Virus record (IMG/VR): IMGVR_UViG_3300022217_000003
Coordinates: 111,780 to 175,779 of that record
Direction: 5' to 3' (one strand)
DNA from: a virus
Lineage: Duplodnaviria; Caudoviricetes
Length of the DNA: 64,000 nucleotides
Shown here: piece by piece, positions 1 to 64,000 of the stretch
How the letters are laid out: every line of letters starts with the position of its first letter
Numbering within the stretch: position 1 is the first letter of the stretch
Made by a program: the position numbers and the translations under genes
Notes under the pieces: model-generated
Database searches by the model: none
What the model was told of the DNA's origin: nothing
The model's input: only the letters and a program-made list of their open reading frames with translations

Positions 1-52
1 CCGCAATGAAATATACATTTCTTTCTTCTGCCTTTTTTAATATTTCTGTCAT
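1..52 (-). CDS. 5' end of a gene truncated by the window edge; possibly NeuB/SpsE-family nonulosonic acid synthase
   Basis: ATG at 52 overlaps the stop of the NeuA-like gene (ATGA); reads MTEILKKAEERNVYFIA, resembling the NeuB N-terminal 'Y(I/F)IAE' motif; only 17 codons visible. Confidence 0.3.
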   Translation of the reverse strand, partial: MTEILKKAEERNVYFIA

Positions 53-588
53 ATGAGTGATTTCAAATCCTTTTCATAATGTATTTCTACCCCATATGAT
101 TTAATCATGCCAATATAGGTAGAAAGCTCATGTTTGTTGTATATAACACTTTCTCTTATTGCCAATATACCATTTTCTATATTACCCCTGCCGCAAGATC
201 TAACTTCCTTTAATTCTGTATTTTTGATTAACATACTGACACATTTATCAATGTCAATAGCTTGGTGCCCAATGCTATTTGCCAATATGCTAACTACAAT
301 ATCATATCTATTTTCTATACATTTATAAATATGTTTTAAAATACTAAATAAGGGTTCATCGTTGTGTATTGCATTAACCCCTCTATGTATTATATTAACT
401 TCCCTTTTACGGCAATACTCTTTAATTATATCAGAGTCAGTTGCCACATAAACATCGTCAATAACGTTTGATTTCAGCAATGGACACACCGCATGCCAAA
501 ACATAGGTACGCCATTAACTATATAAATATTTTTGTTATTGAATCGTTTTGATTCCTTTTTAGCTATTACTATTCCAACAATTTTCAT
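49..588 (-). CDS. acylneuraminate cytidylyltransferase family (NeuA/KdsB-like)
   Basis: N-terminal IVIAKKESKRFNNKNI matches the CMP-sugar synthetase 'IPARxxSKRxxxKN' motif; VYVATDS. Confidence 0.75.
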   Translation of the reverse strand: MKIVGIVIAKKESKRFNNKNIYIVNGVPMFWHAVCPLLKSNVIDDVYVATDSDIIKEYCRKREVNIIHRGVNAIHNDEPLFSILKHIYKCIENRYDIVVSILANSIGHQAIDIDKCVSMLIKNTELKEVRSCGRGNIENGILAIRESVIYNKHELSTYIGMIKSYGVEIHYEKDLKSLI

Positions 589-1169
589 AAAAATTTATAC
601 CCAAAATATTCTATATCCCTTTCATGCAATCTGGCCACTATGTCTTTTGTATTTTTATTATAATATTTTCTATAGTCTTCATGTATGCTTTTATTAAAAT
701 GGGGGATACTTCCCTTAATATGTAATTTTTTGAATACATACTCCATATCCTTTTCCAGTGTTTCATATTTCCCAACAAAATCCACAAGCGTTATAGTCAC
801 ATTGGGTTTAAAAATATACTCACCTAAACCATTGTCCCATTCCCATGTAGGCAATGAAATCCAATCCAATTGATTGCCCACTTGATTTATATGCCCATTT
901 CTTAAATATTCTTCAAAAGACATATCTATTTGTTTCCCATCTTTGCGCTGTATCTGATAATGATATTCTGAAACCATTCTATCCCAGGGGTTTCTTACAA
1001 ATGCAAAAGTAAAGTAATTCTTTATTTTATTTTCGCCCACCTTATTAATATAATCAAAAATATTTCTGTGGGGATTACCCTCATCATTTTCGCCTAACGC
1101 CTTTGTAATGCTGCTTCCTGCGGTCTTTGTAATGTGAACAAAGATACATTTCGTTTTTTCATGTATCAT
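585..1169 (-). CDS. sulfotransferase (Sulfotransfer_2-like)
   Basis: FVHITKTAGSSI PAPS-binding loop, FAFVRNPWDRMVSEY, DFVGKYETL, C-terminal DIEYFGY. Confidence 0.85.
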   Translation of the reverse strand: MIHEKTKCIFVHITKTAGSSITKALGENDEGNPHRNIFDYINKVGENKIKNYFTFAFVRNPWDRMVSEYHYQIQRKDGKQIDMSFEEYLRNGHINQVGNQLDWISLPTWEWDNGLGEYIFKPNVTITLVDFVGKYETLEKDMEYVFKKLHIKGSIPHFNKSIHEDYRKYYNKNTKDIVARLHERDIEYFGYKFL

Positions 1170-1927
1170 AACATATTTTCCAATGGGATGAATTCAGCTC
1201 CGGCTTCTACTAAAATACTATCCTGCTCTGTAGATATTATTTGTATATTATTTTGTTTTAATTTATCAAAGCAATTTGTAAAAGCATCAAGATTGTCATT
1301 ATATCCCGATATCTTTGTTGATTTAGTAACATTATAATCTTTATTCATTTTTTCTAATATTATTGGAGCTTCGCCCATGCCGTGATCATATTCTTCTTTG
1401 TCTTTATATTTATATTTGGATAATATATATTTAATATTGTATGTAAGCTCTTGTTTATAATTTATATTAATATCATAAAAATGAGTTATTCCTCTTTGGC
1501 TAAACCCAATATAAACTATCTTGCTTGCGCCCATATAATAAGCTAGCCCTGTCGCAGTCATCCCGATATTCATACAACCAAATATTTTATTGCTGCCCTT
1601 AGATAGATCATTAATATCGTAACTGCACAAGATAGGAATGATCATATCTTCGTCTCCATTATCCATTATCCATTCAGAATGCTCTTCCTGTGTTCCCTTA
1701 GAGAAAAATTTAATTGTTTCAGGGGAGCAGAAATTAATAGAATACAAGGTGTGGAATATATGAGCCCCTATCCAATAGGTAGGGTTATAAACCATATGAG
1801 AATAATTACAGGCTATTGTTATTTTGTTAACCATTTGTTCATTTGACAATTCTAACATTTCGGGGCTATCCCCAGTTATAAAAATGGTTTTTCCAATATG
1901 TTTATTATTAAAGTCTTTCAACGTCAT
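1166..1927 (-). CDS. Maf/DUF115-like (MAF_flag10) putative nonulosonate transferase
   Basis: NKHIGKTIFITGDSP, TIACN, LAYYMGASKIVYIGF motifs typical of the Maf/MptE-like fold. Confidence 0.6.
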   Translation of the reverse strand: MTLKDFNNKHIGKTIFITGDSPEMLELSNEQMVNKITIACNYSHMVYNPTYWIGAHIFHTLYSINFCSPETIKFFSKGTQEEHSEWIMDNGDEDMIIPILCSYDINDLSKGSNKIFGCMNIGMTATGLAYYMGASKIVYIGFSQRGITHFYDININYKQELTYNIKYILSKYKYKDKEEYDHGMGEAPIILEKMNKDYNVTKSTKISGYNDNLDAFTNCFDKLKQNNIQIISTEQDSILVEAGAEFIPLENML

Positions 1928-3381
1928 TTTCTACGTCTCCAATTTTCCCATACAAACGAATAGTCATAGGTCAAATAGTGAGTTTCAGATAATTTATTTC
2001 TTAATTTTATTCTTTCATTTATAGCATCGGGATAACATTTATGGAACTGAACCTGAATATCATTTATAAAATCAATAAATCCATTGGCTATGATATTATT
2101 TAAAATATTAAATTCCGCACCTTCTACATTCAATTTTAACAAATCTATCTTTGTGATATCATTATTCTTAACAAACTCCATGAATTCTACTAATTTAATA
2201 ACCTCTGTTGGCTCATCACCCCCATGAACACTGGAACTATCTTCTTTTAAATATAGGGGTGATGTCATGGTTTTGTCATATAAGCCAATGTTGTATGTTT
2301 TTATTTTCCCCTTATACTTATTATTAAAAGAAAACTCATATATCCTTGTTTTGAAATCGTATACAGATATTAACCCCAAATCAATTAGTGGCTCTTCCAA
2401 ATATCCCTTTATATCCATAGGATCATTGCGTATGAATCGCTCCAAACCTAAAAAATAAAATTCTTGGGAAGGCTCAAAAGAAAATATATTACATTTATAC
2501 CTATTATATATATCTTCTGTCCATTTCCCAATATAGCTTCCGACATCAAAAACCACACTGTCTTTATTTAGGTTATAATTCAATCTTAATGTTTCTTCCC
2601 CATTGTTCAATCCCCAAAATCTAGAATCAAGGTGTTCTTGTGTTATATCCAACTTCCTCCATCCATCTTCCAATTCCGAAATAACTCCCATTGTTGATAA
2701 ATCCCCATTGACTGCCAAATCACAAAAACGAACATCCTTATTGTTTAATGCTAATACTTTTTCGGCAGTAGGCAATAACAACAATGATTCATCTATTACA
2801 TCTTCTTTGCTATTAAAATCTATAACCCCTAGGCCCAAATCTTCCACATATTTTATTTTCTTGAAAAATCCAATCCTGGTATTAAAATCTTGGCTCGCAA
2901 AATCAAGGCTTTTATATTTTTCATCATACCCCCCCAAGTCCAAAAAATCACTTCTTCTAATTATACCTATCTTGTGATTATCTCTGGGTATAACCCTTCT
3001 CGATCTAGATACCTCCAGATCCTGTTCTACATATTTTGTCATTTTCTCAATATAATCTTCAGTGTAAATTGTATTTATATCAGAAACAAAAAAATATTCT
3101 GAGGTTACAAAATTTCTAACCCCGCGATTTATTAACTTAGAGATATTATTTTTTTTCTGCATAGGGAAATAATGATAAAAAATATCTTCTAATCCCACTA
3201 TATCATCCCTGATATCTTTTTTAGACGTATTGGCAACTATAATATTTACTGGCTTTGTTGACTTCTTTATACTTTCAATTGATTTATATAAGCATGTGGT
3301 TGCTTCCTTAACATGGTCGTCTCCATAATCAAATACATATAAAAAATCTAGCACTATAATATTCCCCTTAATGTTCCCCAA
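1924..3381 (-). CDS. glycosyltransferase-like domain (GT2/GT7C) fused to FkbM-family methyltransferase
   Basis: N-half LGGYDEKY; C-half VFDVGSYIG, SFEP, IDLLKLNVEGAE, IQVQFH (FkbM). Confidence 0.75.
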   Translation of the reverse strand: MGNIKGNIIVLDFLYVFDYGDDHVKEATTCLYKSIESIKKSTKPVNIIVANTSKKDIRDDIVGLEDIFYHYFPMQKKNNISKLINRGVRNFVTSEYFFVSDINTIYTEDYIEKMTKYVEQDLEVSRSRRVIPRDNHKIGIIRRSDFLDLGGYDEKYKSLDFASQDFNTRIGFFKKIKYVEDLGLGVIDFNSKEDVIDESLLLLPTAEKVLALNNKDVRFCDLAVNGDLSTMGVISELEDGWRKLDITQEHLDSRFWGLNNGEETLRLNYNLNKDSVVFDVGSYIGKWTEDIYNRYKCNIFSFEPSQEFYFLGLERFIRNDPMDIKGYLEEPLIDLGLISVYDFKTRIYEFSFNNKYKGKIKTYNIGLYDKTMTSPLYLKEDSSSVHGGDEPTEVIKLVEFMEFVKNNDITKIDLLKLNVEGAEFNILNNIIANGFIDFINDIQVQFHKCYPDAINERIKLRNKLSETHYLTYDYSFVWENWRRRK

Positions 3382-4103
3382 TGCTCATCATTATATTGCA
3401 AATCCTCTATTTTGGAATATGCTTTTAAATCAGCTTGAGTTTTGTGATAAATATCTGAATTTTTTTGTTCTTGTATTCTGTTAAAATGCTCATGCCAAAG
3501 GTGAGTGGTAACTATCGACCTATCATATATTAATTTATTTACAAGACCTATGCGTTCGTTGTAATCTGCGTCTTCAGGACCATATCCCACAAATTCCTCA
3601 TTATATCCCTGAACATCCATAAAAGATTTCAAAAAGAACAACCCATTCCCATGCGCAAACCCACCACCGTGCTTATCCAATTTCATTAATTCGTAAAAAT
3701 TGGAAGAATAGCATTCCTGATATATATTATGATTATATGGGATCACTCTATATAATGAGCTATAGTCATAAACATATTTTTTCATCTGAACAACATAATC
3801 TTCCTGGTATACTATATCTATATCTGAAAAAATAAAATAAGGGGTTTTGACATAGTTCTTTACCGCAAAATTAATTAACTTTGACTTATTAAAATAACCA
3901 ATAACGGGCTTGTGTATATACTCCGATCCACTATTACTTGTAAGCCCATCATTTATTTTTGGTTTTATATCCTTGTCGGATGCATTAAATACAATAATAC
4001 GCACCCCTTGATTTAAAATACTTCCCATAGAACATCTTAATCTTTCTATTGCTTTATCTATATTTTCCTGAGTATATCTGAACACATATAAAAAATCTAT
4101 CAT
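3354..4103 (-). CDS. glycosyltransferase GT2/GT7C
   Basis: FSDIDI DxD motif, QGYNEEFVGYGPEDADY, HLWH. Confidence 0.85.
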   Translation of the reverse strand: MIDFLYVFRYTQENIDKAIERLRCSMGSILNQGVRIIVFNASDKDIKPKINDGLTSNSGSEYIHKPVIGYFNKSKLINFAVKNYVKTPYFIFSDIDIVYQEDYVVQMKKYVYDYSSLYRVIPYNHNIYQECYSSNFYELMKLDKHGGGFAHGNGLFFLKSFMDVQGYNEEFVGYGPEDADYNERIGLVNKLIYDRSIVTTHLWHEHFNRIQEQKNSDIYHKTQADLKAYSKIEDLQYNDEHWGTLRGIL

Positions 4104-5699
4104 TTAATACCAATCCTCTTTGGGAACTTGTAAGATTTCCTGATGAGTTGGATTTAATTCAACATCTTCTACATCTTCATTATAAAAGATTTTACAAAAT
4201 ACCGCATAATTACCAATAGCAAACCCCGCATACCCATCTTCCCTCTGTTCCGGTTGAGATCTCAATGTATTATAAAGATCTTGCCCAGATCCAACACCAC
4301 AGAAGTGGGCTATCTTATTGCCAACTTCTATTGAATGATTTATTGAACCACATACATTATCTCTGTTGCCATTCTCAGCAACACCCCCGACATCATTATA
4401 ATCCAGGTGAAAAACCTTCCCGCCATTCTTTATAATGGTATACATCGGGACATCAAAGAAATCCGTATTATATAATCCATCTGGGTTAAACGCACTGCAA
4501 AGAAATTTAGTTGTTGTGTCCCTATCATACTTAGGAAGCTTTTCTTTGTTAAATGAAATGAGGGTAGTGGGGCATACAGTCGGATGACCCGCATACCTTC
4601 TGCGTGGACCTATTAAATCAAATCCTTCTTCCGCTTTCATAATCATCTCACTTATTATGTCGCCCCTAAAAACGACATCACTATCAAAATGTATTATATT
4701 TTGCGCTTCTGTTTCTGTTATTATCTTTGCCCAAAGCAAAAACATCCCCCAATGAGCTGGGTCTTTGTAACCCTCCATGATATCAAATTCATTGCCGACA
4801 TCTATTAAAATATTATTGTCATTAGGTATAAGCATTTTAAAATCTTCTTGCGTCCCATAAACATGAACCTTGTGATTGTGATGCTTATGAAATGAATCTA
4901 AAGATATTCTCCCCGCCTTGCCCGCATTTACTATTTCCGTAAAAATCATGTGATCCATAAAAGATCTCCTTTCATATGATTCCTTATCGCATATATATTG
5001 ATTTTCTCTTAATTCTTCTGGCTCATCGATCTTATATTCATTAATGGGATTTAAGTTATTATATACATACAATGGTTTATCGACATATTTAATTCTGTCT
5101 AATCCACATACTTCAATTGCAGGTCTCATTATAGGACTATCCCATGCCCGCTGAATATACTTACCATCCCACCTTCTTAAATCTTCGTCTTTTATGCATT
5201 TCCACACTTTATATCTCATGGTTTTTAGGTGAGAGAAATTGTTTTTGGGCTCCCTTACTTCCTCCAATGAAAATATTTCCTTACTACACCCAAGCGTTGT
5301 TTTATTATCCTTTATATCAGAATCAGTTATATATTGCCCATAAGTCAAAAGAATATCTTTATTATTATAGATATCATTGAGATATTCCAATGCATCATCA
5401 CAATACAACCAATCATCTCCATCCACGAAACATAATATATCATTCCCATCATTGCATATATGCTTTATACCCATAATAACATTTGCAATTGCTTTCTGGT
5501 TTTTATAATTCTTTAGAGTAGCAAATCTTTTGTCGTCTCCAATTGTATCCCATGCAATATTAAATGTATTATCGGTAGATGCATCATCTATAATAACGCA
5601 TTCCCAATTTGGATAATATTGTGATTTAATCGAATTAATGCACTTACCAATATACTTCTCAGCATTATAAACAGGTATTATGATTTTAAACTTATTCAC
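4104..5699 (-). CDS. GT2 glycosyltransferase with a second GT-A-like domain
   Basis: IIIPVYNAEKYI, IIDDASTD, FVDGDDWL; second domain IHFDSDVVF. Confidence 0.85.
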   Translation of the reverse strand: MNKFKIIIPVYNAEKYIGKCINSIKSQYYPNWECVIIDDASTDNTFNIAWDTIGDDKRFATLKNYKNQKAIANVIMGIKHICNDGNDILCFVDGDDWLYCDDALEYLNDIYNNKDILLTYGQYITDSDIKDNKTTLGCSKEIFSLEEVREPKNNFSHLKTMRYKVWKCIKDEDLRRWDGKYIQRAWDSPIMRPAIEVCGLDRIKYVDKPLYVYNNLNPINEYKIDEPEELRENQYICDKESYERRSFMDHMIFTEIVNAGKAGRISLDSFHKHHNHKVHVYGTQEDFKMLIPNDNNILIDVGNEFDIMEGYKDPAHWGMFLLWAKIITETEAQNIIHFDSDVVFRGDIISEMIMKAEEGFDLIGPRRRYAGHPTVCPTTLISFNKEKLPKYDRDTTTKFLCSAFNPDGLYNTDFFDVPMYTIIKNGGKVFHLDYNDVGGVAENGNRDNVCGSINHSIEVGNKIAHFCGVGSGQDLYNTLRSQPEQREDGYAGFAIGNYAVFCKIFYNEDVEDVELNPTHQEILQVPKEDWY

Positions 5700-7206
5700 A
5701 ATTGCGCCTCCTTGGGCTTAAATTATTATAAACTACCTTTAACTCTTCTAGCATAGCATCTCCTTCTTCTGTTGACTGTTCTGCAATTTTAATTTTTGGA
5801 TAATATTCCTTGGGTAAACATACATATAAAACAAAAGTTCTTAAAAGGCCTTCTATTTCATTTTCAGGGAATTGTGGCATATGCAAAAAAGACTCACCCA
5901 TAATACTGCTATTAATATCTTTTAAGCTCCCCTCTTTTAAATATCCTTTTTCTAAACAATATTCCCTTAAATATGTTCCTCTATATGGCTGAAAGGCAAA
6001 GCCGTTTACAGAATCAAACTTTAACTTTCTATTTAATTCTATAGTATCAAAAGCCAATTCCCTTGTCTCATCGGGGAATCCTATAATATTATTAATTCCT
6101 ATTTTAACATCATATTTATTTAATATACCGAGACCTTTTACAATTTGATCATTGGTAATATGTTTTTTTAATACCGTTTTTCTAAATTCTTCATTGCCAT
6201 GTTCTATGCTCACTGCAACTCTGTCACAATTCATCTTTACCAATATTTCCATTTTTTCATCTGTTATGGTATCTATTCTAGTTTGACACCAAAATGGAAT
6301 TTTAAACTCAGAATACATTTCTTCAAATTTTTTTAATTTATCTAATGACCTGGACAAAAATGTTTCGGAATTAAAATATAAATAATCTACCCGAAACTTA
6401 TCAACCTGGTATTTTAATTCTTTGTATATCCTATCAATAGATTTCTCCCTATAATACTTATATCCATTTTCATGATATAATTTTAAAAGGAAGGGAGCTC
6501 CACAAAAAGTGCACGGATAAGGACATCCTCTGTCAAAATTAATAGGCAACATTTTGAGCATCTTCCCACGCATAGGGGAATATAACCGCTGCTCTTCAAA
6601 TACTGAAAAATCCTCAAATGGCAAATCATTTAAATCCACAGGTGCTTTTAGTTTATTTTTATAAACCTTTCCAAGCGAACGATCTTTAACCCATAAATTT
6701 TCTAAGTTTTTATAGTCTGTCCCATTTTTTAAATGATCACACAGATCTACTAAGGTTTGCTCTCCCTCACCAATACAAATAATATCAATATTGAAATGCT
6801 CTATCAATTCTTCTGGACTAAATATCGCATACTTGCCCCCGAATACAATAGGTATATTCATGCATCCTATTGTATTAATTAATTTAAATGCTAATTCAAT
6901 AGTGCTATCAACAACTGAAACACCTATTAAATCAGGCTTATAATTTTTGACTATATTAAAAAAATCATCAAATACATTATTTTTATTAATCTTCAAACCT
7001 TCTGATAAATCCATTTTTTTAACTTGTATGCGTTTTTCCCTGAGATCACCAAGGTTCTTGTCAGATGTCTTATATAAAGTTGTATCAAATAATTTAACAT
7101 CGTATCCTTTTTCTTTTAAGCAAGCTGCCAATAACGGTATATTGCTCGGTAGTTGCATTTGATACATTAGATTGGGAAATACTAATAAAACCTTGAACTT
7201 GCTCAT
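5692..7206 (-). CDS. cobalamin-binding radical SAM protein
   Basis: B12-binding N-domain (PDLIGVS, FGG, IGEGE), RGCPYPCTFC, IIGFPDET, PYRGT. Confidence 0.9.
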   Translation of the reverse strand: MSKFKVLLVFPNLMYQMQLPSNIPLLAACLKEKGYDVKLFDTTLYKTSDKNLGDLREKRIQVKKMDLSEGLKINKNNVFDDFFNIVKNYKPDLIGVSVVDSTIELAFKLINTIGCMNIPIVFGGKYAIFSPEELIEHFNIDIICIGEGEQTLVDLCDHLKNGTDYKNLENLWVKDRSLGKVYKNKLKAPVDLNDLPFEDFSVFEEQRLYSPMRGKMLKMLPINFDRGCPYPCTFCGAPFLLKLYHENGYKYYREKSIDRIYKELKYQVDKFRVDYLYFNSETFLSRSLDKLKKFEEMYSEFKIPFWCQTRIDTITDEKMEILVKMNCDRVAVSIEHGNEEFRKTVLKKHITNDQIVKGLGILNKYDVKIGINNIIGFPDETRELAFDTIELNRKLKFDSVNGFAFQPYRGTYLREYCLEKGYLKEGSLKDINSSIMGESFLHMPQFPENEIEGLLRTFVLYVCLPKEYYPKIKIAEQSTEEGDAMLEELKVVYNNLSPRRRNCE

Positions 7207-8021
7207 CTTTTTATAAACCTATATGGCAAAACCCCCTGTATCATATTTGTATTATATCCGATTAACGGATCAAGGTCTATTATGTTGCCATCCAAAAACT
7301 TATCATTCAAACTTCGTACACTGTGTTCTGTATCGATCTGTTCGGGCTCTGCGCTTTTAACATAGTTATTTGCAATACAAAAAACCCGTGGGGTTAAAAA
7401 TGAATACAAAAGGGGCTTATTGTAATTCCTATTTTCATTCATCCTGCCTTCTAATTCATTCGGGAACCCAAAATTAATAGAATTTATTAACGCCTTAAAC
7501 TCGTCGGTTCTATAAATATGACCATTAATACAATGCGGATATCCCCACTCCCCATTAGGATTAGATTTAGTCCAGTCCCATACTAAAAAAACCGCATCGT
7601 TAATAAACTCAGGCAAATCTATATCAAATTGTGCCGAATAACAATATGTGACACCCTTATGTAATTTTAACGATATAGCCACAGCCCTGGAATCATTTTT
7701 GAATGCATCTGTTATCTGCCTTATATCGGGCTCATCTATTGGATTAAATATAATTTCATCATCGACAAAGCAAAGAGAAAGCTCTTTATCAAATTTATTA
7801 ATAATTATATCCTTGGTATCTTTTTGGAAATCGTTTTCCTTATGCCATTCTATTCTACCGTGACTCGATTTAACTATATCATACCCTTGTCTATATATAT
7901 CATTGGTATAATTATATAAAACATGTATCGTTCCTATGGACTTAAACCTGCTTCTTATACTCCTAATACACAGGTCTAACTGGCAAGCCCGATCAAGGCT
8001 GAAAATTAATACATTAATCAC
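7203..8021 (-). CDS. putative GT-A fold glycosyltransferase
   Basis: FSLDRACQLDLCIRS N-terminus, CFVDDEI acidic motif, WGYP-x-x-x-NGHIY; lies inside the glycan operon. Confidence 0.55.
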   Translation of the reverse strand: MINVLIFSLDRACQLDLCIRSIRSRFKSIGTIHVLYNYTNDIYRQGYDIVKSSHGRIEWHKENDFQKDTKDIIINKFDKELSLCFVDDEIIFNPIDEPDIRQITDAFKNDSRAVAISLKLHKGVTYCYSAQFDIDLPEFINDAVFLVWDWTKSNPNGEWGYPHCINGHIYRTDEFKALINSINFGFPNELEGRMNENRNYNKPLLYSFLTPRVFCIANNYVKSAEPEQIDTEHSVRSLNDKFLDGNIIDLDPLIGYNTNMIQGVLPYRFIKR

Positions 8022-8851
8022 TTCCTCAAACCTCTCAATTGTTTTTTTAGATTAGAAATATTACCCAAACCAGATTTCCTATCCCACTCATAGGCCTTTT
8101 CTGTAATATCTACATACTCCTGCTTTGACATATTTAACATCCTATCAACCAATTGTATATCACTAACAAATTCCCCATAGTCTATGTATAAATCTTTAGG
8201 AACAATATCCCCTATGTTATATGCTCCATAATAAACAGCTACTGTCTTTGCCTTCATAGTATCTCTAATTTTTTCAGTTACCCAATCCCAACTATATAAA
8301 GGATGATAACAATTCTCAAAAGCAAGGTTAAACTTATATTCATTTATTTTTTTTAATTTAGGAAAACTGCTTGGGAAGGTTTCCTGTGTTCCTACTTCGC
8401 CTATAGGGCCTCTATATAAATTCCCATATGGTTTTATTCCATAACAATCTGTTTCTAATCCGCCAATCATATTTATGGTTTCCATAATTTGAAGTCTTGT
8501 GTGTGCTATATCTCCAGATATGCCGCTATGTTCTCTGTGCCTACATGCCAGCATAATGCCATTTATTTTTTCTTCAAATGGCTTAAATGAGTCTAATTTA
8601 TAATTATTATTAAATAAGGGGAATCCGTTAATTAATACGATATTAAATTTGTCTTTATACATATCGTATAATTTTGAATTCCATGTTATAATACCTTTAT
8701 AATGTTTCCAATATTCCAGATTGTAGTATTGGGGAAAGACGGTATACCCATCAATTAAAAATAGATACTTATTGGGATCGACTATGCCATCACAATCAAA
8801 TGAAATAATATCCTTAAACTCATTTTTCAGCTTTACATATTCGTCACTCAA
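8018..8851 (-). CDS. GT10 (alpha-1,3-fucosyltransferase-like) glycosyltransferase
   Basis: YKFNLAFENC, WVTEKI, VAVYYG. Confidence 0.8.
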   Translation of the reverse strand: MSDEYVKLKNEFKDIISFDCDGIVDPNKYLFLIDGYTVFPQYYNLEYWKHYKGIITWNSKLYDMYKDKFNIVLINGFPLFNNNYKLDSFKPFEEKINGIMLACRHREHSGISGDIAHTRLQIMETINMIGGLETDCYGIKPYGNLYRGPIGEVGTQETFPSSFPKLKKINEYKFNLAFENCYHPLYSWDWVTEKIRDTMKAKTVAVYYGAYNIGDIVPKDLYIDYGEFVSDIQLVDRMLNMSKQEYVDITEKAYEWDRKSGLGNISNLKKQLRGLRK

Positions 8852-9437
8852 TTACGAATCCCCATTTCCTTCTAAATAATTCTTTATTACGTTTCCCAAA
8901 TTCGGGCTCTCTTTTCATTTCGTTCTTGTGCTTTAATCTAACTAAATTAGTCAGATATACTCTGCCTGCAGGATTAGCTTGTTTTAATTTCATAGTAAAT
9001 TCAATATCCTCCATGCCCCATCCATGATATTCTTCATTAAATATTAAATCATTTTTTCTATACGCCATGCAGGCCCCTGGAACATACTCCACGGGAACAT
9101 AGTCATCTACTACATTACTTGATTTGCTAACCGTATTTTGTATAGAGCCATCTATATTTAATAGCCTTGCTCCCATCATTAATACGGAGGGATCGCGCAA
9201 TCTGCGAATCATTGTTTCATCCCAGCTTTCTGGAAAACCATAAAGGTCATCGTCAATGAAAATTACAAAATCTCCTTTACATTGTCGCAGGCAATCATTT
9301 CTATTTTTTGCCACACCTCCACTGGGGTTAGATACTAAAATAAATTCATAATCCCCTCTTGCATTACTTAGAGCTTCATCTATTCTGTCTTGGACTTCCG
9401 TATCCGGTTTAATGGTAATCATACATATAGATATCAT
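8844..9437 (-). CDS. GT2 glycosyltransferase
   Basis: GVAKNRN, FIDDD, GACM, FNEEYHGWGMEDIEF. Confidence 0.85.
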   Translation of the reverse strand: MISICMITIKPDTEVQDRIDEALSNARGDYEFILVSNPSGGVAKNRNDCLRQCKGDFVIFIDDDLYGFPESWDETMIRRLRDPSVLMMGARLLNIDGSIQNTVSKSSNVVDDYVPVEYVPGACMAYRKNDLIFNEEYHGWGMEDIEFTMKLKQANPAGRVYLTNLVRLKHKNEMKREPEFGKRNKELFRRKWGFVIE

Positions 9438-10532
9438 TTAAAGAGTTCCTTCCATACAAATTTCCTTTACTAAATTAATAGCCCCCAATACAGCCTCATC
9501 CATATCCATATATTTATACGACCCAAGCCTTCCCCCAAAGTATATTATATTTTTATATCGCTTGGCATAATTTAAATATAATTTATATAGGTCATTGTTT
9601 TTTTTATCATTAATTGGGTAGAATGGATCTCCTTTGTCTTGGGGGTATTCTTTTGTTATAATCGTGTGATCAACATCTATAGGCTCAAAATGTTTATGTT
9701 CAAGTATTCTTGTATAAGAAACATTTTCATCTGTATAATTTATAACCGCATTGCCCTGAAAATCTTTAATATTAATTTTTTCTTCTTCAAACGACAATGA
9801 TCTATATTCCAGTTTACCAAATTTATAATTAAAGAATTCATCTATTGGTCCTGTAAATATAACATTATTATATAAATATCTTTCGTCTTTAACCTCATCC
9901 CACGATGTTTTTAATTTTATATCAGACCCCCAAAGCAAGTTATGAAACAAGGTTGTATAACCGCCAAGTGGTATTCCCTGAAACTTTCCCCGCAAATAAG
10001 TATCATCAAAATTCAATCTAATAGGAACCCTCTTAATAATATCTATTGGTAAATCCCTGGGTTCTCTACCCCATTGTTTTTTAGTATACCCATAAAAAAA
10101 TATTTTATATATTTGCTCTCCCACCTGAGATAAGATCCACTCTTCTAAGTTATTGGGATTTTGGATATCACATTTTGTGATTTCCAATTTTTCCCTTGCT
10201 TCCTCTGGTGTGGTAACTCCCCACAATTGATATAGGGTCATAAGATTAATTGGGAATGAATATATTTTATTCTTATAACAAGCCTTGACCCTGTTTAAAA
10301 ATAAGTTTAAACCACTATACTTATTTATATAATCCCAGATCCGCTTATTGTCTGTGTGAAAAATGTGTCCTCCGTATTTATGAATAGCAATGCCATCTAC
10401 TTCCTCTGTATAACAGTTTCCGCCAACGTGATCTCTTTTATCTATTACAAGGCATTTATATCCCCTATCATATAACTCCCTCGCACATACACTCCCGAAA
10501 ATTCCTGCTCCAACAATTAAAAAATCATACAT
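9438..10532 (-). CDS. glf: UDP-galactopyranose mutase
   Basis: MYDFLIVGAGIFG, HVGGNCY, HKYGGHIFHT, YTKKQWG, GRLGSYKYMDMD; start moved to ATG at 10532. Confidence 0.95.
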   Translation of the reverse strand: MYDFLIVGAGIFGSVCARELYDRGYKCLVIDKRDHVGGNCYTEEVDGIAIHKYGGHIFHTDNKRIWDYINKYSGLNLFLNRVKACYKNKIYSFPINLMTLYQLWGVTTPEEAREKLEITKCDIQNPNNLEEWILSQVGEQIYKIFFYGYTKKQWGREPRDLPIDIIKRVPIRLNFDDTYLRGKFQGIPLGGYTTLFHNLLWGSDIKLKTSWDEVKDERYLYNNVIFTGPIDEFFNYKFGKLEYRSLSFEEEKINIKDFQGNAVINYTDENVSYTRILEHKHFEPIDVDHTIITKEYPQDKGDPFYPINDKKNNDLYKLYLNYAKRYKNIIYFGGRLGSYKYMDMDEAVLGAINLVKEICMEGTL

Positions 10533-10533
10533 T

Positions 10534-11793
10534 TTAATGCCACACCTCAAGAGCTTTCGCATTATATTCATCTATTTCTTTTGCAACGATATGTTTTATT
10601 TCATTATATCTATCTTTGGGTATCTTGGGACAAAAATAATTGTATGGGGATTGGTGTGAGAATAGGGCGGAATCATAATTATCATTTATTAATCCCTCTT
10701 CAAGACATTCGGTATATAATTCAGTTCCCTTATATGGTGTAAAGAAACTTAATGTTATCCTGAACGGATTTAGTGACTTAATAAACTTCATTGTTGTCAA
10801 TATATCTTCTTCTGTTTCTTCCGGGAATCCTATAATACAGTAAGCCTTCCACTGTATTTTATTCTTGTTTAAAATATCGGCGGCTTTTAAGAAGGTCTCT
10901 GTCTTCTCTCCCTTATTTATATATTCCAATATGCGGTTAACCCCACTTTCAAGCCCTATGCTCATTTGCTTACACCCGGACTTTTTCATGCACTTAACCA
11001 TTTCATCTGTTATCACATCAGCCCTTGTATCACACCGCCAACTGGATCTTAAATTATATTTATCACAAAATTCAAGCAACTTCTTCTTATTTAATGTAAA
11101 TGTTTCGTCCCAGAATGTAAAAAAATCTGATTTAAATGCATCTTCAATATATTTCATTTCTCTAATTATTCTATCCACGCTTTTACATGTTACTTTTCTC
11201 CCCCAAATATTTGATGAGGAACAAAATCTGCAGTTAAAGGGACACCCCCTGGACGACATCACATGGGCATATCCATTGGGAGAATACTTATCTAATAACA
11301 TATCAAAATCAGGAAATGGCAATTCGTCCAAGTCCTGTAACCTGCCCCCATTTGACTCGTATTCCCCTCTAAATACCTCTACATCAGAGGGGTATTCTTC
11401 GGGGCTAATGGTGGGATGCGCCCCACCCACGAACACAGGTATACCAAATTCTTGTTTTGCTATCTTGTAAATTGACATAAATGACTTATATTTTACGTTT
11501 AAAACCGTAACTCCTATTTTATCAGGTCTCTCTTTTGATATAGTGGCCCTTAATTCATTCCATATGCTATGATTTAGGTCACTTATTCCGTTTATAAACT
11601 TATTATAGTTTTCTTGCCTGCCATCATATCCCTCATAATGTGTCTTTGCGCCTACTTCCATATTCTTTATCTTGACATCATACCCTTCACTTTTCAACTT
11701 TGACCCTACTGCTAATAGGGATAATGGCACGTAGTCTTGTTGTAGCGTCACGAACCTGTAAAACGGTGGGTTTATTAATAAAACTTTTTTCAC
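10534..11793 (-). CDS. cobalamin-binding radical SAM protein
   Basis: VLLINPP, VGGAHPT, SRGCPFNCRFC, GLESG, IIGFPEET, PYKGTELY. Confidence 0.9.
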   Translation of the reverse strand: MKKVLLINPPFYRFVTLQQDYVPLSLLAVGSKLKSEGYDVKIKNMEVGAKTHYEGYDGRQENYNKFINGISDLNHSIWNELRATISKERPDKIGVTVLNVKYKSFMSIYKIAKQEFGIPVFVGGAHPTISPEEYPSDVEVFRGEYESNGGRLQDLDELPFPDFDMLLDKYSPNGYAHVMSSRGCPFNCRFCSSSNIWGRKVTCKSVDRIIREMKYIEDAFKSDFFTFWDETFTLNKKKLLEFCDKYNLRSSWRCDTRADVITDEMVKCMKKSGCKQMSIGLESGVNRILEYINKGEKTETFLKAADILNKNKIQWKAYCIIGFPEETEEDILTTMKFIKSLNPFRITLSFFTPYKGTELYTECLEEGLINDNYDSALFSHQSPYNYFCPKIPKDRYNEIKHIVAKEIDEYNAKALEVWH

Positions 11794-12665
11794 AGATTCG
11801 TAGCCAACTCTTTTAATTCTTTTAAAAAAGTTGGTTCGTTTTGTTTATAAAAATCATATGCCTTCTCGGTCATTTCAATATACCGATCCCTTGGAAAGTT
11901 AATCAAATAATCGGATAGTTCTGCATCATTTGAAAAATCCCTATAGTCTATATATAATTCCTTGGGGATTCTTTGTTCTATGTTATAGCAACCATAATAA
12001 ACAGCCACTGTTTTTGCCGAGAACACATCCCATATCTTTTCTGTTATATAATCCCAACTCCAAAATTCATGGTAAGAATTTTCACAGACCAAAGAAAATC
12101 TATATTCATTCACCTTTGAAATCTTATCATATCCATATTTATGTAGATTGACATATTGATGATCTGGGTCTCGCTGTCCTAATATGCCTTTATACATTTC
12201 ACCGCAATTCAAACCGCCATATACATGCTTTACCAAACTTTGTATTCCGTTCATTATCTGCAATCGCTTATAGCCAATTGCACCCTCATTGCAATCAAAA
12301 AAGGTTTTGAGATTACTTACAACACATATTCCATTTATCTTTTCTTCATAAGACTTATAACTATCTAATACTATATCTTCTCTATACATATCGTGACATA
12401 GGCAGAAATCTTTAACAAGATGTATGTTCAGTTCGTTCTTATGAGCTTCATAAAATTTAGAGTTCCATGTTACCACGCACTTATATTGTTTTAAAAGATC
12501 TATATTATATCCATTGGGGGATATAGAATATACTTCTCCTAAGTGAGCAATCTTATCTTTTTTATTTTCATCTCCCACCCCTGGGCACAGTATAAAGTTA
12601 GGATTTAATTGTTTCCATTCTCCTGGTATATCTCTTTGTCCGCTAATTGATGTGGGATTTATCAT
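11790..12665 (-). CDS. GT10 (fucosyltransferase-like) glycosyltransferase
   Basis: YRFSLVCENS, DYITEKIWD, VAVYYGC; paralog of 8018..8851. Confidence 0.8.
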   Translation of the reverse strand: MINPTSISGQRDIPGEWKQLNPNFILCPGVGDENKKDKIAHLGEVYSISPNGYNIDLLKQYKCVVTWNSKFYEAHKNELNIHLVKDFCLCHDMYREDIVLDSYKSYEEKINGICVVSNLKTFFDCNEGAIGYKRLQIMNGIQSLVKHVYGGLNCGEMYKGILGQRDPDHQYVNLHKYGYDKISKVNEYRFSLVCENSYHEFWSWDYITEKIWDVFSAKTVAVYYGCYNIEQRIPKELYIDYRDFSNDAELSDYLINFPRDRYIEMTEKAYDFYKQNEPTFLKELKELATNL

Positions 12666-13351
12666 TCCCTTGTAGCCCCTTCAAAGTCATTATAGACCTG
12701 CGATGTTATGCTCTCTCCACTCTTTTGCCATATTAATTTTGGTTTAACAACAACGCAATTGAAATAAGGCTGTATACGACTTAAATAAAAATTATCTAAC
12801 TCTGCCCCATATAATATACCTTCGTCTAATATTTTATCATATAAAGTATTTTTAACTGCATATGCATGACATGATAATAGATTATTACCCTTGACCACGT
12901 TTTTTGCGATTGGCAATACATGTGCCCCCTCTCTAATACTACTTCCTAAATATAGCATATCCCATCCAACCGTAGTCTGTTGTTCTATCGCAATTAATTG
13001 ATTTGATACCTTTTCAAATAATTCATTAACATCATCTCTAATACCAATATCATCTTCTAATATAAGAACATTATCATATTTTCTTTCTTTGGCCAATTCG
13101 ACACATCGAACATGTGCTTTATTCGCACCACATATTCCCAACTTATAATAATCATGTATTTTATTTGCACTGACTAGGTTTTGATAATGTTTTTCTGGTA
13201 CATCATCAAGGTTTTTAAGTCTTATGCCGGGAACTCTTTCATAATTTTTAATATTGGCTTTCTCTAATTCTTCAACAACGTCCTTCCACCTATCTATACT
13301 TTCATCTAAATTTATAACAAATATCTTATCAAAATAAGTATCTATATTCAT
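12662..13351 (-). CDS. GT25 glycosyltransferase
   Basis: IFVINLDESIDRW, LILEDD, WDMLYLG, HAYAV. Confidence 0.85.
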   Translation of the reverse strand: MNIDTYFDKIFVINLDESIDRWKDVVEELEKANIKNYERVPGIRLKNLDDVPEKHYQNLVSANKIHDYYKLGICGANKAHVRCVELAKERKYDNVLILEDDIGIRDDVNELFEKVSNQLIAIEQQTTVGWDMLYLGSSIREGAHVLPIAKNVVKGNNLLSCHAYAVKNTLYDKILDEGILYGAELDNFYLSRIQPYFNCVVVKPKLIWQKSGESITSQVYNDFEGATRE

Positions 13352-14307
13352 TCCATTTCCTTTTCAAAAAATTTATACGCCGAGGATATAATCTGTTTTA
13401 AACCATGTGTGGGCTTCCACCCCAGAACTTCTTTTGCTTTATCATAAGATGCTATTCTGATAGGGGGATCACCTTCTCTTTTTTTTGATTTCTTTGTCGC
13501 AACCTTTTTTATATTGTTAACTTCATTAATGATTTCCATTACGCTATATCCAATACCTGTCCCCAAATTAAATACATTGATTTTATTATCCTTCTGTATA
13601 TAATCCATTGCATCAATATGCGCCTGACAAATATCATTAACATGAATATAATCCCTTACACATGTACCGTCTATCGTGTCGTAATCCATACCATATATAT
13701 TAACTGGTTTATTTGTTAATGCTGCTTTGATTACATTTGGAATCAGATGTGTTTCAGGATCATGCAGTTCTCCTGTCCGTAACTTTTTGTCACTACCTGC
13801 TACATTAAAATACCTAAAAATAATATAATTAATATCATAATACAATTTATAATATTGCAGTATCATCTCGGCCATATATTTAGTATACCCATAGGGATTC
13901 ATTGGCCTGATAAAAGAATGTTCTTGTATAGCACTGTCACAATCATCATATACGCAACATGTGGATGAAAATATAATATTTTTGATATCATAACAACTCA
14001 TTGTATATAATAATGTATCAACGCCCCTGACATTATTATACATATATTTATCGGGGTCTTTGAATGATTCTGATACAGTGGCATGTGCCGCCAAATGGAT
14101 TACCAGATCTATTTTTGTATTACTAAATATAGAATGGAGAATATCTGAACTATAATAAGTGCCTTTAAAAAAAACATCGTTAAATACGTGCTCTTTTTTT
14201 CCCTGACAAAAATTATCAATGCCTATAGTATAATGCCCTTGCTTCTTAAGCATTAAAGAAAGGTGGCTACCTATATATCCCGCACTACCTGTTATTAATA
14301 TGTTCAT
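13348..14307 (-). CDS. galE: UDP-glucose 4-epimerase
   Basis: ITGSAGYIGSH, FSSTCCVY, YGYTK (YxxxK), FRYFNVAG, HDPETHLIP, DGTCVRDYIHV. Confidence 0.92.
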   Translation of the reverse strand: MNILITGSAGYIGSHLSLMLKKQGHYTIGIDNFCQGKKEHVFNDVFFKGTYYSSDILHSIFSNTKIDLVIHLAAHATVSESFKDPDKYMYNNVRGVDTLLYTMSCYDIKNIIFSSTCCVYDDCDSAIQEHSFIRPMNPYGYTKYMAEMILQYYKLYYDINYIIFRYFNVAGSDKKLRTGELHDPETHLIPNVIKAALTNKPVNIYGMDYDTIDGTCVRDYIHVNDICQAHIDAMDYIQKDNKINVFNLGTGIGYSVMEIINEVNNIKKVATKKSKKREGDPPIRIASYDKAKEVLGWKPTHGLKQIISSAYKFFEKEME

Positions 14308-14788
14308 ATATTATTTCTTCCACCTTATTAATACAATACCCAGGTGCCCATGTCTTTGTATCCAATATTAAATCGGGCTTTTTCGGTATTTGATATGGGC
14401 TATCTATGCCTGTAAAATTTTTTATTTTATTATCCCTTGCTTTTTTATACATCCCCTTAACATCTCTTTTTTCACACACTTCCAAATCTGCCTTACAGTA
14501 TATTATATATGTATTAGGAACTATATTTCTTATCTGTTCTCTGTATTTTTCAAAGGGCGATATAAAATCTGTTATTAAATTTATGTTTTCCGCATTAAGA
14601 ATTTTGCATAGCTCAATTATTCTGCGCATATTTTCCCGCCTATCTTCAACGGAAAACCCCAGATCTTTACACAAGCCCTTTCTAATATTATCTCCATTTA
14701 ACAATAAAAATTCTGGATATTTTTCTTTTAGCTTATTGGCTATGGTTGATTTACCCGAACAGGGCAATCCAGTAAACCATAAAATCAT
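14285..14788 (-). CDS. cysC: adenylyl-sulfate kinase
   Basis: MILWFTGLPCSGKST, GDNIR, DLGFS, RDVKGMYKKA, FTGIDSPY; start moved to ATG at 14788. Confidence 0.93.
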   Translation of the reverse strand: MILWFTGLPCSGKSTIANKLKEKYPEFLLLNGDNIRKGLCKDLGFSVEDRRENMRRIIELCKILNAENINLITDFISPFEKYREQIRNIVPNTYIIYCKADLEVCEKRDVKGMYKKARDNKIKNFTGIDSPYQIPKKPDLILDTKTWAPGYCINKVEEIIYEHINNR

Positions 14789-14789
14789 T

Positions 14790-15653
14790 TTATACCCCCT
14801 TGATCCCATTGGATAAAATTTTAAAAAAAACATCTAGCGACTCATTTATTTTTTGTATTACAACCCCTCTATCATATGTCCAAAACCAGCTATAACTCGC
14901 ATTGCCGACATCATTATTTACCTCCGGTTTACACCCACACAACATGGCTTCTAAAACAGTTCTTCCCGCTGATTCAACCGCCCCATTAGTTGGGAGTAAA
15001 TAACACCCGTGTGCTTTTGAATAATATTGTCTTACAACATCCGGGGGCTGATGACCTATATATCTTACGTTATCACATTCTTTTATTGTCTCAATACCTA
15101 TATCTCCGTTATCCGTTGTTCCCATAAATACATATTTATTCTCAGGATTTTTTTTTGCTATATCTAATATTTCAATAATCCCCTTATTTGAATGGATCAA
15201 CCCCACATATATATAGAGATTCTTTTGTCTTACAAATCCGTCCTGCCTTTTGAAAAAATTATAATCTATTGGAACCACCACGTATTCATAATTATCAATT
15301 ACTAAATGTTTTTGTACACTGGGTAATGCGTCTTGTATATGAGTCCTATGTCTTGGCGAAAAAAACAGAAGCTTATACGCATTGGGAATTAACCATTCTC
15401 TTATCCACTCCTTTTCAGGCAAAACCAATTCTATGCTATGTTCAATATATATATATTTCATGGGCTTTAAATGTTTTTTTAATTTATCTTCTGTACCTTT
15501 GTATATCATTCCAATAATATAAAACTCAATTGATTCATCAATGACATTAAATCCAACTTCAAACCCACGTTTTTTGGCTTGATTGTAATAACATCTCATG
15601 GTTAAGTCTGCGCCATATCCAACCGTTGAATCATTTAAAAAGCTTATTTTCAT
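14790..15653 (-). CDS. GT4-like (GT-B) glycosyltransferase
   Basis: YVGLIHSNKG, ESAGRTVLEAMLCG (E-x7-E). Confidence 0.8.
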   Translation of the reverse strand: MKISFLNDSTVGYGADLTMRCYYNQAKKRGFEVGFNVIDESIEFYIIGMIYKGTEDKLKKHLKPMKYIYIEHSIELVLPEKEWIREWLIPNAYKLLFFSPRHRTHIQDALPSVQKHLVIDNYEYVVVPIDYNFFKRQDGFVRQKNLYIYVGLIHSNKGIIEILDIAKKNPENKYVFMGTTDNGDIGIETIKECDNVRYIGHQPPDVVRQYYSKAHGCYLLPTNGAVESAGRTVLEAMLCGCKPEVNNDVGNASYSWFWTYDRGVVIQKINESLDVFFKILSNGIKGV

Positions 15654-15817
15654 ACTTTTTTCTTCCTAACCATTGCTTGAGCATAACAAATGAAAGAGTT
15701 AATAGGTGTATTATAAATACATATCCCACCCTGTGGCTCCCAGCCTTTTTCTATATAGCCACTTATGGTCTCTAATAAAATATCCCTATCACGACTTTCT
15801 ATTATTGTATATTCCAT
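15650..15817 (-). CDS. small DUF1737-like protein (55 aa; not in ORF track)
   Basis: Read by hand: MEYTIIES...YIEKGWEPQGGI...YAQAMVRKKKV; AGGGG RBS; stop overlaps the next ATG. Confidence 0.6.
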   Translation of the reverse strand: MEYTIIESRDRDILLETISGYIEKGWEPQGGICIYNTPINSFICYAQAMVRKKKV

Positions 15818-15865
15818 TTATCTACCCCTTGTTAAAAAGCTATATTCTTATATATAAAAATATAT

Positions 15866-15940
15866 GGAGACCGCAGTTTAGTTACCCGACACGTTCTCGG
15901 AGCTTCTTACAGAACTACTAAACTAAACCGCTGAGTCTCC
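15866..15940 (-). ncRNA. 75-nt structured intergenic element (long stem closing a three-way junction)
   Basis: GGAGAC/GTCTCC and GCGGTTTAGTT/AACTAAACTGC pair on the minus strand, enclosing TTCT-GTA-AGAA and CCGA-GAACGTG-TCGG hairpins; GC-rich island in an AT-rich spacer. Confidence 0.4.
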
Positions 15941-15964
15941 CAATAACATTCATTATAGTCCATA

Positions 15965-17098
15965 TTATAACTTATCCAATTCCTGTTTTATTTTATTGGC
16001 AATAACAGAGGCAGAAAAGTTTTGGATCAAATCCTGTCTGCCCTTTCTTGCCTTCTCTTTTGCTTCCCCATAATTTTCATATACTCTTCTCATGAGCTGT
16101 CTTAAATGTGCCTCTGACGGCTCTGCCCATTTTTGGTGACGATAATTCGGGGTTATCTTTTCCATTTCTTCCCCGATTTCTTTATAATCCAATACATCTA
16201 TTAAATAGGCATTATCATTATTTGCATATTCTGTAAAGCCTGACCACCCTGTTAGTATTGTTGGGAGCTCCATTGCCATTGCATCTGATGAATTTAATCC
16301 CCAGCCTTCTCCGCGGGCAGGCGAGACATAACAATGGCAGGCTTTAAATAATTTAGGCAAATCCTGATTATCTAATATATCTCCAAAAAATATAACATCG
16401 GGTGGGTTTTTAATCTGCAGTTCATCCCTAAATTTCCTTAGCTTGGACATCAGATTCTTTTTATGTTGTTCTGATACACCACCATAATACCCCTTAAACA
16501 CCAATGCCACATTCCTGTTACCCTTAAACTCCCTTAAATACGCCCTCAGTAAAATGTCCCATCCCTTTCTATGGGTAACGTCCATAATAGTTAAAAAATA
16601 GAATTCTCTTTCAATTGTTATTTTAATGGGATCTACCTTATCGGGGTCATACTTGTCTGTCCGGACTATGTGGGGTATAACTGCTATGCGTTCTCTGGGA
16701 ATACCAGATACTGAAAATGTTGCCTTATTAAAAGATGTCGGAGTCCAAATCGCACTGCATTTATTCATTATAGGAACCCAGGCAGGAGGAAGGCCATCTG
16801 TTTCAAATACCGTATAGCCAATATGTTTCCTTTTGGAGCTATTAGGTATTCTATATATGTCAGGAACAACATGATGCGTCATGGGAGCATATTCTGATAC
16901 CTCTGTATTTTCCATTTCTTTTAATAGTTTATATTCATTGCCTGATACGGCTGAAGTTGTTATTGGACTCCAAAATGATACAGGCGCAAGCTTAACTTTT
17001 ACACCCGCATTATGCAGTGCGTATATATACTCGCGACAACAGCTACTATATCCCGAAGGATCGTATGTGGGGCCATACCATATTATTTCATGTGACAT
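15965..17098 (-). CDS. GT4 glycosyltransferase
   Basis: IGYTVFET, IWTPTSFN, RKGWDILL, RGEGWGLNSSDAMA, WAEPS. Confidence 0.88.
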   Translation of the reverse strand: MSHEIIWYGPTYDPSGYSSCCREYIYALHNAGVKVKLAPVSFWSPITTSAVSGNEYKLLKEMENTEVSEYAPMTHHVVPDIYRIPNSSKRKHIGYTVFETDGLPPAWVPIMNKCSAIWTPTSFNKATFSVSGIPRERIAVIPHIVRTDKYDPDKVDPIKITIEREFYFLTIMDVTHRKGWDILLRAYLREFKGNRNVALVFKGYYGGVSEQHKKNLMSKLRKFRDELQIKNPPDVIFFGDILDNQDLPKLFKACHCYVSPARGEGWGLNSSDAMAMELPTILTGWSGFTEYANNDNAYLIDVLDYKEIGEEMEKITPNYRHQKWAEPSEAHLRQLMRRVYENYGEAKEKARKGRQDLIQNFSASVIANKIKQELDKL

Positions 17099-17115
17099 TT
17101 AAATTTTCCCTCTTT

Positions 17116-17640
17116 CTAAATATGTTTCCACGATCTTCCATTCAATATGTTATATATAGTGGATTTGGGCATATTTTCGTATTTATCTTTTCTGTTTTTC
17201 CAAAAATTATAAATAGTCCCGCCCCACTCCTTAAAATCATTTTTTAATTCTAAAACTTCTTTATCTGTATATTTAGCTTTCCCATTTTTTTCACCTGCAT
17301 GACGATCTTTATATTTACCATGTTCTCTCGCATGCTCTGCATTTTCTTTAGGCGTAACCCATTCTAAATTTTCTAATCTATTATCATGCTTATCCAAATT
17401 TTTATGATTTATGTAAAATTCGTTAAAGTCTTTAATCGGATTAAAAGCAGATAAAATAGCCCTATGAACACTTACTGATTTTTTTTGATTCTTATTAACA
17501 TAAAAATCAAATTTATAATATCTTCTGCCTTTAGCATACTTCAATATTCTCTTTAATTTTTTATGCCTAACCTGCCCCAATTCATTGACCTCGTATTTAG
17601 GCGCAATAGGTATTGTTTTCCAAGCTATTTCTTGTCCCAC
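17116..17640 (-). mobile_element. free-standing NUMOD4-HNH homing endonuclease
   Basis: WKTIP..YEVNELGQVR (NUMOD4), VHRAI, INHKNLDKHDNRLENLEWVTPKENAEH. Confidence 0.88.
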
Positions 17641-17978
17641 TATCTTTTATCTCCATTTTCTCCATGCTTCTCGCCCATTTTTCTATCCACGTAAAACTTA
17701 TTTATCTTTCCTGTAGTGTCATCTATCTCAGCAACAATACAACCCCATCCATTTTCATCAATGCCTACTATCCCATTAAGGATTCCAAGCAATCCGACTT
17801 TAAATGGACCCTTCCCAACTTCCTTACTTGTCACCTGTATCGTAGGGTGCTTTGTTAATTTCTTATTACAGGAAAATCTTTTTAGTATTATTTTATTAGT
17901 AATCTTTGGCGACATCTCTAATAATTCATTTAATAATTTAACTATATCTTCCGGTGTTATTGATTCTTTATATGGCAT
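17640..17978 (-). CDS. hypothetical phage protein
   Basis: ORF with RBS; HPTIQV and VGLLGILNG motifs, no function assignable. Confidence 0.5.
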   Translation of the reverse strand: MPYKESITPEDIVKLLNELLEMSPKITNKIILKRFSCNKKLTKHPTIQVTSKEVGKGPFKVGLLGILNGIVGIDENGWGCIVAEIDDTTGKINKFYVDRKMGEKHGENGDKR

Positions 17979-18163
17979 ATTAATTTTACTCCTTATCCAA
18001 ATAAAATCTATTTATTCTACGTGTATCTTCATTCGCATCTATTTTAATTAGATCTTTATTATTCTTATCCTGATTGATTAAACCATTAAAAGGGGACATG
18101 CCTAATAGCGCATTTAAATAATCTACTATTTCTTCTGGTGTTATATTTTGGTTATACATGTTA

Positions 18164-18895
18164 CTATATCCTATTCTTATTTTTTTTAATATTTTTTATA
18201 ATTTCTTTTTCTATTTCTCTTGTCATTTTTTTATCTGGACCTATAATCCACCTTTGGGCTCTCCACTTTTTTATCATCCTGGTCACAACGTCCCCTAGTT
18301 TATATTCCCACCAAGCGACTGCCGCTAAGAAATTTGGGAATTGAAATGCTGTATTAACTGGAAAATCTGATGCAATAGCTTTAAATGCCCGTGGCCCACC
18401 CCAGTCAAATAGTTTATATGACTTTGATATTAGGTTAATATATTTTAGGTCAATTTTATTTTTACTAAAATATGGATATACTTCATCACAGCAATTATAT
18501 AGATAAGCGTATTTAATTTTATCAGCGTTTTCCAAAGGAGCATCATTATATTCTAATCCAAATATATCGGTTGAGCTAAGCCACAATATTCCTTCCAAAA
18601 ACTTAATTCTTTTTATAGGATTATATTTATAAATGTTAAGGTCTATTCTTAAAACTTGCCCCCAATCAACATCTCTCTCTTCTAATACATTAGGTGATCT
18701 GTCCTCAATCACAGAAACAATGGATTCCATGCCATTATACACACCCCTCTCATAACAAATACAGTCTAGATCTTTTATTTTTTTTTGTTTATGTATAAGG
18801 TTGTTAATTTTATCTATTTTATATTTTGGTATACTCTGCGTTTTTACTTTTTCCATTTTTTTATATTGAACTCCCTTCAAGTTGTGGATTTGCAA
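18164..18895 (-). CDS. hypothetical protein
   Basis: 243-aa ORF co-directional with neighbours. Confidence 0.45.
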   Translation of the reverse strand: MQIHNLKGVQYKKMEKVKTQSIPKYKIDKINNLIHKQKKIKDLDCICYERGVYNGMESIVSVIEDRSPNVLEERDVDWGQVLRIDLNIYKYNPIKRIKFLEGILWLSSTDIFGLEYNDAPLENADKIKYAYLYNCCDEVYPYFSKNKIDLKYINLISKSYKLFDWGGPRAFKAIASDFPVNTAFQFPNFLAAVAWWEYKLGDVVTRMIKKWRAQRWIIGPDKKMTREIEKEIIKNIKKNKNRI

Positions 18896-19286
18896 TTTGT
18901 TTTATGATATTTTCTTTTCCTTCTCTTTCTTCTTTTTCAAAATCCTCTATTGCATTTTTCCTAAATTCTTTCAATTCATCTATAAACTTAAAAAACGCAT
19001 CCATCTTTTTAGATCGAAACGCTATTTCCTTAGTCCACTCTCTTCCGCCTTTAAATATATACTGCAGTCCTTTTTTTAATCTATACAAGAAGGGTGCTGG
19101 CTGGGCTATCATGGCAATCCACAACTCTTCTGGTTCTTTATTTTTAATATAATACTTGCCACTTGGTTCAAGTTGCCTTGAATTATAAGGAGGTATATAA
19201 TTAAATAGCAATGTATCGTAATCATACTCGCATTTAAATATGCCTTCAAATTCCCCATGCTCATTTTCCATTCTTTTTATCCCCAA
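18861..19286 (-). CDS. hypothetical protein
   Basis: 141-aa ORF co-directional with neighbours. Confidence 0.45.
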   Translation of the reverse strand: MGIKRMENEHGEFEGIFKCEYDYDTLLFNYIPPYNSRQLEPSGKYYIKNKEPEELWIAMIAQPAPFLYRLKKGLQYIFKGGREWTKEIAFRSKKMDAFFKFIDELKEFRKNAIEDFEKEEREGKENIIKQIANPQLEGSSI

Positions 19287-19770
19287 ATCTATTTTGTATT
19301 CTTTTCAATACATCCAATATCTTTAAAGTATCTTTCATTGATACCCATTTATTCTCATTAGCCCTTGCTTTCTTTTCAAATTCTTCCGCTTCTTTATCTA
19401 GTAATATGGGTGTTGGTTTTATTGGTATTGCCATTTATTTGTTCCCCTTGCATTTATCTAATCTTATCCAATAACTTGGTATTTTTTACAATATTTGCAA
19501 ACTCACCATTGCTATGCTTTTTTAATCTACGCTTCAATTGCCTGGGCGATAGCTTAGATAGATTATCATAAACATGGCTAAATGCATCCAATACCTTCTT
19601 ACTATTCTTCAATATAAATCCTCCAAAACAATCTTCTGAATTCATATTCTTTATCGTTATACTTTAAAGCCACGTATTGACTCTTGCTTATTAAGCCGAA
19701 ATCGTCATATAGTTTAATATATGCGAATTTACCTAATATGTATATTTGTTCTATCATGCTTTCTTGCTTT

Positions 19771-20139
19771 TTATTTTTTATGTACCTTTTTGAATTCTTC
19801 ATCAAATTTCTTTGCTTCCCTTCTCCACTTATCAACAGTTTTCTGCATTTTCTTTTCTAAAAATGTATCCTCAACCTTAATAGGTAGGTCAGGGTTAGCG
19901 TATAGGGCATCTTCTATACTTAATGTCCTAATAGTAACCTTCTGTCCCTTTGATGTATATTTTGCGCCTACAACATTATAATATTTCTTTTTCCAATCCC
20001 TTTTTAATTGCTGCAAGCATCCATCCCAATAAGAAGCTTCTTGATATACAGTAAATATATCTACATTGTCTACGCATACAGGAAGATTCCCACTTGGGTC
20101 TGCTTCTTTTAATAATTCTATTAGTTTCTTTGTTTTCAT
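19771..20139 (-). CDS. hypothetical phage protein
   Basis: MKTKKLIELLKEADPSG..., YWDG; tightly packed operon. Confidence 0.5.
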   Translation of the reverse strand: MKTKKLIELLKEADPSGNLPVCVDNVDIFTVYQEASYWDGCLQQLKRDWKKKYYNVVGAKYTSKGQKVTIRTLSIEDALYANPDLPIKVEDTFLEKKMQKTVDKWRREAKKFDEEFKKVHKK

Positions 20140-20140
20140 A

Positions 20141-20398
20141 TTATTTCCACGGAGTAAGTTTTATAGTTGTTTTCCGACCCTTCAATACATCAACTGATTT
20201 ATAAGGTATTGCCACTTCGCCATTACACATTTTATATAAATTATCATTATTGCCCCTTACTTTTAAAACAATGCTATCACATTCTACGTCTATCCACATT
20301 GTATCTATTGATATATTTTCAAACCCCTCAAACTTAACTTTGTTTGCAATTATATCATTAAAGCAATCTATAGGTATTCTTATTAATGCTTGTCTCAT
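20141..20398 (-). CDS. hypothetical protein
   Basis: abuts neighbouring ORFs. Confidence 0.45.
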   Translation of the reverse strand: MRQALIRIPIDCFNDIIANKVKFEGFENISIDTMWIDVECDSIVLKVRGNNDNLYKMCNGEVAIPYKSVDVLKGRKTTIKLTPWK

Positions 20399-20722
20399 TT
20401 ATGCAACCCTTTCATTTGTTCTTTTATCTATAAGAATATAATGGTTGCCTTTTAATATTTTTGTTTTATATTGCCATTTGCCGTCTTTTATATATACAAT
20501 AAGACGACTGTCTATAACCTCTATCTCTGTCTTTTCACCCGAATTCAATGATAGTGTTTTACTAAAACTTGTAACAAGCGGAACTACTTTATCAGTTCTT
20601 GTATCTATCACATTATAGCTAATTGCATCTTTATCATCAGCTTTTATTTCAAAGTTATTATAAGGAATCATCCCTATTAACGAAAATCCAAATAATGATT
20701 GTATAAAGTTTTTTCTTTTCAT
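20399..20722 (-). CDS. hypothetical protein with Tat-like N-terminus
   Basis: MKRKNFIQSLFG followed by a hydrophobic stretch; GGAG RBS. Confidence 0.4.
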   Translation of the reverse strand: MKRKNFIQSLFGFSLIGMIPYNNFEIKADDKDAISYNVIDTRTDKVVPLVTSFSKTLSLNSGEKTEIEVIDSRLIVYIKDGKWQYKTKILKGNHYILIDKRTNERVA

Positions 20723-20731
20723 AAATACTCC

Positions 20732-20953
20732 TTACATAATCTCATTAATACTCTCTAAAGCAAGTTTTGCAGCCCCGCCCTTTTTTAAGATCGACCTAAA
20801 CCCAGACTTATCATCACGCCAAACATGGTCAGAGCAATACTCATCTTCATACACCTTGCCATTAGCTTCTATCTTATAATCAAAACTATAATAATCATCG
20901 TCAATCTGAATATTATTGATAGTAACCTTAATTAATGTTTCTATTGGTTTCAT
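20732..20953 (-). CDS. hypothetical protein
   Basis: GGAGG RBS; 73 aa. Confidence 0.45.
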   Translation of the reverse strand: MKPIETLIKVTINNIQIDDDYYSFDYKIEANGKVYEDEYCSDHVWRDDKSGFRSILKKGGAAKLALESINEIM

Positions 20954-20975
20954 TAATATCCTCCCTATATATAAA

Positions 20976-21379
20976 ACAGGCAGATAGTGTTTTATACTAT
21001 AACCTTTCTATTGTTTTTCCTTCGTCGTTTAATAAATAACCCCTACCATTGAAATAGGTGGCTCTATGATTACCCTTAGGGTCTTCGTAATATGCTATTT
21101 TAAAATTAGGAAAATACGCCAAACTATTCCCTTTAGAATCAACCCCGTCTATTTGATGAACATCTATTAAACTATCATCAACCACAGAATCATCAACTAA
21201 ATCAACTAATCCTTCTTTTTCTAATTTCCTATGAGAAATCCTTATGTGACTCTTTGCCTCATAATATATATAATCTATAGCAACTGGATCATATATAGAT
21301 CTTACTTGAATCTTCAATATCATACTATCTTTCTACCTCTCTTTCTTAAATTAGTTATTCTAAATATCTATCTGCCTGT
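20976..21379. repeat. 12-bp perfect inverted repeat pair flanking the 20997..21323 gene
   Basis: acaggcagatag at 20976-20987 and ctatctgcctgt at 21368-21379. Confidence 0.7.
20997..21323 (-). CDS. hypothetical protein (C-terminal YLLNDEGKTIERL)
   Basis: 108-aa ORF with GAGG RBS, enclosed by inverted repeats. Confidence 0.55.
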   Translation of the reverse strand: MILKIQVRSIYDPVAIDYIYYEAKSHIRISHRKLEKEGLVDLVDDSVVDDSLIDVHQIDGVDSKGNSLAYFPNFKIAYYEDPKGNHRATYFNGRGYLLNDEGKTIERL

Positions 21380-21391
21380 CTGTCTATTCTT

Positions 21392-21742
21392 TTAATCAAT
21401 ATCAAAATTCCTATCACCACAGTTGGGGCAAACGGCAGTGGCTTTATCTTTTTTCCAATCTTCGTATGTCCACCACTTCTGGTGTTTAAATTTTCTTATC
21501 ATTCTTTTAAATTCATAATATATTAAAAACCATGAATGGGGATCGGTTCTTTTCCATCCATAGTCCTCTTTTACAGAATCCTGAAATTTTATTCTCCTTG
21601 GCTTTATATTTCTTTCAATATAATCTATGAATACACTAAAGGGATTATAGCTCCACCTAATGCCTTTTTTTGTTTTATAAAAGCTAAAATCCCAGAAGTC
21701 ATCTTGACTCCAATTACAACTATGGCAATGTAAATAAGCCAT
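21392..21742 (-). CDS. hypothetical zinc-binding protein
   Basis: N-terminal CHSC and C-terminal CPNC. Confidence 0.5.
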   Translation of the reverse strand: MAYLHCHSCNWSQDDFWDFSFYKTKKGIRWSYNPFSVFIDYIERNIKPRRIKFQDSVKEDYGWKRTDPHSWFLIYYEFKRMIRKFKHQKWWTYEDWKKDKATAVCPNCGDRNFDID

Positions 21743-21804
21743 TATTTAATACCCCATTCTTTTTTGTAATCTTTGTCGATTGATTTAGATTTCATTATGT
21801 TCCT

Positions 21805-22056
21805 CTATGTTTTAACTCCTGGGCTACCTTCTGGTATACAAATATCTAACGATATTTCATCCCTTGTCCTATTGTAATAATTTAATACCTTTTGCAATGC
21901 ATCTATAATATCTCCAAAATTTATCTTGTCTACACATCCCCTGGGTTGCAATATTTTTATTTGCAACCCCTTTTTATCTATACCAAAATGGAATGTATCT
22001 ATTTGCTTATATTCTTGCTTAGTATTCTTTTCTTTTTTAACCACATCCGCCCCCAA
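21805..22056 (-). CDS. hypothetical protein
   Basis: 83-aa ORF in operon. Confidence 0.35.
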   Translation of the reverse strand: MGADVVKKEKNTKQEYKQIDTFHFGIDKKGLQIKILQPRGCVDKINFGDIIDALQKVLNYYNRTRDEISLDICIPEGSPGVKT

Positions 22057-22414
22057 ACTTCATAAAATCATCCGCTGACATTTTTACTTCTTCTTCCCAA
22101 TCATCATCATTGGCTTTCTTAATATCTACCGTAAGTATTCCTTGCTTATAAAACAAACTACTAATATAATATTCTCCCATATGATTAGCCTTTTTATTAT
22201 TTTCTAAATCAAATAAATACTTAGCCGTGCTTGACGCTCTATTAACAATCTCTTGTATATCTGCATTTATACCATTTTTAATATGTTCATCAAGTTTCCC
22301 TTTTTGTTTTTTTATAGCGTCACCCAAAGACATTCCATTTTTCATATCAGCTATTATTGTCTGCTCCGCTGCAACTTCTATCTTTTCACAAATCTCATTT
22401 CGTAACCAATTCAT
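22037..22414 (-). CDS. hypothetical protein
   Basis: AGGAG RBS, 125 aa. Confidence 0.45.
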   Translation of the reverse strand: MNWLRNEICEKIEVAAEQTIIADMKNGMSLGDAIKKQKGKLDEHIKNGINADIQEIVNRASSTAKYLFDLENNKKANHMGEYYISSLFYKQGILTVDIKKANDDDWEEEVKMSADDFMKFGGGCG

Positions 22415-22898
22415 CTGCTATCTCCTGCAATTCTTCTAATGTTGCACCTTCTGGTGCTTTAAAAGATACATTTATATATTTCATAGGGTGCGCCAATTGC
22501 ATTTCAAAATCGACAACAACGGTTCTTTGAGGATCATCATTATACCAATATTTCAGATATTGCTTTTCATATGGGTATCTATCGTCTTCATCTGCTGTAT
22601 AATACCCATCAAGATATACATCTATTTCTTTTCTTCCGAAGTTTAGTTTGTTTTTGAAGAACCATATTATCTTTTGAAAGAAACTGAATTTATTCCACAT
22701 CAAATCCGCTTCTGGCATTTTATGATTATCAATAAGACTCTTATGCTCAAATTTAGATAATACATCATTAGCCTGCTTTGCTATTTGTTCCAAGCAATCT
22801 TCTGACAGTCTATCCCCTGTATACTTTTGTAAGGAATTATTTAGTTGCTGTTTTATTTTCTTTATCATAACGCAAATATAATAAAAAATAGAGTTCAA
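22395..22898 (-). CDS. hypothetical protein, weak resemblance to a tail-sheath C-terminal domain
   Basis: DDPQRTVVVDFEMQLAHPMKYINVSF recalls sheath C-termini; recognised by eye only. Confidence 0.3.
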   Translation of the reverse strand: MNSIFYYICVMIKKIKQQLNNSLQKYTGDRLSEDCLEQIAKQANDVLSKFEHKSLIDNHKMPEADLMWNKFSFFQKIIWFFKNKLNFGRKEIDVYLDGYYTADEDDRYPYEKQYLKYWYNDDPQRTVVVDFEMQLAHPMKYINVSFKAPEGATLEELQEIADELVTK

Positions 22899-23076
22899 TT
22901 CAATATGAAAAAGTCACATTGTTATATTAATATACAGGTATCTAAATTATTTATTATATCAAGTATAGTATGTTCTCTACTGTAATCTGTATTGGAATAT
23001 ATACATACACCATACTTATGGTTAAATATGGGTATGATTATGGGGAATAGTTCGTATAGGAATTTCTTTAGTTTAT

Positions 23077-23283
23077 TCATTGGTTTAACCCTTCCATCCT
23101 TTTCCCGCACCATGGGCATCTTGCATAAGGTATGTGAGATGTAGATCCTCCCTGACCATAAGAGGGGGAATTAAATTCTCCTTTACAGCCAGGACACTTG
23201 TAACTATATTGCGTTTTGTTCTCATCGTAGATTTCTATTTTACCTAATTCTAAATTATTGGAAGAGGTTTGATTGTCATCCAT
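23077..23283 (-). CDS. small zinc-ribbon protein
   Basis: CPGC...CPWC; AGGAG RBS. Confidence 0.5.
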   Translation of the reverse strand: MDDNQTSSNNLELGKIEIYDENKTQYSYKCPGCKGEFNSPSYGQGGSTSHIPYARCPWCGKRMEGLNQ

Positions 23284-23295
23284 TAGTTTTTCTCC

Positions 23296-23766
23296 TTACA
23301 ATAAAATAAATCCCTCTGCGACCCTTCTGTCTGCAAAGTCTCTTAATTTGTTATTGATTGCTTCCATCAGTTCTGGTCTCTCTTCTGAATTACGGAGGTT
23401 TAATAAAAAGTCATAGTGATAGTAAGTGAGCCCCTGGATAAATTCCGTACCTTGAGGTATCGTCATACGAAAATATCTAATCCTGAGCTTGCGTTCTTCT
23501 TCTTTTATTTTTGCTTTGATTTCTAATGCAGTATCTTTTTGAATCTTTTCAACATATTCTTTGTAGTCAGAAGAAGTTTTTTGTATAGTCGTAATATGTC
23601 CTGCTTGGATGAATGTATATAAACATCCTTTGGGGGCTCTCATACTATTTTTAATCTGTTCAGAGGTAAACGATAAAGATATATCTTCTACTTGTCCTCC
23701 GGCAAGCTTTAATTCATTGAGATCATTGATTATTAAATTGCCAGCTATTTCACACTTGATAATCAT
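23296..23766 (-). CDS. putative virion protein, paralog of the N-domain of the adjacent gene
   Basis: GGQVEDIS...EQIKNS...IQAGHI similar to PGQALDVS...DRIKQN...LKAGTL. Confidence 0.45.
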   Translation of the reverse strand: MIIKCEIAGNLIINDLNELKLAGGQVEDISLSFTSEQIKNSMRAPKGCLYTFIQAGHITTIQKTSSDYKEYVEKIQKDTALEIKAKIKEEERKLRIRYFRMTIPQGTEFIQGLTYYHYDFLLNLRNSEERPELMEAINNKLRDFADRRVAEGFILL

Positions 23767-24494
23767 TATTCTATAATAGCATTTGCCTGACCGTCTAACT
23801 CAGGGGCTTCTATTTCATCACCTTCTATGTCTTCTAACCTATCTTCACAGGCAGCCACAATATCGGGATCTTTTACATACATTTCAGCGTAATCTTCTAG
23901 TCTGGATAACGAACTTGTTTCTGCTATTTCATCTAGTATGTTTTGTTTTTGTCCATCAAACTTTTTACCAGGCAAGTCGGCTCTTTTTGCTTTTTTTGCA
24001 GAAGACGAAACTTCGTCGGTGTCAAGCATTTCTGTCTGTAGTTCTAAATCTTTATTGCTGATAAAGCCATCTGGCTTATTGTCTTTGGGTTGCGGAACAA
24101 CTGTTTCTTGTTCAGGGGAAGTACTGGGGGGGGCAGGAGATACAGTATCTTCAGCCTTTTGTGCATCAGGGTTCTCCTGTGGCTGTATCGTAGCATCTTT
24201 AAATATCTCTTTTACTTCTTTTTCAGGAGGTACTTGTTTTATAGTAGCCGCCTCTGCTATTTCTTCGAATGAAGATTTTAATAGCGAGGTATCAACTATT
24301 TTAAGCGTACCTGCTTTAAGGTGTTGTATAATTTCTGGATTTTGCTTTATTCTATCATCACTCATTATGATAGAGACATCCAAGGCCTGCCCTGGTCCAA
24401 TTATGGTATCAGAGTCACGCCTACTTGCTTTTACGGTTGTAAGGATAACCTTTGTAGGATTCCCTTCCTTATTTGTTGGGTTATAAAGTATCAT
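23766..24494 (-). CDS. putative virion/head-completion protein with Pro/Glu-rich linker
   Basis: AGGAG RBS before ATG at 24494 (MILYNPTNKEG); immediately after the major capsid gene. Confidence 0.5.
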   Translation of the reverse strand: MILYNPTNKEGNPTKVILTTVKASRRDSDTIIGPGQALDVSIIMSDDRIKQNPEIIQHLKAGTLKIVDTSLLKSSFEEIAEAATIKQVPPEKEVKEIFKDATIQPQENPDAQKAEDTVSPAPPSTSPEQETVVPQPKDNKPDGFISNKDLELQTEMLDTDEVSSSAKKAKRADLPGKKFDGQKQNILDEIAETSSLSRLEDYAEMYVKDPDIVAACEDRLEDIEGDEIEAPELDGQANAIIE

Positions 24495-24523
24495 ACTGTT
24501 AATTTCTCCTTTTAAGTTAATTA

Positions 24524-24559
24524 ATATCAGGGGAGCAGATAAACTGCCCCCACTGATAT
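24524..24559 (-). terminator. stem-loop downstream of the major capsid gene (terminator or mRNA stabiliser)
   Basis: ATATCAG-T-GGGGGCAG TTTAT CTGCTCCC-CTGATAT on minus strand, just after the MCP stop. Confidence 0.6.
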
Positions 24560-24583
24560 CTATATAACATAATATAAAATATA

Positions 24584-25138
24584 TTATGAAGTCGGCAAAT
24601 AAACTGGTTCGCCCTGTGTGTCTGCCAGGAACCACGGGGTATAGGTTGACTTACCTGTAATGGTAATTTTTGCAACCGCTCTTGCGTTGACTATGCCTAC
24701 GCCGATTTCTTCGTATACGACCCAACCTAACCGCAACTTTGCGGGTTTGTCAGCAGGTATTACGTTTACATCTTGACGAATTGGCATAACGCCTACAAAT
24801 TCGGGTTCTGCGAGACAATAGACTGTTCCACGAGGGATCATTTTACTTACAAGTATGTCTGAGGTCCATAAATGACCAACTAACCCTGTTTGTAAAATCT
24901 CTCTCTGTGTAACGAAGTCAAAATCGTTTCTTCCCCAAGTAAGTATGTCTGTGTAATCACCAAAATTCATGATGAACTTACTAGGAACTAAATCCCATTT
25001 ACCTACTTCGGACATCGCCGAAATCATAGAAGTTCTAGCCATGGTATTCGCAACGGTAGTCGTAGGGTTAATAGCAGTAGAAGAAGCAGCAATAGCATTA
25101 AAGATATTCTGATCTTCTATGGCCATTAAATCGATTTT
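24584..25138 (-). CDS. major capsid protein (HK97-like fold), exon 4 of 4
   Basis: KIDLMAIEDQNIF...EILQTGLVGHLW...AEPEFVGVMPIRQD...LGWVVYEEIG; follows the intron-terminal G of GTAACAACACTG. Confidence 0.85.
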   Translation of the reverse strand, partial: KIDLMAIEDQNIFNAIAASSTAINPTTTVANTMARTSMISAMSEVGKWDLVPSKFIMNFGDYTDILTWGRNDFDFVTQREILQTGLVGHLWTSDILVSKMIPRGTVYCLAEPEFVGVMPIRQDVNVIPADKPAKLRLGWVVYEEIGVGIVNARAVAKITITGKSTYTPWFLADTQGEPVYLPTS

Positions 25139-26126
25139 CAGTGTTGTTACTCTCAATTATTCATTGAGGGACAGGACATTTCTGCCTGTCTCCGTATATT
25201 GCTATACGGCTCGGACTATGTCTTCACCTTTCGGTGTTTCTCGTATAGTCTCTGAGGGTGGAAACTTATATTGCATACATTCAGGTATGTGCTTTTTTAT
25301 TATATTCATTAACTTAGGATACTCAGCTTTAGTAATCCTAAATTCATAAACTGTCTTAGAAGAATAATATACCTTTACACTAAGGTCAAATTTATTTTTC
25401 AAAACACCCTGAATAATTTTAACTACACCTTTATTGAGATGTTTCCCAACGTATAGCCTTATACCAACTATTTCTTTTTTATGATTCATGAGATAACACC
25501 CATCGTCCATTATCCAGATCGCCAAACCTAATGGAGTAAGCCTTTCTAACGCTTTCTTCTTAAGTATTTTATTCCCAGTTCCATGGTAATTTTTATAAAA
25601 CAACCATCGGTAATAATTAAAGTCTGGATGAAACTTTGTGGCATAACGATAACTTTCAAACCCATTTTTATCAATTTGTTTCCTAATGGGGTTTGAAAAC
25701 ATACCAAAAATATCACTCTTCCATTTTAAGTAGCCTAATTGTTTTGCACAATGTGTCATAAACAAGCTACTGCAATATTTGTTAGACCTGATACTTGAAT
25801 CGCCAAGCATCATTCCTATAACTGCATCTTTTTGAATACTGTCCAAATGATATTTTTTTATTTCCCTTAACTGAGTGTGAAGTATGGGTATACTCCACTT
25901 TTTCATTTTTTTGGAAATGGTATTGTTATTACAATTATACACTTTTGCAATCTCACGTATAGTTAGCATCTCCGAATGATACAACTTTTCTAATTTTTCT
26001 TTTGTTATGTCTTTAATATTCAACATAGCAAGTTTCCTTTCCTGCAAATTGTCCGCAGTGCTTTCTCTTAAAAAACACATCTTACCGGAGTTCCTTGCAT
26101 ATAGAGAAATTGAGAACCAATTTCTT
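25139..26126 (-). mobile_element. group I intron 3 of the MCP gene (988 nt), ORF-containing
   Basis: P1 AGAGCU/GGUUCU with U.G at the 5' splice site; P TATGCAAGGAA, Q AATTTGCAGG, R CTCAGAGACTA, S GAAGACATAGTCC; terminal G; removal restores RAQQRA-KIDLMA. Confidence 0.88.
25202..26026 (-). CDS. intron-encoded LAGLIDADG homing endonuclease with N-terminal HTH
   Basis: IGMMLGDSS and LAIWIMDDG motifs; LTIREIAKVYNC HTH; 3' end runs through the intron R/S core; ATG at 26026 after AAGGA. Confidence 0.88.
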   Translation of the reverse strand: MLNIKDITKEKLEKLYHSEMLTIREIAKVYNCNNNTISKKMKKWSIPILHTQLREIKKYHLDSIQKDAVIGMMLGDSSIRSNKYCSSLFMTHCAKQLGYLKWKSDIFGMFSNPIRKQIDKNGFESYRYATKFHPDFNYYRWLFYKNYHGTGNKILKKKALERLTPLGLAIWIMDDGCYLMNHKKEIVGIRLYVGKHLNKGVVKIIQGVLKNKFDLSVKVYYSSKTVYEFRITKAEYPKLMNIIKKHIPECMQYKFPPSETIRETPKGEDIVRAV

Positions 26127-26377
26127 AGCTCTTTGCTGAGCTCTATCAATCAAATTAAACCTACGAGCTTTCACCTGCGAAAACCTAACTTGAGGATAAG
26201 ACCCGATTTCAAAAAGGGGAACGGTAATCCTCTCACCTTCCTGGATCGTGTCCGGAATTCTTCCTCTCTTGCTCACAGTAACGGCTGGAGATTTTATATC
26301 TTTATCATAAACCGGTAAAGCACCCTGTGGTAATGGGTCCGGTACAATAAGTTTTCTTCCAACCGACTGATAATCTA
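26127..26377 (-). CDS. major capsid protein, exon 3 of 4
   Basis: (L)DYQSVGRKLIVPDPLPQGALPVYDKD...VPLFEIGSYP...RRFNLIDRAQQRA. Confidence 0.85.
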
Positions 26378-26649
26378 CAATTTTGTTACTCACCCTATCT
26401 TGAAGTCACAATTTGTTACTTCAAGTCCAAGGTGGGACAGATCATTTCTGCCTGCCTCTACATATTTCTATGCAGTTCGGACTGTATCATCTTTAAACTA
26501 TTTTCAAAGAACAAAGCCCCCTTTGCAGTCTCTGGGGAGAATTCGTGTTCGCTATTTGCGAATTGAGAACACTCCTGCTGATTGTCCGTCCTCATAAAAC
26601 GGGTGTTCCAGCATACACCGGGGGTTTTAATGGCGCAAGATTATGGTTC
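26378..26649 (-). mobile_element. group I intron 2 of the MCP gene (272 nt), ORF-less
   Basis: P1 AUGGCGU/GCGCCAU with U.G; P TATGCTGGAA, Q AATCAGCAGG, R CAGAGACTG, S GATGATACAGTCC; ends GTAACAAAATTG. Confidence 0.88.
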
Positions 26650-26662
26650 ACGCCATCCTAAT
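26650..26662 (-). CDS. major capsid protein, 13-nt micro-exon 2 (ATTAGGATGGCGT)
   Basis: Joining exons gives in-frame MANP-IRMA-L-DYQSVGRK; flanked by intron 1 terminal G and intron 2 P1. Confidence 0.82.
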
Positions 26663-26907
26663 CTTTATTGTTACTCCTATTATTGGATATTAATAGGGGA
26701 ACGGTCATTTCTGCCGTTCTCTACACATCACTGTGTAGAACAGACTATATCTTCACCCTTTCGACATAAGGGGTTCTGCGTGTTAGTCGTTGAGGGGTCA
26801 ATTAATAATGACTTCCCTGCTGATAATCTAAAATTCAATTTAGACTTCCCAGCATACAGCAGAATCTTTTTAACTATCAGTTACCCAATAGCTTCCCAAT
26901 AGATATT
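26663..26907 (-). mobile_element. group I intron 1 of the MCP gene (245 nt), ORF-less
   Basis: P1 CCUAAUA/UAUUGGG with U.G; P TATGCTGGGAA, Q TATCAGCAGG, R CTCAACGACTA, S GAAGATATAGTCT; ends GTAACAATAAAG. Confidence 0.88.
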
Positions 26908-27009
26908 AGGATTAGCCATTGAAGCGGCAAGAGCGAGTCTTCCGTCCTCTGAAGAAAGAGCAGCCTCTATAAGAGAATTTCTTTCTGCGGGAGTTATAAC
27001 ATCACTCAT
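26908..27009 (-). CDS. major capsid protein, exon 1 of 4 (spliced product 306 aa)
   Basis: AAGGAG RBS, MSDVITPAERNSLIEAALSSEDGRLALAASMANP; exons 102+13+251+555 = 921 nt, an uninterrupted frame. Confidence 0.85.
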
Positions 27010-27103
27010 CTTGTCAACTCCTTTCAATTAAATAAAAAATTATTAGTATATATATAATACCATGAAGATTATCATTACGATATATCTTCTGCGTTACGCA
27101 ATT

Positions 27104-27619
27104 TTACGTTACGCCTTCTATCTGACCAACGGTCATGATAGTCATTTTGTCATCGTTCGCTGCCGATGAAGGCGGAACGATTACCATTCCAACTATAGGC
27201 TGTGAGCCATAATTAGTTGCGGGAGTTAATTTCCCTTGATTAGTCCCAGACCCTATAACTGTTAACAATGTATTAACCGCATAAGTCATTCCTGTGTCAT
27301 AGTTTTCCTTAACTTCAAATACACCATTAAGACATAACAGATATATAGAGAGATATCCTGATTTCAATCCATCTACAAAACTATCGGCCAATATACCAAT
27401 CGGTCTTGTAGCATCTGTTTTATCAAGGGCAGTAGTGCCCCCATCACTTAAAAACTGTAAAATCATTCCGGCTGGTAAAGTGGTATCAGAAGCTCCATAA
27501 GGTTCATTGAGGTCGGTAGACCCCGTGTTCCTAAGATTGGTCGTTCCTAACGCCACCAATGTGGAGCTCATAGGAAAAGATATAGGTCCTGGATATGGTT
27601 CATGTACAACTTCAAGCAT
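27104..27619 (-). CDS. putative capsid decoration/cement protein
   Basis: between scaffold and MCP; small Gly/Thr-rich beta protein (PIGILAD, GKLT, VGMV). Confidence 0.55.
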   Translation of the reverse strand: MLEVVHEPYPGPISFPMSSTLVALGTTNLRNTGSTDLNEPYGASDTTLPAGMILQFLSDGGTTALDKTDATRPIGILADSFVDGLKSGYLSIYLLCLNGVFEVKENYDTGMTYAVNTLLTVIGSGTNQGKLTPATNYGSQPIVGMVIVPPSSAANDDKMTIMTVGQIEGVT

Positions 27620-29776
27620 TTATTTGTCACCTCCTTTACTAGGTATTTTTGTAGTCCAGATATTTTCCAGACTTTCTTTTAGTCCCTTGTCTACTGTACC
27701 GGACATTTGTGGTACCGAAGACAATCCACCTGTACGAACAAATTTTTGGCTTTTTGAGTCTCCCGCCTCCGCTTTATTCGTATTGGTTACTATATTTTCA
27801 GTAATACTCTCAAGTGCTACAAATGACACATCGTCCATTAACATCATTTTTTCCAGCTCAGAATCTTTATTAGCTTCATCAATTACATTATTTTCTACCA
27901 TGTAATCAGCAAGCTTAATAGCGGCGTTAGCCCTAACTCTTAACTGGCTTTCATTTATTAACTTACTATTATCACCCTTTGCATTCTTGAGTTCTTCACT
28001 AGTCTTGGATAATTTTTCAAGTAAAATCCTATTGCTTTTCTCTACTTCCTGCCTATAGGCATTTACCTTATCAAATTCCGCCTTATCAACTACGTTCCTA
28101 CCAGAGCCATATCTCTTAGTAAGCTTAGGCTTAATAGATTTATCTACCTCGCTTTGACTAATATACTTTTCTGGAGTAGTTAGTTTCTTTTGTAATGCAG
28201 GAGATTTACCTTTTCCAGGAGCGGCATTTTCAGCAATGATATTAATATCAGCTTTTTTAGTATCGAGGTTTAGGCTGGCTTTAACTCCAAGATTATGAGC
28301 CGTAACTTCAAACCCATCTCTATTAACCCTTGATACAATAAGCTTCCCATATTCAGGACTAGATACTTCTGCCCATTTCTCAAAACCTTTTTTGCCCCAA
28401 ATGTCTCTTACGGATGCTTCTATAATTTTCTCTTTCTTATTATAGATAGTCCAATAAGAATCCATCTTAGATGCAGTCGGAGTAAATACGGCAGTAATAC
28501 CATCTTCTGATAATCTGTCTCCAAGAGTAGCTTTTTTATCTTTCTTCTTATCTTCTTTTTCCTTTTTCTTTTTAGCCTCTTCCTTCTCTTTTTCTTTTTC
28601 CTTTTGAGCCTTTTCTTTCTCTTTCTCTTTTTTCTTATCGTCCTTGTCATCTTTCTTACTGGCCATCAAAGGTCCTTTTTTCTCATCAATAAGGTCTCTT
28701 CCCTTATCTAACAACATATCACCATCAAGAGGGTCTTTAGCTTTATCCCCCATTTCGGGCATCATTTCCTTCTTTTTCATATCAGGCTTCCCAAATGGGA
28801 CTTTAGGCTCTATGCCTTCTTCTCCTTTTTCAGTGTCTATATCAACACCAATATTTTCAGCAGCATCTTCCAGTTTTTCAACTATATCTCCTATGCCTTC
28901 TGTAGCTTCTTCTATTTCAGTAACTGCTTTTTCCAGCTCTTTCTTCTGTGGTCCTTTGTCATCCTTTTCATCTTTCTTCTCATCTTTGGGAAGGGATTTC
29001 ATGTCATTTCCACCCATTGCCTTATCATCATCTTTCTTCTCTTTTTTATCGTTCTTGACTTCGTCGTCTTCCATAGCCTGTCTGGTTATACCAAGATTAG
29101 AACCGGATGCTTTAGTAACCGCTACTGATGGAGGGGTTGGACTAATGTATTTATCCTTTGACCTCTTCACATCTTCCGCCTTTCCACCCTGTTCTTTTTC
29201 AGGGGGATAATGGACCTTTTTCATCCGGAGATCTTCCTCGACAGAACTTATCTTTGTGAGCTCATTCCTGACCTTAACCCTTGCAACACGAATTTCCTTT
29301 ATAACACTGTCATCTTTGGCCTTGTTAAAAGCCTCATTCAGCCTTGCTAACTGTCCTTTTAAATTGGACTTAAGCTTTTTAAGAGTATCCTTCCCTTTTC
29401 CAGAAGGAGTATCTTTAACATACTTATCCTTAGACCGTTCATCATCAGCTTTTCTTCCTGGATCTGGATCTGGGGAATACCTTGATTTCTCTTTAGCTTC
29501 CCTTATACCATTAAGCTGCTGTTTGGCCTTTTGAACCAACTGCTCTGTCCTGGATGCCGTTGCGGTAATATCGGTAGGTTGAATATCTGGTGCCATAGAA
29601 TTAGCACTGTTGATCACTTGCGCCTGTATAGCCACCATTTCTGATGGATTTACATCCTTTGAAGCTTTTATATTACGCACAGCCTTGTCCATTTCAATCT
29701 GATCCTCATCTCTGCCTATAGGCTCTGACCCACCTGAGTCAGCTCTTGTAATTTTCTTTCCCATATTATATTTCAC
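27620..29776 (-). CDS. putative scaffolding/prohead core protein
   Basis: 718 aa, highly charged low-complexity and coiled-coil, between protease and MCP; AGGAGG RBS. Confidence 0.6.
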   Translation of the reverse strand: MKYNMGKKITRADSGGSEPIGRDEDQIEMDKAVRNIKASKDVNPSEMVAIQAQVINSANSMAPDIQPTDITATASRTEQLVQKAKQQLNGIREAKEKSRYSPDPDPGRKADDERSKDKYVKDTPSGKGKDTLKKLKSNLKGQLARLNEAFNKAKDDSVIKEIRVARVKVRNELTKISSVEEDLRMKKVHYPPEKEQGGKAEDVKRSKDKYISPTPPSVAVTKASGSNLGITRQAMEDDEVKNDKKEKKDDDKAMGGNDMKSLPKDEKKDEKDDKGPQKKELEKAVTEIEEATEGIGDIVEKLEDAAENIGVDIDTEKGEEGIEPKVPFGKPDMKKKEMMPEMGDKAKDPLDGDMLLDKGRDLIDEKKGPLMASKKDDKDDKKKEKEKEKAQKEKEKEKEEAKKKKEKEDKKKDKKATLGDRLSEDGITAVFTPTASKMDSYWTIYNKKEKIIEASVRDIWGKKGFEKWAEVSSPEYGKLIVSRVNRDGFEVTAHNLGVKASLNLDTKKADINIIAENAAPGKGKSPALQKKLTTPEKYISQSEVDKSIKPKLTKRYGSGRNVVDKAEFDKVNAYRQEVEKSNRILLEKLSKTSEELKNAKGDNSKLINESQLRVRANAAIKLADYMVENNVIDEANKDSELEKMMLMDDVSFVALESITENIVTNTNKAEAGDSKSQKFVRTGGLSSVPQMSGTVDKGLKESLENIWTTKIPSKGGDK

Positions 29777-29827
29777 CTCCTCTCTTTAATAAAATATAGT
29801 CGTGGTTAAATAAACATCTATTCATAT

Positions 29828-30685
29828 TTATAAACCTCCTATTTGATTTAATATATCTATAGTTTTTTGTTCTCCATATAAGCTCATTAGTATAGCTGTT
29901 GCTTCTACTAAATCATTTTCATTATTTGCGACTTTTGATATTAATCTTGCTGCCCTATCTGCAGGGACTGTAACCCAAGATAGTTCTACAAAGTTAACCT
30001 CTCTGTTGTCTTCATATACATCTCTATGTTCACCCTCATGATATATTTTTCTAGCCTTATGGTATTTAATATCATCACAATACTGTGATTCATTGGTAGC
30101 CAAATTACCACATATAGAACAGATAGAATATCCCACGCGACTACCCATTGAAACACTGTCAATATATTTCTTATCAATTGCCCTGACCAGATCTGGGTCT
30201 TTATTTGCATCAACCGCCAATAAGTTTTCTATAAACCTACCATGATGATTAGCTATACAATCAAGGTTGATTCCAACTGCATTATTCACATTATCACTTG
30301 CATGGTCTTTAAAATTACCTCTACCTATAAAGGTCTGATAAATATATTTATTTAATGCGGCATCAAACCTTAAAAGCTCTGGGCTATTAGGATTATCCAT
30401 AGAACCCCAGGCAAACATATCTCCGTTATCATTGGGCACGTCTCCATGCACACTAATAACATGATAGTAATGAAATTCAGGATCGTAATCCCCTATCCTG
30501 TGAAACTTATTATCTTGATAAGCTCTCTTCTCTGCCACCTCTACATAATTAGCCATTACTTTATCATACTTATTCAAGAAGTCATTTTTATTCCCGAATG
30601 AATTACTTGCTATTTTAATCTTGGAATTGCCCTCTCCATACGGAGTTATGGGATCATTCCATGATGCCCTTTTTATCATACTCAT
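29828..30685 (-). CDS. prohead (capsid maturation) protease
   Basis: PNDNGD, NFKDH, SVSMG, CSICG, FVELSWV.PAD motifs of HK97-type/DUF2213-like maturation proteases; synteny portal-protease-scaffold-MCP. Confidence 0.75.
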   Translation of the reverse strand: MSMIKRASWNDPITPYGEGNSKIKIASNSFGNKNDFLNKYDKVMANYVEVAEKRAYQDNKFHRIGDYDPEFHYYHVISVHGDVPNDNGDMFAWGSMDNPNSPELLRFDAALNKYIYQTFIGRGNFKDHASDNVNNAVGINLDCIANHHGRFIENLLAVDANKDPDLVRAIDKKYIDSVSMGSRVGYSICSICGNLATNESQYCDDIKYHKARKIYHEGEHRDVYEDNREVNFVELSWVTVPADRAARLISKVANNENDLVEATAILMSLYGEQKTIDILNQIGGL

Positions 30686-30690
30686 AATGA

Positions 30691-30831
30691 TTATCCCTTG
30701 TTCTTCTTGTTAGCTTTTTTAATCATTGTTTCAGAATCACTTGCCTTCTTTGCGAACTTAACAAGATCTTCCTCGTCTTCAATCTTCTTAATATTACTCT
30801 TGGTATTAACACCTGTTTTCATCATTGCCAT
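30691..30831 (-). CDS. small basic protein (46 aa; not in ORF track)
   Basis: GGAGG RBS; MAMMKTGVNTKSNIKKIEDEEDLVKFAKKASDSETMIKKANKKNKG. Confidence 0.45.
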   Translation of the reverse strand: MAMMKTGVNTKSNIKKIEDEEDLVKFAKKASDSETMIKKANKKNKG

Positions 30832-30845
30832 AAGTTCTTTCCTCC

Positions 30846-31514
30846 TTAATCATGCCATATTACAGTCATATCTAATTCATAAGCTAAATCATCTGACATA
30901 TTTATTAACCTGACTAATAGACCGTCATTGCCTTTAAATTCTCTGCAGGCATAGAAATTTGCGGAATAAAAATCCTTTGCGCTCCCCGCTGAATGGTTAA
31001 ACATTGTGGGGTGCATCCCTTTTAGGGTTGACCTATATATTAAATACATAACCTCTGTACCTGCATTATTAGTTGTATGGTTCCACCTTAATCCCGTCCT
31101 TGCACTTGCCACGGTTTCCCTTTCTATTGTAACTACATTTCCCGCTACACTGGCAACTTTCTGTATTTCTCCATCGGTTTTATAATCACTGTATACCCAT
31201 ACTAAATCATCGGCTAAAAACTTTGAGCCATCTGCAACAGTAAGGTCTGTTTCACCCTCATCCCACGCATTACCCCCGTTCTTTGCGGATTGAATACTAT
31301 GGTTGATCCTATATATATTGCACTGGGCTTCTTTGGATGCTGTCGTAGCAAATATATTGTATCCACATAATGACCATATCCCGGTAATTGCCGTCGGTGC
31401 TATTAAGGTTTTGGGTTCACCCCAATACCATCGGTCATCTTGTGCCCCTGTTTCATCCTGTGCAGAATTAGTTACCGTAATAGGTGCCGACGCTACACCT
31501 TCCCCTGATGCCAA
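30846..31514 (-). CDS. virion structural protein; probably the C-terminal part of 31527..32306 across an in-frame TAG
   Basis: same frame as the upstream ORF: ...REKH*EVYPLASGEG...; TTG start with weak RBS. Confidence 0.5.
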   Translation of the reverse strand: MASGEGVASAPITVTNSAQDETGAQDDRWYWGEPKTLIAPTAITGIWSLCGYNIFATTASKEAQCNIYRINHSIQSAKNGGNAWDEGETDLTVADGSKFLADDLVWVYSDYKTDGEIQKVASVAGNVVTIERETVASARTGLRWNHTTNNAGTEVMYLIYRSTLKGMHPTMFNHSAGSAKDFYSANFYACREFKGNDGLLVRLINMSDDLAYELDMTVIWHD

Positions 31515-31526
31515 TGGGTAAACTTC

Positions 31527-32306
31527 CTAATGTTTTTCTCTGGGCAACCTGCCTTCAAAAAAAGCCCATTGTGTTCTTGACCCTAAATCAACTCTGTCAC
31601 CATCACCACCCCCACTGGAACAATGTGCAAAAACATTATAAGTCGCCCCAGATACAACTTCATACCCTGCTGTAGCATTCCCAGTAGAAAGGCATTGATA
31701 TATCATATTTTCATCTGAAGCAGAATTAGATATATAAAATCCCCTAGTTGAAGCACCATTATTTATAGCATTGCATAAATATAATATATTTTCCGTATTT
31801 GATATATCATAACCTGTGGTTGTAGCATTAACAGCCTGACACCTTTGTAATATATTGTTTGTCCCATCTATATCATATGCGACAGTGGCATCTTCGGTAG
31901 CAACATCTTCTATAATACAACCACTTCCAGTTAACTTAACCCCTATCTGCCCTGACTGTGATATTTTTATATTTTTTACCATGCAGGAATTCCCAGATAC
32001 TAATAACGTTTGTGTGCTGCCTGTAGTATCTGATATTATTACTCCTATTTCGCCCCATAATTCAACACCGTTTAAGTCAACATCTAATCCGCTCTCGTCA
32101 TAAGAACCCTCTTTGATTGTAATTGCATCTCCGGCACTAACCTGTGTTAAAGCCTTCCCTATTGTAGCAAATGCCTTGTGGGGATTTCTGCCACTATTAG
32201 TATCTTTACCCGTAGTGGTATTTACATACCATATTTCACCGGCAAATAAAGGTGTATGATTTATTATGTGATTTACAAGGCTATGTGAGCTTCCAAAAAG
32301 GCCCAT
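31527..32306 (-). CDS. pectin-lyase-like right-handed beta-helix protein (head fibre/depolymerase-like)
   Basis: WYVNTTTGKDTNSG..PHKAFATIGKAL..AGDAITIKEGSY followed by Asn/Gly/Cys-rich beta-helix rungs. Confidence 0.7.
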   Translation of the reverse strand: MGLFGSSHSLVNHIINHTPLFAGEIWYVNTTTGKDTNSGRNPHKAFATIGKALTQVSAGDAITIKEGSYDESGLDVDLNGVELWGEIGVIISDTTGSTQTLLVSGNSCMVKNIKISQSGQIGVKLTGSGCIIEDVATEDATVAYDIDGTNNILQRCQAVNATTTGYDISNTENILYLCNAINNGASTRGFYISNSASDENMIYQCLSTGNATAGYEVVSGATYNVFAHCSSGGGDGDRVDLGSRTQWAFFEGRLPREKH

Positions 32307-32312
32307 TAATAT

Positions 32313-32720
32313 TTATTCCTTATTCTCATATATGATACTGTATGGTATATTTCTCGCTGCGCCTTCATCGCTATCCTCTTCATATGTAAATTTAATATCA
32401 TTCGTTACCCCTGCGCTAATATCTAAATAGATACCATCAGAATCCGTGGCCACTATAAAATATTGTGTTGTAAATAATCTATAATTAGTCCCATCTATTT
32501 TACAATACCCTTTTATTGTCCCATCCTTGGTCATGTTTACCAAGTCGACCCAAACACCATAAATTATCTTCCTGGTGCTTGTTGTCAGTGTAACTATTGT
32601 TTGTTCACCGCCTGTATCTGTATAGACGTATGTACCACTACTATCATTACTGTTAGTGGTATTTATTACTGAATTAACCCTATCAAGTAATATATGCAGA
32701 AGTATTCTTATATATCTCAT
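32313..32720 (-). CDS. putative virion structural protein
   Basis: beta-rich, Thr-rich; in head module. Confidence 0.4.
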   Translation of the reverse strand: MRYIRILLHILLDRVNSVINTTNSNDSSGTYVYTDTGGEQTIVTLTTSTRKIIYGVWVDLVNMTKDGTIKGYCKIDGTNYRLFTTQYFIVATDSDGIYLDISAGVTNDIKFTYEEDSDEGAARNIPYSIIYENKE

Positions 32721-32722
32721 CT

Positions 32723-32980
32723 TTAAGAATCCGCAATTTCATCAGGAATCCATGAAGGTTTAGATGAGCTTTCGGACAATATTTTTAAATACACGGTTTC
32801 ACCCGCTGCATTCTTACCTAATTGGCTATCCACCCAAATGGTTTCATTCGTTTCATCTATATATTTTTCTGCTATTCTTTCTGTAGAAGCTATAGCTAAG
32901 TCAGATTTTTCAAAAACACTTATGCTTAAATAATCATCAGCATAATCTTTAATTGTATTTCCGGGGAATTTATCTTTCAT
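32723..32980 (-). CDS. hypothetical protein
   Basis: 85-aa ORF in operon. Confidence 0.4.
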   Translation of the reverse strand: MKDKFPGNTIKDYADDYLSISVFEKSDLAIASTERIAEKYIDETNETIWVDSQLGKNAAGETVYLKILSESSSKPSWIPDEIADS

Positions 32981-32993
32981 GCCCTAGACCTTC

Positions 32994-33368
32994 TTATGAC
33001 TGAAATAAAGTTTCTTGCAAAGCCATATTAACTGTGGATGATGCGACCGTATTAACAGCAGTTACTTTTATCCAATTATAGACATAATCACTTAAATCTA
33101 CGTATCTATTCTCCCCCGCAGGAACAGTTTGGACAACTATGTTTCTATATAGCAATCCTTTATGTCCATCCGTCCAGGGTGCCCCTGGGTCAGGATTAAA
33201 ATTATCAGAGGATACGATCCCACCCTGAATAGTAAATGTTACAGTTCCGCTTGCTCCTCTGTTGATAAGAAATAAACTTTTTTTAATTGAGTTATTTCCA
33301 ACAAACTCTTCTAATACCGAAGATTCATTTGTAACCGTATAGTCCTTGGGTACATTATAACTATGCAT
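32994..33368 (-). CDS. putative virion structural protein
   Basis: AGGAG RBS; beta-sandwich-like composition; directly after portal. Confidence 0.45.
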   Translation of the reverse strand: MHSYNVPKDYTVTNESSVLEEFVGNNSIKKSLFLINRGASGTVTFTIQGGIVSSDNFNPDPGAPWTDGHKGLLYRNIVVQTVPAGENRYVDLSDYVYNWIKVTAVNTVASSTVNMALQETLFQS

Positions 33369-33389
33369 AGTTAATTACACTCCTTTTAT

Positions 33390-36263
33390 TTATGCGGGTG
33401 GCTTAACTTCACCTACTCCGCCTCCCATTTCTCCTTGACCGGGAGGTAATGGGGTTGTTCCTGCTCCGCCAGGAGCTACCGTTGGAGGCTTTGCTCCACC
33501 CCCACCTACACCTGGAGCCCCTCCTGGGGCAGGAGTAGCAGGCGCAGTGCCTGGTGCAGCCGCAGGCGCACCCGTGGGAGTTACGTTTATACCTGTTTGT
33601 GTCTGTATATTCTTTAATTCTTGGGCTAATTGTATATCTTTCTTGCGTTCTTTCTCAATTAACTTCTCTTCTTTCTCTAAATCCAAGCCCAAATAGGTCA
33701 ATAATGTCTTCTTACTTATCAATCCACGTTGTTGCATGTTCTGATATAGTGTTTTTTGCTGTGCATCATCCTTTAATCTCATTAGTTCCCACTCTATTTC
33801 GGGAACTATAAGCTCAGATTCGCCCTCATCATTAGTTTTATAGAAGCCCTGAACCTTTGCGACAGGTTTATATACATATTCTATGACCCATTCGCTTAAT
33901 ATATCTTGAAATCTTAGATATCTATTGACCAATACCTGCAAAGCTACGCTTGCATTGGCAAAAGTAACCCCTTCTGTGGTAATTAAAGCCTTAGATATTC
34001 CTAATCCTGACAATATTTCTTTATCCACAAAGTCTAACTCACTTGTAAGCGGGATAATCTTCCCTGCGGAAGATATATAGTCAAAATTTATATAATTATG
34101 CCATATTAACCAACTATTTGGGTCTGAGCTTGCTTGGTCAAGGGCGTTTGCAACATTCTGAAGCACTGCTTCTGTCGCAGGATGAGTTTCATCCCCTACT
34201 TTAACAACTTTTATAGGTCTCCAATGCCTCTTTGCTATCGCAAACTGCGCCCTGCGTAACATATCTTTGTATATAAGTGCTTTAAAAATACATTTCAATG
34301 GACTTACACCATATACTTCATACATAGAATGTTTATTTGCTAGATGGCTTACCTGTGGTATCTCTATTTTTTCATCTCTGCCCTCTGCCACAATTTCAAA
34401 GTTACTCAGAGGTACCTTTTGATTCTTTGAAACATAAGATCTTATCTGCGGATCAATACTATTATATATTTCAATCGGCTTTTTACTGTTAACTATTCTC
34501 TTTAAAGCATCATCGGGATCTAATTTTATAATTGGGTCTGCGAATATATTAGATTCTATCTCCACATAGTCAGGATTAAGCGTTACGAACTTATCCCATC
34601 TCCCTTCATCATCGTCCCAAAGCCCGAAAGGTATCGCATTTCCAAGCATGTTAAATTCCAAAGAAATAAATCTTAAAATCTGTGGCAATTTTAAAATATC
34701 AAATGCTAATTCATCAAAATATTTTTGAATTTTCGGATCTTCACAAACATTTCTTAATCCCGTAACAGGAAACTCCGCATTTAAATGTACACCTGTATTA
34801 ACTATGGGTTCGGTCCTTGTATAGTGTCTGGACCACTGGTTACAATTAGCTACAGCAACATTATTTGCCACATAAGAATGTTCGCCCTCTATTGTTAAAT
34901 TATAAACCTTCCCTTTATATTCTTCTAATTCAATTCCTTTTATTTCTAATACTATATAATTATTCCATATCCACCTTCTGTGACTATTCCATTTTGATTT
35001 ATTCTTTATTCCCAATTTGGTAGCTTCATTATTGTTTATTTCTACATTCCAAGACAAGCTATATCCTGGATCACCTGCAAATCCTGTATCCCTTTCTTCT
35101 TTACGGACAATTGACATTATCTGACACCTTTTAAGTATCTCGTGAATTTGATCTGATAAATCCTTAGATGCGCTACATGTTCTTATATCCCCAGTTTTAT
35201 CAACATGCCCATCTCCATTTATATATGCCTTAACTAATTCAATTTGTAATTCTGGGGGGCAATCCATAACCTGTTGTGATATTCTTTTATAATGAGAATA
35301 CTCCCCACAATGTTCATAAAACAATTCTGCTAATTTCTTACCAGAAGTAGTAACCAAACAAGTATTAACATCTTTTCGTAAATTTATATTAACAGTGGCT
35401 CCGAATTCTTTTTCAAGTAATTCTTTTACTTCTGCAACATAGGTATCTTTCTCACTGATATTAAAAGAGAACTGCATCCCCCTAAGCACCCCATCTTTTC
35501 TTCTATAAAAATTACCCTCTGCTAAAAAATAACCAAATAATCTCATTATATTTTTATTAATTGGTTTTACCTCTTGCAATTCAAAAACTCTATTGCTTCC
35601 AGATTTATATTTATAAACTTCTATATCAAATAATTTATTTTCAGTGGCTATGGGAGACAACATAAAATCGCCTATTTCCAATTCATCCACCCGAACTTTT
35701 TCAACTTTAATCTCTTGGGGAACACACCCTTTGTATCTATCTCTACAATGTGCCGTTATATTCTTCTGGCAAAACTTTATTTCATTGCTCTTGTGCCTAC
35801 AATTTCCCACTTCTTTTTTTATACAAAATATCTTGTGATTCCCCGTAATCTCTAATTTGGTCTCTATTGTAGCTAACTTTAACTTATATATATCCTCATC
35901 TATCTCATTGATTATAACATCCTCAACTTGACCCCTATCTCCATTTTTATCTAAAATCCAATCGCCAATTTTAACTTCATCAATCCTCTTTTTTCTTCCA
36001 TCGCCCATAACTGTTGTTATATAAGGAATTATACATTCCCTCAATTTTGTTGGAAGCTGTAAATTAACAGGCTCATAAAGCGGATGAAAATAATCAGGTG
36101 ATTGTCTATTAACATTAACGGATGCATGTTTTATAATTCTTGAAGTGGGCGAGGATTTCTTTGAAGTTACTGAAGATTGATTAAGCGAAGCGGTTCTTTT
36201 TAATTCCCTGAAATGTGTTTCGGGATTATCTCGTATTAACTCAGAGCTGGTTTTTATTGTCAT
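33390..36263 (-). CDS. portal protein containing an intein (about 560 aa after splicing)
   Basis: LGNAIPF, LNPDYVEI, YGVSPLKCIFK, RPIKVVKVG, ILSGLGIS, ISKKTLL portal-like segments; Pro/Gly-rich tail. Confidence 0.8.
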   Translation of the reverse strand: MTIKTSSELIRDNPETHFRELKRTASLNQSSVTSKKSSPTSRIIKHASVNVNRQSPDYFHPLYEPVNLQLPTKLRECIIPYITTVMGDGRKKRIDEVKIGDWILDKNGDRGQVEDVIINEIDEDIYKLKLATIETKLEITGNHKIFCIKKEVGNCRHKSNEIKFCQKNITAHCRDRYKGCVPQEIKVEKVRVDELEIGDFMLSPIATENKLFDIEVYKYKSGSNRVFELQEVKPINKNIMRLFGYFLAEGNFYRRKDGVLRGMQFSFNISEKDTYVAEVKELLEKEFGATVNINLRKDVNTCLVTTSGKKLAELFYEHCGEYSHYKRISQQVMDCPPELQIELVKAYINGDGHVDKTGDIRTCSASKDLSDQIHEILKRCQIMSIVRKEERDTGFAGDPGYSLSWNVEINNNEATKLGIKNKSKWNSHRRWIWNNYIVLEIKGIELEEYKGKVYNLTIEGEHSYVANNVAVANCNQWSRHYTRTEPIVNTGVHLNAEFPVTGLRNVCEDPKIQKYFDELAFDILKLPQILRFISLEFNMLGNAIPFGLWDDDEGRWDKFVTLNPDYVEIESNIFADPIIKLDPDDALKRIVNSKKPIEIYNSIDPQIRSYVSKNQKVPLSNFEIVAEGRDEKIEIPQVSHLANKHSMYEVYGVSPLKCIFKALIYKDMLRRAQFAIAKRHWRPIKVVKVGDETHPATEAVLQNVANALDQASSDPNSWLIWHNYINFDYISSAGKIIPLTSELDFVDKEILSGLGISKALITTEGVTFANASVALQVLVNRYLRFQDILSEWVIEYVYKPVAKVQGFYKTNDEGESELIVPEIEWELMRLKDDAQQKTLYQNMQQRGLISKKTLLTYLGLDLEKEEKLIEKERKKDIQLAQELKNIQTQTGINVTPTGAPAAAPGTAPATPAPGGAPGVGGGGAKPPTVAPGGAGTTPLPPGQGEMGGGVGEVKPPA
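34845..36035 (-). mobile_element. intein with LAGLIDADG (DOD) endonuclease, 397 aa
   Basis: starts CIIPYITTVMGDG...IDEVKIGD, block B ITGNHKIF, RLFGYFLAEG and LVKAYINGDG, ends VYNLTIEGEHSYVANNVAVAN followed by +1 Cys. Confidence 0.9.
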
Positions 36264-36480
36264 CTTCCCTCTCTGTCTCTATATTTTCAAGGTTACTACT
36301 TGTTTCTATTATCTTAGACTGTAATCCAATTGCCATTTGTGAAATCAATTCAATATCTCCTTCTAATTCATTAAGTTCAAAAAAAGATTTTAAATCCTCC
36401 GCAATAAAAACAATTTGCTCGGCACTTTTACCGATACCATACAGTCTGTCACGAATACTAAGTAAATCATACTCTGTCAT
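36241..36480 (-). CDS. hypothetical helical protein
   Basis: AAGGA RBS; 79 aa. Confidence 0.45.
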   Translation of the reverse strand: MTEYDLLSIRDRLYGIGKSAEQIVFIAEDLKSFFELNELEGDIELISQMAIGLQSKIIETSSNLENIETEREDDNKNQL

Positions 36481-36663
36481 TTAAGTTATCCTTTTTAATT
36501 AAGTTTGGTTTAAAACGTTTAGTTTTTCATTTACATCACACGCAACCTTTAACAAATGTTTCATGTGGTTTTCGTTAACTTTTTTCAAATCATATTCTTC
36601 TACCTTTTGAGCTGTTATGAACTTTTTAACATTTTTCCCACTGTCTTTTTTTCCCATTACTTC

Positions 36664-37071
36664 TTATTTCAACCCCACTAAACTGATTAGGCCCATTAAA
36701 TCTAATCCTATTAACACAACAATTACGCCCGCCAATATAAATAAGATTGTTTTCAACCATTTGATTTGTTTATCTTTATCATTAATTATCTGCTGATCTT
36801 TTTTGGTTACTTCATCATCAGAATCTTCCTTGGCTTTTAAAACTGCGCTTGTAGATATTTTTAGTTTATCAAATTCGTTTCTAATATCAGTGAAACCTTT
36901 CTCTATATCAGAACCTATAGAAATAGTGAATGTTTCTAGCTTATTGAGAAGTTCATTTATTTTTTCTACTTGATTATCAATTAATTTATCTAAGTTTTGT
37001 GCTATGATTCCAAAGACCATCTCTAACTTAGCAAGTTTTTCTATTAAGTTGTTTAATTGTTCTCTATCCAT
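36664..37071 (-). CDS. coiled-coil protein with C-terminal transmembrane segment (holin/spanin-like)
   Basis: heptad-rich N-part then ILFILAGVIVVLIGL; near endolysin. Confidence 0.45.
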   Translation of the reverse strand: MDREQLNNLIEKLAKLEMVFGIIAQNLDKLIDNQVEKINELLNKLETFTISIGSDIEKGFTDIRNEFDKLKISTSAVLKAKEDSDDEVTKKDQQIINDKDKQIKWLKTILFILAGVIVVLIGLDLMGLISLVGLK

Positions 37072-37087
37072 TGATTATCCTTTCGCA

Positions 37088-37288
37088 CTATCTAGTTTGT
37101 ATTTGTCTGGCCATATCATTATAGTCCGACACTTCCTGTTCATCATAAAGATAACCTGTATCATTCTGGCTCATTATAGGTTGCTTATTTGTTTTTTCAG
37201 TCTTTAACTTGCGCGGGTTCACATAATCCCTCTCTTGTCTTATTGGATTTGGAACATCTGCTTGTTTTAATATTATTACTTTATTCAT
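37088..37288 (-). CDS. small protein with MNKVIILKQA leader (putative head-internal protein)
   Basis: shared N-terminal leader. Confidence 0.5.
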   Translation of the reverse strand: MNKVIILKQADVPNPIRQERDYVNPRKLKTEKTNKQPIMSQNDTGYLYDEQEVSDYNDMARQIQTR

Positions 37289-37300
37289 ATCTATGAGTCC

Positions 37301-37744
37301 TTAATAGCCGATAGCCTGTCCTGAGCTTGTGCCGGTGTCATATGATTTATCTGTGCCTTGTCCTGTAAAATCTTGCCTTCCACCCATACCATCCCAATTT
37401 AATTCTTGTAGACCATCGGGTTCATTTCTGAATCTTCGCCGATGCTTCTGCCTAAAGGGTTTGTCTTTAGGTTCTTTATTAAACATATCTATATTCTGAT
37501 CGTTTTCTAATGGATATAAATTGTCTGCTCTTTTTAATATTATTATTTTATTTTTGCACTCAACGCATATCTCGCCATCAGGGGTATCAAAAATGGCTAC
37601 ATTAGAATCCATTTCCTTTATAATGCCTCTGTGCTTTTCTCCCAATAAATTCTCTGTTTCTATATAATCACCTACCCCAATTAACAAATTGCCCTCATCG
37701 TCCCTTACCTTGGTAGCTTCTTTTAGTATTATTACTTTATCCAT
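37301..37744 (-). CDS. protein with MDKVIILKEA leader and internal KIIILKRA copy
   Basis: shared leader present twice. Confidence 0.5.
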   Translation of the reverse strand: MDKVIILKEATKVRDDEGNLLIGVGDYIETENLLGEKHRGIIKEMDSNVAIFDTPDGEICVECKNKIIILKRADNLYPLENDQNIDMFNKEPKDKPFRQKHRRRFRNEPDGLQELNWDGMGGRQDFTGQGTDKSYDTGTSSGQAIGY

Positions 37745-38107
37745 TTATTTATCTTCGCAATCCTCTTCTTTAATATCAAATATTTTATCCGATCCATCCC
37801 CATCCCATCCAAAAGATTTTGTATAATCTTTATCATCGGGATCAACCAATATTTCAAAGCTATGCCCTGCATTTCCTATTCCTTTTATATATTCTAATAA
37901 CTCAATCAAATTTTTATCTGTATCTTTTACAGTAAGGGTATACTTTTTTCTACCTGACTTAGCTTTTCTTATTATTACTTTATCCATACTAATCTTCCCA
38001 TTTCCATTCAAAAGAACCATCACCTTGTTCAACCAAGGTCTTTGTTGGCTCTCTGAGTCCTTGCTCTTTAGCTCTACCAAGTGCCCCATCGCAGTTACAT
38101 TTATCAT
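37745..38107 (-). CDS. protein containing MDKVIIRKA motif (possible start at 37987)
   Basis: motif at internal ATG; GNAGHSF and FGWDGDGSD segments. Confidence 0.5.
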   Translation of the reverse strand: MINVTAMGHLVELKSKDSESQQRPWLNKVMVLLNGNGKISMDKVIIRKAKSGRKKYTLTVKDTDKNLIELLEYIKGIGNAGHSFEILVDPDDKDYTKSFGWDGDGSDKIFDIKEEDCEDK

Positions 38108-38312
38108 AGGGCTTATTACAATGATTACAAACTATTACAGAATCCCCACTATGCATAAACGTCTACCAAACCTCCTAAGCCTAATCCTATTGCCAATCCT
38201 AATATTTGATTGTCCACTTTTGGTGTACATTTGTCCTCTAATTGTGTACAAGGTTGTACATCTTTGTGTAAAGATTCATACATATCTGTTCGGTATTGCA
38301 AACAAATGTTTT

Positions 38313-38783
38313 CTATTGCGAACATATTGGCACCTTATATAATTCAAAATGCGGGCTATCATCAAAACTCTGGTCAATTAATATTTCCTGATCTCTATCC
38401 CAATTTCCGCCCCACCTTATTAAGTGTTCTATTTTATTTTCGTTATATAGTCTTTGCGCTGTGCTTGTTATAACTCCTGAGACTAAGCAAAGATTGTTTA
38501 AATCATACGCAAGTTCCTTGTGTCCTGGTATATATATGTATATATCAAATGCCAAAGACACGGGTTCTTTAACATGCATTGCCCTTTTTAATTCTTCAGG
38601 GATGCGTGGATCAAGAGTTGAACTTCCTTCCAGGAAATATTCAAGTTGTTTTTTAAAAGTTCTCTTGCCTTCTCTTATACCGAAATCAACCGGGCTTACC
38701 TTAATTGATTCTTCGGCTATTATTATCAAATCATCGTGGCAAGTATACAAATTTTTCCTTGACCGTTTCCCAAATTTAAACAT
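38313..38783 (-). CDS. endolysin, M15-family L-Ala-D-Glu peptidase
   Basis: FKFGKRS..NL, DFGIREGKRT..Q, H..AFDI, IRWGGNWD, DSPHFEL. Confidence 0.85.
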   Translation of the reverse strand: MFKFGKRSRKNLYTCHDDLIIIAEESIKVSPVDFGIREGKRTFKKQLEYFLEGSSTLDPRIPEELKRAMHVKEPVSLAFDIYIYIPGHKELAYDLNNLCLVSGVITSTAQRLYNENKIEHLIRWGGNWDRDQEILIDQSFDDSPHFELYKVPICSQ

Positions 38784-38784
38784 A

Positions 38785-39024
38785 TTATTTCTTCCCCTTT
38801 TGGTTTAAACCTATTACTTCCGCTCCCTTTTTAAAGGTCGTCCCTAATACATATGCGCCAATAATAAAATCTACTATTGGAGTAAATACTTTCAGCATAT
38901 GTGCACAAGAATCAGTTAAGTATGGTATGAATGCGCCTACTAATGCCATAAGGCAAACAGTTACCACAATAACAAAAGCGGCGACGACCCCTTTTATCCA
39001 ATATATATTATTATAAGCTTTCAA
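38785..39024 (-). CDS. holin candidate
   Basis: 79 aa, two hydrophobic segments, basic C-terminus, immediately upstream of the endolysin. Confidence 0.55.
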   Translation of the reverse strand: MKAYNNIYWIKGVVAAFVIVVTVCLMALVGAFIPYLTDSCAHMLKVFTPIVDFIIGAYVLGTTFKKGAEVIGLNQKGKK

Positions 39025-39217
39025 TTGCGTCTTCTATAACAATAACTACCTTTTCACATACCTTAACAGACAGGTATTCCTGCAGAGAAGGATAAATATA
39101 TTTCTTTACCATTTTTCTAAGATGTCTTTTGAGTATAGGTTTTATCATATTGTCCCACTTGGCTTTAATGTTTTCTTTACTGAAAAAAACTTTAATTTCA
39201 CTGATAAGATTACCCAT
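39011..39217 (-). CDS. hypothetical protein
   Basis: GGAG RBS; 68 aa. Confidence 0.4.
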   Translation of the reverse strand: MGNLISEIKVFFSKENIKAKWDNMIKPILKRHLRKMVKKYIYPSLQEYLSVKVCEKVVIVIEDAIESL

Positions 39218-39236
39218 AAAATTAATACTCCTTTAA

Positions 39237-42200
39237 TTAAATTAACGGCTCCATACTTGAGGGTTTGTATTTTTTATCTTTGTATTTGTTTCTATTCATG
39301 GCTACTTGTCCTGGGCTTACTTTTTCTTTTTTACCATCTACTTCTACTTCGTAGTATGAATGTGTCCCACTTTCACCATTTGCTTTTTTATCAAGGTCTA
39401 TAACTTCTCCGCTTGCAGTTATTTCTTCTGTGGCAATATCCTCAACCTTACCTATTCTATCTCTAATCGCTTCTTGAATTTGCGAAGGTATTTCATTTTC
39501 TTCTATCTTTCTACCAAGATCCTCTATGGCTATTGCGCCTACATCACCGAGAAATTGATTAAATCCCTGTGGAGACATAGCATTTTCACTCATGCCATAA
39601 GCATCCTCACCTATTAACACCGTATATCTATCAAAGGATTCTCCTTCGTTGTCATATACTTTAACCTCAGACACATCTCCTTGATTATCATACCCCATAT
39701 CTTCTTCTAGCTTATGCATAACTAAACTAATATCCCTTGCGTCCATTCCTTGTTCAAGACCTTGTTGTTCTATCTCTTCTTTACCCCATCCATATTCCTT
39801 TGCCTGGTTTACAAGATCATCCATAGCACTGAAATCTTCTGGTGTAACCGCAGCTACTGCCCCTCTGCCCTGATGCTTATAATGAAAATCCATTATGTTT
39901 ATTACTTCATCAGGATCAATATCAACTCCGCCACCCCTTCTATATATAGCTATCTCATCACTATCTGCATATGGTTCAAGTATGTATTCATCTTCATCAA
40001 GATCTAGTGTCTTTAGTATTTCACTATCATCATAAGATATTATTTCTTCTCCATCATCGTAGATGGTCCAAACGCTTCCTCCGTAAGTATCTGAGTAACC
40101 TGAGTATAATTCAGCTTTTTTTTTTAATGATGCGTGTTTCTTATCATACGAATCCGTTCCCTTAAATACAGTTTTGCCTCCACCTCTATCAGTAAAATAA
40201 TCTGACAATTCTTTCTTATCCTCCTTGCTCATAGCCTTCATCTCTTTTTCTGAGAAGGCATGAACACATGTGGCACATTTATAATATGCTCCACCCACTC
40301 CTGATTCAAAATAAGCGCAGTCTCTGCATTTGTTTACGTCATTCGGTCTACCATTCTTGGCTATCTTAGTTGTGCCATTGCCGAAAGAATATTCTTTATC
40401 AAATCTACTTGCGGTAATGGTAACTATGGATTCATCTTCTTTCTTTATCCGGACAACACTATTGTTAGAACCTGTTATGATTCCTTCTGATTTATCTTTC
40501 TTTGATATGACATCTTCGCCAACAATATTATTACTTGCGAATGCCATGCCTTCATCTTCTATTCCTTCTGATAGTGCTACATCTAATTCATTGAGCTCTT
40601 CATCAGAACCGGCGAAGAGGTTGACTATGTTATTAAACTGTTCTATTATCCAATCTAATACACCTGCTTCTTTATGGAATGATGCGAGCGTCTGTCTCTG
40701 TTTTGTTTCAGGATATACAGCAGCCGTTTCAGCCACTGTCTTTGATTCATAAGATAATAGATCCCTGACATGATTGACTTTCTCTTCCATCTTGTCACCA
40801 TAGTCAATTATCATTCTTGACAATACTTCATCTGATTTTATCTTAGCAGGATCTGTCTGATTATATCTATCTAAATGAGCAACGAGTATATCTTTAAACT
40901 TCCTTACCTCGCCCATTGGTATAGTGCTTATTACATCTAGTTTTAATGACTCTTGTAATTTCGCAAGGTCTTCTCTGAGATTTGATTTCTCTGTCTGAAG
41001 GGGTTCTTGCTTTTGCTTCATCTTCAATTGAAGTTGCTGTATCTTTTCCTGTATCTTTGCGGACTCCTTCTTTGCCTGTGCATCTATCTCTTGTATCCTA
41101 GACTCCAATGCTTCTAAGTCCTGTAACTCTTTCTGTATTGTTTCTGATACAAGATTAGGAATTACCTCACCCTTCTGTGGAGCAGGGGCAAATGACGGTC
41201 TTATCTTTTGTTTAATAAGACTTGGCTCTAATCTCTCTGGGGATTCCTGTGGGTTATTATCATCTTCTATAGCTACTTCTGCTTCTTTATTTAAAGATGC
41301 TTCTTTCTGTGGTTGCATCATATTAGTTTCTTCTACAAAATTTGCCCAGGCTTCTAATGGTGTTAATTTTTCTTCTGGATCATATTGTTCTCTAAATTTT
41401 TCAGATACTTCAAATGGTATATCCTTCATTGTCTTCACTATTTCAAAAGACTCTTGGGGCGTTCCTTGTGTAGCTATTTCTCTAAATTCTTGAAATAGAT
41501 CTGCTATCTTATTTAAGGATGCTTCTTTCCCTAATGATTCTAATACAGGCATAAATATTGCTTTGGCTTCTTCTAAAGAAGTAGAGTATATATAGAAGTT
41601 TATATCATTGGGATATGATTCGGATGGGTCTGTGGTAAATAATTTACCTGCGCCAACACTGTGTAATTGTTTTATTATTTCATCAGGGTTATCCCCTTCG
41701 TCCAACTCTATAGTAAAATTAAATTTACCCACAGGGTTCTCATCATATAGTCTTGCGGCTTCTTTTTTCTTGTCATCATCCTTCGGGGCCTTCCCGTATT
41801 CTTTTCCTTCTCTTCCCCTTATCTCATCTTTCTTGGCATCGGATAGATCGCTCCATATTGCGCCTACTGTTTTATCTACTTGATCACTATCATAATCTGG
41901 ATTGTCTTTCTTCACCTTCTCTGTTTTCTCACCCCACCACTTCTTTGGGGGCTTTAAACTGGAGTCGGATTCCTTCTTCGCCCTCTGCGTTATATTCCCA
42001 TCGACATCTTTCTCCTGCTTACGCATATCCTTTTTAAGTTCCTGCTCACTCTTTACCATTTCCTGAACTTCTTCTTTTTGTGGGTCTTTGTCTTTCTTAT
42101 AAACAGTCTGCTTTACTCGGAGGTTTTTCTCCTGCTCATCTTGCTTGGGAACAGAGGTCTTCATACTATCTAACAGATTGGCATCTACGGTTGAATTCAT

Positions 42201-42809
42201 CTGCATTTCGGATGTCTGTATCTGATCTTGGGCTTTAATCCTTTTGCCTATCTTCATATTCTTCTGGTCTTTTATCCAACTATGTATCGCCCTTCTTATT
42301 TTATTGGTCTGATTACCCTTTATCTTTAATTTCTTTTTATCTATATACTCAGATAACTTCTCGAACTCTTTTGAATCCAAAATATAGTTTTCTTCTTTTT
42401 CAACAGAGGCTACTATTGAGGTGAAGTCATTACTGATCTGGGCATTTGTTTTCCTGTCATAATTAGGCTTTGTGTTACCAAAATTAGTAACAAGGTTGCC
42501 CACTGCATAAAATCCTGAGCGTTCAACAACAGGAATAGTATTTTTCTGTATCAACCCACTGTTTCTATAAACATCTTTCGTGGCACTGTCTACTTCTGTC
42601 ATTAATATAGTGCCTACTACTTTGCCTATATCTGATTCTTTACCACTTGATAAGGCTTTTTTGACAAGCTCTTCTTGTTTCTCGCTCAATTTAATACCAG
42701 TCTTATTTAGATATTCAGACAACCGCTTATCTTCTGTTGAAGCCGTCTTGGTCATTCCACCAAGTGTATTGTCTGTAAACTCCTTTAACCAATTTGCCAT
42801 CTTTATCAT
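39237..42809 (-). CDS. large multi-domain acidic protein with K-x-A linkers (putative head-internal polyprotein)
   Basis: linkers GKEASLNKIA, QKEASLNKEA, LASFHKEA, KHASLKKKA separate unrelated domains including a Cys4 motif and YDNEGESFDRYTV. Confidence 0.55.
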   Translation of the reverse strand: MIKMANWLKEFTDNTLGGMTKTASTEDKRLSEYLNKTGIKLSEKQEELVKKALSSGKESDIGKVVGTILMTEVDSATKDVYRNSGLIQKNTIPVVERSGFYAVGNLVTNFGNTKPNYDRKTNAQISNDFTSIVASVEKEENYILDSKEFEKLSEYIDKKKLKIKGNQTNKIRRAIHSWIKDQKNMKIGKRIKAQDQIQTSEMQMNSTVDANLLDSMKTSVPKQDEQEKNLRVKQTVYKKDKDPQKEEVQEMVKSEQELKKDMRKQEKDVDGNITQRAKKESDSSLKPPKKWWGEKTEKVKKDNPDYDSDQVDKTVGAIWSDLSDAKKDEIRGREGKEYGKAPKDDDKKKEAARLYDENPVGKFNFTIELDEGDNPDEIIKQLHSVGAGKLFTTDPSESYPNDINFYIYSTSLEEAKAIFMPVLESLGKEASLNKIADLFQEFREIATQGTPQESFEIVKTMKDIPFEVSEKFREQYDPEEKLTPLEAWANFVEETNMMQPQKEASLNKEAEVAIEDDNNPQESPERLEPSLIKQKIRPSFAPAPQKGEVIPNLVSETIQKELQDLEALESRIQEIDAQAKKESAKIQEKIQQLQLKMKQKQEPLQTEKSNLREDLAKLQESLKLDVISTIPMGEVRKFKDILVAHLDRYNQTDPAKIKSDEVLSRMIIDYGDKMEEKVNHVRDLLSYESKTVAETAAVYPETKQRQTLASFHKEAGVLDWIIEQFNNIVNLFAGSDEELNELDVALSEGIEDEGMAFASNNIVGEDVISKKDKSEGIITGSNNSVVRIKKEDESIVTITASRFDKEYSFGNGTTKIAKNGRPNDVNKCRDCAYFESGVGGAYYKCATCVHAFSEKEMKAMSKEDKKELSDYFTDRGGGKTVFKGTDSYDKKHASLKKKAELYSGYSDTYGGSVWTIYDDGEEIISYDDSEILKTLDLDEDEYILEPYADSDEIAIYRRGGGVDIDPDEVINIMDFHYKHQGRGAVAAVTPEDFSAMDDLVNQAKEYGWGKEEIEQQGLEQGMDARDISLVMHKLEEDMGYDNQGDVSEVKVYDNEGESFDRYTVLIGEDAYGMSENAMSPQGFNQFLGDVGAIAIEDLGRKIEENEIPSQIQEAIRDRIGKVEDIATEEITASGEVIDLDKKANGESGTHSYYEVEVDGKKEKVSPGQVAMNRNKYKDKKYKPSSMEPLI

Positions 42810-42838
42810 TTGTATTTACTCTCCTTATTTATTTCTCT

Positions 42839-43078
42839 CTATGGTAATGGGCCAGATATGGATTTATCACTATCGCCAAAGCTGGTCGATCGATTATATG
42901 ATTCCCCTGTATCGTCTCCACCTATTTGATCTCTATCCCAAAAGGGTGTCTTTGTATTGCCCTTTTCGTTCTCTCTCTTCTGTGGACCTGTAGTCCAATA
43001 GTAATCTCTTTTATAATTATCCCCATGACTCTTGGGGTCTGTGCTTATGTTCTCTGCTAGTATTATTACTTTGTCCAT
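42839..43078 (-). CDS. small protein with MDKVIILA leader
   Basis: shared leader. Confidence 0.5.
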   Translation of the reverse strand: MDKVIILAENISTDPKSHGDNYKRDYYWTTGPQKRENEKGNTKTPFWDRDQIGGDDTGESYNRSTSFGDSDKSISGPLP

Positions 43079-43080
43079 AT

Positions 43081-43323
43081 TTATTCGCCGTATTCCATAC
43101 GTGCATCTCTAGCATCTTGTAATGCATCAAAAGCCTTATCGAGTTCTATTTTTTCTTGGGGAGTTAACTTCTCACCATTTTCTATTTTCGTTCTATAGTG
43201 GAATACTATATTCCAAAAATGATCTTCATTTCTTTTTAGCCATTCTCTAGTAGATTCAGATTCACTTCTCTCTAATGCAGGATTACTACCAAGATATGCT
43301 TTTCTAATAATGACTTTATCCAC
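43081..43323 (-). CDS. small protein with (M)DKVIIRKA leader
   Basis: GTG start; shared leader. Confidence 0.5.
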   Translation of the reverse strand: MDKVIIRKAYLGSNPALERSESESTREWLKRNEDHFWNIVFHYRTKIENGEKLTPQEKIELDKAFDALQDARDARMEYGE

Positions 43324-43657
43324 TTGTTAACTCTTCTATTGGATCATACGCTATTCTATCTTCTATACTTTCAACTACTGTATTATAATCAGCACTATCT
43401 TCTGCAAAATCACCCACGTTAAATACATCTATTTCCTGTCCATCTTCTGTAAATATATTAATCTGATGTCCGCCATACCATGCATATATAAATCCGCCAT
43501 TTGGATCATGCTTGACGTATTTTGCACCATCAAGTTGTTCGCCTAAGGATGCTTTTTTATCTATAGCCTGAACAACACCTGTAGCCTCCTTAAATAACTT
43601 CTCGTTTTCTGCAAACTTATCAAGCCACTCTGAGTGTTTATCTTTCTTGTGTATCAT
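43316..43657 (-). CDS. putative head-internal protein
   Basis: DKKAS linker then domain GAKY...YAWYGGHQINIF..DGQEID, paralogous to a domain in 43672..44478. Confidence 0.5.
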   Translation of the reverse strand: MIHKKDKHSEWLDKFAENEKLFKEATGVVQAIDKKASLGEQLDGAKYVKHDPNGGFIYAWYGGHQINIFTEDGQEIDVFNVGDFAEDSADYNTVVESIEDRIAYDPIEELTSG

Positions 43658-43671
43658 AATTTATTATTCTC

Positions 43672-44478
43672 CTATACCGCTTCGTATTCATCAACTGTAA
43701 CCCAGTTGTTATCTATATATTTTTCTACTGTTACCTGGTTATTATACGGCATACCGTCTTCTACTGTCATTCTTGAGAGCCAAACCCTTGTATCTTCATC
43801 TTCGTATTTAAGATTGTCTGTTTGACCTTGGGATATTGTAGGCATTTCAAGAAGCTCCCTAAGTGACCATTCTTCGTAGCCTTCGTAATCTTCTTCCTCG
43901 TAATCTTCTATAATTATATTATCTTCTTCTAAAGGATAATCAGCCTTCTTCTTCAACTTCAACTTATCGCATATATGAGCTTCTACTTCTTCCAGAGTAG
44001 CTTCGGGTCTTTCCTCACTTCCAATAACATCGCAATCGACTTCTTCGCCATTCTCATCCATGGCATATACATTATGCCCGCCGAAGAATGCGTATGTGAG
44101 ATTATTGTTTTTGTCTTTATAAGAATATCTTGCGCCCTTCAACCATATTGGGTTTGCTTCTTTAACTACTTCTGGCTGTGCATCAAACTCCTGATTATTA
44201 ATTATAACTTTGTCCATTGATTTACTCTCTCCTTTATGCTTTAATCTTCTTTCCATTTCTGGGAGTCCTTTTTTGTCGTCATAATAATCAGGCATATTCT
44301 CGCCCTCTGTATGGTCTCTTGCAATAGACTCCGCCATATCTCCCATTGACATATCAAGCTTATTGTCCTGCTTGATGTCTTTCTTTATTTTATTATAAGT
44401 AGGTCTGTGTTCCATCTCTATTTTCTTACCCACTTCTAATTCATTATTCTCTGCTTTATTTATTATTACCTTATCCAT
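43672..44478 (-). CDS. multi-domain protein with two MDKVII motifs; DUF5661-like N-domain
   Basis: MDKVIINKA, GKKIEMEH...IARDH...PDYY, internal MDKVIINN at 44217. Confidence 0.55.
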   Translation of the reverse strand: MDKVIINKAENNELEVGKKIEMEHRPTYNKIKKDIKQDNKLDMSMGDMAESIARDHTEGENMPDYYDDKKGLPEMERRLKHKGESKSMDKVIINNQEFDAQPEVVKEANPIWLKGARYSYKDKNNNLTYAFFGGHNVYAMDENGEEVDCDVIGSEERPEATLEEVEAHICDKLKLKKKADYPLEEDNIIIEDYEEEDYEGYEEWSLRELLEMPTISQGQTDNLKYEDEDTRVWLSRMTVEDGMPYNNQVTVEKYIDNNWVTVDEYEAV

Positions 44479-44481
44479 GAT

Positions 44482-46503
44482 TTATACTGCCATCTCTGTC
44501 TGACTATAATAGTCAGATAAGAATAAGGCTATATCATCTGGTTCTATGGGCAATCTATTCTCCTGTGCAAAATCAGTTATAACCTCAGTGGCATCTTCAC
44601 GGGAGAAGGCATACTTATTAAAGTGTTCTTCTGAGAAGCCGAGTGATTGTATATAACTATCTACTTCTTCCTGCCATACATTCTTCCATGGATCATCACC
44701 TATTACCTGGCCTTGTTTCATTTCTACCAAGTCCATTAGTATGCTTCTTATTCCGCCTACTGTTTGGGTTGTTGCTTTTTTATTTAAAGAAGCTTCTTTT
44801 CCTATTTTAAAGCCACTTGGAATATATTGGTATAAATCAGATGCCCCTTTATTAACAAGGGAAGAAAGCCAATGTCTCATAAACATATACAGCGTATCTC
44901 TTCCTCTGTCACCAGAAGCATTTAGTTTTTTTCTAAAATCTTCATTAGCTTCATATATACTTCTTGCCCTATCGGCTAATGTATCTATGTACCCATCTCT
45001 CATTTCATATACAGATTCATATAATTCTTCAGGAACAAATGACATAAATTCATCATATACTGTTTCGGCTACAATCTCTGGCATTAAAGCAGTTTCATCT
45101 TCCATGTCTGCTTCTTTATTTAAAGAGGCTTCTTTGTCAGATTCCTTTTCATTGTCATCATCTTCTTTATCCTCGGATGGCTCTTCTTTTTTGTCATCCT
45201 TTTCTTTATCTTTATCATCTTTGTCTTTATCTTTATCTTTTGATTTAGACTTCTTGCCTGAGAAGTTTTCTAATTGCTCTTGTCTCTTCTTCGCTTCTTC
45301 CTCAGTATCATAAGTGCCCATATTCTTTCCGTTTTTAGATTGAACTTGATATCTGCCATCTACCTCTACTATCTTTGCTTTTTTATTTAAACCTGCGACT
45401 GCTTTATGCTTAGTAACATATTCATATACTTCTTGTGGTGTGTTAGCAAACTTTCTCCCTAAGATAGATACCCTACCTTCGGGATCTACTATACGCCATC
45501 CATAAGCCTCGCCACCTTCCGTTATATGATATCCATTAATATCTTCTGCTTCCTTATCCAAAGAAGCTTTCTTCTTTGACCAATTATCATCTTCATCTTT
45601 CTTCCCGAAGTCTTTCTCTGAGCCATATGGTTTTTGTTCATTGCCCCATTGTCCTGCGCTTGTTTCATTTGGTCCCTGTGTGAGATACTTGGTAGGGACA
45701 CACTTGCCGCCTATTTGTTTTACATTCTCCACGGGAGTTTTCCATAACTTACAATACGTCTTTCCGGCTATACCATTTGGAATCCTATGTTCCAATGCAT
45801 CCTGGGCATTCCCTATATACACCTGGTGTGTACATGAGGATCTTAATTCATCTGGTATGGTCTCGTCCTTCTTTGCGTTCTTTACAAAGGCAACTATTAT
45901 CTTATCTGATAAATCATTGAAGGATACTTTATAATCCTTATCCTCATCTAGTCCCTCATATGCCAATTCATCTTTTGCCTCTTCTAATATATTCTCATCT
46001 TCTGTGGATAATACATACGTATCATCATCTAACTCTCTGGCTATCTTTGTATTACCTAATACAGAATTGAACTTATCTAATTTATCTGATTCATCTATTT
46101 CATTTTGTCGTTCATGCACGACATTTTCTTCATCCTTACTATCGCCAACCTGATCTATTTCCATAGCTTTCCGGATAGAGGATACGACATTATCATTGAG
46201 CCAAACTCTATTGTTTAACTTATCTTCCGCCCTCTGTAGATTAACAATATAGATTCCATCCTGTTCTGTATCAGATACTATCTCTTCTTCATTGAGTGCA
46301 TGAACTATCATTTTCGGCACATCTACATTAATATTGCCGATCTTGATATCCTTCTGATACATTATGTGGTTCTTCGCTTCCTTTGTCATATGTTCAAAGG
46401 AATATGCACATAACATTTCAAGCTCATAATCTGATAATTTAGATGCGAATTTCTTTAATTCAGCTTTCATTATTCTTATCCTCCAAGTCCGTGGCCAGAC
46501 CAT
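44482..46503 (-). CDS. multi-domain acidic protein with K-x-A linkers
   Basis: KKKASLDKEA, GLNKKA, DKEASLNKEA, GKEASLNKKA linkers. Confidence 0.55.
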   Translation of the reverse strand: MVWPRTWRIRIMKAELKKFASKLSDYELEMLCAYSFEHMTKEAKNHIMYQKDIKIGNINVDVPKMIVHALNEEEIVSDTEQDGIYIVNLQRAEDKLNNRVWLNDNVVSSIRKAMEIDQVGDSKDEENVVHERQNEIDESDKLDKFNSVLGNTKIARELDDDTYVLSTEDENILEEAKDELAYEGLDEDKDYKVSFNDLSDKIIVAFVKNAKKDETIPDELRSSCTHQVYIGNAQDALEHRIPNGIAGKTYCKLWKTPVENVKQIGGKCVPTKYLTQGPNETSAGQWGNEQKPYGSEKDFGKKDEDDNWSKKKASLDKEAEDINGYHITEGGEAYGWRIVDPEGRVSILGRKFANTPQEVYEYVTKHKAVAGLNKKAKIVEVDGRYQVQSKNGKNMGTYDTEEEAKKRQEQLENFSGKKSKSKDKDKDKDDKDKEKDDKKEEPSEDKEDDDNEKESDKEASLNKEADMEDETALMPEIVAETVYDEFMSFVPEELYESVYEMRDGYIDTLADRARSIYEANEDFRKKLNASGDRGRDTLYMFMRHWLSSLVNKGASDLYQYIPSGFKIGKEASLNKKATTQTVGGIRSILMDLVEMKQGQVIGDDPWKNVWQEEVDSYIQSLGFSEEHFNKYAFSREDATEVITDFAQENRLPIEPDDIALFLSDYYSQTEMAV

Positions 46504-48326
46504 TCACTGGGGTCTGCATTTAATTTACTATCTCCATGGAACTCTCTGGCATTTTGCCCATCACCAACATTGGTATTCTCGTCCATGGTCTTTTTATCAT
46601 ACCTCATTGTTTTCTTTTTATTATATTCTTTTCCGCCCCAAGGTTTTTTGTCTTGGTCTTCTGCCTTAACTATCTTATCTGCATACTTATTAAGTATGGC
46701 ATCTGCCTTCTTATTTAAATCATTCATTATTACTTCCGAGTCTTTATTTAATAGCATATGTGATATGATTCTTTTGAATGCTTTATAATCAGATGGTTCC
46801 ATTACGTTAGATGCCAAGGATTCCAATACAGATTCATTACCTAAATCTTGATTTTTTATTTTCCAATATCCATCCGCCCATTCAAGATCTTCTATATCAC
46901 CTAATTTCTCATATTCGGTTTCTACTTGTTCGCCATATACATCTTCAATTTTATCAACAGTAACCAATCCGTCATACCCTATATATCTGATTTCATCACC
47001 TATTTCTGGTATTAGTTTATTTTCAGCTTTCTTCTTCATTCTTTTATTAGAAGAAGCTTCTTTTTCTTCTAATGTAGAAAATGGTGCTTCGCAATCACAT
47101 TCTTCTCCCGTGTATTGAGTATTCCCTGATTCGTCTTTTCTTATTGTGAATCTCTTTCCGCATTCATCACACTCCGCTAAATATTCCTTACTCGCTGCCT
47201 TCTTATCCATTCTTTTATTACCAGAAGAAGCCAATACAGTAACTAATTGTTCTGCCCCTTCTAAAGGAGCGAGATTATAATCCTGTCCTGTTATGGCATT
47301 AATGAGTTCTTGTTTATATGTTCCCTCATTTGGCCTGCCCTGTATCTGTTCTTGGTATACTCTCTGTAACCATGCCTGTGCGTTCTCTATACCAGAGGCT
47401 AAGGCGTTCTTCAGGTTATTCCATATGGTTCTTACCCAATCTTCCAACTCGGCCATTGCGGCTTCTCTGTTCTTTATCTGTGTAAAAGCCTTCTTTGTCT
47501 TGAACTCCATGTAAGTAGTATTGGTGGCTTTCATAATATCCACAGGGGGAGTTAATCTATTTAACTTACGCAAGTCCTTGTCCCATAATATACCGATTAG
47601 GTCTGGATATACATCAACAACCTTTCCTGCCGATCCTTCTTTTACCGTATATCCATCTTCATACTCTGCGGTCTTTATACTGAATACTCTATCTGATATA
47701 TTGTAACTTGCTTGTGGCTGAGGTACAGGAGGAGCAGGTTGTTTTGCCTGATTAACAGGAGGAATAATACTATTAACTGGTGGTGGTCCCGCAGGTAATT
47801 GTCCTGCGGGTGCTTTAGGCTTCCCCCATGGTTGAGGTTTCGGTGCAGGAGCTACGGGTGTAGGCTTCGTGCCAGGCTGTGGTGCTGCTCCGGGCGCACC
47901 AGGCACAGGTTTTGCCCCAGGTGCCGGTACATTCTGCTTGGTTTCCAGTGATGGTGTAACCATACCGAAGTCACCTAAGTCTACCTTCAATCCTAACTCT
48001 TTAAACTTATTAAGCTTTTCGGCAAAGAACTCTACGTCCTTCTTATCAAACGCAGCCATTTCTTCTGCGTCAAAGTCCTGTGCCTTAAACCTTAATATCT
48101 CTTTATTGCCTTTATTGATAACAACATCACCATCGAACTTTATCTTGATGCCCTTATCTTCTTTGGGAGGCTTAGGTTCTGTATCTTCGCCCTCTTCTTT
48201 ATTAACAGGTTCGGGCTTATCCTCTTCTTCTTTATCGTCTTTCTTTTCTTCTATATCTTCCTTGGGCTTTTTATCTTCTTCGTCTTCTGCCCTTTTTATA
48301 CGTAATGAACTGCCTTTTAAAAACAT
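46476..48326 (-). CDS. multi-domain protein with Pro-rich segment and K-x-A linkers
   Basis: RIKRA, SIKTA, ASSGNKRMDKKA, ASSNKRMKKKA; CDECG...CDC zinc motif. Confidence 0.55.
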   Translation of the reverse strand: MFLKGSSLRIKRAEDEEDKKPKEDIEEKKDDKEEEDKPEPVNKEEGEDTEPKPPKEDKGIKIKFDGDVVINKGNKEILRFKAQDFDAEEMAAFDKKDVEFFAEKLNKFKELGLKVDLGDFGMVTPSLETKQNVPAPGAKPVPGAPGAAPQPGTKPTPVAPAPKPQPWGKPKAPAGQLPAGPPPVNSIIPPVNQAKQPAPPVPQPQASYNISDRVFSIKTAEYEDGYTVKEGSAGKVVDVYPDLIGILWDKDLRKLNRLTPPVDIMKATNTTYMEFKTKKAFTQIKNREAAMAELEDWVRTIWNNLKNALASGIENAQAWLQRVYQEQIQGRPNEGTYKQELINAITGQDYNLAPLEGAEQLVTVLASSGNKRMDKKAASKEYLAECDECGKRFTIRKDESGNTQYTGEECDCEAPFSTLEEKEASSNKRMKKKAENKLIPEIGDEIRYIGYDGLVTVDKIEDVYGEQVETEYEKLGDIEDLEWADGYWKIKNQDLGNESVLESLASNVMEPSDYKAFKRIISHMLLNKDSEVIMNDLNKKADAILNKYADKIVKAEDQDKKPWGGKEYNKKKTMRYDKKTMDENTNVGDGQNAREFHGDSKLNADPSEWSGHGLGG

Positions 48327-48327
48327 A

Positions 48328-49428
48328 TTATTCTCCTATTTCCTCTTCATGTATTAATTCATACTGAGCTTCTTTTTTCATATCCTTATTATCATTTTTA
48401 GCCAATGCCATTTCTTCGCTTGGAGATAATGACTCTACAATTTCCCTTATTAAATCCTGTTTGGAATTTTCAAAATAAAAGTTAATATATTCTGAATATC
48501 TATCATCTAAATCAATCCCTTTTTTTTCTGCATATTCATCAAGTGTCAAATCTAGCTCTCTTATTTCAAAGAATTCATCTTCATCAAGTAATTCATTATA
48601 AGGAGCATCGCTCCACGGAACACTAAGAAGAGGAATAATATCCAATGTAGGATTTAATGAAGTAGAGGAAGTCATAACACTAGTTATTCCCACACTTCCA
48701 TCAGAAAGATCATAATAAATTTCCATATGTAACCCATTCCCATCTTTATACTGTAACAACTCTACACTTGCGGATAAATATAAATTCAATGCTTCATCAA
48801 TAATTCTCAACTCTTCTTCTTCTGATAGCTGTATATTATTTACACCTTCTTTTTTCATATCCTTATCAGAAGATGCCAATGTCTGTTCTTCCCCAGGGGT
48901 TCTTCCCACTGACTCTTCCTTCTTAGTAACACTATCTTCATCTTCTATCTCTGTGGAGGTTATATAGTCTGTTAAACCCTCATGAGTGAACGCATACTTG
49001 CGCCCTATTGAATCCAGGAAGTGTTCGGGTTCTATTAAGTCACCGTTCCTTATCTCTACCGGCACTGTGAATGCTCTCTTGTTTCCATCTATGTCTATAA
49101 CATCAACAGCGAACCTGGCTTCTCCGAAGTCTACCACATTGGCGTTCTTTTTATATGACCTTACATCCATATTCTCATATCTCATATTCAATACAGGTAT
49201 CTTCACCTTAATCAATTGTTTCTCTAAGAATGATGCAGCCTGAAACATTGATTGTGATCCATCCTTCTGTCTCAATGCCTGTATATCCCTTGATGCATCA
49301 CTGCCCATTTCATGTTGGATATCATACCTTTTATCCATTTCAGTTAGTAGTTTATACTGCTCTAACAAGTCCTGATTTGGTTCTGGCGTAAAGCTTATTT
49401 CATCTGACGCTTTCTTGTAATTCATCAT
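48328..49428 (-). CDS. acidic protein with K-x-A linkers
   Basis: YKKAS, LASSDKDMKKEG, LAKNDNKDMKKEA. Confidence 0.5.
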   Translation of the reverse strand: MMNYKKASDEISFTPEPNQDLLEQYKLLTEMDKRYDIQHEMGSDASRDIQALRQKDGSQSMFQAASFLEKQLIKVKIPVLNMRYENMDVRSYKKNANVVDFGEARFAVDVIDIDGNKRAFTVPVEIRNGDLIEPEHFLDSIGRKYAFTHEGLTDYITSTEIEDEDSVTKKEESVGRTPGEEQTLASSDKDMKKEGVNNIQLSEEEELRIIDEALNLYLSASVELLQYKDGNGLHMEIYYDLSDGSVGITSVMTSSTSLNPTLDIIPLLSVPWSDAPYNELLDEDEFFEIRELDLTLDEYAEKKGIDLDDRYSEYINFYFENSKQDLIREIVESLSPSEEMALAKNDNKDMKKEAQYELIHEEEIGE

Positions 49429-49580
49429 TATCTCCTCTTTCTTTATCTGCTTGAATATTCAATTCTTTTCCTGAACAATTTTCACATATTACATAGCCTT
49501 GGGAATGCATAAATAAACCCTTGCGGTCTTTATTACATATGATACATCTAACAAAGCTATCTTCGTGTAAGACAAACATA

Positions 49581-50159
49581 TTATTTATTGAACTTATAGA
49601 TCAGGAAATATTTAGCCGTCTCTATATTTTCATCTTCCTTTTCTAATACATATTTAATCTCTACTGCCTTCTCTAATCTCCAGCCCCTATAACACAATAG
49701 GAATTGATTAAATTGCTTGAGCCACCAAAACTTTGACATAGCAACTATCAAATATCCCTGGGGCTTTATTATTCTTTCAACTTCAAATATACTCCTATGG
49801 TTTTCACCATAGCCAAACCTATTGGCAGGAGTGAATATAAAATCAAATGTATTGTCATTGACTGGTATCTTATTAAGACTACATTGTATATCGGGAACGA
49901 GCTTAGTGCCGTCCTTTTCTTTAGTGGCATCGTCAATGCCCATATATTTAATCTTATTGTTATTGGGCAAGTGTTCTTTTACATATGATTGAGAACAGAA
50001 CAAATCACATACCTTTATATCTGCCGAATCCTCAGAGAAGTAAAACATATTCTTGATGGCTTCAAACAATTCTTCATACAACTTATTGCCTATATCTTCT
50101 TTATCACATTCGCCCATTTCTACAGTTTGTATTTCTATCTCTTCATTAAAGTTTTTCAT
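49581..50159 (-). CDS. class I SAM-dependent methyltransferase-like protein
   Basis: VCDLFC, YMGIDD, IPVNDNTFDFIF, EVERIIKPQGYLIV. Confidence 0.65.
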   Translation of the reverse strand: MKNFNEEIEIQTVEMGECDKEDIGNKLYEELFEAIKNMFYFSEDSADIKVCDLFCSQSYVKEHLPNNNKIKYMGIDDATKEKDGTKLVPDIQCSLNKIPVNDNTFDFIFTPANRFGYGENHRSIFEVERIIKPQGYLIVAMSKFWWLKQFNQFLLCYRGWRLEKAVEIKYVLEKEDENIETAKYFLIYKFNK

Positions 50160-50521
50160 TACATAGTTGACCTTTCTATTTGTACGTTATATGTATTGAT
50201 TGCATCCACTAATGCCATAGCTAATGGATCATTAATCCTATTGGAAAGTATCTCTATTTCATAGGCATATTCTTGTTGCAATATAGTATTAAACTCTTCC
50301 TCTTTATACAGGTTAACTAGGTCTGTATTCCCCTCCGCCCTATCAATTATTTCTTGCAAGAGGTTGGGGTTTTCAGTAAAGTATATATTCATCATCTTGT
50401 CTGCAAGCTTTCCTGATTCTTCTACTGGCAATTGGTTGAATAATTCATACGGAAACTGTATCATATTATACTCCTGGAGGTGTAGCAACTGGTGGAGTTG
50501 TTTCTTCTGGCTGACCCTCAA
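50159..50521 (-). CDS. hypothetical acidic helical protein
   Basis: ORF in operon; start likely at MIQFP. Confidence 0.4.
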   Translation of the reverse strand: MRVSQKKQLHQLLHLQEYNMIQFPYELFNQLPVEESGKLADKMMNIYFTENPNLLQEIIDRAEGNTDLVNLYKEEEFNTILQQEYAYEIEILSNRINDPLAMALVDAINTYNVQIERSTM

Positions 50522-52487
50522 TGGGTTCAGGGGCTTCTGTTATCTTCTTGGTCTCTGGTACTAATTCTTCTTCCTGCCGTTGCTCTTCTTGTTGCACCCT
50601 ATCAAACATTCTACTGGTCAAATCTTCTTTTAGCTGACCATCTCTTTCTAATTCATTGAGCTCTTCTACCAACTGATTGTATTCGGCATCTGTTATTTCA
50701 TTATTAGAAAACCTAGTCTGCAGTCCATATTCTATCTGTGCTTTAAAATCATTTACTATCTTTTCTACATCGCCTTCACTAGATAATATATAATCCGATG
50801 CTTCATTCCATACATCTGATTTCAATTGAGCTACATCACTAACTCTTTGGATCTCATCCCCACCTACACCGGGCACAACTCCTTGCATTGGTTCTTGTGT
50901 AGCTTGCTCTGGGTTATTAATATCTGTGGCAACAGGCGATTGCTCTGTTACCTCTTCAGCCGTTACCCTTTTACTTATCCGTGTTATATCAGGCGAGTCT
51001 ACATTTATAGCCTCTAATACAAAGTTGGGATCTTCCCCATATAATCCAAATATCTCCCTTATCACTTCTGTCAATTCGCCTAACTTTCCTTCTGATACAA
51101 TGTCTTGTACATTACGCTGTATATTACTTACGAATCTATCCACAATATCTTGTCCTGCCTCTATAGCACCGGTTATTATGGGCTTTATTTTTTTTACAAA
51201 TGTCTGGTAAACTTCCATAACCCATGGTCTTATCTGACTAACATCAAGAGCCTGCTTTAAAAAAAAATTCTTTTCGGCAATCAGCAAGTTCTTTAAAGCA
51301 GTAAGGTCCTCAACACTATCCTTATCTCCTTGGGCATGTGCCATCTTTATCTCTTTATTTTTATATTCTATCTCATCTTCTAACTCTTCTATCTCTTCAT
51401 TGAATGATATATCTTTCTTCATGTCTGATTGTATGCTTATATTGTCTGCCTTTTTTACTTGATTTGATTTTGCCCTATACATTTGTTCATAATCGGAACA
51501 AGAATTATCACTGATTACAATAATGTCTTTAGAACAAGTATCAATTTCTTCACTGTTATATAAACAATCAGGTGTATAACATTTTATAACTTCAGTAAAA
51601 CCCTCAGCTTCCTTACTAAACATTCTCACTAACTCCCTATTATGTATCCGGCAAGACCTTACTTTATAAGCCAATGCTTTCTTCTTCACTTGAAACTTAC
51701 CCTGCTCATCCTGCTCTACATCATACTCACTTATGTCACCTGCGTTTTGCATCTTGTATTCTTCCAATGCTTGTTGGGCTTCTTCTGGTGTGTTGTATGG
51801 TAAGCCACTTACTTCGGCCTTCTTCTTTATTTGCTTATCTTCTTCTTTTTCTTCAGCTTTATCTTTATCCGTATGTTTATATTTATCTTTCTTTTCATCT
51901 TTTTTGTCCTCTTCGTCATCGTCTTCGTCTTTTTTTTTAGAAGCCGTCATCATAGCAGTATCGCCCGCGCCTTCCATAGCCACCTCTGCCTGTTGCATCT
52001 GTGTCTGTAGATCTGTCATGCCTATTTCTATATTTTGTATCTGGGCAAGGAGGTCATTCATCTGATCTGATGGCGCACCCTCTCTTTTCATATCGGCGTA
52101 CCTACTCTTCAGAGAAGCGTGAGCCACTTTTAACTCATCTACCCTACCTTCGTAATCCCTATCGTCAACAAAGCTCATTTGGGTATCTTCCAATTCGGCT
52201 ATGACCGTATCTATATCCTCATCGGACAACCCCCTATCATAGGCTTCTGCCTGGATCTCTTTCCAATCAAAGTCATATTTATGCTCATTACTATTGGCAT
52301 CATACCTGAAGAACCTGTCTTCCGCCCACGACATTAATTCTATTTTGGGATCTGCATCATCTTCTACGCTTTTTAGTGCTTTCTCATTATCACTATTTAT
52401 CTTATCAACAATAGCATCTATCCTGTCACTTCTTTTATTAAACATGACCTTATTCTCCTCCTCGCTTAGATGAATATTTAAATTCAT
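50466..52487 (-). CDS. multi-domain acidic protein with K-x-A linkers
   Basis: MTASKK, IKKKA, VKKKA, FSKEA, VKKA, FLKQA; Cys-rich mini-domain. Confidence 0.55.
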   Translation of the reverse strand: MNLNIHLSEEENKVMFNKRSDRIDAIVDKINSDNEKALKSVEDDADPKIELMSWAEDRFFRYDANSNEHKYDFDWKEIQAEAYDRGLSDEDIDTVIAELEDTQMSFVDDRDYEGRVDELKVAHASLKSRYADMKREGAPSDQMNDLLAQIQNIEIGMTDLQTQMQQAEVAMEGAGDTAMMTASKKKDEDDDEEDKKDEKKDKYKHTDKDKAEEKEEDKQIKKKAEVSGLPYNTPEEAQQALEEYKMQNAGDISEYDVEQDEQGKFQVKKKALAYKVRSCRIHNRELVRMFSKEAEGFTEVIKCYTPDCLYNSEEIDTCSKDIIVISDNSCSDYEQMYRAKSNQVKKADNISIQSDMKKDISFNEEIEELEDEIEYKNKEIKMAHAQGDKDSVEDLTALKNLLIAEKNFFLKQALDVSQIRPWVMEVYQTFVKKIKPIITGAIEAGQDIVDRFVSNIQRNVQDIVSEGKLGELTEVIREIFGLYGEDPNFVLEAINVDSPDITRISKRVTAEEVTEQSPVATDINNPEQATQEPMQGVVPGVGGDEIQRVSDVAQLKSDVWNEASDYILSSEGDVEKIVNDFKAQIEYGLQTRFSNNEITDAEYNQLVEELNELERDGQLKEDLTSRMFDRVQQEEQRQEEELVPETKKITEAPEPIEGQPEETTPPVATPPGV

Positions 52488-53250
52488 ATGTATAATCTAA
52501 ATTATAGAGATGTTCAAATTCTTCTACTGTCAAAAACTCTTCTCTTAATAACTGTGTAGACCCACCCTGCTCTTCAAACTCATCGTTATCATCTAATATT
52601 TCTACTGTATATATATCTTGACCGACACCTCTATCAGATGCAAATTGATCTACGGATACTATTTTGCCTTTTGCGGTTCCCCATAAATCAGGGTCACTTC
52701 CCCTTTGATATGTAACTACGACAATATCACCTTCTTTTACATACGTAGGCTGTGGTCTGTAGTCTTCTTCTGCTTTCTTATCAAGGGAGGCTTCTATGAG
52801 ATCGTCTTCCTTTTCTTTATCAAGCATTTCTTTCTTTTTCTTTTTGGCTTCCTTGTCATCCTCGGCATCGAACTCTACTGTTTTATTATCTTTCTTTTCT
52901 GTATAGTATTTAGATTCCTTATTCAGCTTCGCCCTTCTTATGATATCGCCAATACCATTGGTCTCTTTCATAAGGAACTGTGATCCATCCTCTGCCTCTT
53001 CCAAATACCATATGTCGCCATCATTGATGTATTCACCTAATGAATAGTCTGCCTGGTATGCCCTCCGGCCAAGGTATCTAGAGTGCTTGAAGAACCCTAT
53101 CTCCTCAGCTTCCGCCATGGTCATCTTATGCTTCTTCTCCTCGGCCACCTTTGCTTTCTTCTTATCGTTTAACCTATCGGCCAATTCACTAAGGAAGGAT
53201 GGTATCTCGCTCCCAAGCCTTACGACTGATTTATCTGCTTTTGTTTTCAT
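52450..53250 (-). CDS. putative head-internal protein
   Basis: MKTKA, IIRRA, ASLDKKA; GDIWYLEE..DGSQFL motif; SH3/KOW-like C-domain. Confidence 0.5.
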   Translation of the reverse strand: MKTKADKSVVRLGSEIPSFLSELADRLNDKKKAKVAEEKKHKMTMAEAEEIGFFKHSRYLGRRAYQADYSLGEYINDGDIWYLEEAEDGSQFLMKETNGIGDIIRRAKLNKESKYYTEKKDNKTVEFDAEDDKEAKKKKKEMLDKEKEDDLIEASLDKKAEEDYRPQPTYVKEGDIVVVTYQRGSDPDLWGTAKGKIVSVDQFASDRGVGQDIYTVEILDDNDEFEEQGGSTQLLREEFLTVEEFEHLYNLDYTYEFKYSSKRGGE

Positions 53251-53782
53251 ATGCGGGTCTCCTTATTTTTGCGTCTTCTGATGTATCTACTTCGGGAGTA
53301 GACGTTGTCCTGTTATGGTCTGTCCCATACATGCCACCTGGCTTGTCCTGCCCTGGTTTATTCTTATTCATTGGATAGTTGTCGAAGTGGTCTTCTGGGC
53401 TGAAGTGCCCTTCGTCTGTATAATTGGGGTCAGGCTGCACTGCCTTCTTATTGAATGACACCACTGCGTTATTACAATTATGGCAGTATGCGTATACTAG
53501 CATGCCGTCTGTGTATCCTGTTATAGTCCCTGGGCTTACATCATCTTCGTATCCTGGCTTTACATCCTTCTTGCCCGGATAGCTCTTCTTGTCCTTATGC
53601 TCATATAAGAACTCCCAATCCTTAGTATCCTTCTTTGGGTCTAGTGTGGAGTCATAAGGGGTAGGCGTGCCATAGAAGCCTTCCTGGAAGTTCCTGTATT
53701 CCACTGAGGGCTCTGTCGCTACCTTGATGTTAATACTGTGATTACAGTACCTGCAGGCTATCTTTATAATATCTTTACTCAT
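53231..53782 (-). CDS. zinc-binding protein, first gene of the structural block
   Basis: MSKDIIKIA leader-like start, CRYC and CHNC. Confidence 0.5.
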   Translation of the reverse strand: MSKDIIKIACRYCNHSINIKVATEPSVEYRNFQEGFYGTPTPYDSTLDPKKDTKDWEFLYEHKDKKSYPGKKDVKPGYEDDVSPGTITGYTDGMLVYAYCHNCNNAVVSFNKKAVQPDPNYTDEGHFSPEDHFDNYPMNKNKPGQDKPGGMYGTDHNRTTSTPEVDTSEDAKIRRPAYENKSR

Positions 53783-53934
53783 GTCTTTTCACCTATTGCC
53801 CACTTTTGAACTTTTTAACATCTGTTTTGAGTAATTATATTATATTTTTATTTTAAAAATGTAACTATAGTGTATATTTTGGAGTTGCGTATGTGGGAAT
53901 TAGCCATTCCATCTTTCTGGCTTGTAAATATTGC

Positions 53935-54105
53935 TTAAACGTTATACCTCTCTATGGATACTTCTCTTCTTCTTTGCTCTTCCTGTTGCTCCTGTTCTCG
54001 TTCCGCTCTTTCAGGGTCTTTGTCATAATATTCCTGTTCTTCTCTTATTCTTCTTATGCAGGATGATGGCAATACACATCCTCTTGGAAATTCTGGTCTA
54101 CTCAT
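53935..54105 (-). CDS. small charged protein (56 aa; not in ORF track)
   Basis: MSRPEFPRGCVLPSSCIRRIREEQEYYDKDPERAEREQE...; start overlaps nadD stop. Confidence 0.4.
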   Translation of the reverse strand: MSRPEFPRGCVLPSSCIRRIREEQEYYDKDPERAEREQEQQEEQRRREVSIERYNV

Positions 54106-54665
54106 TATTTTTTATACACTCCCTTTTCCTTAATATATTCATACACACTTGGCAAAAGATGTTTCTTGTTGCTTTCTATGTCTTCTCTTATATCGCTTGA
54201 TGATATTTTGGGGTTGGACATTGGATTAACAACTACCATAGGAATTTCTTTTATAAGATTCTCCGCCTTATGCCAACGATGTAAATCCAATAATGAATCC
54301 CTACCTATTATTAAATAATTCAATTCTCTGCAGTTATCATTCCACGGCAAACTTTTCATCAGGTCATATATATATAATATTTCAGGGCGTTGAAACCTAT
54401 AATCAGATAGCATGATATTGGGATTAAGCAAACCCTCCCTAATCACCAATTCGCACATTTTATACGTGTGCCTAAACACCTCATCATTTATTTCTTTTTT
54501 AAAAGGGTGCTTATAATCTGGCATAACTATAACACTATCTACTAATTCTTCATATATACATGTTTCTGCTACATGCATATGCCCATTATGGAATGGATTA
54601 AATGCCCCTGGGTATATTCCTATTCTTTTCATACTATATCTTTCCTTGATATAACTACAGGCCAA
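54105..54665 (-). CDS. nadD: nicotinate-mononucleotide adenylyltransferase
   Basis: RIGIYPGAFNPFHNGH (HxGH), HPFKK, IIGRDSL..LHRWH, ISSSDIRE. Confidence 0.88.
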   Translation of the reverse strand: MACSYIKERYSMKRIGIYPGAFNPFHNGHMHVAETCIYEELVDSVIVMPDYKHPFKKEINDEVFRHTYKMCELVIREGLLNPNIMLSDYRFQRPEILYIYDLMKSLPWNDNCRELNYLIIGRDSLLDLHRWHKAENLIKEIPMVVVNPMSNPKISSSDIREDIESNKKHLLPSVYEYIKEKGVYKK

Positions 54666-55450
54666 TTACGCTTAAATCCAGTTGCGAGATGTCTTTTTAT
54701 AACAGGATGATTCTCCCATTTTTTCTGAAAAATCTTCCTGACCTGCGGTTGCTTATCCATACTTAAATATTCCTGTAATATCATATCTACTTCTTCATAA
54801 CTATCGGCTTTTATTTGATCTAAATCACTGTCGGTTATGCCCAATCCATCAGTTGGGGTTGCCTCCCTACACTTCCGCAAAGCATATTCGGTAGATGTAA
54901 GAGCATAGGCATCTTCTAATTCTTCTGATATTTGATAAACCTCTGTCTTCCATAACTTCTGTATAATACCAAGGTCAAAATGGTCTCCATGTATCGTCCA
55001 GAAGCCCTCTAACTCTTCTGTTAAATTATCCGTGCCCATAACTAATCCGCCATTCGCCTGAGCTAAATCATATAAATAAATCATACGGATGCGAGCTTTT
55101 ATATTCCCCTCTCTTACCTTCTTTTTAAAGGGATTTTTTTCTTTTTTGCAAATATGTTTCAATGCACGAAATTCTTTATTTAGATTTATCGACTTGAAAT
55201 CATCACAAAAAGAAAGTCCCACCATGATTGCTCGGCTCTTCTCATCTTTCTTATTCCCATAGATTTCAAGATACCTTCCAATAATAGGGATATCTAATTC
55301 CCTACACACGGGGTAAGCCAAGGCAGCGACTACTGCAGAATCAATCCCACCACTTATACCTATCACTATAGATTCAAGCTTATTATCTTTTAGGTATTTC
55401 TTTAATTTCCTTCTTATGTTTTTAATTGTTTCACTTGGATTATATAGCAT
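54629..55450 (-). CDS. nadE: NH3-dependent NAD+ synthetase
   Basis: IGISGGIDSAVV, GNIKARIRMIYLY, GTDNLTE, GFWTIHGD, KTEVY, PTDGL; no glutaminase domain. Confidence 0.92.
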   Translation of the reverse strand: MLYNPSETIKNIRRKLKKYLKDNKLESIVIGISGGIDSAVVAALAYPVCRELDIPIIGRYLEIYGNKKDEKSRAIMVGLSFCDDFKSINLNKEFRALKHICKKEKNPFKKKVREGNIKARIRMIYLYDLAQANGGLVMGTDNLTEELEGFWTIHGDHFDLGIIQKLWKTEVYQISEELEDAYALTSTEYALRKCREATPTDGLGITDSDLDQIKADSYEEVDMILQEYLSMDKQPQVRKIFQKKWENHPVIKRHLATGFKRNWPVVISRKDIV

Positions 55451-55986
55451 TAAATATTACCTTCTTCCCATCTTTTTGTTGCCTCAAATGCTGTGTTTAA
55501 TATCGCATATGACAACATCGAAAAAATAACATCCTCATATTTTAATAATTTTCCTACGTCACTTGGCGATACTTCTATAACTTCAATATTTTCACTATCT
55601 TCGGGATAAGCTTCTGCTTTTCCAATGATACCTACATAGGCAAGTGTCCCCATTTCCGAAGTTATTCCCGGAGATTTTGCTGTGCAGGCATTCATTGAAA
55701 CTATCTCGCCTATATAACCAGTCTCTTCTTTTAATTCCCTTAAAGCTGCTTGCTCTGTGGATTCTCCCTTGTCTACAATTCCTGCAGGAAACTCAATTGT
55801 ATAAGAACCAATAGGCTTTCTGAATTGCTTCACCATAATAACCTTGGGTTCCATCTCCACCTTCGTTATACCTGTCATGGCGACAACATGCACAACCTTA
55901 GCATCATCCTTCCGTTCAATAAACTCCCAACCATCTATTGAACAATAATTAGTAAACTTGCCTTCTTTTAATATTTTCTTTTTCAC
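55450..55986 (-). CDS. Nudix hydrolase, ADP-ribose pyrophosphatase type
   Basis: VKQFRKPI, EFPAGIVDKGESTEQAALRELKEETGY, SPG. Confidence 0.88.
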   Translation of the reverse strand: MKKKILKEGKFTNYCSIDGWEFIERKDDAKVVHVVAMTGITKVEMEPKVIMVKQFRKPIGSYTIEFPAGIVDKGESTEQAALRELKEETGYIGEIVSMNACTAKSPGITSEMGTLAYVGIIGKAEAYPEDSENIEVIEVSPSDVGKLLKYEDVIFSMLSYAILNTAFEATKRWEEGNI

Positions 55987-55995
55987 ACTTCCTCC

Positions 55996-57183
55996 TCATT
56001 TGATATTAAGAGTTTTCCGTATCTCTTTTACAATTCCCTCATCATAAAAGTCATCTGCCTTACCGGCCGAATCGGATATCTTTGCAACAGGTTTACCATT
56101 AAGCTCAATTAACTTGATAACAATCTGCAGTGGTTCTTGCACCAAATCATTTGTAAAATTAGTCCCTATTCCAAAAACCAGATTTATCCTCTTATTGAAT
56201 TCCTTATATATCTTTGATGCACTTTGAACATTTAACCCATCCGAGAAAACAAAGAGCTTTTCTTTGTAATCTATATTCAGTTTCTCATAATGCTTTATCA
56301 TTTTCTCCGCCCATTCAAGAGGATCTCCACTGTCGTGACGAACTCCTTCATAAGCAGTTGCGAGTTCTTTATCAAAGTCATTTAAGAAAGCATCAATTCC
56401 AAAGACATCAGTTAAAGCAATCTTTAAATAATCGGGATAGACCTCAAGCCATCTTTTAAGCATTTCTCTCTGTGCATTTTTTATATCATACAATGCTATT
56501 CCTGCCATCAACCACTCATGCGCCATCGTACCTATAGGCGGCAGACCATATTTTTTAGCCAACCATACATTTGAAGTCCCCTTTATATTGTTTGGTATTT
56601 CTTTAACAAATTGACTAACAACATACTCATGCCAATCTCGGCTACGTCTCCTGCGTGTTCCGAAATCAACAAACTTCAAATCATTTAACGATCCTCTTAT
56701 ATAATCAATCTTTTCCTTTAGCTTACTTTTCCCCACTTCTATTTCTTCTGCTATCAAAAATGGATTCTTTTCTGATTCTCTAAAATATACTTCATTAATT
56801 ATTGCAAGAAAAGGAACTTCTAATAAAATAGTTCTTTTCCACACTCCTTCAAAAGTAAATTTTAATTCATCAGATCCCTCATCCCAATTTATCTTATCTT
56901 CTCTTAAATGATCTACATTCATGTTGTTTACAAAATCAACATAATAATCCTTTTTAATATAGGGCAAGGATTCCAAATACTGGGTCTCTTTTAATTCAGT
57001 ACCTATATTATAACGGAACCAATTTACCTCATTGGTTATTCTTTGTTTAATTATTGGGGTGAATTCTTTATCATTCCTACACTTAAAAGCATACTTCGCC
57101 TTAACATCAGGAAACTTCTCAAATACAGCCTGACCCATAGTCCATTTATATAAATCATTCTGAAGTAAACTATTTATTATCAT
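55996..57183 (-). CDS. pncB: nicotinate phosphoribosyltransferase
   Basis: NDLYK, DFGTRRR, GTSNV, GTMAHEW, GVRHDSGDP, FSDGL, FGIGT, KISD..GK; GGAGG RBS before ATG at 57183. Confidence 0.93.
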   Translation of the reverse strand: MIINSLLQNDLYKWTMGQAVFEKFPDVKAKYAFKCRNDKEFTPIIKQRITNEVNWFRYNIGTELKETQYLESLPYIKKDYYVDFVNNMNVDHLREDKINWDEGSDELKFTFEGVWKRTILLEVPFLAIINEVYFRESEKNPFLIAEEIEVGKSKLKEKIDYIRGSLNDLKFVDFGTRRRRSRDWHEYVVSQFVKEIPNNIKGTSNVWLAKKYGLPPIGTMAHEWLMAGIALYDIKNAQREMLKRWLEVYPDYLKIALTDVFGIDAFLNDFDKELATAYEGVRHDSGDPLEWAEKMIKHYEKLNIDYKEKLFVFSDGLNVQSASKIYKEFNKRINLVFGIGTNFTNDLVQEPLQIVIKLIELNGKPVAKISDSAGKADDFYDEGIVKEIRKTLNIK

Positions 57184-57841
57184 ATCTTTTAATCCTCCAT
57201 TTCTTATGATGTTTTCTTTCCCCATTCAAAACCTTATGTAAATTGCTTGGAGTTAAATCATATTTCCGACAAAAATCAGCAAGACCACTCTCCGTTATAT
57301 ATTCTTTGCCACTAGGACTATGTAAAATATATTTTTTTATATTTATTTTCCCAATGGATGCTTTCTTCATCCTTGCCCTTGTATCTTTCGTTATTATTCT
57401 TTTCTTTCTGGCTATACTCAATTTCTTCTTATGCTCTGGGGAAAATTTGATACCCATTCTTAATTCGCTCATCTTTTTCTTCGTCTCTTCTGAATGACTA
57501 CCCCATATTACCCCCTTTTTATTTTTACTTATTTTGGCTTTAATTTCCTTTGAAAGCTTTACACCTTTTCTACTAGGGGGACAATAGCCACCCTTTGTTA
57601 TATTATATCCTACTCCTCTTTTTTGAGATTTCTTTTTTTTAATCCAAGCTATTTCTCTTTCATCTAACTCTTTTCTTGTGCTACAATGTTCCAATATTTC
57701 TTTTTTAAAATTTTTTTTCCCATACTTCTTGATAGCTTTTTTTATCAACTTCCCAGAGCCAAAATAATTAGGTTCATCATATGAATCCTGTCCGATATAA
57801 ATCTTGTTATTTATCAAATTGGTAATCATATATATGTTCAT
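57170..57841 (-). mobile_element. free-standing GIY-YIG homing endonuclease with NUMOD3 repeats
   Basis: MNIYMITNLINNKIYIGQ, YFGSG, GYNITKGG, HSEETKKKMS/SPEHKKKLS repeats; inserted between pncA and pncB. Confidence 0.88.
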
Positions 57842-57866
57842 ACAAAAGCCTTTCGTAACTAATGTA

Positions 57867-58535
57867 TTAATCATTATACTGAATCCCCCTGCTTTTTAAA
57901 TGCAATTTTACTTCTTCTAAATCCTTGGCGATAGATACATAATTACTTTCCATTTCCTTGATGGCCTCGACGAGTTTTTCGTCCGAAAGATGCCTGCAGG
58001 CTTCAAGGTTTACAATAACAGGTGTCGCACCCATTTTTCCAACAGCCTTGGCAAGTTGTATGGCAGTTGTAGCTACACAATATTCTCCAGACAATCCCGA
58101 AACAACAATAGCCTCTATTGAATTATCTCTGATATATTCAATAAGCCCAGTAGAAAGTTTCTCCTCAAGGTCATGATAGCAAGCCCCATAAGGATGAAGG
58201 TTATTTTCAACACCTTTGAATACAAAAAAATCATACTCAGTAACGTCAGGTAATCCATCTAAAAGCTCATTGCCCTTTGTTCCAATAACACAATGGCTAT
58301 TCCAATGAATATCTGCATTGGGTTCATTCTCTATTGGAGAAAACTGAGGCTTTTCTTCGGTTGCTTTCCATACAGGATTAACAGGGTGACAATCTTTTGT
58401 CCCAACCCTATAATCACATATTTTTGCCTGAGCGTTTAAAGCATCAACAATTTCGTCCCCCTCTGGAACTGGTAATTCATCCGAACATATCGGAGTAAAC
58501 CCCTTTTGTGCATCTACATCAATACTTAAAATCAT
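57867..58535 (-). CDS. pncA: nicotinamidase
   Basis: IDVDAQKGF, KDCH, HWNSHCVIGTKG, VFKG, GLSGEYCV (catalytic Cys); AGGAGG RBS. Confidence 0.9.
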   Translation of the reverse strand: MILSIDVDAQKGFTPICSDELPVPEGDEIVDALNAQAKICDYRVGTKDCHPVNPVWKATEEKPQFSPIENEPNADIHWNSHCVIGTKGNELLDGLPDVTEYDFFVFKGVENNLHPYGACYHDLEEKLSTGLIEYIRDNSIEAIVVSGLSGEYCVATTAIQLAKAVGKMGATPVIVNLEACRHLSDEKLVEAIKEMESNYVSIAKDLEEVKLHLKSRGIQYND

Positions 58536-58573
58536 AATTCTATTCCTCCTTCTTTTAATATTAATTATACTTT

Positions 58574-58602
58574 ATTATAGCAAAGCTATTATAAAAAGTC
58601 AA
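58574..58602 (-). promoter_or_regulatory. sigma70/sigmaA-type promoter of the NAD salvage operon
   Basis: TTGACT-17 nt-TATAAT with TG extended -10, about 40 nt upstream of the pncA ATG. Confidence 0.75.
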
Positions 58603-59159
58603 GCCTTCTTTTTTTTATACTCTCTCTGGTATTTTCTGGCATGTTCTATATTATCGTCTCTCCATTTTTTGTGATATGTGTTTATTCTTTTTCTGTTTTT
58701 CTTTATATATTCTTTTGCCTTTTCTGTTTTATTGTATTTGCGCATATATTCGTTGTATCTTTCTCTGTTTTTAATTTTCCATTCCCTTTTTCTTTTTTGT
58801 TCTTTCTTTCTATATTCAGCATCATTGGCATATCTATTTTTATACCATTCTCTGTTATATTCTGTTTGACATTTTTTACACCAAAACTGTAGATATTTAT
58901 TGGTTTGTCTATAGAAATTATCTAAAGTATATCTCTTACCACAACTAGAACATTTTTTTATTCCGGTTTTCATATATTTTGGTATGCGATATTTCATTGC
59001 TTCTTTCTTTTTTCTTGTCTGCAATCCTTCTTTTTCAAACCTCTGCCTGACAGCTTCGCCACTTATATCGTATTTTTTGCCAACTTTTCTCAAACTAAGA
59101 CCTGATAAATATAATTTATATGCTTTAGTTACTCCTTTTTTAGTTAGCTTCATATCCAA
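58599..59159 (-). CDS. HTH plus zinc-ribbon DNA-binding protein with basic helical tail
   Basis: LSLRKVGKKYDISGEAVRQR HTH; KKCSSCG...WCKKC; no nuclease motif visible. Confidence 0.55.
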   Translation of the reverse strand: MDMKLTKKGVTKAYKLYLSGLSLRKVGKKYDISGEAVRQRFEKEGLQTRKKKEAMKYRIPKYMKTGIKKCSSCGKRYTLDNFYRQTNKYLQFWCKKCQTEYNREWYKNRYANDAEYRKKEQKRKREWKIKNRERYNEYMRKYNKTEKAKEYIKKNRKRINTYHKKWRDDNIEHARKYQREYKKKKA

Positions 59160-59542
59160 CCTCCCTTCTTTAGCTTGGTGATTTCGGCTTTTAAATATTC
59201 TGAAATTAATAGTGCTAATTCCTGACCACCTATTGAATCACCCCATTTCAAAGAAGTATCTTTTGATGCTGAATCATGTATTTTGCTTTTAACTATTATT
59301 CTCAAAATATCATCTGAATTAACTATCTCAGTAACTCTATCAATCATATCTGTATCGGCTCTTTTGTTCCATGCTTCGATTGCTTCTTGCTTATGACTTA
59401 CTTCATATATACATTCACATTTACAGCCACCTAAACAAACTATAAAATATTTTAACATCAGTCCCAATTCCTGACTATAAGGCTCTCTAATATCAACAGA
59501 AGTATTTCCACAAAACGGACATGGTTTAAGTTTATTATCCAT
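59150..59542 (-). CDS. Lar-family restriction alleviation-like protein
   Basis: LKPCPFCG...C..C...EAIEAWNKR. Confidence 0.7.
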   Translation of the reverse strand: MDNKLKPCPFCGNTSVDIREPYSQELGLMLKYFIVCLGGCKCECIYEVSHKQEAIEAWNKRADTDMIDRVTEIVNSDDILRIIVKSKIHDSASKDTSLKWGDSIGGQELALLISEYLKAEITKLKKGGWI

Positions 59543-59553
59543 TATTTAGCTCC

Positions 59554-59745
59554 TTAAATATTTTCGCTATCATAGATAGATTCAAAATCTCCAGTTACAG
59601 TTATATGACTACAACTATCACATTCCCAATCTGATTGCTCAAATTCCATTAAATGTACTTCTGGTATTGTATCTGTTAGATGTTCAGATATTCTTGATAT
59701 TTCCTCTCCGCAATTTACACAATTAATTGTTAATTTAACTTTCAT
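59554..59745 (-). CDS. small zinc-ribbon protein
   Basis: CVNC...CDSC; GGAGG RBS. Confidence 0.5.
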   Translation of the reverse strand: MKVKLTINCVNCGEEISRISEHLTDTIPEVHLMEFEQSDWECDSCSHITVTGDFESIYDSENI

Positions 59746-60011
59746 CCTAAATCCTCCTTAACTCTTTTGTTCCATGCTTCGATTAATTCAGGTTCGGTTA
59801 AATCATAAGATTCAACACCTGCCGGACAATCTTCACAAGCTATCATAAATAATTTATCATCACCAGTATAATATCTATTTATAGCACCGCTACCACAATG
59901 AGCGCAATTTTTAAGCTTCTCTTTATTAGCCATTATTCCTCCTCTAAATCTATAACTTTGCCACCACATTTTATACAAGCGCCAAATTGCAAATATTTTG
60001 TTTCGCCACAA
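59742..60011 (-). CDS. Lar-family restriction alleviation-like protein (start probably at MANKEK)
   Basis: LKNCAHCGS...CEDC...LIEAWNKR. Confidence 0.65.
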   Translation of the reverse strand: MWRNKIFAIWRLYKMWWQSYRFRGGIMANKEKLKNCAHCGSGAINRYYTGDDKLFMIACEDCPAGVESYDLTEPELIEAWNKRVKEDLG

Positions 60012-60521
60012 TCTTCACATATACAATTTTCTCCTGTATCAATTTCAAATACGTCCATTATATCACCCATTATTTACGCTCCTTTTTATTCGAGTATCAT
60101 TCCATTCATCAAAATGCTTAACTCCAAATTTCTGGTGTTCTACATATTCAAGAATATCAAATATGAAATATAAAATTATTAATCCCGATAATATAAGTGC
60201 TTCCATCACTTACCCTCCTTTAGATATTTGAGTTCTTTTTTAACTTGCTTTATTCTTTCTTTTACCTCTTTTTTAGGACAAGAATACCATTCCAACTTTA
60301 TTGCCTGTTTTAATGCGCCTAATTGTAACTCAAGCAATCTTATAGCATTTTCACAATACATTATTGCTCCCCCTTTTCATAATTACCACATTCGCTTGTA
60401 TCATTTTCTGGATTATATTTATCAAGCCAACAATGAGGTATTTTAATCTCATCATCATAAACAAAATACATAGTTAATTGATGCTTGCAGGTTTCACAAT
60501 ACATTAGCTTTGCTCCTTTAC

Positions 60522-60716
60522 TTAGACATACGATTTAATTTTTTCTATTATCAATACGTCACCCGTTGTCAGTTCTTCAATCTTTTCCATTACTTCTTCT
60601 GATTCTATTAAATACGAAATTTGACCTCCACTACGATATAATTTATACATTGATATTTTGCCATCTTTTATTTTATTTTTATACTTGCCATAAAATGACT
60701 TGGTTATCTTGTCCAT
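60522..60716 (-). CDS. hypothetical protein
   Basis: AGGGG RBS; 64 aa. Confidence 0.4.
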   Translation of the reverse strand: MDKITKSFYGKYKNKIKDGKISMYKLYRSGGQISYLIESEEVMEKIEELTTGDVLIIEKIKSYV

Positions 60717-61057
60717 CTATTTATACCCCTTTTAAAAATGTTTTATATTTATTTTTTGCTTCTTCATAATTAATAGCTTCGATAATGGGTAAATGTTTTT
60801 CAATAAACGGTGAATTACTTTCAATCAAACTACCAAATGGGGTTAATTTTTTTATACATATACCGCCGTTTATATGTAAGTATGCTTCATATTTCATACC
60901 TCATCCCTCCTTATTAATTTCTTTTTTTCTTGTTTTTTTATAAAAATCTATGGCTTCATTCCATGTTAATGGCGTCTTATGATGATTAACATAAATAACC
61001 AATCTGCCATTCCAATAATATTGCTGAATTAAAAAATTGCCTATTTTCATTTGTTTT

Positions 61058-61531
61058 TCAGGTAACATTTTTTATCGTCTCCTTATTAATTTCTTTTGCC
61101 GTTACTATCTTTTGTTCTATGAGATAGATTAACATTTTGCCCCTTGCTTCGGCTTCTGCTCCTGTATTCCCTCCAACTGTCCATATATTAAAACCATAAT
61201 CTTTATCATAAGCTTTATAATCCGCATTAATCCATTGATTTCCTACTCGATATGTCATATATCTTTCAGGCAACAGTACACCTAATTCGTCGCTATTATA
61301 GGCTGAATAAACATCACAATTATTTAATAAAAATTTACACTTGTCTAAACAACTTGGTTGAGGATAGACTTGATATATCCAACCATCTATTAATATTCCT
61401 AATTCATAATAATCAGCTTCGTTTGTCTTTTCTTTAAACCAATAAAATTGACTATCTTGCCTCACTCCCAATTCTTTTAATCGCTGACTCGTTTCTAATG
61501 TTGTTACAGAGTCTTTAAGTTCTATTATCAT
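61058..61531 (-). CDS. conserved-looking hypothetical phage protein
   Basis: LETSQRLKELGVRQ.S.FYW...SAY..DELG.LLP...EAEARGKMLIYLIE; AGGAG RBS. Confidence 0.55.
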   Translation of the reverse strand: MIIELKDSVTTLETSQRLKELGVRQDSQFYWFKEKTNEADYYELGILIDGWIYQVYPQPSCLDKCKFLLNNCDVYSAYNSDELGVLLPERYMTYRVGNQWINADYKAYDKDYGFNIWTVGGNTGAEAEARGKMLIYLIEQKIVTAKEINKETIKNVT

Positions 61532-62159
61532 ATTACTGCTCCTTTAACAAACCGAGTTCTTCGGCTTCGTCCATCGTTAATTCCGCTTCCTCACTACCAT
61601 CTGCCTGTCCTTCTTTCATACACCATTCATTTAAGCCTTTTAATGAACATAGCTTAATCCATACTCCCTTGTCTAATGCCTCTCTAAATGTTATTGTTAT
61701 TTTCATAATTCATTGCTCCTGTTCTATCCAGTGCATAATCCATGGATATTTTCTGTTCATCGCATCCACCCATGATATGGCCGTATCCTTGCTCATTGGT
61801 TCCTTTGATTTACCAGTATTATTAGTTTTGGTGTCTTTCCATTTAACTATGTATTTCATAATTCATCTCTCCTTCTTTAAATAGGCAAGAGAAAGACGGA
61901 TCACAGGAGTAACCCGCCTTGTGGTATCCCTTGCTTTATCGGCTATAGCCTGTTTAATTTTATCATAATAGCTGATAAAATTTTAATCTGATGATGTGCT
62001 TCATTTTTTAATCCGATATCAATATACTCTATTTGATTATCCACTTCTTTATGAAGAGCCATATTTACTAGTTCTTGGATTTTTATTTTTTCTATAGGTG
62101 CTAATTTCATAATTAATACCTCCTGTTATTTTATTACCGGCTACCACTGCCGGGTTACA

Positions 62160-62390
62160 CTAATTATTTTCACATTCACTACATTCACGTTGTCCGTTAT
62201 ATTTTTCAATACTTCCAACACCCCATATTTCTTTTTCATGAGGCATGTGTTTTTCACATACATGATATACTCCATGAGGAGTAAGTACAGAATATTTTGC
62301 GGGATTTTTTAATTCGATTTTTTCTTCTCTTGTACTAGCCCGTTCGTTATTAACTCTTTCAATTACATCACCTAATGATTCTTTGTTCAT
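62160..62390 (-). CDS. small Cys/His protein
   Basis: AGGAGG RBS; CEKH...CSEC. Confidence 0.5.
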   Translation of the reverse strand: MNKESLGDVIERVNNERASTREEKIELKNPAKYSVLTPHGVYHVCEKHMPHEKEIWGVGSIEKYNGQRECSECENN

Positions 62391-62429
62391 CTCTGAACCT
62401 CCTGTTATTTTATTTTCGGCTATAGCCTG

Positions 62430-62894
62430 TTATATTAATCCTCTTTCAGATAAGAAATCATTAATTGCGTCTTGTGCATTTCCTATGCAAGTATAATTAT
62501 CAAGAAACTCATTGTCATAAGTAGCTTGATATTTGTCATCATAATATCCATCGTCATCAACTATTTTCACTATACAAGTCCCGGCTTCCCAGTTTTCCTG
62601 TGCCCAGTATTCTTTGCCATCATCATCCATGTCATGGATTAATCTATTCTCGGTTTTCAGTACTTTCAAAAAAGAGTTCTTTTCCTGATTGTTCCAATAG
62701 TTGCACATATCATTTGGTCTTGCTCCATTAAGAGAGCGTAAGTCGTTGAAAAATCTTAATGACCCATCTTCTTGAATGATATAATAATCTGTCTCAAGAC
62801 CGCCCTTGTCAAATTCAGAGCATGATACTCTTTGTCCTGCATACTGGATAAGCTTCTTGTTCCACTGTGTTTGTTTCCCTGTTACTTGTGCCAT
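62430..62894 (-). CDS. hypothetical early protein
   Basis: AGGAGG RBS directly downstream of a consensus promoter. Confidence 0.55.
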   Translation of the reverse strand: MAQVTGKQTQWNKKLIQYAGQRVSCSEFDKGGLETDYYIIQEDGSLRFFNDLRSLNGARPNDMCNYWNNQEKNSFLKVLKTENRLIHDMDDDGKEYWAQENWEAGTCIVKIVDDDGYYDDKYQATYDNEFLDNYTCIGNAQDAINDFLSERGLI

Positions 62895-62952
62895 GTTAGC
62901 ACCTCCTGTTTTTGGTTCGATTGACTACCACTGTCAACCTCTTATACTTATA

Positions 62953-62981
62953 ATTATACTCTATTTATTATATTTTGTCAA
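62953..62981 (-). promoter_or_regulatory. perfect consensus sigma70/sigmaA promoter (early)
   Basis: TTGACA-17 nt-TATAAT. Confidence 0.85.
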
Positions 62982-62999
62982 GTGGTTTTTCCAAAAACT

Positions 63000-64000
63000 C
63001 TACACCTCGACATTAAATTTGTCGCCCACTTCAAATCCAAAACTACCCATCTTTGCGTCATGGCACTTGTTATATTTAGTTTCAAGATAGTATTCTCTCT
63101 TTGTTGATGGACATACGCAATATAGATATTTGAATGGATTATCAAAATCATTGAAGCTGAACTCTACTATTTGCATCTTGTTTTTGTACTTGTCCCTGCT
63201 CTCATCCAATACCTTAAACCCTTTTAACTCTCTCATTTTAATCTTATCCATAAACTCATAAGCTAACCGTCTAATCTCCATATTCCTTATTTTAAATACA
63301 TCTCTTGCGCTTAATCTATCCATCCGTATATCATCAAATTGTTTTCTATCTTCTATAGCAACTCCATTTATTTTATAGAAAATATTAGCATCATGCTTTC
63401 TTTCTAACAACCATTCTGGTGAATTATTAGTTAAAACCCAATTCCTATTATTTTTGTATTTACGCCATAATACTTTTAAGATTTCTATATCAATGGCGTT
63501 CGAATGGATGGATAGGTCACCGCCTACTGATTCTAAGTTGAGAGCTTTCAGCTCTGCGTTCGAATGGATGTATAGGTAACCGCCTACTGATTTGAGAGCT
63601 TTCAGCTCTGCGTTCGAATGGATGGATAGGTAACCGCCTACTGATTTGAGAGCTTTCAGCTCTGCGTTCGAATGGATGGATAGGTAACCGCCTACTGATT
63701 CTAAGTTGAGAGCTTTCAGCTCTGCGTTCGAATGGATGTATAGGTAACCGCCTACTGATTCTAAGTTGAGAGCTTTCAGCTCTGCGTTCGAATGGATGGA
63801 TAGGTCACCGCCTACTGATTTGAGAGCTTTCAGCTCTGCGTTCGAATGGATGGATAGGTCACCGCCTACTGATTTGAGAGCTTTCAGCTCTGCGTTCGAA
63901 TGGATGGATAGGTCACCGCCTACTGATTTGAGAGCTTTCAGCTCTGCGTTCGAATGGATGGATAGGTCACCGCCTACTGATTTGAGAGCTTTCAGCTCTG
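63000..64000 (-). CDS. repeat protein (LRR-like VGG repeats) with DUF6745-like C-terminal domain; 5' end outside window
   Basis: frame is open from the window end through repeats AELKA(LN)LK/ESVGG(D/Y)L(S/Y)IHSN into NMEIRR...CVCPSTKREYYL. Confidence 0.65.
   Translation of the reverse strand, partial: ELKALKSVGGDLSIHSNAELKALKSVGGDLSIHSNAELKALKSVGGDLSIHSNAELKALKSVGGDLSIHSNAELKALNLESVGGYLYIHSNAELKALNLESVGGYLSIHSNAELKALKSVGGYLSIHSNAELKALKSVGGYLYIHSNAELKALNLESVGGDLSIHSNAIDIEILKVLWRKYKNNRNWVLTNNSPEWLLERKHDANIFYKINGVAIEDRKQFDDIRMDRLSARDVFKIRNMEIRRLAYEFMDKIKMRELKGFKVLDESRDKYKNKMQIVEFSFNDFDNPFKYLYCVCPSTKREYYLETKYNKCHDAKMGSFGFEVGDKFNVEV
63496..64000. repeat. coding tandem repeat, at least 9 units of 54 or 60 bp
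   Basis: units start at 63496, 63556, 63610, 63664, 63724, 63784, 63838, 63892, 63946; near-identical, no spacers. Confidence 0.95.

Follow-up and report, generated by a model that had tools for sequence, protein, structure and literature searches.

The major capsid gene of mycobacteriophage LittleE carries a probable group I intron that is spliced in vivo, as N-terminal sequencing of the protein and RT-PCR demonstrated; its splicing was judged "extremely efficient" (Pope et al. 2013, PMC3706429). That paper also cites a capsid-gene intron in the lactococcal phage Tuc2009. In the available excerpt of Yutin et al. (2021, PMC7886860), the MCP gene of a crAss-like Zeta-group phage, cMAG OLRF01000054, is fragmented and contains three introns of group I. 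For phage Twort, exon skipping has been reported in a gene with three related group I introns, as cited in PMC3073962. According to the accessible part of a study on the Jug jumbo gut phages, terL, nrdD and the DNA polymerase gene are split by small group I introns, averaging ~206 nt and numbering 18.5 per genome, about half of which were confirmed by metatranscriptome reads (PMC12880540). Neither capsid introns nor closely spaced introns were found in a paper on an L. plantarum phage or in a survey of Bastillevirinae introns. Our search for micro-exons associated with group I introns yielded mainly papers on spliceosomal splicing and no group I case; one fungal paper described a 1-nt "mini-exon", located between group II and not group I introns.

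The locus described here lies on a metagenomic contig of 175,779 bp, estimated to be 77% complete, and all positions refer to the window, the 64,000-nt stretch of this contig that was analysed. Four exons on the minus strand, when spliced in silico, gave a 921-nt sequence in frame 0 with a single terminal stop, encoding 306 aa. Exon 1 (bp 26908–27009, 102 nt) starts with the ATG at 27009, encodes residues 1–34, ends in AAUCCU and is collinear with homologues. It is followed by a micro-exon of 13 nt, exon 2 (bp 26650–26662, AUUAGGAUGGCGU), encoding I-R-M-A plus the first base of the codon for L39, and by exon 3 (bp 26127–26377, 251 nt), which extends from the last two bases of codon 39 to residue 122 and ends in AGAGCU. 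Exon 4 (bp 24584–25138, 555 nt including the stop codon) encodes residues 123–306. The predicted spliced junctions, marked by hyphens, are AAUCCU-AUUAGG, GGCGU-UAGAUU and AGAGCU-AAAAUC for introns 1, 2 and 3, respectively. All exon and intron boundaries proposed in the initial annotation, including the joined frame, were found to be correct.

Homology searches identified the product as a predicted HK97-type major capsid protein resembling gp27 of Bacillus phage G (phrog_2522/PF25209), in agreement with the earlier assignment. Exon 3 matched positions 73–157 of phrog_2522, major head protein (E = 2.8e-18), and exon 4 matched positions 160–316 (E = 1e-42), the exon matches being contiguous on this family. 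Exon 4 also matched residues 122–279 of gp27 in PDB 6WKK (E = 6.5e-59), on which the exons were again contiguous, and identity to the phage G major head protein was 56%. Pfam-A gave no match to the exons when searched separately; the homologues carry PF25209. Alignments with 29 and later 114 full-length uninterrupted homologues, the latter all collinear, had no gaps across residues 30–45 or 116–128, and N-P-I-R and L-D-Y, as well as IRxxL, were conserved in both. The five residues IRMA-L, which the initial annotation had placed between NP and DYQ and offered for comparison with homologues, are therefore supported by the alignment. No second copy of the capsid gene was found in the 175,779-bp genome, and the gene is single-copy.

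The sequences between the exons are, as judged from their predicted folds, genuine group I introns expected to be self-splicing, all three on the minus strand. Intron 1 (bp 26663–26907, 245 nt) has no ORF, contains P1, P2, P3–P9, P9.1 and P9.2 and ends with the terminal G at 26663. Intron 2 (bp 26378–26649, 272 nt) is likewise without an ORF, lacks P2 and ends with G at 26378, and intron 3 (bp 25139–26126, 988 nt) has an endonuclease ORF within its P6 loop and ends with G at 25139. In an Rfam scan of the whole window, intron 1 scored 82.8 bits with RF00028 (E = 1.5e-19), above the gathering score of 50 bits. Introns 2 and 3 scored 42.1 bits (E = 1e-8 in a 2.8-kb region and 1.5e-10 genome-wide) and 39.4 bits (E = 7e-8 and 9.8e-10, respectively), both below that score, and fall exactly between capsid exons. 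These low values are probably attributable to the missing P2 and the ORF-bearing P6 loop. A lineage-specific covariance model that we built from introns 2 and 3 themselves, designated R1, gave 122.3 and 128.4 bits for these very sequences, and 73–103 bits for independent members of the lineage on other contigs. RF00028 had no match in the 175,779-bp genome beyond the three capsid-gene introns, and with both the Rfam and R1 models the group I introns of this genome were confined to the capsid gene.

Covariation pointed to the same fold. Helices P3–P9 are complementary at homologous positions in all three introns, and P3 remains complementary despite three unrelated sequences (UUCUGC/GCAGAA, CCCCC/GGGGG and UUUCUC/GAGAAA). 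In intron 3, P3 as given last, P6 (GGAAAC/GUUUCC), P7, P8, P9, P9.1 and P9.2 were verified. Among the three introns alone, 12 of 30 pairs of the 3′ domain were compensatory, a count drawn from the introns' 3′ halves. Across 142 lineage members, in an alignment that was fitted to the model, 28 of the 30 pairs covaried and 94.3% of cells were paired, versus 66.7% after shuffling and 22–43% with slid partners. In-frame stops occur 0–14 codons after each 5′ splice site in the capsid frame. It was also noticed that intron 2 contains an internal look-alike of its own 3′ end and that the guide motif of intron 1 is present twice; either could misdirect splicing.

Every 5′ exon ends in U, paired with G in P1, as the initial annotation had noted together with the terminal G. 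The internal guide of intron 1 (bp 26894–26900, minus strand) forms a 7-bp P1, 4 bp of which are on the exon side: GGGA pairs with exon UCCU, where the splice site has the U.G, and the AUU of the guide pairs with the first AAU of the intron. Immediately 5′ of this guide, as far as 26903, lie bases that form P10 with micro-exon bases 1 and 3–6; this P10 is in register at five of the six positions of micro-exon bases 1–6. The guide of intron 2 (bp 26629–26636, minus strand, GCGCCAUU) pairs with exon-side GAUGGCGU in an 8-bp P1 that takes up micro-exon bases 6–13, and loop bases AUAAUCU just 5′ of it pair with bases 2–8 of exon 3 in a 7-bp P10. Intron 3 has the guide GGUUCU (bp 26113–26118, minus strand), which forms a 6-bp P1 with exon AGAGCU; its predicted P10 is weak, being paired only at positions 1–2 and 5–6. 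The micro-exon had been proposed to act as the 3′ exon of intron 1 and to supply 7 nt to P1 of intron 2. Both roles were borne out, and only the count has to be changed, to 8 nt including the terminal G.U.

Omission of the micro-exon in silico gave ANP followed at once by TAG, and the micro-exon is required both for the frame and for the conserved IRxxL. As predicted from these features, the 13-nt micro-exon is real and would serve both neighbouring introns. P10 of intron 1 and P1 of intron 2 occupy adjacent parts of it with a single-base overlap, and base-pairing therefore imposes no order of splicing. One exon of 13 nt thus appears to provide the 3′-exon guide pairing for one intron and the entire 5′-exon helix for the next, which illustrates the close packing that two group I ribozymes allow.

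The ORF within intron 3 (bp 25202–26026, minus strand) is preceded by AAGGAAA upstream of its ATG, starts on its own in a frame other than that of the capsid gene and encodes 274 aa without stops. It matched PF03161 (LAGLIDADG_2) at positions 3–168 of 168 with 96.8 bits (cut-off 25; E = 1.8e-27) and phrog_11023 (E = 1.3e-20), and its translation contains the motifs MMLGDSSI and IWIMDDGCY. Its last ~60 nt cross the 3′ strand of P6, P7, P3′, P8 and J8/7 into P9. This ORF is an intact LAGLIDADG homing endonuclease gene, the only copy in the genome, and its product is predicted to cleave the intron-less allele. An empty site at the intron 3 position, of the type found in L002 or L041 (handles of this kind denote the stretches searched), reads CAACGUGCA-AAACUC. 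In L043, which has an intron exactly at our site 3, an intact LAGLIDADG ORF at the same capsid site is 50% identical to the present one.

Capsid introns are sporadic among relatives. In the first search, 39 of 41 related capsid loci were without introns, including the closest relatives (78% and 73% identity), and relatives with introns carry them at other positions of the capsid gene. The same intron lineage occurs elsewhere in the capsid genes of L001, L003, L043, L076, L089, L107, L114 and L148, and 142 copies were found in the 83 stretches searched. Its capsid-gene insertions occupy about 13 sites, several merely 1–15 nt apart, and sometimes leave other short exons; the split-capsid architecture recurs in independent assemblies. 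Our intron and that of L001 are 12 nt apart, each directly 3′ of the hexamer AGAGCU, which is recognised by the guides. Rfam gave no match to the split capsid gene of L001, for which R1 was needed, and merely 32.8 bits for the capsid intron of L003; overall, R1 gave 73–144 bits where Rfam gave 33–83 or none. The splice sites of L001 were enumerated by brute force, and of the solutions we retained only the one collinear with homologues. In another relative, a group II-type RT adjoins a capsid fragment. The introns are members of a widespread mobile lineage, one often met with in uncultured phages. We rejected the idea that one intron had recently been copied within the gene, as identity in the 3′ domain is just 62–68%; in addition, the three introns rank 23rd–74th of 141 as mutual neighbours, in a short alignment with weak tree support. 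That they are not mutual closest relatives suggests separate invasions.

We consider it highly probable (about 87%) that three selfish and mobile introns of group I, from this frequent lineage, have invaded the sole major capsid gene of this phage. The initial annotation had gone further and proposed that splicing could gate capsid production. On such a reading, ordered splicing or skipping of the micro-exon would tune or time the synthesis of the protein, which is why the introns would have been kept. Skipping would indeed have an on/off outcome, given the immediate TAG after ANP, and exon skipping between similar introns has a precedent in Twort, as cited in PMC3073962. The guide pairings of introns 1 and 2, moreover, crowd into 13 nt with a one-base overlap, so that simultaneous docking may be hindered. 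However, P10 of intron 1 matches the micro-exon at five of six positions and exon 3 at just two of six, and skipping is therefore disfavoured. Absence of the introns from most related loci, even the closest, and the variation of their positions between relatives fit parasitism by a mobile lineage better than a conserved control device; neither separate invasions, nor the homing endonuclease gene in one of the introns, nor the lack of a pairing-imposed order speaks for such a device. We regard regulatory gating as unsupported and very unlikely.

We think it no more probable that the gene has decayed, one or more introns having ceased to splice or needing a trans-acting factor, so that the phage would be defective or its capsid gene a pseudogene. 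The scores of introns 2 and 3 below the Rfam gathering score and the incompleteness of the contig are compatible with decay, but the exons are free of stops, frameshifts and gaps, all conserved residues are present, and the core helices are all intact with compensatory changes. The endonuclease ORF is intact as well, there is no second capsid gene in the genome to compensate, and the lineage model gives introns 2 and 3 scores of 122 and 128 bits, the low Rfam values having the probable structural explanation given above. Hardly any credence can be given to a split gene mimicked by inteins, programmed frameshifts or an assembly chimera. Inteins in neighbouring genes of a related contig do indicate protein-level splicing in this phage group; here, however, capsid-frame stops follow within 0–14 codons, the intron 3 ORF matches LAGLIDADG_2 only and begins independently in a different frame, all three sequences match group I covariance models, and the same architecture is present in independent assemblies. 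An intein was rejected on the grounds of these stops and of the lack of a Hint domain in the intron 3 ORF. A group II intron was likewise rejected, since Rfam scans of the window gave no group II family and the intron ORF has no RT domain, and so was a composite single intron (bp 26378–26907), which yields an immediate stop.

Under invasion by three mobile introns, one pre-mRNA would be transcribed, in which every intron folds as a separate ribozyme core and excises itself by two guanosine-initiated transesterifications, and ligation of the four exons would give a message of 921 nt encoding a normal capsid protein of 306 aa. Micro-exon bases 1–6, with the guide of intron 1 (P10), would position the 3′ splice site of intron 1, and bases 6–13, with the guide of intron 2 (P1), would define the 5′ splice site of intron 2, the 13-nt spacing being just sufficient room. 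With no order set by pairing, the order of transcription would make 5′-to-3′ splicing likely, and the early in-frame stops would keep ribosomes away from the ribozyme cores. The LAGLIDADG endonuclease would spread intron 3 to empty alleles, and the ORF-less introns 1 and 2, ~250–265 exon bases upstream, could be co-converted with it. A tentative and rather unlikely extension is that phage G-like capsid genes have a hotspot in their conserved 5′ third, colonised site by site by one widespread intron lineage via guide-directed reverse splicing, not only by endonuclease homing; it was considered because there are ~13 sites, some 1–15 nt apart, and because both our intron and that of L001 follow AGAGCU. 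If so, 13 nt would be near the physical minimum for an exon serving P10 and P1 jointly, and joint use of the micro-exon would force sequential 5′-to-3′ splicing.

The initial annotation had treated introns in a capsid gene as exceptional, but such introns have already been published (PMC3706429, PMC7886860). The present gene, with three introns, is a clean example of a known phage phenomenon; it opens no new mechanism and settles no open question. Gene callers report this capsid gene as fragments only, the database has just a 180-aa piece, and phage classification or abundance estimates that rely on capsid genes will overlook or shorten such split genes. A covariance model specific to the lineage retrieves them much more successfully than Rfam's general one. 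The gene also adds to growing evidence that large uncultured phages can bear many introns in their most highly expressed late genes.

As in LittleE, the introns, with U at the exon end and G at the intron end, lie within an HK97-type major capsid gene, an intron ORF is related to LAGLIDADG nucleases, and close relatives lack the intron. LittleE, however, has one intron and no micro-exon, whereas three introns and a micro-exon are present here. Unlike in our phage, its endonuclease gene is on the opposite strand; neither its capsid family nor its host group is related to ours, and its splicing was proven experimentally, whereas here it is deduced from sequence. Twort, so far as the citing paper describes it, likewise has a gene that holds three related group I introns, with short internal exons that make skipping possible. 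Skipping was observed experimentally there, whereas here the reading frame would stop at once and the P10 pairing speaks against it. The Jug phages, in the accessible text, resemble ours as large uncultured phages with an essential gene split by group I introns, which lie there in terL, nrdD and the DNA polymerase gene and in our genome in the capsid gene only. OLRF01000054, as presented in the available excerpt, is also an uncultured phage with the capsid gene in several fragments and three segments with domains typical of group I introns. Its introns were recognised via endonuclease domains, the excerpt describing no ribozyme structure, exact junctions or micro-exon, and its capsid family is crAss-like, whereas ours is phage G-like.

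A capsid open reading frame on the minus strand of the source virus record (175,779 bp; estimated completeness, 77%), of which the window spans bases 111780-175779, was opened by an ATG at 27009, in the mRNA sense, and was interrupted three times. Joining in silico of four exons (27009-26908, 26662-26650, 26377-26127 and 25138-24584), the second a micro-exon of 13 nt, yielded a 921-nt frame with a single stop at the end and a 306-aa product, and every boundary in the initial annotation was found to be correct. When the 13-nt exon was left out, the product read ...ANP followed at once by TAG, in agreement with the frame disruption that had been proposed. Exons 3 and 4 matched PHROG 2522 ("major head protein") at profile positions 73-157 (E = 2.8e-18) and 160-316 (E = 1e-42), respectively, and thus abut on the profile. 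Exon 4 also matched the solved capsid protein gp27 of Bacillus phage G (PDB 6WKK, residues 122-279, E = 6.5e-59) and shared 56% identity with the annotated major head protein of phage G. Uninterrupted homologues of 280-315 aa number in the hundreds in the protein database, and alignment of the spliced product with 29, then 114, homologues was gap-free at residues 30-45 and 116-128. The five residues IRMAL between NP and DYQ, on which the initial annotation had staked its reading, were supported by this alignment, A-N-P-I-R-x-x-L-D-Y (micro-exon residues with flanks) being among the best conserved positions of the family. By homology, the split gene, present as a single copy in the genome, is the major capsid gene.

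The intervening sequences (intron 1, 26663-26907; intron 2, 26378-26649; intron 3, 25139-26126) were the only matches to Rfam RF00028 in the whole genome, with 82.8 bits for intron 1 (gathering score, 50) and, in a permissive scan, 42.1 and 39.4 bits for introns 2 and 3 (E about 1e-8), both under the gathering score. These modest scores are explained by the lack of P2 in introns 2 and 3 and by a 0.8-kb ORF held in the P6 loop of intron 3. Our own covariance model (R1), built on the 3' domain common to these introns, likewise detected only the same three in the source genome. In every case the final U of the 5' exon pairs with the G closing the P1 helix (UCCU/GGGA, lengthened by AAU/AUU, in intron 1; GAUGGCGU/GCGCCAUU in intron 2; AGAGCU/GGUUCU in intron 3), the last intron base is G, and P3, P4, P5, P6, P7, P8, P9 and two more 3' hairpins were found. 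The P3 strands at the homologous position are unrelated in sequence yet complementary (UUCUGC/GCAGAA, CCCCC/GGGGG and UUUCUC/GAGAAA), and 12 of the 30 pairs predicted by RNAalifold for the three 3' halves are preserved by two-sided changes. In-frame stops lie 8, 0 (GCG U|GA) and 14 codons past the 5' splice sites of introns 1, 2 and 3, respectively; early stops are the usual phage arrangement, by which ribosomes are kept off the ribozyme core. As had been claimed, the three sequences are group I introns on these structural grounds, and their splicing is predicted.

Sequence analysis revealed that the 13-nt micro-exon AUUAGGAUGGCGU is taken up by guide helices along its whole length. Directly 5' of the intron 1 guide lie the bases that pair, in register, with bases 1 and 3-6 of the micro-exon (P10, five of six positions), and bases 6-13 supply the whole exon strand of the 8-bp P1 of intron 2, which bears out the dual role assigned to this exon; P10 of intron 2 with exon 3 is 7 bp (AGAUUAU/AUAAUCU). 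Skipping of the micro-exon and ordered splicing had both been suggested. However, only two of six positions paired when P10 of intron 1 was tested on exon 3 in place of the micro-exon, and the cognate P10 therefore argues against skipping. Since P10 of intron 1 and P1 of intron 2 share one base, pairing imposes no splicing order; a 5'-to-3' order would be likely from the order of transcription. The exon is the shortest inter-intron exon among those confirmed in this analysis, and its predicted sharing by the guide helices of two ribozymes is the distinctive point of the case.

Other features were noticed at the locus. The guide motif CUAUUGGG of intron 1 occurs twice, 11 nt apart (26884-26902), one copy being the P1 guide and the other the 5' strand of P2, and an alternative P1 using the second copy looks possible. 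The genuine 3' end of intron 2, GAGUAACAAAAUUG, is nearly repeated as GAAGUAACAAAUUG in the loop of the last hairpin of the intron (26391-26434), about 33 nt 5' of the actual 3' splice site; use of this near repeat would leave an in-frame TAG in the message, and it represents a cryptic splice site or else a duplication remnant. Just past the capsid stop, a G+C-rich hairpin (24492-24559, minus strand) precedes AAGGAG and the next ATG; it resembled the caiA sRNA family weakly and below threshold (27.8 bits, E = 0.079), and the simplest reading is a terminator or attenuator with the ribosome-binding site of the next gene.

The intron 3 ORF, with its own ATG and AAGGAAA upstream, encodes a 274-aa LAGLIDADG_2 protein (PF03161, 1.8e-27; also phrog_11023), the sole LAGLIDADG gene in the genome. 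Its final 60 nt or so overlap P6 3', P7, P3', P8 and J8/7 and run into P9, an extension known from other mobile introns as "core creep" (PMC3073962).

In a first set of relatives, 39 of 41 capsid loci were uninterrupted, including the nearest two (78% and 73% identity). In relatives whose capsid gene is split (viral DNA stretches denoted by L numbers), R1 identified introns of this lineage within that gene. In the residue numbering of the window's protein, introns were located inside codon 44 and between codons 118 and 119 (L001), between 53 and 54 (L003), at 122|123 and near 171 (L043), inside codon 54 (L076), at 30|31 and 43|44 (L089), near 195 (L107), inside codon 31 (L114), and inside codon 31, near 118 and near 231 (L148). 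The L043 intron at 122|123 occupies the exact site of intron 3 and carries an intact LAGLIDADG_2 ORF (50% identical, E = 9e-83); by site and ORF it is the orthologue of intron 3. The two L089 introns enclose, in the same N-terminal region, a 39-nt exon (M-T-E-P-L-R-T-R-L-D-Y-V-G) with a 7-bp P1. Local conservation at most insertion sites was 0.89-0.97 against a mean of 0.76, except near 171 (0.83, about the median). Splicing as a gate on capsid production, as initially proposed, is unsupported, and this sporadic, site-variable distribution makes a regulatory role unlikely. The closest intron-less alleles (L002:5629-6558 and L041:5635-6555) have C, not U, at the splice positions of introns 1 and 2 (AAC CCC|AUC; ACU C|UG or C|UC) and differ synonymously at several further guide-paired bases; the window's exons therefore look co-adapted to the intron guides.

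Exon 3 contains the hexamer AGAGCT twice, 12 nt apart (26127-26147; GATAGAGCT CAG CAA AGAGCT). Intron 3 sits after the second copy and the second L001 intron after the position of the first (L001:4882-4890), its guide GGCUCU pairing with the same hexamer; guide-directed reverse splicing into a neighbouring look-alike site could have produced this pattern. Both L001 capsid introns (L001:3438-4667 and L001:4891-5976) carry DUF7487 ORFs (332 and 280 aa) in contrast to LAGLIDADG in the window, and DUF7487 may represent a family of uncharacterised nucleases carried by introns; adjoining L001 genes contain inteins (Intein_splicing with LAGLIDADG_3). In another relative, the P0110 contig (ENA ERZ27256887), a reverse transcriptase of the group II intron type (575 aa; RVT_N, GIIM, HNH) lies directly upstream of a capsid fragment beginning at residue 104, with a Cas12f1-like TNB-domain gene close by; the phage G gp27-like capsid family may also be host to group II introns.

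R1 detected 142 introns in the 83 stretches searched, 29 of which had two to eight copies. In the 142-intron alignment, which was fitted to the R1 model and whose figures are to be read accordingly, standard pairs filled 94.3% of pair cells (66.7% in shuffles, 22-43% with slid partners) and 28 of 30 pairs covaried. The window's introns are mutually 62-68% identical and rank 23-74 of 141 as each other's neighbours; not being mutual nearest relatives, they hardly suit duplication of one intron in place, and the comparison favours separate invasions. A degenerate J8/7-P7-P9-P9.1 core pattern occurred in more than 113 viral contigs among the matches listed, and short core matches in isolated Alteromonas, Vibrio, Pectobacterium and crAss-like phages. 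Intron 3' ends were only 232-315 nt apart in several contigs, and a simple P1 search, which recovered the 13-nt exon and the 39-nt L089 exon as controls, suggests further candidate inter-intron exons of about 10-45 nt. Eight introns of the lineage lie within about 4 kb in L072 (1100-5050, minus strand), two bearing Vsr/DUF559-type endonuclease ORFs, with candidate inter-intron exons of about 10-11, 25 and 30 nt from the heuristic P1 search; the host gene may be an SU10-type capsid gene (largest exon piece against PF17236, E = 7e-4, weak and below the cut-off).

Introns in phage capsid genes are an already known phenomenon. That of mycobacteriophage LittleE is spliced in vivo, very efficiently as its authors concluded (PMC3706429), and a capsid intron of lactococcal phage Tuc2009 is cited in the same paper. 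Yutin et al. described a crAss-like capsid gene broken into five pieces; of the four segments between them, three encode domains characteristic of group I introns (PMC7886860; PMC10136315). For one Twort gene, PMC3073962 summarises a set of three similar introns together with exon skipping, and jumbo gut phages are reported to have a mean of 18.5 group I introns in each genome, RNA reads confirming about half of them (PMC12880540). The capsid gene in the window is a very clean example of the same phenomenon.

Follow-up and report, generated by a model that had tools for sequence, protein, structure and literature searches.

Why do small and otherwise dissimilar genes directly upstream of a phage portal gene open with nearly the same peptide, M-D-K-V-I-I? 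The genes lie on the 175.8-kb contig of an uncultured phage related to megaphage G, of which a stretch of 64,000 nucleotides (the window) was analysed here. A first-pass annotation of the window had proposed that the leader is a capsid address, analogous to but different from that of the T4 internal proteins, which can be grafted onto new genes.

A discrete class of tagged gene starts

All copies listed in the first-pass annotation were recovered at their positions on the minus strand and in frame with the corresponding ORFs:

44452..44478, minus strand, leader plus K-A end (9 codons), N-terminus of the 268-aa ORF 43672-44478, 18.4 bits
44194..44217, minus strand, second leader copy, with Met, at residue 88 of ORF 43672-44478, 18.4 bits
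43297..43323, minus strand, leader plus K-A end of the 80-aa ORF 43081-43323, GTG start, from the profile scan
43055..43078, minus strand, leader of the 79-aa ORF 42839-43078, ending L-A without Lys, from the profile scan
37961..37987, minus strand, leader plus K-A end of the 80-aa gene 37745-37987, from the profile scan
37715..37744, minus strand, leader plus K-x-A end (10 codons) of the 147-aa ORF 37301-37744, from the profile scan
37526..37555, minus strand, Met-less internal copy K-N-K-I-I-I-L-K-R-A, in frame in ORF 37301-37744
37259..37288, minus strand, leader (Asn variant) plus K-x-A end of the 66-aa ORF 37088-37288, from the profile scan
53756..53782, minus strand, loose variant M-S-K-D-I-I-K-I-A, N-terminus of ORF 53231-53782, 3.8 bits as a leader

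Across the whole 175.8-kb contig, the tag M-[DN]-K-[VI]-I-I was found at eight start codons and in one Met-less internal copy. Seven of the eight starts are located at 37.1-44.5 kb of the window, directly upstream of the portal gene. The eighth, an exact copy at contig position 86101 outside the window, lies in the tail module, flanked by a tail chaperone gene and a tape-measure-like gene. The possibility that the copy at 86101 is a frameshift extension of the tail chaperone was rejected, as the two ORFs are separated by ~195 nt.

The core [DN]-K-[VI]-I-[IV] was present 10 times in called ORFs, compared to 1.1 +/- 1.0 expected from within-protein shuffles (maximum 4 in 200). A profile scan of every start codon with 40 or more open codons downstream (3,626 sites) gave 14.2-18.4 bits for the eight Met-bearing copies, 10.0 for the next site and at most 6.3 for the remaining sites. 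This discrete score class and the excess over the shuffles exclude chance as the origin of the tag, which, like the K-x-A motif described below, exists far above chance. The loose variant at 53782, judged similar in the annotation, matches hydrophobic-x-K-x-A but scores poorly as a leader. Two other classes of leader were rejected: a signal peptide or lipoprotein, as no hydrophobic core follows the tag, and a RiPP leader, as the tag is far too short and partner enzymes are absent nearby.

Inspection of individual copies suggested that the tag functions at protein N-termini. The ATG at 37987 is the genuine start of its gene; the preceding ORF (37989-38156; 55 aa), read in a different frame, ends one base before it. 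The Met-bearing internal copy at 44217 is probably an internal start or a recent gene fusion, because a Shine-Dalgarno-like AAGGAGAG at ~44225-44232 precedes it. Met-bearing internal copies, at 44217 and in the related phages L002 and L010, have a Shine-Dalgarno sequence 7-9 nt upstream, indicating that their functional context is the N-terminus. The Met-less copy at 37555 looks like a fused former gene start because its DNA is closest to that of the leader at 37288.

Conservation of the tag at the protein level

Comparison of the codons of 24 tag copies from five phages revealed invariant second positions, variable third positions (GTA 12, GTT 7 and GTC 1, with ATA, ATT and ATC all present) and conservative replacements (K/R, V/I and I/L), indicating that conservation acts on the protein and not on the DNA. 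The DNA upstream of the tags was not conserved. The annotation had stated that the leader DNA is also conserved, which held only in part, and had raised an RNA-level signal as a possible refutation, yet synonymous sites were not more conserved than the amino acids.

These data bear directly on the alternative that the tag is a nucleic-acid signal without any role as a peptide, either an enhancer of translation initiation or a short recombination site that allows gene cassettes to be swapped. The tag codons of these genes are very AT-rich, a good Shine-Dalgarno sequence is missing upstream of several of them in the window, and conserved leader-coding DNA has been reported to be linked to polymorphic internal-protein loci in T-even phages (Repoila 1994, as cited in PMC3012670), all of which would fit such a signal. 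However, the codon pattern, the conservative replacements and the lack of upstream conservation argue against it, as do the preservation of the peptide in the Met-less in-frame copy and in a copy with ACG and the use of different codons for the cognate peptide in phage G, making this alternative very improbable.

The tag in related phages and in phage G

A blastn search with the region against phage records gave no match, and portal-based scans of viral and metagenome contigs yielded few relatives (L004, on the same contig as L006, L005 and L007); useful relatives were obtained by protein search and contig look-ups. Four related metagenomic phages (L002, L008, L009 and L010), with 49-57% portal identity in the protein search, carry the tag on three to four genes upstream of the portal. 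With a profile built from the tag copies of the present genome only, the three to four genes immediately upstream of the portal were the top-scoring starts in L002, L009 and L010, and in L008 the three scored copies ranked just under one opposite-strand ORF. In L004 and L007, which are more distantly related, the sequence up to 10 kb from the portal contained no tag. One tagged gene family, that of ORF 37088-37288, keeps a fixed place two genes before the portal here and in L002, L008, L009 and L010. At least one tagged family is a conserved core gene and not variable cargo.

This comparison also addresses fading paralogy, in which tandem duplicates would have diverged except for a short N-terminal stretch that has no specific role. 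The tagged genes are clustered, and ORF 37088-37288 and the second half of ORF 37301-37744 share very similar leader DNA and a faint downstream resemblance, as duplicates might. Nevertheless, the tag is invariant across phages at this level of portal identity while the cargo is not alignable, and the same tag precedes domains found elsewhere behind other motifs (see below), so that we consider fading paralogy extremely improbable.

To our knowledge, phage G is the only cultivated megaphage. In its genome, at least 16 ORFs equipped with Shine-Dalgarno sequences begin with a cognate tag, M-K-R-L-I-K-K-[SA], encoded by different codons; among them is the ferritin-like protein gp346. Detection of gp346 in purified virions has been reported (PMC12484599), which we take as weak support because the reported proteome also includes many enzymes unlikely to be virion parts (PMC12484599). 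Neither tag was found as a string in the literature searched.

A hydrophobic-x-K-x-A motif in the head module

Many of the tags run into K-x-A, and analysis of the head-module proteins revealed that the same motif is widespread among them. Hydrophobic-x-K-x-A occurred 43 times in 32 head-module ORFs, compared to 11.5 +/- 3.2 expected (z 9.8), a roughly fourfold enrichment, and 27 times with [SDET] at P1', compared to 3.3 expected (z 12.4). The other 243 ORFs were at expectation, and the reversed motif, counted as a control, showed no enrichment. Similarly, phage G gp4-gp21 contained K-x-A 53 times (26.3 expected), with the remaining genome flat, and K-x-A-[SAG] 23 times (5.0 expected, z 8.4). 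The enrichment of K-x-A is therefore confined to head-module proteins both here and in phage G. The features concerned were:

46476..48326, minus strand, 616-aa ORF, 4 hydrophobic-x-K-x-A sites by motif count
44482..46503, minus strand, 673-aa ORF, 8 hydrophobic-x-K-x-A sites by motif count, four of the A-[SG]-L-[ND]-K-x-A type
39237..42809, minus strand, 1190-aa polyprotein-like head-module ORF, 8 hydrophobic-x-K-x-A sites by motif count
33390..36263, minus strand, intein-bearing portal gene, two K-x-A-S motifs in the N-terminal 50 residues
30691..30831, minus strand, 46-aa conserved micro-ORF immediately upstream of the protease, two K-x-A sites by motif count
29828..30685, minus strand, prohead protease of gp21/assemblin fold, from a PHROG match and an AlphaFold2 model
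27620..29776, minus strand, 718-aa Lys/Glu-rich scaffold-like protein, candidate docking partner and protease substrate

In the 1190-aa ORF, which opens with M-I-K-M-A, three of the 8 sites are A-S-L-[NK]-K-x-A junctions, and the site positions are conserved in the L008, L009 and L010 orthologues. The motif marks junctions between domains, the N-terminus of the portal and either end of the protease, with conserved K-x-A-S at the portal and protease ends. These are places where proteases usually cut, which makes the sites candidate cleavage sites.

The protease matched the PHROG head maturation protease (E 3e-20) and was not placed by Pfam or PDB sequence searches. An AlphaFold2 model from a 37-sequence alignment reached pLDDT 84, replacing one from a 5-sequence alignment (pLDDT 41). 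The best solved match to this model was T4 gp21 (5jbl; Z 11.0, rmsd 2.2 A over 125 residues), and the herpesvirus proteases of VZV (1vzv; Z 10.0, rmsd 2.8 A, 116 aligned) and HCMV (8j3s; Z 8.0) also matched; the top rows in Foldseek were herpesvirus proteases, though weak (E >=0.03). His128 and Ser179 were invariant in the 37 sequences. Candidate self-processing sites were found at Ala7, Ala26 and Ala253, the last of which lies just past the catalytic core, where the confidence of the model drops (residues 251-260), and is conserved throughout a protein family with ~4,000 members. Both the protease and the 1190-aa protein open with a minimal M-(x)-hydrophobic-K-x-A.

Among the 24 tag copies, 14 (~60%) end in K-(x)-A. 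The 10 without a clean K-(x)-A end include four that run into a partial motif as well as one entire gene family conserved in the relatives, and six copies have no Ala whatsoever at positions 8-10. With ~40% of the copies lacking K-(x)-A, removal of the tag would not be universal.

The copies that offer no Ala for cutting would suit a different role, in which the tag is a beta-strand retained on the mature protein that docks small virion proteins to a common head, neck or tail partner, with neither removal nor injection. The V-I-I core between Lys residues is strand-like, the tail module encodes one of the copies and one tagged family keeps its place two genes ahead of the portal in each of the five phages, as might be expected of a structural element. 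On the other hand, an identical strand on otherwise dissimilar folds would be unusual for such an element, 14 of the 24 copies enter the candidate cut motif and four more a partial one, and the same domains are found behind pure junction motifs (see below). A retained strand thus appears quite unlikely.

Cargo diversity and portability of the tag

The annotation had described the sequences after the leader as unrelated, and at the BLAST level this was largely the case. With the first 10 residues removed, no BLASTP alignment was found among the tagged ORFs except that the second module of ORF 43672-44478 matched ORF 43316-43657 (E 1e-9). Pfam and PHROGs searches with the tagged ORFs identified nothing except PHROG 37997, in one C-terminal domain.

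Two domains revealed how the tag relates to the junction motif. A DUF7249 domain starts immediately past K-x-A in four phages, preceded by the tag in L002 and by an A-S-L-N-K-K-A type junction in L008, L010 and P0008. Likewise, the conserved C-terminal domain of ORF 43672-44478 lies behind L-K-K-K-A here and behind the tag in L002. The tag and the junction motif are interchangeable before homologous domains, indicating that the tag is portable, in agreement with the proposal that it can be grafted onto genes.

This interchangeability is also compatible with a role in processing only, in which the tag is an extended propeptide or protease recognition site, for example one that keeps cargo inactive until maturation, and proteins enter the head by way of other parts. 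The feature enriched across the head module is indeed K-x-A, and the minimal N-termini of the protease and the 1190-aa protein would be explained equally. However, the invariant part of the tag is D-K-V-I-I and not the K-x-A end, which 10 of the 24 copies lack in clean form, and the internal copies retain a Met and a Shine-Dalgarno sequence that a plain internal cut site would not need. We therefore regard a role limited to processing as unlikely.

A model for loading of head proteins

We propose, with modest confidence, that the tag is a head-incorporation leader similar to the T4 capsid-targeting sequence (CTS) and coupled to an Ala-specific prohead protease, with some of the cargo made as polyproteins. 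According to this model, M-D-[KR]-[VI]-I-[IL] would dock a newly made protein to the prohead interior, through the scaffold, the portal or the shell. K-(x)-A would form P3-P1 of a site for the phage's own gp21/assemblin-fold protease, which would cut after Ala, often before Ser, Asp or Glu. The same K-x-A site may divide the modules of the large head polyproteins, and cutting there may also trim the portal, the scaffold and the protease itself. We infer the binding of the tag, the position of cleavage, packaging and any delivery to the host.

The original idea of a T4-like but different address is thus the best-supported reading, based on the selection on the peptide, its recurrence in the relatives and, in cognate form, in phage G, the candidate protease motif at the end of most copies, the fold of the protease and the portability of the tag, but three corrections are needed. 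First, the tag is part of a wider hydrophobic-x-K-x-A code that includes polyproteins, portal, protease and scaffold. Second, the ~40% of copies not followed by K-(x)-A argue against universal removal. Third, the tag also occurs once in the tail module, and among the tagged families at least one belongs to the conserved core genes.

More tentatively, large phages resembling phage G may use a two-part address code, a tag plus an assemblin-like Lys-x-Ala site, to load and release dozens of unrelated capsid proteins and polyprotein modules. The tags of this possible code would be M-D-K-V-I-I here and M-K-R-L-I-K-K in phage G, and SLOG, ParB-like and ferritin-like proteins are conceivable candidates for its cargo. 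If this is true, the set of packaged, and possibly injected, proteins of such phages would be predictable from sequence, the head-carried proteins so listed would likely be early-acting or anti-defence factors, and the tag could be used as a packaging handle. If the leader model itself holds, the long, modular and rapidly reshuffling genes upstream of the portal would be explained as cargo polyproteins cut at K-x-A junctions, and T4-type capsid targeting would have a counterpart in very large phages of an unrelated lineage, in which the tag is a different one and the protease prefers Ala as in herpesviruses. Phage G, which can be cultured and has at least 16 genes with the cognate tag, provides an immediately testable system.

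Comparison with known systems

The internal proteins of T-even phages have only an N-terminal packaging leader in common (PMC3012670, PMC12373910, PMC5694885), and the T4 CTS is reported on IPI-III and Alt, from which the prohead protease gp21 removes it (Mullaney and Black 1996, as cited in PMC5694885; PMC3012670; PMC12373910). Similar to the CTS, the tag described here is an N-terminal stretch of ~10 residues common to otherwise unrelated proteins, accompanies a protease with the gp21 fold (Z 11) and is encoded by genes of the head module or its neighbourhood as well as some at other positions. The CTS ends in the motif that also marks the protease sites of other head proteins, and a corresponding end would be formed here by the K-(x)-A of 14 of the 24 copies. 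In contrast, M-D-K-V-I-I has no sequence similarity to the T4 tag, and the candidate cut is after Ala in K-x-A, whereas T4 cuts after Glu in [LI]-x-E. The lineage is also different, as this phage-G-like virus has a small shell protein of the HK97 type and a long scaffold encoded separately. Part of the cargo is in polyproteins, ~40% of the tags lack the cut motif and the system is predicted from sequence. Together, M-D-K-V-I-I and the enriched K-x-A indicate an analogue, and not a member, of the T4 CTS sequence family.

The release and maturation sites of herpesvirus assemblin follow the consensus (V/L/I)-x-A↓S. Mature assemblin ends in Ala (PMC4498786). The protease described here shares the assemblin fold (Z 10.0 to VZV and 8.0 to HCMV), its candidate sites combine Ala at P1 with, in many cases, Ser at P1', and one of them lies directly past the protease core, as does the herpesvirus release site. 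Unlike in herpesviruses, the candidate sites favour Lys at P3 and a hydrophobic residue at P5, the putative substrates are many where assemblin has one scaffold, and cutting is predicted from the motif.

Among other large phages, the head and ejection proteins of phiKZ and SPN3US have N-terminal propeptides that are cut at [SAG]-x-E (PMC10052503, PMC5694885). These phages resemble the present one in size and in a gp21-type protease that processes (here, would process) many head proteins, and their propeptides are likewise proposed to target proteins into the prohead. However, the propeptides are mostly 100-250 residues long, are common only to paralogues and are cut after Glu.

Finally, encapsulin cargo-loading peptides, which are usually C-terminal and not removed, bind the inner face of an HK97-fold shell. 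The tag differs in its N-terminal position and its consensus, but in both cases a short terminal peptide would address diverse cargo, including ferritin-like proteins, into an HK97-fold shell, and in phage G the cognate tag is found on a ferritin-like protein.

The tag and its cargo

All leader copies listed in the first-pass annotation were confirmed, each in frame with an ORF of the coding strand. A census of the whole genome revealed eight copies of this tag (M-[DN]-K-[VI]-I-I, often running into K-(x)-A) at start codons and one internal copy without Met; seven of the start-codon copies lie at 37.1-44.5 kb of the window and one at contig position 86101. In a tag profile scan of all 3,626 start codons with at least 40 open codons downstream, the copies scored 14.2-18.4 bits, the next site scored 10.0 and the rest reached 6.3 or less; the tag core was matched 10 times, compared to 1.1 ± 1.0 in within-protein shuffles. 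The sequences following the leader, described earlier as unrelated, indeed showed no significant BLASTP similarity to one another once the first ten residues were removed, the one exception being a domain common to ORF 43672-44478 and ORF 43316-43657.

The source is a phage, and nearly all genes of the window, which makes up the final 64 kb of a 175,779-bp contig, are on the minus strand. The tagged small genes form two groups upstream of the portal gene, separated by an ORF of 1190 aa (39237..42809, minus strand) and a small lysis cassette. The protease gene is followed by genes for a long Lys/Glu-rich scaffold-like protein and a decoration-like protein and by a shell-protein gene interrupted by a homing endonuclease.

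Portal and protease genes of the window
33390-36263, minus strand: portal gene, intein-bearing; C-terminal part shares 39% identity with the Bacillus megaphage G portal
29828-30685, minus strand: head maturation protease gene, by PHROG match

The lysis cassette (38313-39217, minus strand) is placed centrally among the clustered tagged genes, as it is in the phage G head module. It is made up of an endolysin-like gene (PHROG 465) plus two small ORFs, one or both with a membrane-spanning segment. Inteins interrupt the portal gene in the window (33390-36263) and in the related metagenomic locus L002 (2294-5113), and the protease gene instead in locus L008 (11874-13979). The shell-protein gene, split at 24584-27009 with a LAGLIDADG homing-endonuclease ORF at 25202-26149, is intact (314-316 aa) in the related loci L002, L009 and L010.

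The gene carrying the ninth tag copy (C1:85934-86158 of the source contig, equivalent to L032:5135-5359; minus strand) lies between the genes for the tail assembly chaperone and a tape-measure-like protein. This copy heads a 55-residue Cys-rich module whose C-x-x-C-A-Y motif is similar to a zinc-ribbon-like segment in the 1190-aa head ORF.

Conservation in related phages

The tag is a trait of a lineage. Four metagenomic relatives (L002, L008, L009 and L010) were found via portal homologues, with portal identities of 49-57% by search, and each has three or four tag-starting genes, all just upstream of the portal gene. When all start sites were scored with a profile built from the copies of the window genome alone, the relatives' tags took the first ranks in L002, L009 and L010; in L008 they came close to the top. 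One tagged family, represented in the window by ORF 37088-37288, holds a constant position in the five phages, two genes ahead of the portal. No tag was found near the portal in the more distant relatives L004 and L007.

In a codon comparison of 24 tag copies from the window phage and the four relatives, second positions are invariant and third positions are free to vary: Val and Ile are each encoded by three different codons. Amino-acid replacements are few and limited to K/R, V/I and I/L. The proposal that the leader DNA is itself conserved holds only in part, third codon positions being variable and the DNA upstream of the tagged genes showing no likeness. The alternative of an RNA-level translation signal, expected to leave synonymous sites more conserved than amino acids, is contradicted because third positions vary while the amino acids are kept: synonymous sites were the less conserved, and constraint on the tag acts on the peptide.

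Candidate protease sites

Of the 24 copies, about 60% have a K-A or K-x-A ending, and in 10 a clean K-(x)-A is absent. The candidate cleavage motif, hydrophobic-x-K-x-A, occurs 43 times in 32 head-module ORFs compared to 11.5 ± 3.2 expected, and 27 times compared to 3.3 expected when followed by Ser, Asp, Glu or Thr. In the remaining 243 ORFs its frequency was exactly as expected, and the reversed motif showed no enrichment. Phage G shows the same K-x-A contrast between gp4-gp21 and its remaining genome. The junction form, A-S-L-[ND]-K-x-A, was present in eight copies in large neighbouring ORFs compared to 0.2 expected.

In the protease, sites fall at residues 7 and 26, within a disordered N-terminal stretch of 30 residues, and another comes immediately after the core, where model confidence dips; the position of this last site is conserved throughout a family of some 4,000 members. 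The portal has candidate sites in its first 50 residues, and the 1190-aa protein has sites at junctions whose positions are conserved in orthologues. A micro-ORF of 46 aa (30691-30831, minus strand), located immediately before the protease gene, contains two K-x-A sites; it is conserved in L008, L009 and L010, in sequence as well as in length (47-50 aa).

Apart from PHROGs, the sequence libraries searched gave no assignment for the protease, whose catalytic serine is Ser179. Its confident structural model (37-sequence alignment, pLDDT 84) best matched, among solved structures, T4 gp21 (Z 11.0), the varicella-zoster virus protease (Z 10.0) and the cytomegalovirus protease (Z 8.0). Cleavage by herpesvirus assemblins falls between Ala and Ser, the pair that is also commonest at the candidate sites of this phage. 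Assemblin cutting at Ala/Ser is consistent with published work (PMC4498786). In the protease family (P0040-P0188), many of the roughly 4,000 homologues have 700-1,900 residues and resemble protease-scaffold or protease-cargo fusions, and several of these long proteins carry inteins.

Exchange of tag and junction

The DUF7249 domain starts immediately after K-x-A in four phages (L002, L008, L010 and the source of protein record P0008). In L002 the domain is preceded by the tag, which has a Met and a ribosome-binding site of its own; in the other three it is preceded by an A-[SGN]-L-x-K-x-A junction within a longer protein, and in L008 and L010 that longer protein bears the tag at its N-terminus. 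Similarly, ORF 43672-44478 has a conserved C-terminal domain that is preceded by L-K-K-K-A in the window and by the tag in L002. In front of homologous domains, tag and junction are interchangeable. Internal tag copies with Met have also retained a Shine-Dalgarno sequence, 7-9 nt upstream; a module can thus be a gene of its own or part of a fusion, and the N-terminus is the tag's proper place.

A cognate tag in phage G

In phage G, 16 ORFs with a Shine-Dalgarno sequence begin with M-[KR]-R-[LI]-x-[KRS]-K, and Ser or Ala usually comes next; residue frequencies predict far below one such ORF by chance. They are spread across the 498-kb genome, commonly beyond the head module.

Starts of tagged ORFs in phage G (NC_023719.1; minus-strand starts marked)
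First eight: 11937, 16055, 28218, 73330, 81748, 103932, 147654, 179204 (minus strand)
Last eight: 207449, 214437, 245994, 254652, 255160, 256453 (minus strand), 258975, 446709

Their cargo includes a SLOG-domain protein, a ParB-N-domain protein and the ferritin-like gp346. Gp346 is reported in the proteome of purified virions (PMC12484599), which lends weak support because that proteome is permissive. Three or four paralogues with a [FY]-H-G-T or H-H-T motif are also tagged.

Proposed mechanism

Beyond the established anatomy, statistics, conservation and protease fold, we propose by analogy with T4 that the tag would bind tagged proteins and polyproteins to the assembling prohead core. The protease, which would be trimmed at its own two ends, would then cut after K-x-A, taking off the tag (9-10 residues) wherever the motif occurs and separating polyprotein modules. 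The products would remain in the head, and some may exit with the DNA. The model is qualified by the 10 of 24 tags in which a clean K-(x)-A is absent and by the ninth copy, encoded between tail chaperone and tape-measure-like genes. Our literature search found no mention of the tag of either the window phage or phage G. The only common feature of T4 internal proteins is likewise a packaging leader (PMC3012670, PMC12373910, PMC5694885), and the loading principle itself is already known from T4.

Follow-up and report, generated by a model that had tools for sequence, protein, structure and literature searches.

The herpesvirus protease assemblin (MEROPS S21) cuts between Ala and Ser at its R and M sites; to our knowledge, every characterised phage protease of the gp21 type requires Glu rather than Ala at P1. 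The T4 IPs are basic proteins. T4 IPI–III and Alt carry a capsid-targeting sequence and are processed by gp21 (Mullaney and Black 1996, as cited in PMC5694885), a protease with which assemblin has its fold in common (PMC5694885). The inner-body and ejection proteins of phiKZ, 201phi2-1 and SPN3US are cut by gp175/gp245 (MEROPS S80) at S/A/G-x-E or A-x-E (PMC5694885, PMC10052503), and a substrate of the HCMV protease contains ...Asn-Ala-Ser-Ser... (PMC13486704). For the polyvalent proteins of phages and conjugative elements, packaging has been predicted and release of domains by an embedded peptidase proposed (Iyer et al. 2017, PMC5512222).

We analysed a window of 64,000 nucleotides that carries the head module of an uncultured jumbo phage, a relative of Bacillus phage G whose record is 176 kb in size and about 77% complete (some 23% of the genome is missing). 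Portal, protease, scaffold, decoration and capsid genes follow in this order in the window, in phage G and in each related locus that extends across them. On the upstream side of the portal gene, beyond an intervening 3 kb that contains an endolysin gene and small ORFs, lies a minus-strand block of late genes (39237–53782, roughly 14.5 kb) that comprises nine large ORFs together with a few small ones. A preliminary description had placed the block at 39237–53250, and linkers are indeed present there, but the block continues to 53782 with ORF 53231..53782.

The linkers quoted in that description all occur in the ORFs to which they had been assigned. Its repeat unit, K-x-A(SLNKxA), requires adjustment: a linker does recur, but the invariant portion is A-S-L-N-K-x-A, not K-x-A-S-L-N-K-x-A. 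The full form is A-S-L-[N/D/K]-K-x-A, and a looser motif reads hydrophobic-x-[K/R]-x-Ala. Seven copies of ASL[NDK]K.A are found in the window against an expectation of zero. Each is a minus-strand copy (three in ORF 39237–42809, three in ORF 44482–46503 and one in ORF 52450–53250), and there are no copies in other frames or genes of the window. Because these heptads differ in synonymous codons, they are not a DNA repeat, and selection acts on the peptide.

Enrichment was measured against whole-protein shuffles, with 259 ORFs (46 kaa) representing the rest of the genome. The block contains 64 matches to K.A where 30.1 are expected (z 7.0; reached in 0/500 shuffles) and 13 matches to K.AS where 1.6 are expected (z 8.8), whereas the 259 ORFs outside the head region hold 171 K.A matches against 178 expected. 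Likewise, [LMFIV].[KR].A occurs 40 times in the block (9.2 expected) and 18 times in other head genes (7.5 expected), and is unenriched in the remaining genome (62 observed, 72.6 expected). The proteins used to refine this motif were also the first on which it was scored, a circularity that the tests described below for relatives and phage G offset only in part. Shuffling within local windows of 15 or 30 residues leaves the expectation for the block at 9.6 against the 40 observed, and the reversed motif is not enriched there (12 observed, 9.7 expected). The residues flanking the sites are biased in the block only, with L, M or F at P5 in 45% of sites, K, N or D at P4, and S, E or D at P1'. Thus, the enrichment of K/R-x-A that the preliminary description had proposed to test is specific to residue order and to head genes, goes beyond composition and is absent from the 259 other ORFs.

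One could suppose that the motif arises simply from a composition rich in Lys, Ala and Glu or from recent duplication of DNA, as K and E are abundant in the block and a few of its modules are paralogous. The local-composition shuffles and reverse-motif controls rule out composition as the cause, the synonymous codon variation and the unrelated flanks rule out recent duplication, and the motif is conserved in relatives at 30–60% identity; this explanation is accordingly given next to no credence. Neither the T4-type motif [LI].E (80 observed, 70.9 expected) nor the phiKZ-type motif A.E (28 observed, 33.2 expected) is enriched in the block. Judged from sequence, the putative cut code of hydrophobic-x-K-x-Ala is different from the L/I-x-Glu of T4, and its predicted Ala at P1 and Lys at P3 also set it apart from the phiKZ group.

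The motif is common at the N termini of head-region proteins. Eight M[DN]KVII leaders are conserved as peptides and lie downstream of unrelated DNA; in six of the eight the leader is followed by [KR]-x-A, which is absent from the copies at 43078 and 44478. Three small ORFs within 37088..38107 (minus strand) carry the leader M[DN]KVII-x-K-x-A, and the large block proteins bear other leaders of 7–13 residues that end in K-x-A. Overall, [KR].A falls within the first 25 residues of 14/31 head-region ORFs compared with 29/259 ORFs elsewhere (p = 1.4e-5). The copies of K/R-x-A previously quoted from the MDKVII leader and from the N termini of the portal and protease were all recovered. This arrangement resembles that of T4 IPI–III and Alt, in that short conserved leaders, most of them ending in a candidate protease motif, are attached to otherwise unrelated proteins, and the leaders would act as T4-like capsid-targeting sequences.

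Candidate sites recur along the block, all of whose ORFs lie on the minus strand (a slash marks the candidate scissile bond). The 1190-aa polyprotein encoded by 39237..42809 begins with the leader MIKMANWLKEF...KTA/S and comprises an HMG-box-like module (aa ~277–342), a Zn-ribbon (~811–890), a phrog_4496 module (~1048–1119), orphan modules and a C-terminal mini-domain. Its sites are ASL[NK]KxA at aa 430–436, 504–510 and 893–899, encoded as the linkers A-S-L-N-K-I-A (41502..41522), A-S-L-N-K-E-A (41280..41300) and A-S-L-K-K-K-A (40113..40133), together with LDKKA/N at 1139–1143. Three small ORFs of 79, 80 and 113 aa follow within 42839..43657, two with the MDKVII leader; in the 113-aa ORF, IDKKA/S precedes a module paralogous to one in ORF 43672..44478. 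The latter (268 aa) has two MDKVII leaders, one N-terminal and one internal, the sites VVKEA/N and LKKKA/D, and a C-terminal phrog_37997 module. The 673-aa polyprotein of 44482..46503 carries KKKASLDKEA, DKEASLNKEA and GKEASLNKKA as well as LNKKA/K, and has no full-length homolog among 5.8 billion proteins. The 616-aa product of 46476..48326 combines a leader, ...SLRIKRA/E, with a Pro-rich tract and the sites RMDKKA/A, RMKKKA/E and LNKKA/D. In 48328..49428 (366 aa), the leader MMNYKKA/S is paired with DMKKEA/Q near the C terminus, and 50466..52487 (673 aa) contains IKKKA/E, VKKKA/L, QVKKA/D and ELKVA/HASLK. The linker E-A-S-L-D-K-K-A lies at 52771–52791 in 52450..53250 (266 aa), and the Cys-rich 183-aa product of 53231..53782 has the leader MSKDIIKIA/C and the site FNKKA/V.

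The strong sites lie between modules that occur independently of one another. The 1190-aa protein contains at least six separable segments, each with its own set of homologs: HMMER searches of 1.84 billion proteins returned different match sets for different segments, many of them stand-alone proteins of 70–130 aa, and homology coverage falls at the motif sites. In an AlphaFold2 model of aa 780–1190, both strong sites are in low-pLDDT linkers flanked by confident domains, and a strand begins immediately after the last Ala of the linker at 40113..40133, which ends such a linker. Structure prediction thus places these two strong sites at domain boundaries, whereas certain other matches fall within predicted folds (KCA in the Zn ribbon and FHKEA at aa 711–715). 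A 45-aa bead that starts exactly at LNKKA/ in ORF 44482..46503 is 67% identical to a bead that another phage has joined to its prohead protease (P0035). Module content changes rapidly and is shuffled among relatives, and A-S-L-[NKD]-K-x-A is also present in distant homologs of the 1190-aa protein. The domains had been called short and unrelated; they are separate modules, but not all unrelated, since a few are paralogous.

The multi-domain architecture of the block recalls polyvalent proteins, which are likewise large, encoded next to portal and terminase genes, and composed of mosaic, fast-shuffling domains. These have two to fifteen distinct domains per polypeptide near packaging or head genes, a range into which the 1190-aa ORF falls with its segments. 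Pfam and PHROG scans of the block returned none of the polyvalent hallmark domains (MPTase, ART, MuF, ParB-like, SNF2, helicase, methylase and others). Release here would differ from that of polyvalent proteins in occurring in trans, by the prohead protease at a conserved linker.

The motif also marks the structural genes of the head, at conserved positions in protein classes that are proven protease substrates, both in metagenomic relatives and in cultured phage G. In the portal (33390..36263, minus strand), which is 39% identical to phage G gp14 and has an intein-like insertion, the N-terminal sites LKRTA/S and IIKHA/S lie shortly ahead of the conserved YFHPLYEP body; the window, phage G and 9 of 12 related loci all have [LM]-x-[KR]-x-A/[SA] 10–20 residues before this body. 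The prohead protease (29828..30685, minus strand; phrog_18299) has conserved terminal sites, MIKRA/S, KIKIA/S and LISKVA/N. Alignment of 21 homologs (41–75% identity) plus phage G gp19 shows that the N-terminal K-x-A, a second K-x-A/S, and L-L-E-K-V-A directly after the catalytic core are conserved or invariant. The 718-aa scaffold-like protein (27620..29776, minus strand) contains DKKA/T and ASLNLDTKKA/D, and its relatives retain K-x-A/S immediately ahead of a conserved SYW domain. In the genes that run from the start of the locus up to and including the scaffold gene, the 12 related loci hold 212 sites against 104 expected (about twofold), compared with 43 against 37 in downstream genes, and the reverse motif is unenriched in these loci. 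For phage G, [KR].A[SA] is found 22 times in gp4–14 and gp19–21 (4.6 expected) and twice in 28 other proteins (3.0 expected).

Because the linker also marks portal, scaffold and protease, it is probable that the chains are packaged in the capsid and that the head protease cuts them apart. A motif that instead served as an uncut docking or targeting peptide for the scaffold, portal or capsid interior, leaving the proteins at full length, would account for its presence in the leaders and linkers of presumed internal head proteins, and polyvalent proteins of the N4 vRNAP type are packaged unprocessed (PMC5512222). However, docking would not require the peptide to lie in disordered linkers between domains. 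Nor would this role explain the invariant copy right after the protease catalytic core or the copies just ahead of the folded bodies of portal and scaffold, since these are classic positions of propeptide removal. We judge docking improbable.

The candidate enzyme for cleavage at the motif is the protease encoded between the portal and the scaffold and major capsid genes, the position expected of a gp21/assemblin-type prohead protease. It matches PHROG 18299, ‘head maturation protease’ (E 3.4e-20), as well as annotated prohead proteases of Rhodococcus phage E3 and Xanthomonas jumbo phages, with 28% identity to the annotated head maturation proteases of 227-kb Xanthomonas phages. Pfam families match neither this protein nor phage G gp19 or other homologs, and a sequence search of the PDB with the window protease returned no match; it therefore belongs to a separate, uncurated family of head proteases. 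When its model, of middling confidence (pLDDT 66.7), was compared with 48,161 chains by VIA-align, T4 gp21 (5jbl_A) ranked first with Z 7.5, a value below the safe level, superposing 128/165 residues at an rmsd of 3.8 Å and scoring Z 2.3 above the next row; the VZV and HCMV proteases gave Z 4.6 and Z 3.8. The best meaningful Foldseek match was also gp21, and was weak (E 0.3, probability 0.5). These model comparisons favour a gp21-type fold, at a match below the level where fold identity is safe. Residues H128, S179, S187, E225, D226 and D243 are invariant in 21–22 homologs, and the sequence spacing between H128 and S179 is similar to that in gp21.

A different enzyme might cut the motif, either a host protease or one encoded in the missing portion of this incomplete record, for which a zinc peptidase similar to gp2 of phage G would be an example. 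An M16-type peptidase gene does lie beside the terminase gene of phage G, and known gp21-type proteases favour Glu at P1. The 176-kb record, in contrast, contains no M16 or ClpP protease gene, and the motif is kept at both termini of the prohead protease family-wide, which is typical of autoprocessing. We consider the involvement of another enzyme even less probable than docking.

Our preferred reading, which we regard as probable, is that a gp21-type prohead protease follows an Ala-P1/Lys-P3 rule in place of the known Glu rule and cuts the polyproteins inside the prohead. As originally proposed, the long ORFs would be polyproteins of separate modules and the linker a site for the prohead protease, and all of the computational tests support this core idea: the motif is specific to head genes, conserved as a peptide and located between domains. 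Cleavage itself, the scissile bond, packaging in the capsid and what becomes of the pieces are what we infer. The block proteins would be co-assembled into the prohead, and the protease would cut at the motif, most likely after Ala, freeing roughly 35–40 domain-sized pieces. A loose cutting rule predicts about 37 fragments of at least 40 aa, but some domain boundaries lack a site (for example, the N-terminal side of the HMG-like module), and the dozens of products envisaged earlier are uncertain.

Such a system would have elements of each known one. As in T4, a predicted gp21-like protease fold is encoded in the head module and the block products are expected inside the capsid; unlike the single-gene T4 IPs, most modules here are chained in polyproteins of 270–1190 aa. 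As in the phiKZ group, a jumbo-phage head would contain many large internal proteins, and a single candidate protease would act on internal proteins as well as on the portal and scaffold-like ones, in some cases at multiple sites in the same protein, although in that group cleavage mainly removes N-terminal propeptides whereas the sites here part independently occurring domains. The Ala at the candidate P1, often with Ser at P1', and the candidate autoprocessing site directly after the catalytic domain are like those of assemblin, although sequence similarity is undetectable, the hydrophobic residue lies at P5 rather than at P3/P4, with Lys at P3, and the candidate substrates are polyproteins of cargo-like modules, not scaffold alone.

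The freed pieces would either stay in the head with the DNA or exit as scaffold debris. In the latter case the motif is cut, but the long acidic proteins are expendable scaffold or core, like T4 gp22, gp67 and gp68, chopped to clear the prohead for DNA instead of being delivered to the host. Most predicted fragments are acidic (20/37 have a pI below 5 and only 2 are basic), unlike the T4 IPs; the bona fide scaffold bears the same motif, and the scaffold proteins of T4 undergo cleavage at numerous sites (PMC5694885). Scanning every block protein against Pfam and PHROG gave only a weak HMG-box match and two families of unknown function, with no enzymatic or anti-defence domain. Set against this are a distinct 718-aa scaffold already present, the HMG-box-like, phrog_4496 and Zn-ribbon modules, which are compact folded domains with many stand-alone phage homologs and so unlike coiled-coil scaffolds, and the rapid change and shuffling of modules between relatives, like that of conflict-related cargo. 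We view expendable scaffold as somewhat unlikely, yet a serious contender. The suggestion that the pieces form a payload for host takeover or anti-defence is unsupported, because no such domain was found and most fragments are acidic.

A broader proposal, which we advance tentatively, is that in the phage G-like clade a gp21-fold protease has shifted from Glu at P1 to a herpesvirus-like Ala at P1 (hydrophobic-x-Lys-x-Ala/Ser, Asp or Glu). By means of a portable ‘pack-me’ leader and the portable ‘cut-here’ linker A-S-L-N-K-x-A, about 5,000 residues of freely shuffled modules may then be loaded as polyproteins and released as 35–40 internal proteins that accompany the DNA into the host. If this is true, protease, leader and linker would together constitute a two-tag, programmable capsid cargo system.

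Sequence comparison identifies the source of the window as an uncultured large phage resembling phage G, because portal identity, capsid matches and gene order all agree with that phage. The record is a linear IMG/VR virus of 175,779 bp, 77% complete by CheckV, of which the window forms the final 64 kb, and nearly all genes lie on the minus strand. Read along that strand, the head module begins with large acidic open reading frames (ORFs; 53782 to 39237) and continues with an endolysin, small ORFs, the portal (33390–36263), further small ORFs, a 285-aa prohead protease (29828–30685) and a 718-aa scaffold-like protein, before ending with a decoration-like protein and a split major capsid gene. 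This order is identical in phage G. Over its body, the portal shares 39% identity with gp14 of Bacillus phage G, and the capsid pieces match gp27 of that phage.

Several head genes are interrupted. In the portal, about 393 aa (aa ~77–469, starting CIIPY... and ending ...VAVAN/C) form an intein-like insertion that matches ribonucleotide-reductase inteins of Tenacibaculum phages, and intein-less portals of relatives align with aa 43–77 and 471–948. An insertion of about 400 aa resembling the portal intein is present in the protease genes of related IMG/VR loci L010 (9998–12121), L012 (9767–13151), L013, L014 and L015, immediately after the conserved VSMG serine motif. At 24584–26393 (minus strand) the major capsid gene is fragmented, and a LAGLIDADG endonuclease ORF (25202–26149) separates two of its pieces.

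All of the basic linkers quoted in the preliminary description are found in the acidic ORFs, where the strict form ASL[NDK]K.A occurs in seven copies confined to three ORFs of the block. The proposal that K-x-A is concentrated here beyond chance also held: K.A occurs 64 times in the block against 30 expected from shuffles of each protein, and K.AS 13 times against 1.6, whereas the 259 other ORFs of the genome show no enrichment (171 against 178 expected). With the alanine taken as P1 and the lysine as P3 of a presumed cut (marked ↓ below), the flanks of K.A in the block, and nowhere else, favour L/M/F at P5 (45%), K/N/D at P4, K/E at P2 and S/E/D at P1′. The resulting pattern, hydrophobic-x-[K/R]-x-Ala, is found 40 times in the block (9 expected) and 18 times in other head genes (7.5 expected), compared with 62 times elsewhere in the genome (73 expected). 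The sole ORF outside the head region that is even marginally motif-rich (genome 11478–14063; 5 against 1.6 expected) is not significant among 259 ORFs. Two motif-free ORFs interrupt the array at 49581–50521 (minus strand), a weakly methyltransferase-like ORF of 192 aa and another of 120 aa.

The same block enrichment is obtained when shuffling is restricted to windows of 15 or 30 residues, and reversed motifs, which control for motif order, occur in the block at their expected frequency. Local richness in lysine and alanine is therefore not the cause, and a compositional artefact is ruled out. Nor do the Glu-ending motifs of T4 and phiKZ show enrichment in the block by the shuffle test, which rules out either Glu cleavage rule for these proteins.

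The motif is also biased towards N termini, with [KR].A falling inside the first 25 residues of 14 of 31 head-region ORFs compared with 29 of 259 elsewhere (p = 1.4e-5). Eight proteins have the leader M[DN]KVII in common, followed in six by K-x-A, and a second leader, x-W-L-x-D/E-F...K-x-A, is common to the family of the 1190-aa protein (39237–42809, minus strand) and is recognizable in phage G gp11. The eighth MDKVII leader is remote from the head genes: it stands at genome position 86101 (minus strand; MDKVIITKA↓RVKKCGTCAY...), 25.7 kb ahead of the point where the window begins. The seven linker heptads use differing synonymous codons for Ala, Ser, Leu and Lys, and thus selection acts on the peptide and not on a DNA repeat. 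A repeat or recombination cassette at the DNA level is ruled out by these varied codons together with the leaders, whose codons likewise vary and whose upstream DNA is unrelated.

Motif copies recur at conserved places in the head proteins themselves. When the protease family was compared (21 metagenomic homologs of 41–75% identity, plus phage G gp19), all members were found to carry K-x-A among the first seven residues and a second K-x-A↓S about 20 residues further on, and a near-invariant L-L-E-K-V-A stands immediately after the catalytic core. Head proteases process themselves at such places. In the window, in phage G and in 9 of 12 related loci, portal N termini carry [LM]-x-[KR]-x-A↓[SA] 10–20 residues ahead of the conserved YxHPLY body. 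Scaffolds keep K-x-A↓S right before the conserved SYW domain, and one relative has K-Q-A-S-L-K-K-E-A in its scaffold. The sites in protease, portal and scaffold, along with the N-terminal bias, argue that the motif is tied to the head protease.

Matches for that enzyme are PHROG 18299, ‘head maturation protease’, and proteins annotated as prohead proteases in Rhodococcus phage E3 and Xanthomonas jumbo phages; Pfam gave no family match, and a PDB sequence search with the protease profile gave none. When its predicted structure (pLDDT 66.7) was compared with 48,161 chains, T4 gp21 ranked first (Z 7.5, with an rmsd of 3.8 Å over 128 residues); the next entry scored 2.3 less, and herpesvirus proteases stood lower in the list. 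The 176 kb record encodes no M16 or ClpP protease. Two close homologs (P0007 and P0017) are deposited as Thorarchaeota (archaeal) and Omnitrophica MAG proteins, probably because phage contigs were binned with these MAGs.

As an independent validation, the window-derived motif was scored in 12 related IMG/VR loci, which came from a family-alignment search, a single-sequence scan of IMG/VR having given no match. Up to and including the scaffold gene, the genes of these loci contain 212 sites against 104 expected (0 of 300 shuffles), compared with 43 against 37 in downstream genes, and the reverse motif is not enriched in these loci. Cultured phage G has 22 copies of [KR].A[SA] in gp4–14 and gp19–21 (4.6 expected) and two in the remaining 28 proteins of its first 32 kb (3.0 expected); the 2025 phage G paper contains no cleavage data. 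Distant homologs of the 1190-aa protein (29–40% identity over patches) carry AASLNKQA, AASLKKSA, KKASLNKKA, KHASLKKKA, EASLNKQA and similar linkers. The invariant unit is therefore A-S-L-[N/K/D]-K-x-A, and the K-x that precedes it in the linker first described is not conserved.

The description of these proteins as beads on a string stands, with some limits. A full HMMER scan of the 1190-aa protein against 1.84 billion representative proteins gave separate match sets for separate segments: an HMG-box-like module (aa ~277–342, about 41784–41981, minus strand; 47 metagenomic matches, many of them stand-alone proteins of 70–200 aa), a segment at aa ~522–756, a Cys-rich Zn-ribbon segment at aa ~811–899 and a phrog_4496 module at aa ~1048–1119 (about 97 matches, mostly stand-alone at 77–130 aa). 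Outside eukaryotes, HMG boxes are uncommon; the window protein reaches 21.6 bits with Pfam HMG_box, below the cut-off, and a 70-aa homolog (P0060) reaches 27.7 bits, above it. HMMER coverage falls near zero at or beside sites 351, 430/436, 504/510, 893/899 and 1143. An AlphaFold2 model of aa 780–1190, built from an alignment of 75 sequences, bears out the placement of linkers at domain boundaries, since its confident domains are connected by linkers of low pLDDT. One such linker, at aa 875–898, ends in K-H-A-S-L-K-K-K-A, with the next strand starting at residue 900, right after the last Ala, and another, at aa 1139–1146, places L-D-K-K-A↓N between the phrog_4496 domain (pLDDT 96–98) and a C-terminal mini-domain. 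Some boundaries lack a site, a few motif matches lie inside folds, and certain modules, far from being unrelated, are paralogs of one another. A MAFFT alignment of the whole protein with 84 partial homologs misplaced the domain-B matches and was discarded; Foldseek with the multi-domain model gave no meaningful match, and nothing was found for the phrog_4496 module in the ESM Atlas.

For a 673-aa ORF of the block (44482–46503, minus strand), a search of 5.8 billion proteins gave no relative over the full length. One of its beads, of 45 residues, begins exactly at an L-N-K-K-A↓K site and shares 67% identity with a bead from the ~340-aa C-terminal extension of a 601-aa metagenomic protein (P0035), the N-terminal part of which is a prohead protease (hhalign probability 99.4%). 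This fusion places the bead inside the prohead of another phage, where P0035 would represent a protease-anchored cargo architecture.

We propose that the leaders target the block proteins to the prohead, as those of T4 internal proteins do, and that the prohead protease would then cut at hydrophobic-x-K-x-Ala; cleavage of the motif by this enzyme is likely. Applied to the block, the loose rule predicts about 37 fragments of at least 40 aa from its 40 sites, 20 with a pI below 5 and only 2 basic. A serious rival, to which we give clearly less weight, is that the block proteins form a sacrificial core, but the modules are compact and widespread as stand-alone proteins, and a separate scaffold is already present. 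As for what packaged fragments would do, searches of the block proteins gave neither an enzyme nor a known anti-defence domain, and the suggested host-takeover payload therefore stays conjecture.

The predicted system shares a leader and a gp21-type site with T4 internal proteins, and head protein processing with phiKZ and SPN3US, but differs from both in its predicted code and in chaining modules into polyproteins. T4 gp21, phiKZ gp175 and SPN3US gp245 are related to the herpesvirus protease fold, and these enzymes cut many head proteins after Glu (PMC5694885, PMC10052503). The predicted window rule, in which P1 is Ala and P1′ frequently Ser, instead recalls herpesvirus assemblin. One HCMV substrate is ...Asn-Ala-Ser-Ser... 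(PMC13486704). The block also resembles polyvalent proteins (Iyer et al. 2017, PMC5512222) but has neither their hallmark domains nor an embedded peptidase of the kind to which their release is attributed. A full-text literature search returned no paper on cargo polyproteins cut by a prohead protease.

If the rule holds, it would give head proteases of the phage G lineage their first cleavage code, and a gp21-fold enzyme with Ala and not Glu at P1 would stand closer to herpesvirus assemblin. For many uncultured large phages, the mature virion proteome would become predictable from sequence alone, and the pairing of leader and linker would offer a simple handle to pack foreign proteins into the capsids of cultured relatives, phage G among them. 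It would also mean that capsid contents can be loaded by phages in the form of polyproteins and then cut in trans.
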